Virus record (IMG/VR): IMGVR_UViG_3300020404_001964
Coordinates: 114,281-134,280 of that record
Length of the DNA stretch: 20,000 bases
Reading direction: 5' to 3' (one strand)
Origin: an uncultured virus (IMG/VR IMGVR_UViG_3300020404_001964)
Lineage: Duplodnaviria > Heunggongvirae > Uroviricota > Caudoviricetes
The translations under genes were made by a program, and so were the position numbers. The notes beneath the pieces were generated by a model. It worked only from the letters and a program-made list of their open reading frames with translations. It was not told where the DNA came from and ran no database searches. The number at the start of each line of letters is the position of its first letter. Position 1 is the stretch's first letter. Positions 1 through 20,000 of the stretch are shown piece after piece.

Positions 1-1
1 T

Positions 2-1528
2 CCTAATAGAGTAGCAATAAGATTTAACACTGCTCCAACATCAAACAGTTACATAAACATTGTGGTGTATGCTAGTGCTTCACAATCATTTAGCGAAGTT
101 ACACAAGACATATTCACAGGTGATGGAAGTACAACAACTTATCAAATGAACCAAACTCCGTTCAGTCAAAAACCATTTACTAACAATGTAATTGTAAAAG
201 TTGGTAATGACGTGTTAAGAAGCGGATTCCATAGAAAATTCACAGTTAGCACATTGAGAGAATATGAATTTAAAAATTGGCAAGTGCTTCCAGGATTAAT
301 AAATGCTTCTGATGTAAGAGCATTCTTAAACAAAACAGAATTAACTTCAGCAGAATACAGATGGAATCCAGGAACTTCAAGTGTTACACTTACGTCAGGT
401 GTAGGAGAGATTGGTGATATATTAGATGTGTACATTGAAAATGGAGAATACAGTGTGAGTGATACAGGATTAATTACTTTTACTTCTGCTCCAGCACAAT
501 CAAGCACAATTACTGCTTACCAGTTCAGTAAACATGACGTACAAGACATAGATAGAACACAATATGATGTCGTGGCAAAATTAACTGTTACTGTGAACAC
601 AGATGATTATTTCCAATACAATCAATTGACTAGCGGTGTTGTAAAATTAAACCGTCCGGCAGTTGATGCTCAATATGTTTGGGTATGTTTAAATGGCGAG
701 TGGTTAGCACCTAGCATAGACTACACTGTGTCTAACAATCAAATGTTCTTAAAAATAAGCAGAACACTATCGCAGAATGATGAAATAGATGTAATACACT
801 TTACAGCACCTTCATTCATAGGAAAATTTGCGTACAGACAATTTAAAGATTTGATGAACAGAACACACTTCAAACGTTTAGGTAATGACAGACAATACAC
901 TTTAGCAGAAAATTTAAGTTGGAATGATAAAGAAATTACATTAATTGATGCCACAGGCATCACAGAACCTAGTGTTGCTTCGCAACTTCCAGGTATAGTG
1001 TTTATTGATTCTGAAAGAATTGAATACTACAAAAAAGATGGCAACAAACTTCAACAGTTGAGACGTGGAACATTTGGTACTGGTATAGCAGAAATACATC
1101 ATGCCAACACAGATGTTCACGATCAGAGTGCGTTCCAAAATGTACCATACAAAGATAATTTCATATCTGAAACGTATACAGGTGCTGATGTGGTAAACAA
1201 TACATTAAACATTGGCTTTACACCTAAAACAGCAAATGAATTTGAATTATTTGTAGGTGGCAAAAGATTGAGAAAAAATAGTATTAGTGTGTATGATCCT
1301 GCACTAGGACAAGATAGTCCTGAAGCAGATAGCACTGTGCCTGCTGAATTCAGTGTTACAGGCACAACTGCGGTGATAACATTTACTAACACACCAGCCG
1401 AAAATGCCCAAATTTTGCTGGTTAGAAAACAAGGTAAAATATGGCAAACAGGAACAGATCCACTGAGTCAGACAGAAAATGACATCGCAAGATTCATACG
1501 TCAAAAAGAAGTGGCTGTGCCGCAATAA
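2..1528 (+). CDS. Large virion structural protein with repeated beta-rich modules, C-terminal part (5'-truncated by the window)
   Basis: The frame is open from base 2 (PNRVAIRFNTAPTSNSYINIVVY...), so GTG at 62 is not the true start. Recurring modules IRFNTAP, ITFTSAPAQSSTI and ITFTNTPAENAQI, plus FTGDGSTTTY and IDSERIEY...LRRGTFGT, resemble large-phage baseplate/tail proteins. Confidence 0.65.
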   Translation, partial: PNRVAIRFNTAPTSNSYINIVVYASASQSFSEVTQDIFTGDGSTTTYQMNQTPFSQKPFTNNVIVKVGNDVLRSGFHRKFTVSTLREYEFKNWQVLPGLINASDVRAFLNKTELTSAEYRWNPGTSSVTLTSGVGEIGDILDVYIENGEYSVSDTGLITFTSAPAQSSTITAYQFSKHDVQDIDRTQYDVVAKLTVTVNTDDYFQYNQLTSGVVKLNRPAVDAQYVWVCLNGEWLAPSIDYTVSNNQMFLKISRTLSQNDEIDVIHFTAPSFIGKFAYRQFKDLMNRTHFKRLGNDRQYTLAENLSWNDKEITLIDATGITEPSVASQLPGIVFIDSERIEYYKKDGNKLQQLRRGTFGTGIAEIHHANTDVHDQSAFQNVPYKDNFISETYTGADVVNNTLNIGFTPKTANEFELFVGGKRLRKNSISVYDPALGQDSPEADSTVPAEFSVTGTTAVITFTNTPAENAQILLVRKQGKIWQTGTDPLSQTENDIARFIRQKEVAVPQ

Positions 1529-1531
1529 ATA
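1525..1531 (+). promoter_or_regulatory. Putative T4-like late promoter (ATAAATA)
   Basis: ATAAATA lies 21 nt upstream of ATG 1553, with GGAG at 1544-1547. The same heptamer sits at the same spacing before 6429 and 7923. The T4 late consensus is TATAAATA. Confidence 0.55.
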
Positions 1532-1552
1532 CAATGGTAGAACGGAGCAAAA

Positions 1553-2164
1553 ATGAGCAAAATTAAAGAGAATAGTGGTGTATTGATACAAGGACATATT
1601 AAAATCCACGATCCAGAATCAGACAAGGTTTTTGTTGATAAACGCAACGCAATTCATTATGAAAATATGAGTGTTGCTTTAGCAGAAAGTGTTGCCAATC
1701 AAGGTCAAGGTTTCATAAATTCAATGTCTTTTGGTAATGGTGGAACAAGCGTTGACCCAACAGGAATTATTACATACCTTACTCCAAACAGTACAGGTAC
1801 AAATGCTACACTTTACAATCAAACTTACACAAAAATTGTTGATGATAGATCAGTATCAAACCTAGATCCACAAAGAAACAAAATAGAAACAAGACACATT
1901 AACGGAACAAACTATACAGATGTTGTTGTTACTTGTCTTTTAGATTATGGTGAACCAAATGGACAGGACGCTGTTGATGGCGCAAGTGCATCAGACAGTC
2001 TTTATGTATTTGATGAATTAGGATTAGTGAGTTATGCACCATCAGGCGCAGGCAAACTTTTAACACACGTAATTTTCCATCCTGTACAAAAAAGTTTAAA
2101 CAGATTAATACAGATTGATTACACAGTCAGAGTTCAAAGTTTGACAGGTTTTAACGAAGGGTAA
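1553..2164 (+). CDS. Phage protein, probably baseplate/tail-associated structural protein (203 aa)
   Basis: Clean ORF with a GGAG Shine-Dalgarno. It lies between structural genes and behind a late-promoter-like motif. No catalytic motif was recognised. Confidence 0.55.
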   Translation: MSKIKENSGVLIQGHIKIHDPESDKVFVDKRNAIHYENMSVALAESVANQGQGFINSMSFGNGGTSVDPTGIITYLTPNSTGTNATLYNQTYTKIVDDRSVSNLDPQRNKIETRHINGTNYTDVVVTCLLDYGEPNGQDAVDGASASDSLYVFDELGLVSYAPSGAGKLLTHVIFHPVQKSLNRLIQIDYTVRVQSLTGFNEG

Positions 2165-2167
2165 TAA

Positions 2168-4192
2168 ATGGCATACATTATAAGTTTTACGGATGCTGTA
2201 AACAAAGGCACTATTACGATAGAAGACAACACGGTTAACAACGAAACCAGTGTTAATTTTCCAGGTAAAAATACAACGTCATATGGAACAGTAATATCTG
2301 AAAACTTTTTACATTTATTAGAAAATTTTGCTAACAGTTCAGCACCACTGAGACCGATTGAAGGTCAACTTTGGTTTGATACTTCTGCTGGAGTTAATCA
2401 ACTAAAAGTTTATGATGGAGCAAACTGGGTAGCGTCAGGTGGATTGAAAAAAGCAATTAACCAACCAAGTGCGTCTGAAAGTATTTCAGGTGACTTATGG
2501 GTAGACACAAATGCTCAACAATTATATTTGTTCACAGGTTCAGGTTGGGTACTAATTGGTCCACAATACAGTCAAGGTTTAAAAACTGGAGCAACTCCAG
2601 AAACTATTATCGGCACAGACGATTTATCATACAGCATTGTAAAATTAGAAGTTGAAGCACAAACAGTTGCCATTATTTCAAAAAATTCATTCACACCTAA
2701 AATTACTATTCCAGGATTTTCAGCATTAAATCCAGGAGTAAATTTAAGTTCAACAAATTTTGGTTCTGATGTAAACAAACTTTATGGAACATCTGAAAAA
2801 GCAGAATCATTAGTTGTTGGTAACACAACAGTTGCCGCAGGAAACTTTTTAAGATCAGACACAACATCATTAACGGATTTTCCAATTAAAGTTAAAACAG
2901 ATGATGGTATAGAAGTAGGTGCCGCTGGAACATTTAAAATGTTTGTGGAAAATCAAGCAGGTATAATTCAATTAGGAACACAAGATGAAGAAATAGATTT
3001 TAGATTGAACAGTGGTGGTTCAGTATCAACTGTGATGAGAATAAGTTCACAACAGCAAGTTGGTATTAATAAAACAAATCCAAATGAAGCATTAGACGTA
3101 ACAGGAAATATTTTATCATCTGGATCAATCACAAGTAACAGCACAGCACCTTCAACTAATATTGGATCAGGCGCTTTAGTATCCAAAGGTGGATTAGGTG
3201 TTGCTCAAGATGTAAATGTTGGTGGAGCAGGTACGTTTGCTGGCAACATAACAGCACAATCAATTTTGCCAACACAAGATATTACTTTTGACATTGGTTC
3301 TAATACAAAAAGATACAACACTGTATACGCAAATAATTTAAACGCAGGAACTATTGTAGGAAATGTTACAGGTACTGCTAGTAGTACTGATGAAGCAAAC
3401 AAATTATCTTCTGCTTCTACATTTAGAATGACCGGTGATGTTACAGCAACTGATGTATCTTTCCAAGGAGACGAAGGAACACCAAGAACATTTAACACAA
3501 CAATAAGCAATTCGTTTATTGGCAATCAAACACTTACAACAACAAGTCAAGTGAGTGATGAAATTATTTTAAACAGAACAACAGGCACTACTGGAATATT
3601 TAAAACAACAGTTGGCACAATTACAGGTGCTATACCAACTCCACCTGTTGCGTCAATAATGGCTTTTGCTGGAGCAACTGCTCCAACAGATTGGTTATTC
3701 TGTGATGGTGCTGAAGTCCAGAGATCAGTGTACAATCAATTGTTTCAAGCAATAGGAACGCAATATGGAACACCAAGCAGTTCTTCAGTATTTAAATTAC
3801 CAGACTTACGAGGTAGATTTGCTTTAGGTAAAGATAACATGAGCAATCCAGGTTTAGGACAAGGTTCAGCAGACAGAGTGACTTCTCCAGTAGCAGATGG
3901 TTTAGGTTTAGGTGCTGGTGACGAGAAGAAAATAATAGCAAAAGAAAATTTACCAGATCACGAACACGATTTAAGAGCAAACAATGGAGATCAATTCTTT
4001 GCTTCAAGAAATATAGCAGGTGCTTCTACAGATCCAGAAGTAACTACAACAAGTGGTCCAGATTTATCTAACAGTGCTGGTGCTCAACAATTACCTAACT
4101 CAGGTGGAATTGATGGCACAATAGGACAAGCAATGGATGTAATGAATCCATACCTAACATTAAATCACATAATTTATACTGGAGGAGCATAA
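2168..4192 (+). CDS. Tail fibre/baseplate protein with C-terminal phage tail collar domain (674 aa)
   Basis: The N-terminal module ENFLHLLENFA...P..GQLWFD is shared with the next two genes. A tail-collar signature PPVASIMAFAGATAPTDWLFCDG...YNQLFQAIGTQYG...FKLPDLRGRF lies at about 3641-3820. A tip-like ENLPDHEH...MNPYLTLNHII ends the protein. Confidence 0.8.
   Translation: MAYIISFTDAVNKGTITIEDNTVNNETSVNFPGKNTTSYGTVISENFLHLLENFANSSAPLRPIEGQLWFDTSAGVNQLKVYDGANWVASGGLKKAINQPSASESISGDLWVDTNAQQLYLFTGSGWVLIGPQYSQGLKTGATPETIIGTDDLSYSIVKLEVEAQTVAIISKNSFTPKITIPGFSALNPGVNLSSTNFGSDVNKLYGTSEKAESLVVGNTTVAAGNFLRSDTTSLTDFPIKVKTDDGIEVGAAGTFKMFVENQAGIIQLGTQDEEIDFRLNSGGSVSTVMRISSQQQVGINKTNPNEALDVTGNILSSGSITSNSTAPSTNIGSGALVSKGGLGVAQDVNVGGAGTFAGNITAQSILPTQDITFDIGSNTKRYNTVYANNLNAGTIVGNVTGTASSTDEANKLSSASTFRMTGDVTATDVSFQGDEGTPRTFNTTISNSFIGNQTLTTTSQVSDEIILNRTTGTTGIFKTTVGTITGAIPTPPVASIMAFAGATAPTDWLFCDGAEVQRSVYNQLFQAIGTQYGTPSSSSVFKLPDLRGRFALGKDNMSNPGLGQGSADRVTSPVADGLGLGAGDEKKIIAKENLPDHEHDLRANNGDQFFASRNIAGASTDPEVTTTSGPDLSNSAGAQQLPNSGGIDGTIGQAMDVMNPYLTLNHIIYTGGA
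2315..2335 (+). repeat. 21-nt direct repeat TTATTAGAAAATTTTGCTAAC, copy 1 (copy 2 at 4336-4356; 18-nt core at 6571-6588)
   Basis: Exact match read directly from the sequence. It encodes LLENFA in the three paralogous fibre genes. Confidence 0.85.
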
Positions 4193-6399
4193 TGAGTTAT
4201 AGATTGAATAAAACTGATGGCAGTTTACTTGTAGATCTAGTTGATGGTCAATTAGACACAACTTCCAGTGACTTAACATTAATAGGCAGAAACTATTCTG
4301 GCTTTGGTGAAGTATTAAATGAAAACTTCATTCAATTATTAGAAAATTTTGCTAACGCATCTGCTCCTATAAATCCAATTAGAGGACAACTTTGGTTTGA
4401 CACAGCAGAAAATAGATTAAAAGTTTACAACGGTTCAGCATTTACTTCATCTGGTGGAACAACAGTTGCTGAAAATCAACCAAACATGGTTGCAGGCGAT
4501 CTTTGGATTGACAGCACAAAAAGTCAATTATATTTCTTTGATGGCGTAAGATTACAATTAGTTGGTCCTGAATATTCAACAGCACAAGGCACATCAGGTC
4601 ACCAAGTAGCAAGTGTATTAGACACACAAAATATTACACAAACAGTTGTGAAAATGTTTGTAGGTGGAAATCTTGTTGGAGTACACTCAAATGCAACATT
4701 TACTCCAGTTTCAACTGCTAGAATTCAAGAATTAGTTACTACTGCTAATCCAACAGGAAGTTTAGTAAAAGGTTTCAATGCAGTTGGCACAGATTACAAA
4801 TATGCTGGAACTTCAACTATTGCTGAATCTTTAATAGATGGTAATGGTGTTGTGAGAACAGCAGACCAATATCTTGTAGCAGACAGCGATGATTTAACAA
4901 CAGGTGCATTAACAATACAAAATAATGCTGGTTTGACGATTGGATTAAATCAAAATACAAAATTACAATTTAGCAATAATGCTTTCCAAATAGCGAATCA
5001 ATTATCAAATCAAGATGTTGAAATTACAGTAAGAACACCTGCTGAAGTTTCAGCATTCAAAATTGACACTTCTACATCATCAGTTGGAATTTACAAAGCG
5101 ATTCCAACAGCAACACTCGATGTTGGTGGAAATGTAAACATCGATGGAGATTTAACTGTTGGCGGAACAACTACATCTGTTGATACAGTAAATCTTAGAG
5201 TAGAAGATAAAAACATTGAACTTAATATTACAGGAGCAGGCGTAACAACAAATGATGCTGGAGCAGATGGTGGTGGTATAACTTTAAAATCTGCTGACGG
5301 TGATAAAACATTTGCTTGGTCAAATGGTACAGATGCTTGGACTAGTTCTGAATATATAGATTTTGCTGTAGGTAGAGGTATAAAAATTAATACAAATACA
5401 GTGTTACTTGAAGACACACTAGGCGGTTCAGTTGTTAATTCATCATTAACATCAGTAGGTACATTGGCAAATTTAGATGTAGATGATGTAAACATAAATG
5501 GTTCTACTATTACAAGTCAAAATGCTCAGTCATTAAAATTAAGTTCAGACACAGCCGCAATTGAAGTTTTAAGTAACAAAAGAATTACAGGAGTTGGCAC
5601 ACCAATCAATGCTTCAGATGTTGCTACAAAAGAATATGCAGATGGTTCTACAATTATTAGTTTACAATTAGATGTTTCTGGATTTACACAAAACTCTGTA
5701 GGAAACAATTATCTGAACGTGAGAGAAGTTTTAGAAACTCTTTATCCTGTTGCAGGATATGGTAGCGGTTCTGCAGAACCACCATTAGGTGTATTTGCTA
5801 ACAGTGTGATTCCAGCAAGAACTGATGGTGCTTTAGCAAGAGTATTAACAGTTGATTACGGTGCTGGTGGAGGTTTTAATATTCCAACTATTGATTTCTC
5901 AGGATTGAAAAACTTTACGCAAGTGGATCAAACAATTACTATTCAATCAAGAACAATAGCAAGTGTAACATTTGGTGCTCAGGATCCTAATTTAGGTACA
6001 ACAACAAAAATTACAACAACTGCTTCACATTTCTATGAAGGTGCTCAAGCAGTTGTAATATCAGGAACAACTGTGGTAAATGGTGTAACAGCAAATATAG
6101 ATGGCAACTACACAATACAGGCGGCAGAATTTCCAGCAGAAACTCCAAACTATGTGAGTTTCACAATTGATTTAGACACATCTGCGGCAGGATGGCAAAG
6201 TGCCACGTGTACAGTTGGTACAGTACAAAGAACTCCAACTGTGGGTGCGGCGAATAAACAAGTGGTTGAAGATGTATCCAATGCTTCAAATGTAACAGGA
6301 ACGATAACATTTGCTCCTACAAGAAAACTATTACAATTTGGTGTCAACGGCGGTAGTTGGACATTTGATAGAGAAATAACACTAACATTAACTTCGTAG
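4192..6399 (+). CDS. Tail fibre/baseplate protein, paralog 2 (735 aa)
   Basis: Same N-terminal module (ENFIQLLENFA...GQLWFD...GDLWID...LVGP). Contains fibre-type segments TVNLRVEDKNIEL...GADGGGITLK, VVNSSLTSVGTL and RITGVGTPINASDVATKEYAD. TAATG overlap with the upstream gene and a GGAGG Shine-Dalgarno. Confidence 0.75.
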   Translation: MSYRLNKTDGSLLVDLVDGQLDTTSSDLTLIGRNYSGFGEVLNENFIQLLENFANASAPINPIRGQLWFDTAENRLKVYNGSAFTSSGGTTVAENQPNMVAGDLWIDSTKSQLYFFDGVRLQLVGPEYSTAQGTSGHQVASVLDTQNITQTVVKMFVGGNLVGVHSNATFTPVSTARIQELVTTANPTGSLVKGFNAVGTDYKYAGTSTIAESLIDGNGVVRTADQYLVADSDDLTTGALTIQNNAGLTIGLNQNTKLQFSNNAFQIANQLSNQDVEITVRTPAEVSAFKIDTSTSSVGIYKAIPTATLDVGGNVNIDGDLTVGGTTTSVDTVNLRVEDKNIELNITGAGVTTNDAGADGGGITLKSADGDKTFAWSNGTDAWTSSEYIDFAVGRGIKINTNTVLLEDTLGGSVVNSSLTSVGTLANLDVDDVNINGSTITSQNAQSLKLSSDTAAIEVLSNKRITGVGTPINASDVATKEYADGSTIISLQLDVSGFTQNSVGNNYLNVREVLETLYPVAGYGSGSAEPPLGVFANSVIPARTDGALARVLTVDYGAGGGFNIPTIDFSGLKNFTQVDQTITIQSRTIASVTFGAQDPNLGTTTKITTTASHFYEGAQAVVISGTTVVNGVTANIDGNYTIQAAEFPAETPNYVSFTIDLDTSAAGWQSATCTVGTVQRTPTVGAANKQVVEDVSNASNVTGTITFAPTRKLLQFGVNGGSWTFDREITLTLTS

Positions 6400-6403
6400 G
6401 ACG

Positions 6404-6410
6404 ATAAATA
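6404..6410 (+). promoter_or_regulatory. Putative T4-like late promoter (ATAAATA)
   Basis: Intergenic ATAAATA, 18 nt upstream of ATG 6429. Confidence 0.55.
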
Positions 6411-6428
6411 TAAGAAACAAAGGGATTT

Positions 6429-7907
6429 ATGGCATATATTGTTAACAAATTTGATGGAACACTGATAGCAACTGTAGAAGACGGTACTATTGATAATACA
6501 ACTAATCTACGTTTTATAGGTAAAAACTATGCTGGTTACGGTGAAATTCAAAACGAAAACTTCTTACACCTATTAGAAAATTTTGCTAGTGGCACACAAC
6601 CAACTCGTCCATTAGGTGGTCAGATATGGTTTGACACAAATTCAAGCAAATTAAAATTTTATGATGGAACAAAATTCAGAACAACAGGCGGTGCTGAAGT
6701 AGGTACTACTGCTCCAGCAGGTTTAACAACTGGTGACTTTTGGTGGGATTCAGCAAACAGTCAATTGTATGCTTGGGACGGCACAAGTTTTATTCTTGTA
6801 GGTCCACAAGGCACAGGAAGTACAGTAACACAATTTGTATCAAGACAAATCAAAGACAGTTTAAATGCCAACCAACAGATCATTGAAGGAAAAGTAAACA
6901 ATGAAACTGTTTTAATTTTTAGTTCAACAGCATTCACAATAGGCACAGCAGATCCTTCAAACACAATTACAGGATTTGATGTTGTTAAAAAAGGTATTAC
7001 ATTAGTCAACACACAATCTACAACAAACGGTGTAACAACAACTGACCACAGATATTGGGGAACAGCATCTAACTCAGATAGATTAGGTGGCTTCCTTGCT
7101 TCTGATTACATCAGATCAGGTTCAAGTGCTTTCTCTAGCATTGTAAGATTTGGAGATGTAGGTTTTACAGTTGGTGATTCAAATGATTTAAAAGTAGCAA
7201 TAGAAAATGGATCTGAAGGAATAATTGCCAATGAAATTGGAAACAAAATTACTTTAAAAGTAAATGACACAGGTTCAGTAAATGAGATTGCTTTTGTAAG
7301 TCCAGATGGAATTATACCTGGTACAGGAAATAAAAATTTAGGAATAGTAACAGACAAATGGTATGAAGTACACGCAAACTATTTTAAAGGTTTGGCTGAC
7401 AGTGCTTCAGGTATTGAGTTTGGTGCACAAACTTATTTAGGTGCAACAACAGCCGTAAACAACACAGTGGCATTAAGAGATGGCACAGGAAAAGTTACAG
7501 CAAATACTTTTGACGGTGTGGCAACATCGGCTTCTTATGCTGACTTGGCTGAGATCTACACAACAGATAAAGAATACGAAGTTGGAACAGTAATGGCAAT
7601 TGGCGGTGACGCAGAAACAACAGCATTTTTTGATGGAGGTCCATTTGGTGGAAATGTTTTTGGTGTTATATCAGGCAGTCCAGGATTTTTGATGAACAAA
7701 GATGCTGAAGGACAAGCGATTGCTTTTGTTGGTCGTGTGCCAGTTAAAGTTAAAGGCGCAGTTGAAAAAGGCGAAAAAGTTTATGCGATGGATTATGGTA
7801 TCGCAACTACTACCAAAAAAGGACAATTGGTAGGTTTTGCTTTAGAAACAAATGCAGATGAATCCACAAAATTAGTAGAGGTAGCACTAAGGTTAATAAA
7901 TAATTAG
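6429..7907 (+). CDS. Tail fibre/baseplate protein, paralog 3, with C-terminal peptidase G2-like autocleaving chaperone domain (492 aa)
   Basis: Shared N-terminal module. The C-terminus SASYADLAEIY...YEVGTVMAIGG...GVIS..PGFLMN...IAFVGRVPVKVKG.V.KG...VGFALE resembles intramolecular chaperone domains of the ADYAE type. Confidence 0.75.
   Translation: MAYIVNKFDGTLIATVEDGTIDNTTNLRFIGKNYAGYGEIQNENFLHLLENFASGTQPTRPLGGQIWFDTNSSKLKFYDGTKFRTTGGAEVGTTAPAGLTTGDFWWDSANSQLYAWDGTSFILVGPQGTGSTVTQFVSRQIKDSLNANQQIIEGKVNNETVLIFSSTAFTIGTADPSNTITGFDVVKKGITLVNTQSTTNGVTTTDHRYWGTASNSDRLGGFLASDYIRSGSSAFSSIVRFGDVGFTVGDSNDLKVAIENGSEGIIANEIGNKITLKVNDTGSVNEIAFVSPDGIIPGTGNKNLGIVTDKWYEVHANYFKGLADSASGIEFGAQTYLGATTAVNNTVALRDGTGKVTANTFDGVATSASYADLAEIYTTDKEYEVGTVMAIGGDAETTAFFDGGPFGGNVFGVISGSPGFLMNKDAEGQAIAFVGRVPVKVKGAVEKGEKVYAMDYGIATTTKKGQLVGFALETNADESTKLVEVALRLINN
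7896..7902 (+). promoter_or_regulatory. Putative T4-like late promoter (ATAAATA)
   Basis: ATAAATA lies 20 nt upstream of ATG 7923, within the last codons of the upstream gene. Confidence 0.5.
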
Positions 7908-7922
7908 TAGGAATAGAATACA

Positions 7923-8792
7923 ATGGCTTTAGTAACCGCAAACAGATTTAATACTCTTAGACAGCAAATAGATAATGTGTTAGGAAATGGTTCAGGTGAT
8001 ACTGGATATGGACAAACACTTATTACACAATCAGTTCAGGTAGGTGATTTAATCAATGCTACCAACATCAACAACGCATACGAAGATTTAAGAAAAGCAT
8101 ACAAACATCAAACAGGTGGAGATCCAGCGTCTAACTTAATTCAAATTGTTTCTCAAGGAGATTTGATTAAAGAAAATGATGGTGTTAATTACACAGGTTG
8201 GGATCAATACGAAGCATTGGCAACAACAGTTGGAACAAATAGATTAACAGTTGACTCTACACAACAATCAGTTGTACTTGCTAGTAGCAATCAAAGAGGT
8301 TCGTGGAATGGTACAATTACATTGAGAATCGAAGTTAACTTTACATCTGAAGATGCTAGAAGACATTATTTCAACGCAGGCGGTTATATTCAAATTTCAT
8401 CGAGTACAACAGACAGCAGTTCAAAAGGAAATTCCTGGAACAATGTAATGGGCGGAAATTTAAAATTTGGTGCTCACGGAACTACTCACACAGGAAACGG
8501 ATCAGTAACAGGATCTGGAATAGGAAACTACGAACTAGACGGAACTTCTCAGAGACTATTATCAAACTTTGATGCAGGTGGTGGAGCATATTCTGCCAAC
8601 GATTACTATGTGGATGTACAGCGAACAAGTGCCACACAAATTAGATTCACAATGAACTGGAGAGACCAAGCAGGCGGTAATCCAGATGAAAACATTTCGA
8701 ATTTAAGAAGTTACATTTACACAGCAACAGCAATCACAGATGTAATTGGTACTGCACCAGGTGTTGTACGTGGTTCTGGCGATAATTTCTAA
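7923..8792 (+). CDS. Putative virion structural protein (289 aa)
   Basis: Gly/Ser/Thr/Asn-rich, like the neighbouring fibre proteins, and last gene of the structural block. Contains the segments GDTGYGQ and ARRHYFNAGG. No enzyme motif was seen. Confidence 0.55.
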   Translation: MALVTANRFNTLRQQIDNVLGNGSGDTGYGQTLITQSVQVGDLINATNINNAYEDLRKAYKHQTGGDPASNLIQIVSQGDLIKENDGVNYTGWDQYEALATTVGTNRLTVDSTQQSVVLASSNQRGSWNGTITLRIEVNFTSEDARRHYFNAGGYIQISSSTTDSSSKGNSWNNVMGGNLKFGAHGTTHTGNGSVTGSGIGNYELDGTSQRLLSNFDAGGGAYSANDYYVDVQRTSATQIRFTMNWRDQAGGNPDENISNLRSYIYTATAITDVIGTAPGVVRGSGDNF

Positions 8793-8800
8793 TCTATAAT

Positions 8801-8829
8801 TTGACTTATATCCAAAAATCAAGTATAAT
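8801..8829 (+). promoter_or_regulatory. Sigma70-type promoter TTGACT-N17-TATAAT
   Basis: -35 TTGACT at 8801-8806 (5/6 consensus), a spacer of exactly 17 nt, and a perfect -10 TATAAT at 8824-8829. It sits in the largest intergenic gap of the window, directly ahead of the enzyme cluster. Confidence 0.8.
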
Positions 8830-8841
8830 ATTCTTAATATT

Positions 8842-9177
8842 ATGGATGAATCCTTATCAAAATCTTTGGAATACGCAGAGCGTCTAAGAACGTTCAATAA
8901 TCAATTAAAATTGTTGAAAGAGAAATGTCTTGAAAACAATATCTATTATACCGAAGGACATCAATTCACAATAGACCTTGCTCTTATAAATTACTGTCTC
9001 ACGTATATCAATATCAAAAAAACAAATGAAGCAATATTTCTAGATGATTACAAACAACCTGTCAAAATTACAGATATTAAATCCTTTCATAGCGACATTA
9101 CTGATTTGTATCAACGCAATCTAAATCAATACCTTGTGGAATACAATCAATTAGTGAAAGACAAAGGTGAGATTTAA
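8842..9177 (+). CDS. Hypothetical protein (111 aa), first gene of the enzyme operon
   Basis: Fills the space between the promoter and the first glycosyltransferase-like gene. Its 3' end carries the Shine-Dalgarno (AAGGTGA) for 9180. No motif was recognised. Confidence 0.65.
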   Translation: MDESLSKSLEYAERLRTFNNQLKLLKEKCLENNIYYTEGHQFTIDLALINYCLTYINIKKTNEAIFLDDYKQPVKITDIKSFHSDITDLYQRNLNQYLVEYNQLVKDKGEI

Positions 9178-9179
9178 TC

Positions 9180-9992
9180 ATGACCAAAGGGGTTTTGCTT
9201 TTTGCTCATAACAATAGCACTGTGGATTATGTCAAACAGGCTAATTTTTGTGCAGGTCAGATTAAAAAACATCTTGATTTGCCAGTGTGTTTGATTACAT
9301 CGGACAAATTCAACGAAGATCATAATAATTTTAATCACGTCATTGTAGTAGAAAAACCAAACACAGATCAAACAAAAAGATTTTACAATGTTACAAACAG
9401 TTATGAGGATACATGGAACAATACTTCAAGACCAGATGCTTATTCTTTAACTCCGTACGATGAAACCATTGTAATGGATACTGACTATATTGTGGCAAAC
9501 AGCAACCTTAACAAAGTGTTTGAAAGCAAAGAAGATTTTTTAATCAACTACAAAGCACAACACGTAGACTTTGAATCTAGATACACAGAAGAAATGAAAT
9601 ATGTTAGTGATACAGGTATTGAAATGTGCTGGGCAACTGTATTTTATTTTAAGAAAACTGAAAGAACTAGAATTTTGTTTGATTTAATCAATCATATCAA
9701 AAAAGAATGGCAATTTTATAGATTCAAATATCAAATTGAAAATACAATTTATAGAAATGATTTTGCTTTTGCCATAGCAATTCACATGATTAATGATTTT
9801 GCTAAAACAAGTTGGCCCAAGCAATTGCCTAGCAAGTTGTTTTATACAACGGACAAAGATAGTGTAGACTCTTATCTTGATAATAAATGGAATTTTACAT
9901 TAGAGCGAGGAGCAAAATGTCAGATTAAAGATATGAATATACACATAATGAACAAAATAGGATTGAATAAAATTATAGATCAATATGAATAG
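9180..9992 (+). CDS. Putative GT-A fold nucleotide-diphospho-sugar transferase (pair 1, gene A)
   Basis: N-terminal beta strand GVLLFA, then DY..QA..C...IKK, and a DxD motif in TPYDETIVMDTDY. Paralog of 9985. Confidence 0.6.
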   Translation: MTKGVLLFAHNNSTVDYVKQANFCAGQIKKHLDLPVCLITSDKFNEDHNNFNHVIVVEKPNTDQTKRFYNVTNSYEDTWNNTSRPDAYSLTPYDETIVMDTDYIVANSNLNKVFESKEDFLINYKAQHVDFESRYTEEMKYVSDTGIEMCWATVFYFKKTERTRILFDLINHIKKEWQFYRFKYQIENTIYRNDFAFAIAIHMINDFAKTSWPKQLPSKLFYTTDKDSVDSYLDNKWNFTLERGAKCQIKDMNIHIMNKIGLNKIIDQYE

Positions 9993-10806
9993 AGGTTTTA
10001 TATTATTTGTACAGCAGAATGAAACTTGTGATTATTTAAAACAAGCAGTTGCCTGTAGTTTAAGCATAAAGAAATTTATGCCCAAAGAACAAATATGTTT
10101 AATGACAGATATCATTGTTCCTGAAAAATACAAGAAACATTTTGATCATATTCAAGACATACCAGGAGATGATCTCGCAGTTGACAGCGATTGGAAAGTT
10201 AATAACAGATGTAAAATTTATAATAGCAGTCCATTTGATGAATCTATTGTGCTAGATGTGGATATGTTATTGTTAGAGAATATAGAGCATTGGTGGAAAC
10301 AATTAAGCAATTATGAATTGTTTTACACAAACAAAGTTAAAACCTATAGAGATGAATGGGTAACAAATGATTATTATAGAAAAGTATTTGTGGACAATGA
10401 CTTGCCAAATGTGTATTGTGGATTTCATTATTTTAAAAAATGTAAAAACAATGATGTGTTTTTTAAATTGTTAACAGATATTGTAGTGAACTATGAACAA
10501 TACAGCAAACGTTTTACAAAAAATCGCACTCAATCTTGGTGCAGTATGGATGTTGCCACAGCAATAGCAATAAAATTATTAGGTATTCAGCATAAAGTTT
10601 TCAGCACACAGTCTAATTTGACATTTACACATATGAAACCTAGAATACAAAACTATCAAAGTCAATTGAAATTATGGACGGAACAGATAGATTATAATCT
10701 TACACCACAAAATGAATTATTTGTGGGAAACTTTAAACAAAAAGGAATATTTCATTATGTTGAGGATAATTTTTTAACAGATAAGATGTTGGAGCAACTA
10801 CAATGA
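9985..10806 (+). CDS. Putative GT-A fold nucleotide-diphospho-sugar transferase (pair 1, gene B)
   Basis: GFILFV, DYLKQAVACSLSIKK, a DxD motif in SPFDESIVLDVDM, and late FTHMK and FHYV motifs reminiscent of GT8-like enzymes. Confidence 0.6.
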   Translation: MNRGFILFVQQNETCDYLKQAVACSLSIKKFMPKEQICLMTDIIVPEKYKKHFDHIQDIPGDDLAVDSDWKVNNRCKIYNSSPFDESIVLDVDMLLLENIEHWWKQLSNYELFYTNKVKTYRDEWVTNDYYRKVFVDNDLPNVYCGFHYFKKCKNNDVFFKLLTDIVVNYEQYSKRFTKNRTQSWCSMDVATAIAIKLLGIQHKVFSTQSNLTFTHMKPRIQNYQSQLKLWTEQIDYNLTPQNELFVGNFKQKGIFHYVEDNFLTDKMLEQLQ

Positions 10807-11399
10807 AGATAAGACCGCCACTAGAATTTGACGTAATACGTCCTAAAGTAAAACATTACTTTCATTTCGAGCCTGAAAGCGGAGATGTGTTTGGTTGTAG
10901 TGTACAGCAACAAGGACATAGTGTTGAAATTACAAAAGAACTAGCAGATGAAATACAAAAAGGTTCAAAACATTTAGCAGACTACAAGGTGACATTTAAA
11001 AATACAGGTTATGTTGTGGAATCACGTTATGTAGTAGACAACAAACTGCCAACTGATATACAAACAGATAATCACACCAACAAAGTAGTCTATGAAATAG
11101 TAAAAAATGATAAAGATTCTTGTATTAGATTTAAACTTGATATGAAAAATAAAAAATGGAACGTCAGTATAGATGATGATTTAAAAAACATAATACAAAC
11201 CACAGTAAAACAAGACAATTATGTGTTTAAATTTTTTACTACACCACAACACAATACAAGTGTTGCTGATTATTCTTTCAATATAGATTTAAAACAGTTA
11301 TGTGACACTGGTGATATTCAACTTCAACACAAATCTAATGAAACACCCAGATTGTTTTGTAGAAAAATTTACAATTATTCATATGAGGTAGCACAATGA
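10803..11399 (+). CDS. Hypothetical protein (198 aa)
   Basis: ATGA overlaps at both ends and a GGAG Shine-Dalgarno. No motif was recognised. Confidence 0.65.
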   Translation: MKIRPPLEFDVIRPKVKHYFHFEPESGDVFGCSVQQQGHSVEITKELADEIQKGSKHLADYKVTFKNTGYVVESRYVVDNKLPTDIQTDNHTNKVVYEIVKNDKDSCIRFKLDMKNKKWNVSIDDDLKNIIQTTVKQDNYVFKFFTTPQHNTSVADYSFNIDLKQLCDTGDIQLQHKSNETPRLFCRKIYNYSYEVAQ

Positions 11400-12304
11400 T
11401 TTTAAAAGTAGCAGACATGGATTTTATATTTTTAAGTGTTGATGAACCTAATGCTGAAAAGAATTTTGCTGATTTAAAAAGAAAAATCCCATGGGCAAAA
11501 CGTGTTCATGGTGTAAAAGGTTTTGACACAGCACATAAAAAGGCGGCAGAGGTATCTGAAACAGACAGATTTATCACAGTTGATGCCGACACCCAAGTAC
11601 ATAACAGTTTTTTAAATGTAATGGTTGATTTAAATTCATTAGGATTAGACAACACATATCAATTAAGTTGGTGTGGACATATTGATCTTAATGGATTAAG
11701 ATATGGTAACGGCAGTTTGAAATGTTGGACAAAAGATTTTGTAAAAAATATGAGAACTCATGAAAATCACGACGGTGGAGCAGATAGCAACAATAAAAAT
11801 GTAATAGAGTTTTGTCATTTTCCAAATTACTATCAATTCAACGATAATCATTCAATCAGTTACATAGATGGATCTGCCTATCAGGCTTGGAGAGCAGGAT
11901 TTAGAGAAGGAGTCAAAATGAGTTTGGATAAAAATGTTCGACAAGCACCAAAAGACTTATGGTGGCAAAACTATCAACGATTACTTGTATGGATGACAGT
12001 GGGTATAGATAATCCTTATGGCATTCATGCTATTCATGGAGCAAGAACAGGATGTTATCTTACAATGTGTACAGATTGGGATATCGGTCAAGCAAACGAA
12101 TATAGATTCTTTGAAAAGTATTGGAAAATTGAACTGCACAAAGACAAGACAACAGACTTTTATGAAGACTCTGTTACACTAGGAAAAAAGATTAATGCTG
12201 AACATGAAATTGATTTACCTATAAATCCGCTTACAGCAGAACAAAGTAAATTTTTTAAGAAAGTTTATTACAATACTCCAAGAATAATTAGGAAATCTAG
12301 ATAA
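11396..12304 (+). CDS. Putative glycosyltransferase-like protein with DxD motif (pair 2, gene A)
   Basis: DFIFLSVDEPNA...RVHGVKGFDTAHKKAA...FITVDAD gives a GT2-like N-terminal layout. GAGGT Shine-Dalgarno. Paralog of 12304. Confidence 0.55.
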   Translation: MILKVADMDFIFLSVDEPNAEKNFADLKRKIPWAKRVHGVKGFDTAHKKAAEVSETDRFITVDADTQVHNSFLNVMVDLNSLGLDNTYQLSWCGHIDLNGLRYGNGSLKCWTKDFVKNMRTHENHDGGADSNNKNVIEFCHFPNYYQFNDNHSISYIDGSAYQAWRAGFREGVKMSLDKNVRQAPKDLWWQNYQRLLVWMTVGIDNPYGIHAIHGARTGCYLTMCTDWDIGQANEYRFFEKYWKIELHKDKTTDFYEDSVTLGKKINAEHEIDLPINPLTAEQSKFFKKVYYNTPRIIRKSR

Positions 12305-12993
12305 TGTATGATATTGTGTTTATAAGTTACAACGAAGCATTGGCAGATCACAATTTTAAGTTGTTGTGTGACCGTTTTCCTATTGCTCAACGAGTAAAAG
12401 GAGTAAAAGGAATTCACAAAGCACATATAGAAGCGGCAGAAGTATCTATGACAAAAATGTTTTGGGTAGTAGACGCCGACGCTCAAATAGTAAAAGATTT
12501 TAATTTTGATTACAAAGTTGATCAATATAATTTAGATACAGTTCATGTATGGCAAAGTTTAAATCCTATAAATGATTTACAGTATGGATATGGGGGTGTC
12601 AAATTACTACCCAAACAATTAACTTTAAATATGGATACAACCACAACTGATATGACAACAAGCATTTCTAAAAATTTTAAAGCAATAAAGCAAGTTTCAA
12701 ACATCACAGCATTTAATTCAGATCCATTCAGTGCTTGGAAAAGTGCATTTAGAGAGTGTGTAAAATTAAGTTCTAAAGTTATTGACAGACAGCAAGACAA
12801 TGAAACAGAACAAAGATTGGATGTTTGGTGTAGCAAAGGTGCTGATAGACCGTATGGTGATTTCGCAATAGAAGGTGCGAAGTCCGGCAGAAAATTTGGC
12901 ACAGAACAAAAAGACAAATTGAATTACATTAATGATTTTGATTGGCTTAAAAAACATTTCGAGGAGACCTGCAGTGTCAGTACGTACTACTAG
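12304..12993 (+). CDS. Putative glycosyltransferase-like protein with DxD motif (pair 2, gene B)
   Basis: DIVFISYNE...RVKGVKGIHKAHIEAA...FWVVDAD...YGYGGVKL...AWKSAFRECVKL is colinear with 11396. TAATG overlap with the upstream gene. Confidence 0.55.
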   Translation: MYDIVFISYNEALADHNFKLLCDRFPIAQRVKGVKGIHKAHIEAAEVSMTKMFWVVDADAQIVKDFNFDYKVDQYNLDTVHVWQSLNPINDLQYGYGGVKLLPKQLTLNMDTTTTDMTTSISKNFKAIKQVSNITAFNSDPFSAWKSAFRECVKLSSKVIDRQQDNETEQRLDVWCSKGADRPYGDFAIEGAKSGRKFGTEQKDKLNYINDFDWLKKHFEETCSVSTYY

Positions 12994-14062
12994 AATACCA
13001 TTTGATAATATTATCAAGTTTGGGCAACAGACAATGATGCGTCATAAATTATTCAACGTAAGTTGGATATTAAGTAGATTCTGTAATTATGATTGTTCAT
13101 ATTGTTGGCCCTATGCTCATTCTAAAAAAGTAGATCATAGACCATTAGATGTTTATAAAAAAACAATGGACGAAATTAAAACTCAAGCAAGAAGTAATGG
13201 CTTTGATAGTTTTCATTTTAGTTTTAGTGGTGGAGAACCTACAGCATACAAAAGATTTTTACCTTTAATAGGTCATTATGCCTCAGATGAAAAAAGTAAC
13301 TATCAAAGTATTCATATGACAACAAATTGTTCACCAGGAATAAAATGGTGGAACACTTGGCTTACAGCAACAGAGTCGTTAGTACGTAGAAGTATAACCG
13401 CCAGTTATCATCATGAATTTGCCGATGAACAAACTTTTGGAGATAAACTTTTGATGTTGCAAGATGCCGGTGTTTATGTTACAATAAATCAAGTAATGGT
13501 TCCTGAATTGTTCAGCGAACTATATGATAGATGTAAAAGATTTAATGACAGAGGAATCAATGTAACACTGAAACCTCAAAGTAATGAATCAGCAAGTGAG
13601 ATTGTATCAGGTTACAATGACGAACAAGTAGAATTAATGAAAACAGGATTTGCTTTAAAGACAAATGACGGTTCAGAAGTAGGTCAAATTAGTCTTATGG
13701 ATCATAAAGATAATATGTATGAGATAGACCAGGCAGAAAGATTCAATGCTTTTGGCTTCAATAAATTTAAAGGTTGGAACTGTAATGCTGGATATCAAAG
13801 TTGTATTGTAAGAGAACCAGGTGGTGAAATAAAAAGAGCATACAGTTGTCATGATGAACCATTAGGAACGATAGATGGAGGATTTGAACTGTTTAAAAAC
13901 GCAAACAAGTGTATAACTCCAACTTGCGTGAGTTCTGCTGATAGTAAAATTCCTAAATCAAGAGGATTAGACAAATTAGAAGCAATAGAAAAGGATGAAA
14001 TAATATTAGAAATAAGTCGTAAGCAATCTAAATTATTTAAAAAGGAAAGAACAAATGTATAA
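12974..14062 (+). CDS. Radical SAM protein with C-terminal Cys-rich (SPASM/twitch-like) extension
   Basis: CxxxCxxC motif (CNYDCSYC, 13082-13105), FSGGEPT and MTTN. C-terminal WNCNAG...SC...C..PTC. The start was moved from ATG 12932 to the in-frame GTG 12974 because GAGGAG (12961-12966) lies 7 nt upstream. Confidence 0.85.
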   Translation: MSVRTTRIPFDNIIKFGQQTMMRHKLFNVSWILSRFCNYDCSYCWPYAHSKKVDHRPLDVYKKTMDEIKTQARSNGFDSFHFSFSGGEPTAYKRFLPLIGHYASDEKSNYQSIHMTTNCSPGIKWWNTWLTATESLVRRSITASYHHEFADEQTFGDKLLMLQDAGVYVTINQVMVPELFSELYDRCKRFNDRGINVTLKPQSNESASEIVSGYNDEQVELMKTGFALKTNDGSEVGQISLMDHKDNMYEIDQAERFNAFGFNKFKGWNCNAGYQSCIVREPGGEIKRAYSCHDEPLGTIDGGFELFKNANKCITPTCVSSADSKIPKSRGLDKLEAIEKDEIILEISRKQSKLFKKERTNV

Positions 14063-15041
14063 ACTTGAAGACATTAGAGATATCCATTTAGAAATCACAA
14101 GCAGATGTCAGGCAAAATGTCCTATGTGTCCTAGAAGAATTAATGGTGGTCCTTTGAATCCTTTTATACATTTGGATGATGTGTCATTAGAAACTTTTAA
14201 AAAATGGTTTCCTGTAGATTTTATTAAACAATTGAACAGTCTGTTTATGTGCGGAAATTTAGGAGATCCAATTGTAAGCAAAGATACATTGGAAATCTAT
14301 CAACACTTAAGAGCAACTAATCCTAATATAGGACTTGCCATGCACACAAATGGAAGTGCAAAAAATCAAGACTGGTGGAGGAAGTTAGCAAAAGAAAATG
14401 TAAAAGTTACTTTTGGATTAGATGGTTTGAAAGATACTAATCATCTTTATAGAATATCTACAGATTTTGATAAAATTATTTCCAATGCTAACGCATTTAT
14501 TGGAGCAGGTGGATTCGCAAAATGGCATATGCTGGTATTCAAACACAACGAACATCAAGTTGAAGAAGCAAGACAAATGTCCAAGGACTTAGGTTTTAGA
14601 GCATTTACTACAAAACATACGTCAAGATTCCACAATGGTGAGTTACAAGTAATAGATGAAAAAGGAAATCCTTTACACAAATTAGAGCCTACACAAAAAA
14701 GTGCTGATATGATATCATTAGTGAAAGAATCACAAAATGAAACGAAACCAACTATTATATGTAAAGCAGTTAAAAATCGCCAGTTATATGTTAGTGCTTG
14801 TGGTAATATATCTCCTTGTTGTTGGTTAGATATGGAATGGATTCCGCCTATGCAGGCAAGTAGAATAGATTACATGGACAGGATTGGAGAATTTCCTAAT
14901 TTAAATACAAGTAGTCTTAAGGAAATATTTGATGGAGGTTATTTTGAAAAAATTGAAAAAACTTGGGGACACACGCCTTTACAAGAATGTGGTAAGCAGT
15001 GTGGTTCTTTTGACAAACTAGGAGCACAATTTGAAAATTAA
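14055..15041 (+). CDS. Radical SAM protein with C-terminal SPASM/twitch-like domain (328 aa)
   Basis: CQAKCPMC motif, MCGNLGDP, HTNG and FGLDGL. C-terminal C...YVSACGNISPCC...SLKEI...ECGKQC. Confidence 0.85.
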   Translation: MYKLEDIRDIHLEITSRCQAKCPMCPRRINGGPLNPFIHLDDVSLETFKKWFPVDFIKQLNSLFMCGNLGDPIVSKDTLEIYQHLRATNPNIGLAMHTNGSAKNQDWWRKLAKENVKVTFGLDGLKDTNHLYRISTDFDKIISNANAFIGAGGFAKWHMLVFKHNEHQVEEARQMSKDLGFRAFTTKHTSRFHNGELQVIDEKGNPLHKLEPTQKSADMISLVKESQNETKPTIICKAVKNRQLYVSACGNISPCCWLDMEWIPPMQASRIDYMDRIGEFPNLNTSSLKEIFDGGYFEKIEKTWGHTPLQECGKQCGSFDKLGAQFEN

Positions 15042-15636
15042 TATTCAAGATGTACTGTACTGGATGGATACAATCAGGCAATCTGATGACAAGTATCGTA
15101 CATTGGAAAGTTTCTGGAAAGGACAGATCAACAGTAAAGTTTGGTTAATAACTCATTTACAAAAGTTTCAACAACAAATGCCATATAATATTTTATTGTG
15201 TGGTGGTTGGAATGGAGTATTGTCTACATTATTGTTCAATAGTGAACTAGATATCACACGTGTTGTTAGTATGGACATAGATAGCAAATGCGAATCTATT
15301 GCTTATTCTATGAATAAAGAGTATGAAATGGATGGCAGGTTTAAAGCAATCACGTCAGATATGCTGTTATACAACGATTATGGCAAACATAATTTAATTA
15401 TTAATACTGTATGTGAACACATGACAGTTGATCAATATCAACAATGGTTAGAAAAATTACCAAATAACAAAAGGATTGTAGTACAAAGTAATGACTTTTT
15501 TGAATGTGAAGAACATATTAATTGTCAAAAGTCATTGAAAGAATTTGAAAAAAATTGTGGTTTGACTATTGAAGAATCAGTAGAACTTACAACAGACAAA
15601 TACAAAAGATTTATGATTATAGGATTTAAAAAATGA
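15031..15636 (+). CDS. Putative class I SAM-dependent methyltransferase (201 aa)
   Basis: Motif-I-like ILLCGGWNG, acidic strand end SMDID, and later TSDM and LIINTVCEHM. The TTG start is supported by GGAG at 15021-15024. Confidence 0.6.
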   Translation: MKINIQDVLYWMDTIRQSDDKYRTLESFWKGQINSKVWLITHLQKFQQQMPYNILLCGGWNGVLSTLLFNSELDITRVVSMDIDSKCESIAYSMNKEYEMDGRFKAITSDMLLYNDYGKHNLIINTVCEHMTVDQYQQWLEKLPNNKRIVVQSNDFFECEEHINCQKSLKEFEKNCGLTIEESVELTTDKYKRFMIIGFKK

Positions 15637-16247
15637 AAGCACCAGTAAATTTTTCAGATAGAGTGGCTTATAAAATTACAATGGGTTTGCGTTGGATAGC
15701 AGATACATTTTTTAAAAAACGTTATGGACACAGAGCAGTTGTATTAGAAACTGTTGCAGGTGTGCCTGGCATGGTTGCAGGTATGTGGAACCATTTAAGA
15801 AGTTTACGTAAAATGAAACCAGATGATCGAGGTTGGATTAAAACATTATTAGCAGAAGCAGAAAATGAACGTATGCACCTTATGATTTTCATTCGCATAG
15901 CAAAACCTAATTGGTTTGAACGTTGGGCAATTATTACTGCACAATTTATATTCTGGCATTTTTATATGTTCTTATATATATTTTTTCCGCAGTGTGCTCA
16001 CAGAATGGTAGCATACTTTGAGGAACAAGCCTGCATAAGTTATACAGAATATTTGAAAGAAATAGATGAAGGAAGAATAGAAAATATTAAAGCACCTAAG
16101 ATAGCAATAGATTATTATAAACTTCCTAAAGACGCAACTTTACGTGATGTTGTAATCGCAGTGCGAAAAGACGAAGAAGGGCATAGAGATGTGAACCACG
16201 ATATGGCAGACCAAATAAGAAGGAATAGACATGGACTTATCAACTAA
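15633..16247 (+). CDS. aox: Alternative oxidase (ubiquinol oxidase, di-iron carboxylate), bacterial-type, 204 aa
   Basis: All AOX blocks are present: RAVVLETVAGVPGMV, HLRSLR, GWIKTLLAEAENERMHL, HRMVAYFEEQACISYT, AIDYYKLP, LRDVVIAVRKDEEGHRDVNH. The iron-ligand pattern E...ExxH...E...ExxH is intact. There is no N-terminal transit peptide. Confidence 0.95.
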   Translation: MKAPVNFSDRVAYKITMGLRWIADTFFKKRYGHRAVVLETVAGVPGMVAGMWNHLRSLRKMKPDDRGWIKTLLAEAENERMHLMIFIRIAKPNWFERWAIITAQFIFWHFYMFLYIFFPQCAHRMVAYFEEQACISYTEYLKEIDEGRIENIKAPKIAIDYYKLPKDATLRDVVIAVRKDEEGHRDVNHDMADQIRRNRHGLIN

Positions 16248-16890
16248 AATTTTTAATAAGTTTAAAGACGGCACATTGCCGTGGCTTGAATTAGATATTA
16301 ATTTTGGTCCTTATATTGACCCTAATGAATTTAATAAAGTAGAAAAATACTATGTGGATCATAGAGAAAATGAATCACACATTGGATGGAGCAGTTGTTG
16401 TTTACATGGATTAGGCATTGACAAGACACAGGTGGCAAAAGAATATGGTTATACCGATGAACTAAATGCTCCATACAGTTGGACTAAACTTGCGGAAATA
16501 ACGCCAGCAGTAAAAATGTTTTGGGACAAATTTCCTGCTGAAAGATACAGTAGAGTAAGATTTATGAAATTAAAAAGTTATGGAAAAATAGATTGGCATA
16601 ATGACCATCCTGGTCACGAACTTCCAGAAGATTTATGTGATTATCTTATTCCAATAAATGTTGCTGTTCAACATCCTGCTCTATGTTATATGGAAGTGAA
16701 AGATCATGGATTAGTTCCTTTTGGACATGGCAAAGTATTTTTAATTAATATATTGAAAGATCATCAAGTGGTAAACAATTCTAATGTTGATAGAATACAC
16801 ATGATTGCTCAAGCACACATAGGCAATAAAAGAGAACAATTTAACGAACTATTAGATAGGAGTATTAAAAAATATGGCATTTCAATATGA
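16231..16890 (+). CDS. Putative 2OG-Fe(II) oxygenase, aspartyl/asparaginyl beta-hydroxylase-like (219 aa)
   Basis: RVRFMKL...IDWHND provides HxD, followed by IPIN. A distal His and a 2OG-binding Arg occur in DHQVVNNSNVDRIHMI. Confidence 0.7.
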   Translation: MDLSTKIFNKFKDGTLPWLELDINFGPYIDPNEFNKVEKYYVDHRENESHIGWSSCCLHGLGIDKTQVAKEYGYTDELNAPYSWTKLAEITPAVKMFWDKFPAERYSRVRFMKLKSYGKIDWHNDHPGHELPEDLCDYLIPINVAVQHPALCYMEVKDHGLVPFGHGKVFLINILKDHQVVNNSNVDRIHMIAQAHIGNKREQFNELLDRSIKKYGISI

Positions 16891-18259
16891 TGCACAGAAC
16901 AAAAAACACAATATAGTCTTTATTCTTGAAAGTAATTTTCACGCAATAAAAAATAATTCTGCTAAAGAATTAATACAAAATATTGCTGAATATCAGATTG
17001 GGAATTTAAACACTATGGGATATGATGTTTTAGTATCTATATCTGAAGATACAACATTGAGTAAGATAGCAGACAAATATGATTATGCTGTTGTGTTTAC
17101 TCCTGATACAGAGTTTCAAGGTGAATCATTCTTTAAACATCTACAGAAATTAATTAAAGAAGACTTTTATATAGCAGGACACATACTTGATAGGAAAGAG
17201 GGTTATTATGAACTGCATGAACAATGCTATGTAATTAATCTTAAAAAGCATAAAGAATATGAATTACCTGAAATAGGTGAATTAAAAAGAAATTCAGAAC
17301 ATTTTACAACTGAACCAATAAGAAGTGATGAAAACTTTCACGATGATTATACACCACTATGGGTTAAGCCAGGAAATGAAAGCAAAACATATAAACACAA
17401 ATGGCATGGATGGAATATTATCAGAGTTGCTTTAGACAACAAAGAAAAAATAATAGTGTTTGATGAAGATTTAAGAATTAGTAAAAAATGTTATTATGCT
17501 GTACATGAAACAGACTTTAATGAAAACAGCAAACAAATTTTTAAAAAATACAATCAAAGTGCTAATAGATTGTTTTATCCAATTAACACAGAAGAACTTC
17601 AGTCTGTACAAACAGGAATTTTAAAACAATTAATCACACCTGCTAGTGGCTTCAATTGGTTAAAGTATTTAGATAAACATGGATATGACCAAGAAACTGA
17701 AGTTGTATTTTATGATTACAATCCTAATGCTTTATATTATATGGAGCAAACAATTAAAGAATTTGATGGCGGTGATTATCACAAGTTTTTAAAAACAAAA
17801 AATAGACATAAAACACCAGACTGGTTAAATTCTAAATTAGAAATTGCTGAATACTTTGAAACTGTAAGCAGGTTATGGCACATTAAAGATAAGGTAAAAT
17901 TTAAATTTGTAGAGTGTGATCTGTTAAATGAATTTACTATCAAGCCTATAAACGATAGAAATGTTGTATTCAACATTAGTAATATTTTCGCATATGAGCC
18001 AACTGTGCCTTTTGTTCCAACAAAACAAAGAGTGTTTAAACAAAATCAATTGCTTAAACTACTTAAAGAAAAATATAACAAAATTCAATTAATTGTATCA
18101 CAACACGCCTGGACTGGATTTGTAAACTATGACATAGACGCAGGTCCTGTAAAAGACTTTTATGAAGTTGATATTGAAACATTAAAAGCACCAATGTGGC
18201 GTTTTGGTAAAGAGTGGAGAAATCCTAAAGACCCATGGGAGGAAGATGAAGAAGAATAA
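16874..18259 (+). CDS. Hypothetical protein, probably a two-domain enzyme (461 aa)
   Basis: Long ORF overlapping both neighbours, with an AGGAG Shine-Dalgarno. The N-half has IAGHILD...YYELHEQCYVINL. The C-half has Rossmann-like VVFYDYNPNAL...FVECDLL...FNISNIF. Confidence 0.6.
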   Translation: MAFQYDAQNKKHNIVFILESNFHAIKNNSAKELIQNIAEYQIGNLNTMGYDVLVSISEDTTLSKIADKYDYAVVFTPDTEFQGESFFKHLQKLIKEDFYIAGHILDRKEGYYELHEQCYVINLKKHKEYELPEIGELKRNSEHFTTEPIRSDENFHDDYTPLWVKPGNESKTYKHKWHGWNIIRVALDNKEKIIVFDEDLRISKKCYYAVHETDFNENSKQIFKKYNQSANRLFYPINTEELQSVQTGILKQLITPASGFNWLKYLDKHGYDQETEVVFYDYNPNALYYMEQTIKEFDGGDYHKFLKTKNRHKTPDWLNSKLEIAEYFETVSRLWHIKDKVKFKFVECDLLNEFTIKPINDRNVVFNISNIFAYEPTVPFVPTKQRVFKQNQLLKLLKEKYNKIQLIVSQHAWTGFVNYDIDAGPVKDFYEVDIETLKAPMWRFGKEWRNPKDPWEEDEEE

Positions 18260-19520
18260 AAGCAGTTGTACTTTTTGTATGCATCCTTTTACAGGGTTGG
18301 CTACTAGAGAAGATGGAGCAATAAAAGTATGTTGCCGTAGTCTTCCTATTGCTAATATAAAAGATATGAGTTTGGAAGAAGCATGGAACTCAGATGCTAT
18401 GAAAGAAGTAAGACGGCAAGTATTAAATGACGAAAGACCTGATGTGTGTCAACCTTGTTTTGATTTAGAAGATCAAGGAGTACAAAGTCTAAGACAAAGA
18501 CACATCACAGATTCTTCACCAGAATCAAGAAGCAATTTGTATCCAAATGCGTTGGATAGTTTACAAAACGATTACACAATGCCTTTTGAATTACCCACAA
18601 TGGAGATTAAAATAAACAATCTTTGTAATCTTAAATGTAGAATGTGTAACCCTTTAGACAGTACACAATGGAAAGATTGGGGCAGTATTGTATCTCACTA
18701 TGAAAAAGAAGGCAATTATCTTGTAGACGCAGTAAAAGGTCTAGGATTAGAAAGAGCACCATATGTAGGTTTGTTTGAAGACAAAATGCATTTCTGGGAA
18801 AACTTAGAAAAACTTTTACCTTATTTCAGACGTGTTGAATTCGCAGGAGGAGAACCACTTATGGATCCTTCACACTATAAAATTTTAGATTTACTTTCTA
18901 AAAACGGTAAAAATATAGAAATAAAATATGCTACAAACGGCACAACACTAGGTATAAAAGGTGGCAGAACAGTTCATGAGTATTGGCCCAAGTTTAAAAG
19001 TGTTGCTGTGAATGTAAGTATAGATGGTTTACACGACACATATGAATATATCAGAGGTAATGGCAAGTTTTCTGAAGTTGAATACAACATAAAAGAAATG
19101 AAAAAGATACCAACAGTAAGTCGTATTGTAGGAGCATTCACAGTACAAGCCAACAACATATTACAAATAGACAAAGTAATTGATTACTTTCTAAAGGATA
19201 TGCAGATTGTATTTTACAGTCATAGAGTAAATTATCCAAGAGCCTTATCGGCACAAGTTTTACCTGAAGATTTGAAACAAGCAGTGGTTGTAAAATTAGA
19301 AGCAATGAAAAGTAAGGTTAAGGATTATGAAATTGTTAAAAAACATCCTGTGCTAGAAAAGATTACACTTCAACAAATTCAAGATAACATTAATTTTTTA
19401 CAAGCAAGAGATCTACATGAACATTGGAACGATTGTATAGATTTTAATAGAAAACTTGATATGTCAAGAAACCAAGGACCATTCGAAAAAATTAATCCGG
19501 AGTTTGCTGATTATGTTTAG
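18246..19520 (+). CDS. Radical SAM protein with N-terminal SPASM/twitch-like domain
   Basis: N-terminal FCMHPF...DGAIKVCC...SLEEAWNS...CQPC. Core motif CNLKCRMC, then FAGGEPLM, YATNGT and VSIDG. ATG 18246 (GGAGG just upstream) is preferred over TTG 18204. Confidence 0.85.
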   Translation: MKKNKSSCTFCMHPFTGLATREDGAIKVCCRSLPIANIKDMSLEEAWNSDAMKEVRRQVLNDERPDVCQPCFDLEDQGVQSLRQRHITDSSPESRSNLYPNALDSLQNDYTMPFELPTMEIKINNLCNLKCRMCNPLDSTQWKDWGSIVSHYEKEGNYLVDAVKGLGLERAPYVGLFEDKMHFWENLEKLLPYFRRVEFAGGEPLMDPSHYKILDLLSKNGKNIEIKYATNGTTLGIKGGRTVHEYWPKFKSVAVNVSIDGLHDTYEYIRGNGKFSEVEYNIKEMKKIPTVSRIVGAFTVQANNILQIDKVIDYFLKDMQIVFYSHRVNYPRALSAQVLPEDLKQAVVVKLEAMKSKVKDYEIVKKHPVLEKITLQQIQDNINFLQARDLHEHWNDCIDFNRKLDMSRNQGPFEKINPEFADYV

Positions 19521-20000
19521 AGTTGAACATCTATACAAACACGTACAAGAAAGTGTAAAAGTAGAATGGAATCTTGGCAAAAGATGTAATTATGATTGCT
19601 CTTACTGTCCTGCAGAAATACATGACAATACCAGTAAACACACAGATATTAAAATTTTAAAAAATGCTGTTGATTCTTTAGTGGCATCAGTGCCAGATTT
19701 AAGAACCAAAGTCAGAATTAGTTTTACTGGAGGTGAACCTTGTGTACATCCAAAATTTTTACAACTGTTAGAATACGCAAGACCAAAAGTAAGTTGGCTT
19801 AATGTTACAACAAATGGAACAAGAACTGGCAAATATTATACACATCTATTAGACAATTTGGTAGACCATTTGGTATTCAGTTTACACTTTGAATACGATT
19901 ACCAAAAGGTGTTGAATTCAATTTTAAGGGCCGCACAAGGGTCGAAAAACAAAAATATACTTGTACACGTAATGATGCTTCCAGGACGTTTATACGACGT
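19513..20000 (+). CDS. Radical SAM protein, N-terminal part (3'-truncated by the window; not in the ORF track)
   Basis: Manual translation from ATG 19513 gives MFRVEHLYKHVQESVKVEWNLGKRCNYDCSYCPAEIHD...RISFTGGEPCVHP...VTTNGTR...FSLHFE..., open to the window end. GGAG lies at 19499-19502. Confidence 0.9.
   Translation, partial: MFRVEHLYKHVQESVKVEWNLGKRCNYDCSYCPAEIHDNTSKHTDIKILKNAVDSLVASVPDLRTKVRISFTGGEPCVHPKFLQLLEYARPKVSWLNVTTNGTRTGKYYTHLLDNLVDHLVFSLHFEYDYQKVLNSILRAAQGSKNKNILVHVMMLPGRLYD

What the first reader, a model, noticed from the sequence alone, without database searches (positions are those of the whole stretch)
15633..16247. A true alternative oxidase (AOX), not PTOX, in a phage genome
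Seen: intact AOX signatures LETVAGVPGMV, EAENERMHL, FEEQA..SY and DEEGHRDVNH. Known: the di-iron quinol oxidase familiar from cyanophages is PTOX, which has ARVPYF-type and NE.HHL-type motifs; respiratory AOX occurs in mitochondria and some, often marine, proteobacteria. Inference: an auxiliary metabolic gene that oxidises the host quinol pool without proton pumping. It could keep electron flow and NAD+ regeneration running, or limit ROS, during infection. It suggests a ubiquinone-using heterotrophic host.
Basis: partly seen in the sequence, partly recalled or inferred. Interest (0 to 1): 0.8.

Follow-up and report, generated by a model that had tools for sequence, protein, structure and literature searches.

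The report
Respiratory bypass oxidase in ocean phage
A large uncultured ocean phage carries an intact gene for an alternative oxidase, a one-protein enzyme that passes electrons from the host's membrane quinol to oxygen; the gene is real and well preserved, but it is an optional add-on that related phages lack, and it has been listed, though never studied, in other marine phages.

Summary
Window 15633-16247 (+) is an intact 204-aa ORF that contains all four quoted motifs. It is a true AOX, not a PTOX:
- Pfam AOX scores 270 bits, against 39-44 bits for cyanophage PTOX.
- It matches trypanosome AOX at E 4e-49; an AF2 model superposes on it at TM 0.92.
- All six iron ligands and the catalytic Tyr are present.
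- PTOX sits on a long separate branch in the tree.

The contig is viral. It is a 134-kb fragment of a jumbo myovirus with T4-type core genes, whose capsid and terminase are closest to 285-470-kb phages of Proteobacteria.

The gene is an optional ~0.6-kb cassette. The nearest relatives (flanks 91-100% identical) lack it at a precise junction. More distant relatives carry it at the same site, 94-97% identical, with dN/dS of about 0.05.

AOX occurs on more than 170 IMG/VR stretches, in two virus-dominated clades nested among proteobacterial AOX.

The most likely function is a non-pumping, haem-free quinol:O2 bypass that keeps the host quinone pool oxidised during infection. This is inferred, not shown.

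Novelty is limited. A 2020 supplementary table lists AOX for pelagimyophages, and this scan has reported phage AOX before on other DNA.

The parts
15633..16247 (+). AOX gene, 204 aa. Di-iron ligands are E39, E79, H82, E130, E181 and H184; the catalytic Tyr is Y137.
   Evidence: Pfam AOX scores 270.5 bits. The match to TAO is E 3.9e-49. The ligand columns are invariant in 149 of 149 aligned rows. The AF2 model has pLDDT 92.8 and superposes on TAO at TM 0.92-0.93.
15637..16231 (+). Segment present in the window but absent from the nearest AOX-less relatives (L155, L156). This is the ~595-nt AOX cassette.
   Evidence: In DNA alignment A1, L155 and L156 read o201 stop TAA directly followed by TGGAC of the downstream gene. 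The window has ATGA, then the AOX body, then TGGAC. The boundaries are uncertain by a few bases.
15031..15636 (+). Upstream gene o201 (201 aa, no family match). Its TGA stop overlaps the AOX ATG (ATGA). An AGGA lies at 15621-15624, 8 nt before the AOX start.
   Evidence: The sequence was read. There was no Pfam, PHROG or NCBIfam hit. The gene is conserved beside the insertion site in 65 of 78 related loci.
16231..16890 (+). Downstream gene, an Asp/Asn beta-hydroxylase-like 2OG oxygenase (219 aa). Its ATG lies inside the last 17 nt of AOX. An AGGA lies at 16221-16224, 6 nt before it.
   Evidence: Pfam PF05118 gives E 5.5e-6. The sequence was read. In AOX-less relatives this gene follows o201 directly.
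7923..20000 (+). Conserved same-strand island downstream of the tail-fibre genes. It holds 4-5 radical-SAM/SPASM ORFs, paralogous unknown ORFs and the AspH-like gene. AOX is inserted into this island.
   Evidence: Pfam and NCBIfam hits are. Gene order is conserved across L152-L229. The rSAM/SPASM gene at 14055-15041 has at least 604 matching IMG/VR stretches.
2..7907 (+). Virion genes upstream: the C-terminus of a 4890-aa ORF, a tail-collar fibre protein and a fibre with a Peptidase_G2 autoproteolytic domain. These show the viral context within the window.
   Evidence: Pfam Collar gives E 1.9e-20 and Peptidase_G2 E 4.8e-6. PHROG tail-fibre families match.

Best explanation
The ORF encodes a functional, bacterial-type alternative oxidase. 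This is a monotopic, haem- and copper-free di-iron membrane enzyme that oxidises ubiquinol and reduces O2 to water without pumping protons. It is carried as an auxiliary metabolic gene by a marine jumbo myovirus of a non-photosynthetic host, probably a proteobacterium.

The gene sits as a self-contained ~0.6-kb cassette inside a long same-strand operon. Its start overlaps the upstream stop codon, and its 3' end overlaps the start of the next gene.

During infection the single protein would insert into the host membrane and provide a quinol-to-oxygen route that the phage controls. That route is independent of the host's cytochrome oxidases and of back-pressure from the proton gradient. It would keep the quinone pool oxidised, so that NADH dehydrogenase and other quinone-linked dehydrogenases keep turning over and the chain makes less ROS.

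Shown: family identity, intact catalytic residues, fold, viral location, purifying selection, and presence/absence polymorphism. Inferred: enzyme activity, timing of expression, the benefit to the phage, and the host.
For: Identity:
- Pfam AOX 270.5 bits; TAO E 3.9e-49.
- By my hand mapping of the alignment, E39, E79, H82, E130, E181, H184 and Y137 align with the TAO ligands and Tyr. These columns are invariant in 149 of 149 rows.
- AF2 model pLDDT 92.8. The top 14 Foldseek PDB hits are all TAO, with TM 0.90-0.93 and rmsd 1.3-1.9 A.
- Identity is 51-60% to named eukaryotic AOX from Cyanophora, Galdieria, Acacia, Panagrolaimus and Actinostola.

Not PTOX.

Viral:
- Hallmark genes lie on the same 134-kb record.
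- The capsid is 69% identical to Vibrio phage 2.275.O and 67% to PA5oct; the terminase is 54% identical to PA5oct.
- CheckV completeness is 37%.
- Three IMG/VR contigs are 100% identical across the region, and about 20 more are syntenic.
- Contigs of DNA run X7 bridge both AOX junctions with 0 mismatches.

Selection: against 7 relatives, AOX has dN 0.032-0.056, dS 0.57-0.98 and dN/dS 0.043-0.080. Flanking genes in the same pairs have dN 0.14-0.30.

Spread: 97 and 81 IMG/VR stretches encode relatives. 32 representatives, including the query, form one clade with SH-aLRT 97.

Photosystem genes: AOX-bearing C48C1 (a complete genome) and the own contig have no photosystem reaction-centre gene. PTOX-bearing Syn9 has two.

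Expression hint: two metatranscriptome libraries hold exact pieces of the gene.
Against: - No activity, expression timing or host was measured.
- The RNA-library contigs may be carried-over DNA. The tool itself says 'not shown transcribed'.
- The gene is dispensable. 58 of 65 decidable related loci lack it, including the two nearest backbones.
- Strict plant-calibrated AOX motifs (ERMHLMT, LEEEA; passages of the PASV preprint) are missed at two positions: the phage protein reads ERMHLMI and FEEQA.
- The contig is a fragment that ends 3.7 kb after the gene. Photosystem or other host-indicating genes could lie in the missing ~60%.
- No promoter signal was found.
Confidence: 0.8

Rival explanations
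1. AOX serves mainly as an oxygen scavenger. It would lower intracellular O2 to protect the oxygen-labile [4Fe-4S] radical-SAM enzymes encoded around it in the same operon.
For: The window has 4-5 radical-SAM/SPASM ORFs on the same strand within 4 kb on either side. Outside the query's own lineage, 14 of 60 AOX loci again have homologues of these radical-SAM genes nearby (my count from the table).
Against: The nearest relatives keep the whole radical-SAM island without AOX; 58 of 65 decidable loci lack it. The 14 loci all belong to phages that share the same island, so the association is inherited, not independent. Other AOX phages place the gene in unrelated contexts: clamp loader-RegA-Hsp20, DnaJ-Pdf-ClpB, or PstS-CsgFG. 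C48C1 has it beside a tRNA and the clamp loader.
Confidence: 0.1
2. The gene is a cellular gene on a misassembled or misclassified contig, not a phage gene.
For: The closest named 'bacterial' hits are at 75-77% identity, in MAGs labelled Verrucomicrobia and Neomarinimicrobiota and in a Rhodobacteraceae single-cell genome. The contig is linear and incomplete.
Against: The same contig carries capsid, portal, terminase, sheath and baseplate genes. The tail-fibre-to-AOX gene order recurs on many independent IMG/VR contigs and in Logan contigs of another study. The 335-kb 'Neomarinimicrobiota' contig itself has a gp23 capsid gene, so it is a misbinned phage. The TMED56 contig carries the same radical-SAM/AspH island.
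Confidence: 0.02
3. The gene is a recently captured passenger without function for the phage, on its way to being lost.
For: It shows presence/absence polymorphism between near-identical backbones. Only 7 of 65 decidable island loci carry it.
Against: dN/dS is 0.04-0.08 across lineages with dS 0.6-1.0. All catalytic residues are intact in 97 of 97 viral rows. The virus-dominated clades are deep. The overlaps with both neighbouring genes are tidy.
Confidence: 0.05
4. The enzyme is kept for resistance to respiratory poisons or limitation. It would let infected cells respire when the host's haem-copper or bd oxidases are inhibited (NO, sulfide, cyanide) or cannot be made (iron, copper or haem shortage, or host shut-off). 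This differs from general redox balancing.
For: AOX is insensitive to such inhibitors by family knowledge. For Vibrio fischeri and NO I saw only the citing sentence and the reference entry in PMC12801897. The enzyme needs two iron atoms and no haem or copper. The phage also carries a haem-pathway gene, ALAD.
Against: Nothing in the sequence separates this from the general bypass reading. No regulator or sensor gene lies beside it.
Confidence: 0.25

Closest known systems
Trypanosoma brucei alternative oxidase (TAO; PDB 3vv9, 3vva, 9kun)
   Same: It shares the four-helix-bundle di-iron fold (TM 0.92-0.93, rmsd 1.3-1.7 A, 44-45% identity). The six ligands and the Tyr align. AOX-type motifs are present.
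   Different: The phage protein starts at about TAO residue 78. It therefore lacks the mitochondrial presequence and the N-terminal extension, as bacterial AOX do. It is encoded by a phage.
Proteobacterial alternative oxidases (e.g. Polynucleobacter, Cellvibrionales; the characterised Novosphingobium aromaticivorans and Vibrio fischeri enzymes are named from recall and from a reference list seen)
   Same: The length is the same (~200 aa) and there is no N-terminal extension. Identity is 50-71%. The viral clades nest among them.
   Different: The query belongs to a clade of 32 representatives that are all on viral or phage-like contigs (SH-aLRT 97). In a sample of 401 Pseudomonadota genomes, only 15 had AOX, and none exceeded 64% identity.
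Cyanophage plastoquinol terminal oxidase (PTOX; Syn9, P-SSM4, S-RSM4)
   Same: It belongs to the same di-iron carboxylate superfamily with the same seven invariant residues. It is also a phage auxiliary gene that drains a quinol pool to oxygen.
   Different: PTOX scores only 39-44 bits on the Pfam AOX model, against 270. Its motif contexts differ: LEEIARAPYF, NETEHL and DELHHSKEL. It sits on a long separate branch. It is found in phages that carry psbA/psbD.
'Alternative oxidase AOX' listed for pelagimyophages (Zaragoza-Solas et al. 2020, PMC7029224, Table S5)
   Same: This is a true AOX catalogued as an AMG of T4-like marine phages of a heterotroph, with PtoX listed only for cyanomyophages (supplement read). 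Several AOX loci found here have the T4-like clamp loader-RegA-Hsp20 context.
   Different: It is a single table row. The main text never mentions it (0 occurrences of AOX). The present phage is a jumbo phage with PA5oct / Vibrio 2.275.O-like structural genes, not a ~150-kb pelagimyophage.
Phage C48C1 (OQ984149, Kyanoviridae, 156 kb) ORF WJE87901
   Same: It is the only record of 50,697 in the phage collection with an AOX match at E<=1e-5: 54.8% identity and 233 bits on Pfam AOX. It has no photosystem gene.
   Different: It belongs to the second viral AOX clade. It lies between a tRNA-Thr gene and the clamp loader, and is annotated only as a hypothetical protein.

Membership tests
Alternative oxidase (AOX, PF01786, ubiquinol oxidase type) | Six di-iron ligands in the pattern E ... 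ExxH ... E ... ExxH | tested here: met
   E39, E79/H82, E130 and E181/H184 align with the TAO ligands in the alignment (TAO residue numbers are recalled). They are invariant in 149 of 149 rows and in 38 of 38 rows.
Alternative oxidase (AOX, PF01786, ubiquinol oxidase type) | Conserved tyrosine next to the di-iron site (the TAO Y220 equivalent) | tested here: met
   Y137 is invariant in 149 of 149 rows.
Alternative oxidase (AOX, PF01786, ubiquinol oxidase type) | Four-helix-bundle fold with additional membrane-facing helices, as in TAO | tested here: met
   The AF2 model has pLDDT 92.8 and six long helices. The top 14 Foldseek PDB hits are all TAO at TM 0.90-0.93. The next hits, bacterioferritins, come only at E~0.09.
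Alternative oxidase (AOX, PF01786, ubiquinol oxidase type) | Groups with AOX and not with PTOX in a phylogeny | tested here: met
   In the IQ-TREE LG+C20 tree of 85 rows, the 4 PTOX rows sit on one side of a branch with support 99. The query sits among proteobacterial and eukaryotic AOX. A FastTree of 192 rows gives the same result.
Alternative oxidase (AOX, PF01786, ubiquinol oxidase type) | Strict plant-derived diagnostic motifs ERMHLMT and LEEEA (as quoted in the PASV preprint) | tested here: not met
   The phage protein reads ERMHLMI and FEEQA, so 10 of 12 positions match. The rule was calibrated on plant sequences. Polynucleobacter AOX also has F for L, so this does not exclude a bacterial-type AOX.
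Alternative oxidase (AOX, PF01786, ubiquinol oxidase type) | Cyanide-insensitive, SHAM-sensitive quinol:O2 oxidoreductase activity | not testable with these tools
   This needs expression and respirometry.
Plastoquinol terminal oxidase (PTOX) | PTOX-type motif contexts and profile match | tested here: not met
   PHROG phrog_4235 (PTOX) matches only at E 5.8e-4, 20.8 bits. The motif contexts differ from Syn9, P-SSM4 and S-N03 PTOX at all four iron-binding segments.
Viral auxiliary metabolic gene | Lies inside a bona fide viral genome, reproducibly | tested here: met
   Viral hallmark genes are on the same contig. The same junctions appear in independent IMG/VR contigs and in Logan contigs of run X7. 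Caveat: downstream, the contig ends 3.7 kb after the gene. Relatives L067 and L078 continue with further radical-SAM genes.
Viral auxiliary metabolic gene | Maintained by purifying selection in the virus | tested here: met
   dN/dS is 0.043-0.080 in 7 of 7 pairwise comparisons.
Viral auxiliary metabolic gene | Expressed during infection | tested here: inconclusive
   Exact fragments of the gene occur in contigs of two metatranscriptome libraries from one study (X18, X19). DNA carry-over is not excluded, and contigs give no strand or expression level.

The most novel reading that the evidence does not exclude
AOX is a long-lived, virus-resident gene lineage: the heterotroph-phage counterpart of cyanophage PTOX. 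It would move as a ready-to-express ~0.6-kb cassette between co-infecting marine phages, both jumbo and T4-like. It would stay polymorphic within phage populations because its benefit depends on conditions. It would occasionally have been handed back to bacteria; Cellvibrionales AOX shares a clade with the second viral group, and a Rhodobacteraceae single-cell copy nests inside the query's viral clade. The nearest outgroup is a marine AOX fused to an Old-Yellow-Enzyme flavoreductase. That fusion would mean the lineage works as a compact NAD(P)H-to-oxygen drain.
Probability: 0.35. Interest if true: 0.7.

Novelty: new member of a known kind. Interest (0 to 1): 0.5.

Why it matters
Cyanophage photosynthesis genes, PTOX among them, are the textbook case of viruses rewiring host energy metabolism. 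Much less is known for the phages of the heterotrophic bacteria that dominate ocean respiration.

A true respiratory alternative oxidase is spread over at least two virus-dominated clades and well over a hundred viral contigs. It is strongly conserved, yet switched on and off by a precise cassette insertion. This suggests that phages of heterotrophs also take direct control of the last step of the host electron chain.

The gene is a single small one with a simple assay, and natural AOX+ and AOX- sister phages exist. The question of what a respiratory bypass is worth to a virus is therefore directly testable. If active, the enzyme would uncouple oxygen consumption from energy conservation in infected cells, which bears on estimates of marine respiration and growth efficiency.

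Tried and rejected
- **Whole-window DNA search.** Megablast of the whole window against 50,697 phage records found no match.
- **NCBIfam.** No model matches the AOX.
- **S-N03 PTOX as a PTOX query.** It matched only itself, so I used Syn9, P-SSM4 and S-RSM4 instead.
- **Promoters and terminators.** There were 71 sigma-70-like sites against 63.2 +/- 8.7 in shuffles, and 3 terminator-like sites against 3.8 +/- 1.7. The T4 late-promoter word TATAAATA had 0 matches against 2.7 expected. No transcription signal can be claimed.
- **tRNA genes as a host clue.** None were found in the 134 kb.
- **Organism names for near-identical AOX proteins.** The cluster look-up returned only 'ubiquinol oxidase' and Tara gene labels, no organism.
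- **AOX-OYE fusion in viral contigs.** All 81 matches covered only the AOX part, so the fusion is not shown to be viral.
- **Host identity.** It was not resolved. The MAG labels Verrucomicrobia and Neomarinimicrobiota were rejected as host evidence because those contigs are phage-like.
- **More recent ancestry of AOX than its flanks.** The lower dS of AOX (0.57-0.98) against o201 and AspH (1.2-2.2) suggests this. I do not claim it as shown, because flank dS is near saturation and the twitch radical-SAM gene shows equally low dS.
- **RNA-library coverage.** Parts of the stretch without cover in the RNA libraries are not evidence of silence.
- **Steps not run.** I ran no dimer prediction and no AU test.
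- **Literature.** Seven full-text searches found no paper that analyses a phage AOX.
  - PMC12801897 names an 'AOX' ORF180 in cyanophage S-SCSM2R (passages only). I could not check whether it is AOX or PTOX.
  - The prasinovirus 'alternative oxidase' falls with PTOX according to its authors (passages).
Full report
**1. Observation**

Window 15633-16247 (+) is a single open frame with an ATG start and a TAA stop, encoding 204 aa. Pfam PF01786 (AOX) matches residues 3-193 at E 1.4e-80 and 270.5 bits, against a cut-off of 22.7.

**2. AOX, not PTOX**

PF01786 covers both enzymes, so I compared them directly.
- Profile scores: on the same Pfam model the PTOX genes of cyanophages Syn9, P-SSM4 and S-RSM4 score 44.3, 40.0 and 38.9 bits. 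The atypical S-N03 'PTOX' scores 64.5 bits. Phage C48C1's homologue scores 233.5 bits.
- PHROG: the PTOX family phrog_4235 matches the window protein only at E 5.8e-4.
- Solved structures: phmmer against PDB sequences finds three trypanosome AOX sequences at E 2-4e-49 over residues 2-198. After those come only bacterioferritins at E>0.5.
- Catalytic residues: from the alignment I mapped E39, E79, H82, E130, E181, H184 and Y137 onto the TAO di-iron ligands and active-site Tyr (the TAO residue numbers are recalled). All seven columns are invariant in 149 of 149 aligned rows: 77 first viral set, 20 second viral set, 24 bacterial, 5 named eukaryotic, 19 unnamed and 4 PTOX. These residues define the superfamily.
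- Motif contexts: the surrounding residues separate the two enzymes. AOX rows read LETVAGVPGMV / NERMHLM / (Y/F)(L/F)EE(E/Q)A..SYT / DE..HRDVNH. PTOX rows read LEEIARAPYF / NETEHLE / EVEIHA..TYA / DELHHSKEL.
- Fold: an AlphaFold2 model built on a 38-sequence alignment has mean pLDDT 92.8 and pTM 0.88. Its 14 best Foldseek PDB matches are all TAO chains, with TM 0.90-0.93 normalised to the query, rmsd 1.3-1.9 A and 44-45% identity.
- Named relatives: the nearest 50%-cluster representatives include AOX of Cyanophora, Galdieria, Acacia, a nematode and a sea anemone at 51-60% identity, and a Pseudomonadota MAG 'alternative oxidase' at 57%.
- One deviation: the strict plant motifs ERMHLMT and LEEEA, quoted in the PASV preprint (passages), are matched at 10 of 12 positions. 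The phage protein reads ERMHLMI and FEEQA. A Polynucleobacter AOX also has F for L, so I read this as a limit of a plant-calibrated rule.

**3. Viral context**

The window is the last 20 kb of a 134,280-bp IMG/VR record with a CheckV completeness of 37%. I called 107 ORFs with a simple caller. A Pfam scan of 87 of them plus the window's 20 finds:
- structural genes: gp23 major capsid (E 5e-99), gp20 portal (E 9e-113), T4-type large terminase, prohead protease, tail sheath, gp15, gp25 and gp9/10;
- replication and repair genes: UvsX-like RecA, gp32 and gp46/47-like nuclease;
- giant ORFs of 4890, 2344, 1899 and 1717 aa.

The capsid protein is closest to Vibrio phage 2.275.O (349 kb, 69%) and to the PA5oct group (287 kb, 67%). 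Sinorhizobium phage Phosso (469 kb) and the Serratia BF / Yersinia fHe-Yen9-04 group (~355 kb) follow. The terminase gives the same ranking. This matches a jumbo myovirus of roughly 360 kb. No photosystem reaction-centre gene was found in the fragment.

**4. Not an assembly artefact**

- Three IMG/VR contigs are 100% identical over the whole region, and about twenty more carry the same gene order from the tail fibre to AOX.
- The 2.8-kb stretch around AOX is held, at half or more of its sampled words, by 17 DNA runs. The 20 runs that hold all or part of it come from 10 studies, and 5 runs may be sources of this DNA.
- Contigs of run X7 bridge o201|AOX (15133-15746) and AOX|AspH (15717-16890) with no mismatch.

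**5. An optional cassette**

AOX lies in a long same-strand island that follows the tail-fibre genes. The island contains four to five radical-SAM/SPASM ORFs, an Asp/Asn-hydroxylase-like gene and several unknown ORFs, some of them paralogous.

The radical-SAM/SPASM gene two positions upstream has at least 604 matching stretches in IMG/VR. AOX has 97. I examined 78 of the best 80 loci (L152-L229):
- 7 carry AOX between o201 and the AspH-like gene;
- 58 do not;
- 13 are too short to tell.

The two backbones nearest to the window are L155 and L156, with flanking proteins 91-100% identical. Both lack AOX. There the o201 stop (TAA) runs straight into the AspH start. In the window the o201 stop is TGA, overlapped by the AOX ATG (ATGA). 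About 595 nt follow, and the last 17 nt of AOX are the first codons of the AspH-like gene read in another frame. An AGGA lies 8 nt before the AOX ATG, and another, inside AOX, lies 6 nt before the AspH ATG.

A second backbone type (L061, L067, L069, L074, L078 and others) has flanks only 60-80% identical to the window's. It carries AOX at the same site with 94-97% identity, and it has its own AOX-less siblings, L193 and L196.

**6. Selection**

Nei-Gojobori estimates between the window and seven AOX-bearing relatives give, for AOX, dN 0.032-0.056, dS 0.57-0.98 and dN/dS 0.043-0.080. In the same pairs the flanking genes o229, rSAM376, rSAM/SPASM328, o201, AspH219 and o461 have dN 0.14-0.30, dS 1.0-3.1 and dN/dS 0.09-0.22. 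AOX is therefore under stronger constraint than its neighbours. Its lower dS hints at exchange between backbones. However, flank dS is near saturation, and the twitch radical-SAM gene shows equally low dS in the pairs with L061 and L070, so I leave this as a suggestion.

**7. Phylogeny and spread**

A FastTree of 192 rows used 45 of the 116 complete locus ORFs, after collapsing those at 93% identity or more, plus the query, all representatives of at least 190 aa, and 4 PTOX. An IQ-TREE LG+C20 'quick' tree of 85 rows was also built. Both agree on the following.
- The 4 PTOX rows lie beyond a long branch (support 99).
- The query falls in a clade of 32 representatives (SH-aLRT 97). All are on IMG/VR contigs except two contigs filed under MAGs.
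- One of those two, a 335-kb 'Neomarinimicrobiota' contig, also carries a gp23 capsid gene. The other, a 15-kb 'Verrucomicrobia TMED56' contig, carries the same radical-SAM/AspH island. Both are phage DNA in my reading.

The sister of this clade is the AOX domain of a 584-aa marine protein that fuses AOX to an Oxidored_FMN (Old Yellow Enzyme) domain (support 86 and 81). Around these lie Polynucleobacter AOX (66-71% identity to the query) and other proteobacterial AOX. In a sample of 401 Pseudomonadota genomes, 15 had a match, at 50-64% identity.

A scan with the fusion protein brought 81 further IMG/VR stretches, of which 80 loci were kept. 49 of those gave usable ORFs, at 58-66% identity to the query. 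None shared a 100-residue identical stretch with the first set. Their 19 representatives, with phage C48C1, form a second group (support 99-100). That group also contains the three Cellvibrionales/Haliea rows, but branching inside it is unresolved. One representative, L247, sits beside Polynucleobacter.

A Rhodobacteraceae single-cell contig looks cellular (GC 48%, RTX and dehydrogenase neighbours). It holds an AOX split over three frames. The central 150-aa piece nests inside the query's viral clade next to L117 and L126 (SH-aLRT 98).

Caveats: both viral sets were gathered by pattern scans seeded on the query or the fusion. The trees are unrooted apart from the distant PTOX outgroup. No AU test was run.

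**8. Other contexts**

I scanned 150 ORFs around AOX in 11 diverse loci of the first set.
- L105 and L112 have the T4-like order sliding clamp, clamp loader, RegA, Hsp20, AOX.
- L068 has DnaJ, AOX, peptide deformylase, ClpB.
- L085 has ferritin, PstS, AOX, CsgF/CsgG.
- L087, L093 and L114 have a DUF1127 ORF upstream of AOX.
- C48C1 places AOX between tRNA-Thr and the clamp loader.

So AOX has entered several kinds of marine myoviruses. C48C1 is a complete genome and has no psbA/psbD, while the PTOX carrier Syn9 has both.

**9. Expression hint**

Contigs of two metatranscriptome libraries from one study hold exact pieces of the gene. X18 covers 15717-15857 and 16049-16199 with 0 differences. 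X19 covers 15855-16052 with 1 difference. They also hold pieces of the neighbouring genes. The tool warns that DNA can be present in such libraries, so this is a hint only.

**10. Mechanism**

Shown:
- an intact AOX-type enzyme gene, conserved under strong constraint;
- embedded with overlapping start and stop in a phage operon;
- polymorphic among close relatives.

From established knowledge of the family: AOX is a monotopic membrane di-iron protein that oxidises ubiquinol and reduces O2 to water. It does not translocate protons, and it is insensitive to cyanide and NO.

Inferred: after synthesis in the infected cell it gives the phage a terminal oxidase that needs no haem, copper or assembly factors. 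It would keep the quinone pool oxidised so that NADH and other quinone-linked dehydrogenases continue to run and ROS stay low. This would hold even if host oxidases decay, are inhibited, or are limited by the proton gradient.

The sister fusion to an NAD(P)H-flavin reductase fits a role in burning reducing equivalents. An oxygen-scavenging role for the neighbouring radical-SAM enzymes is less likely, because the island exists without AOX in most relatives and AOX exists without the island in other phages.

**11. What is known**

Seven full-text searches found no study of a phage AOX.
- Table S5 of Zaragoza-Solas et al. 2020 (PMC7029224; supplement read) lists 'Alternative oxidase AOX' among AMGs marked for pelagimyophages only, and PtoX among those for cyanomyophages only. 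The main text has no occurrence of 'AOX'.
- PMC12801897 names an 'AOX' in cyanophage S-SCSM2R (passages). I could not check its type.
- Prasinovirus 'alternative oxidases' group with PTOX according to their authors (passages).

This scan has met phage AOX before on other DNA.
- Note e1-5653113 gave the lead to the 2020 table, which I verified.
- Note e1-6243950 called the position an optional insertion, which my own synteny and alignment tests confirm.
- Notes e1-5337755 and e1-5341338 describe AOX beside other respiratory genes in other phages. I did not test those.

**12. Verdict**

This is a real, intact, selected AOX-type oxidase in a marine jumbo phage. The novelty is moderate: it is a new, better-characterised member of a viral AMG class that is catalogued but unstudied.

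Noticed in passing
P0123 (584 aa; metagenome protein, sister to the viral AOX clade): This protein is a fusion of an AOX domain (residues 2-195, 261 bits) with an Oxidored_FMN / Old-Yellow-Enzyme domain (234-559, 249 bits). Its cluster has 28 members, sources label it 'N-ethylmaleimide reductase', and it comes from Tara and other marine samples on contigs up to 363 kb. It could form a one-polypeptide NAD(P)H-to-O2 route. The fusion was not found as such in IMG/VR.
   Followed up: partly
window 7923-20000 and loci L152-L229: This is a widely conserved phage island of unknown function, lying after the tail fibres. It holds paralog pairs (o270/o273, o302/o229), two radical-SAM/SPASM genes, an AspH-like 2OG oxygenase, a 461-aa unknown ORF, and a 'twitch domain' radical-SAM protein (NF033640, 327 bits). 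At least 604 IMG/VR stretches match one of its genes.
   Followed up: partly
G000:C1:101136-115808 (window 2-1528 is its end); also C1:32682-39716, 51490-57189, 57225-62378: These are giant ORFs of 4890, 2344, 1899 and 1717 aa. The largest has FG-GAP and DUF2460-like stretches. Two carry chitin-binding-type CBM_5_12 repeats.
   Followed up: no
G000:C1:75047-75847 (-): A delta-aminolevulinic acid dehydratase (HemB/ALAD, E 4e-39), a haem-pathway gene, lies just downstream of the major capsid gene on the same strand. Carbamoyltransferase, two 2OG-Fe(II) oxygenases and sugar-nucleotide enzymes lie elsewhere on the contig.
   Followed up: no
L011 / G002:C57 (335-kb contig filed under a 'Candidatus Neomarinimicrobiota' MAG): The contig carries both a gp23 capsid gene (C57:237745-238689) and an AOX (C57:11481-12053). 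It is most likely a near-complete jumbo phage genome binned into a bacterial MAG. A second contig, C77, has an identically scoring capsid gene.
   Followed up: partly
L326 (G003:C69, Rhodobacteraceae single-cell genome, 8.9 kb): The contig looks cellular (GC 48%; RTX-repeat proteins, Zn-dehydrogenase, DUF2306). Its AOX is split over three reading frames, and the central piece nests inside the viral AOX clade next to L117 and L126. This could be a virus-to-cell transfer, a decaying copy, or sequencing errors.
   Followed up: partly
L136/L141 (Synechococcus phage S-N03, MT162466: 61481-62104): The gene annotated as plastoquinol terminal oxidase is atypical. It scores 64.5 bits on Pfam AOX, has an insertion in the second iron motif, and has no relative in any other record of the phage collection at E<=1e-3.
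   Followed up: partly
L001 10022-10573 (Phage C48C1, OQ984149, WJE87901): A clear AOX (233 bits on Pfam AOX) is annotated only as 'hypothetical protein' in a complete Kyanoviridae genome that has no psbA/psbD.
   Followed up: yes
G000:C1:18097-18531 (-) and C1:87241-87672 (-): A TnsA-like endonuclease ORF (E 7e-20) and a SegE-type GIY-YIG homing endonuclease (E 6.5e-36) lie in the phage genome. SegE-like genes also lie near AOX in L085 and L114.
   Followed up: no
run X7 (coded 'organism A'): One DNA run whose record names an organism rather than 'marine metagenome' holds the whole stretch at a contig word depth of about 265. The name is coded and I did not pursue it. It might be an enrichment or culture that contains the phage.
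   Followed up: no
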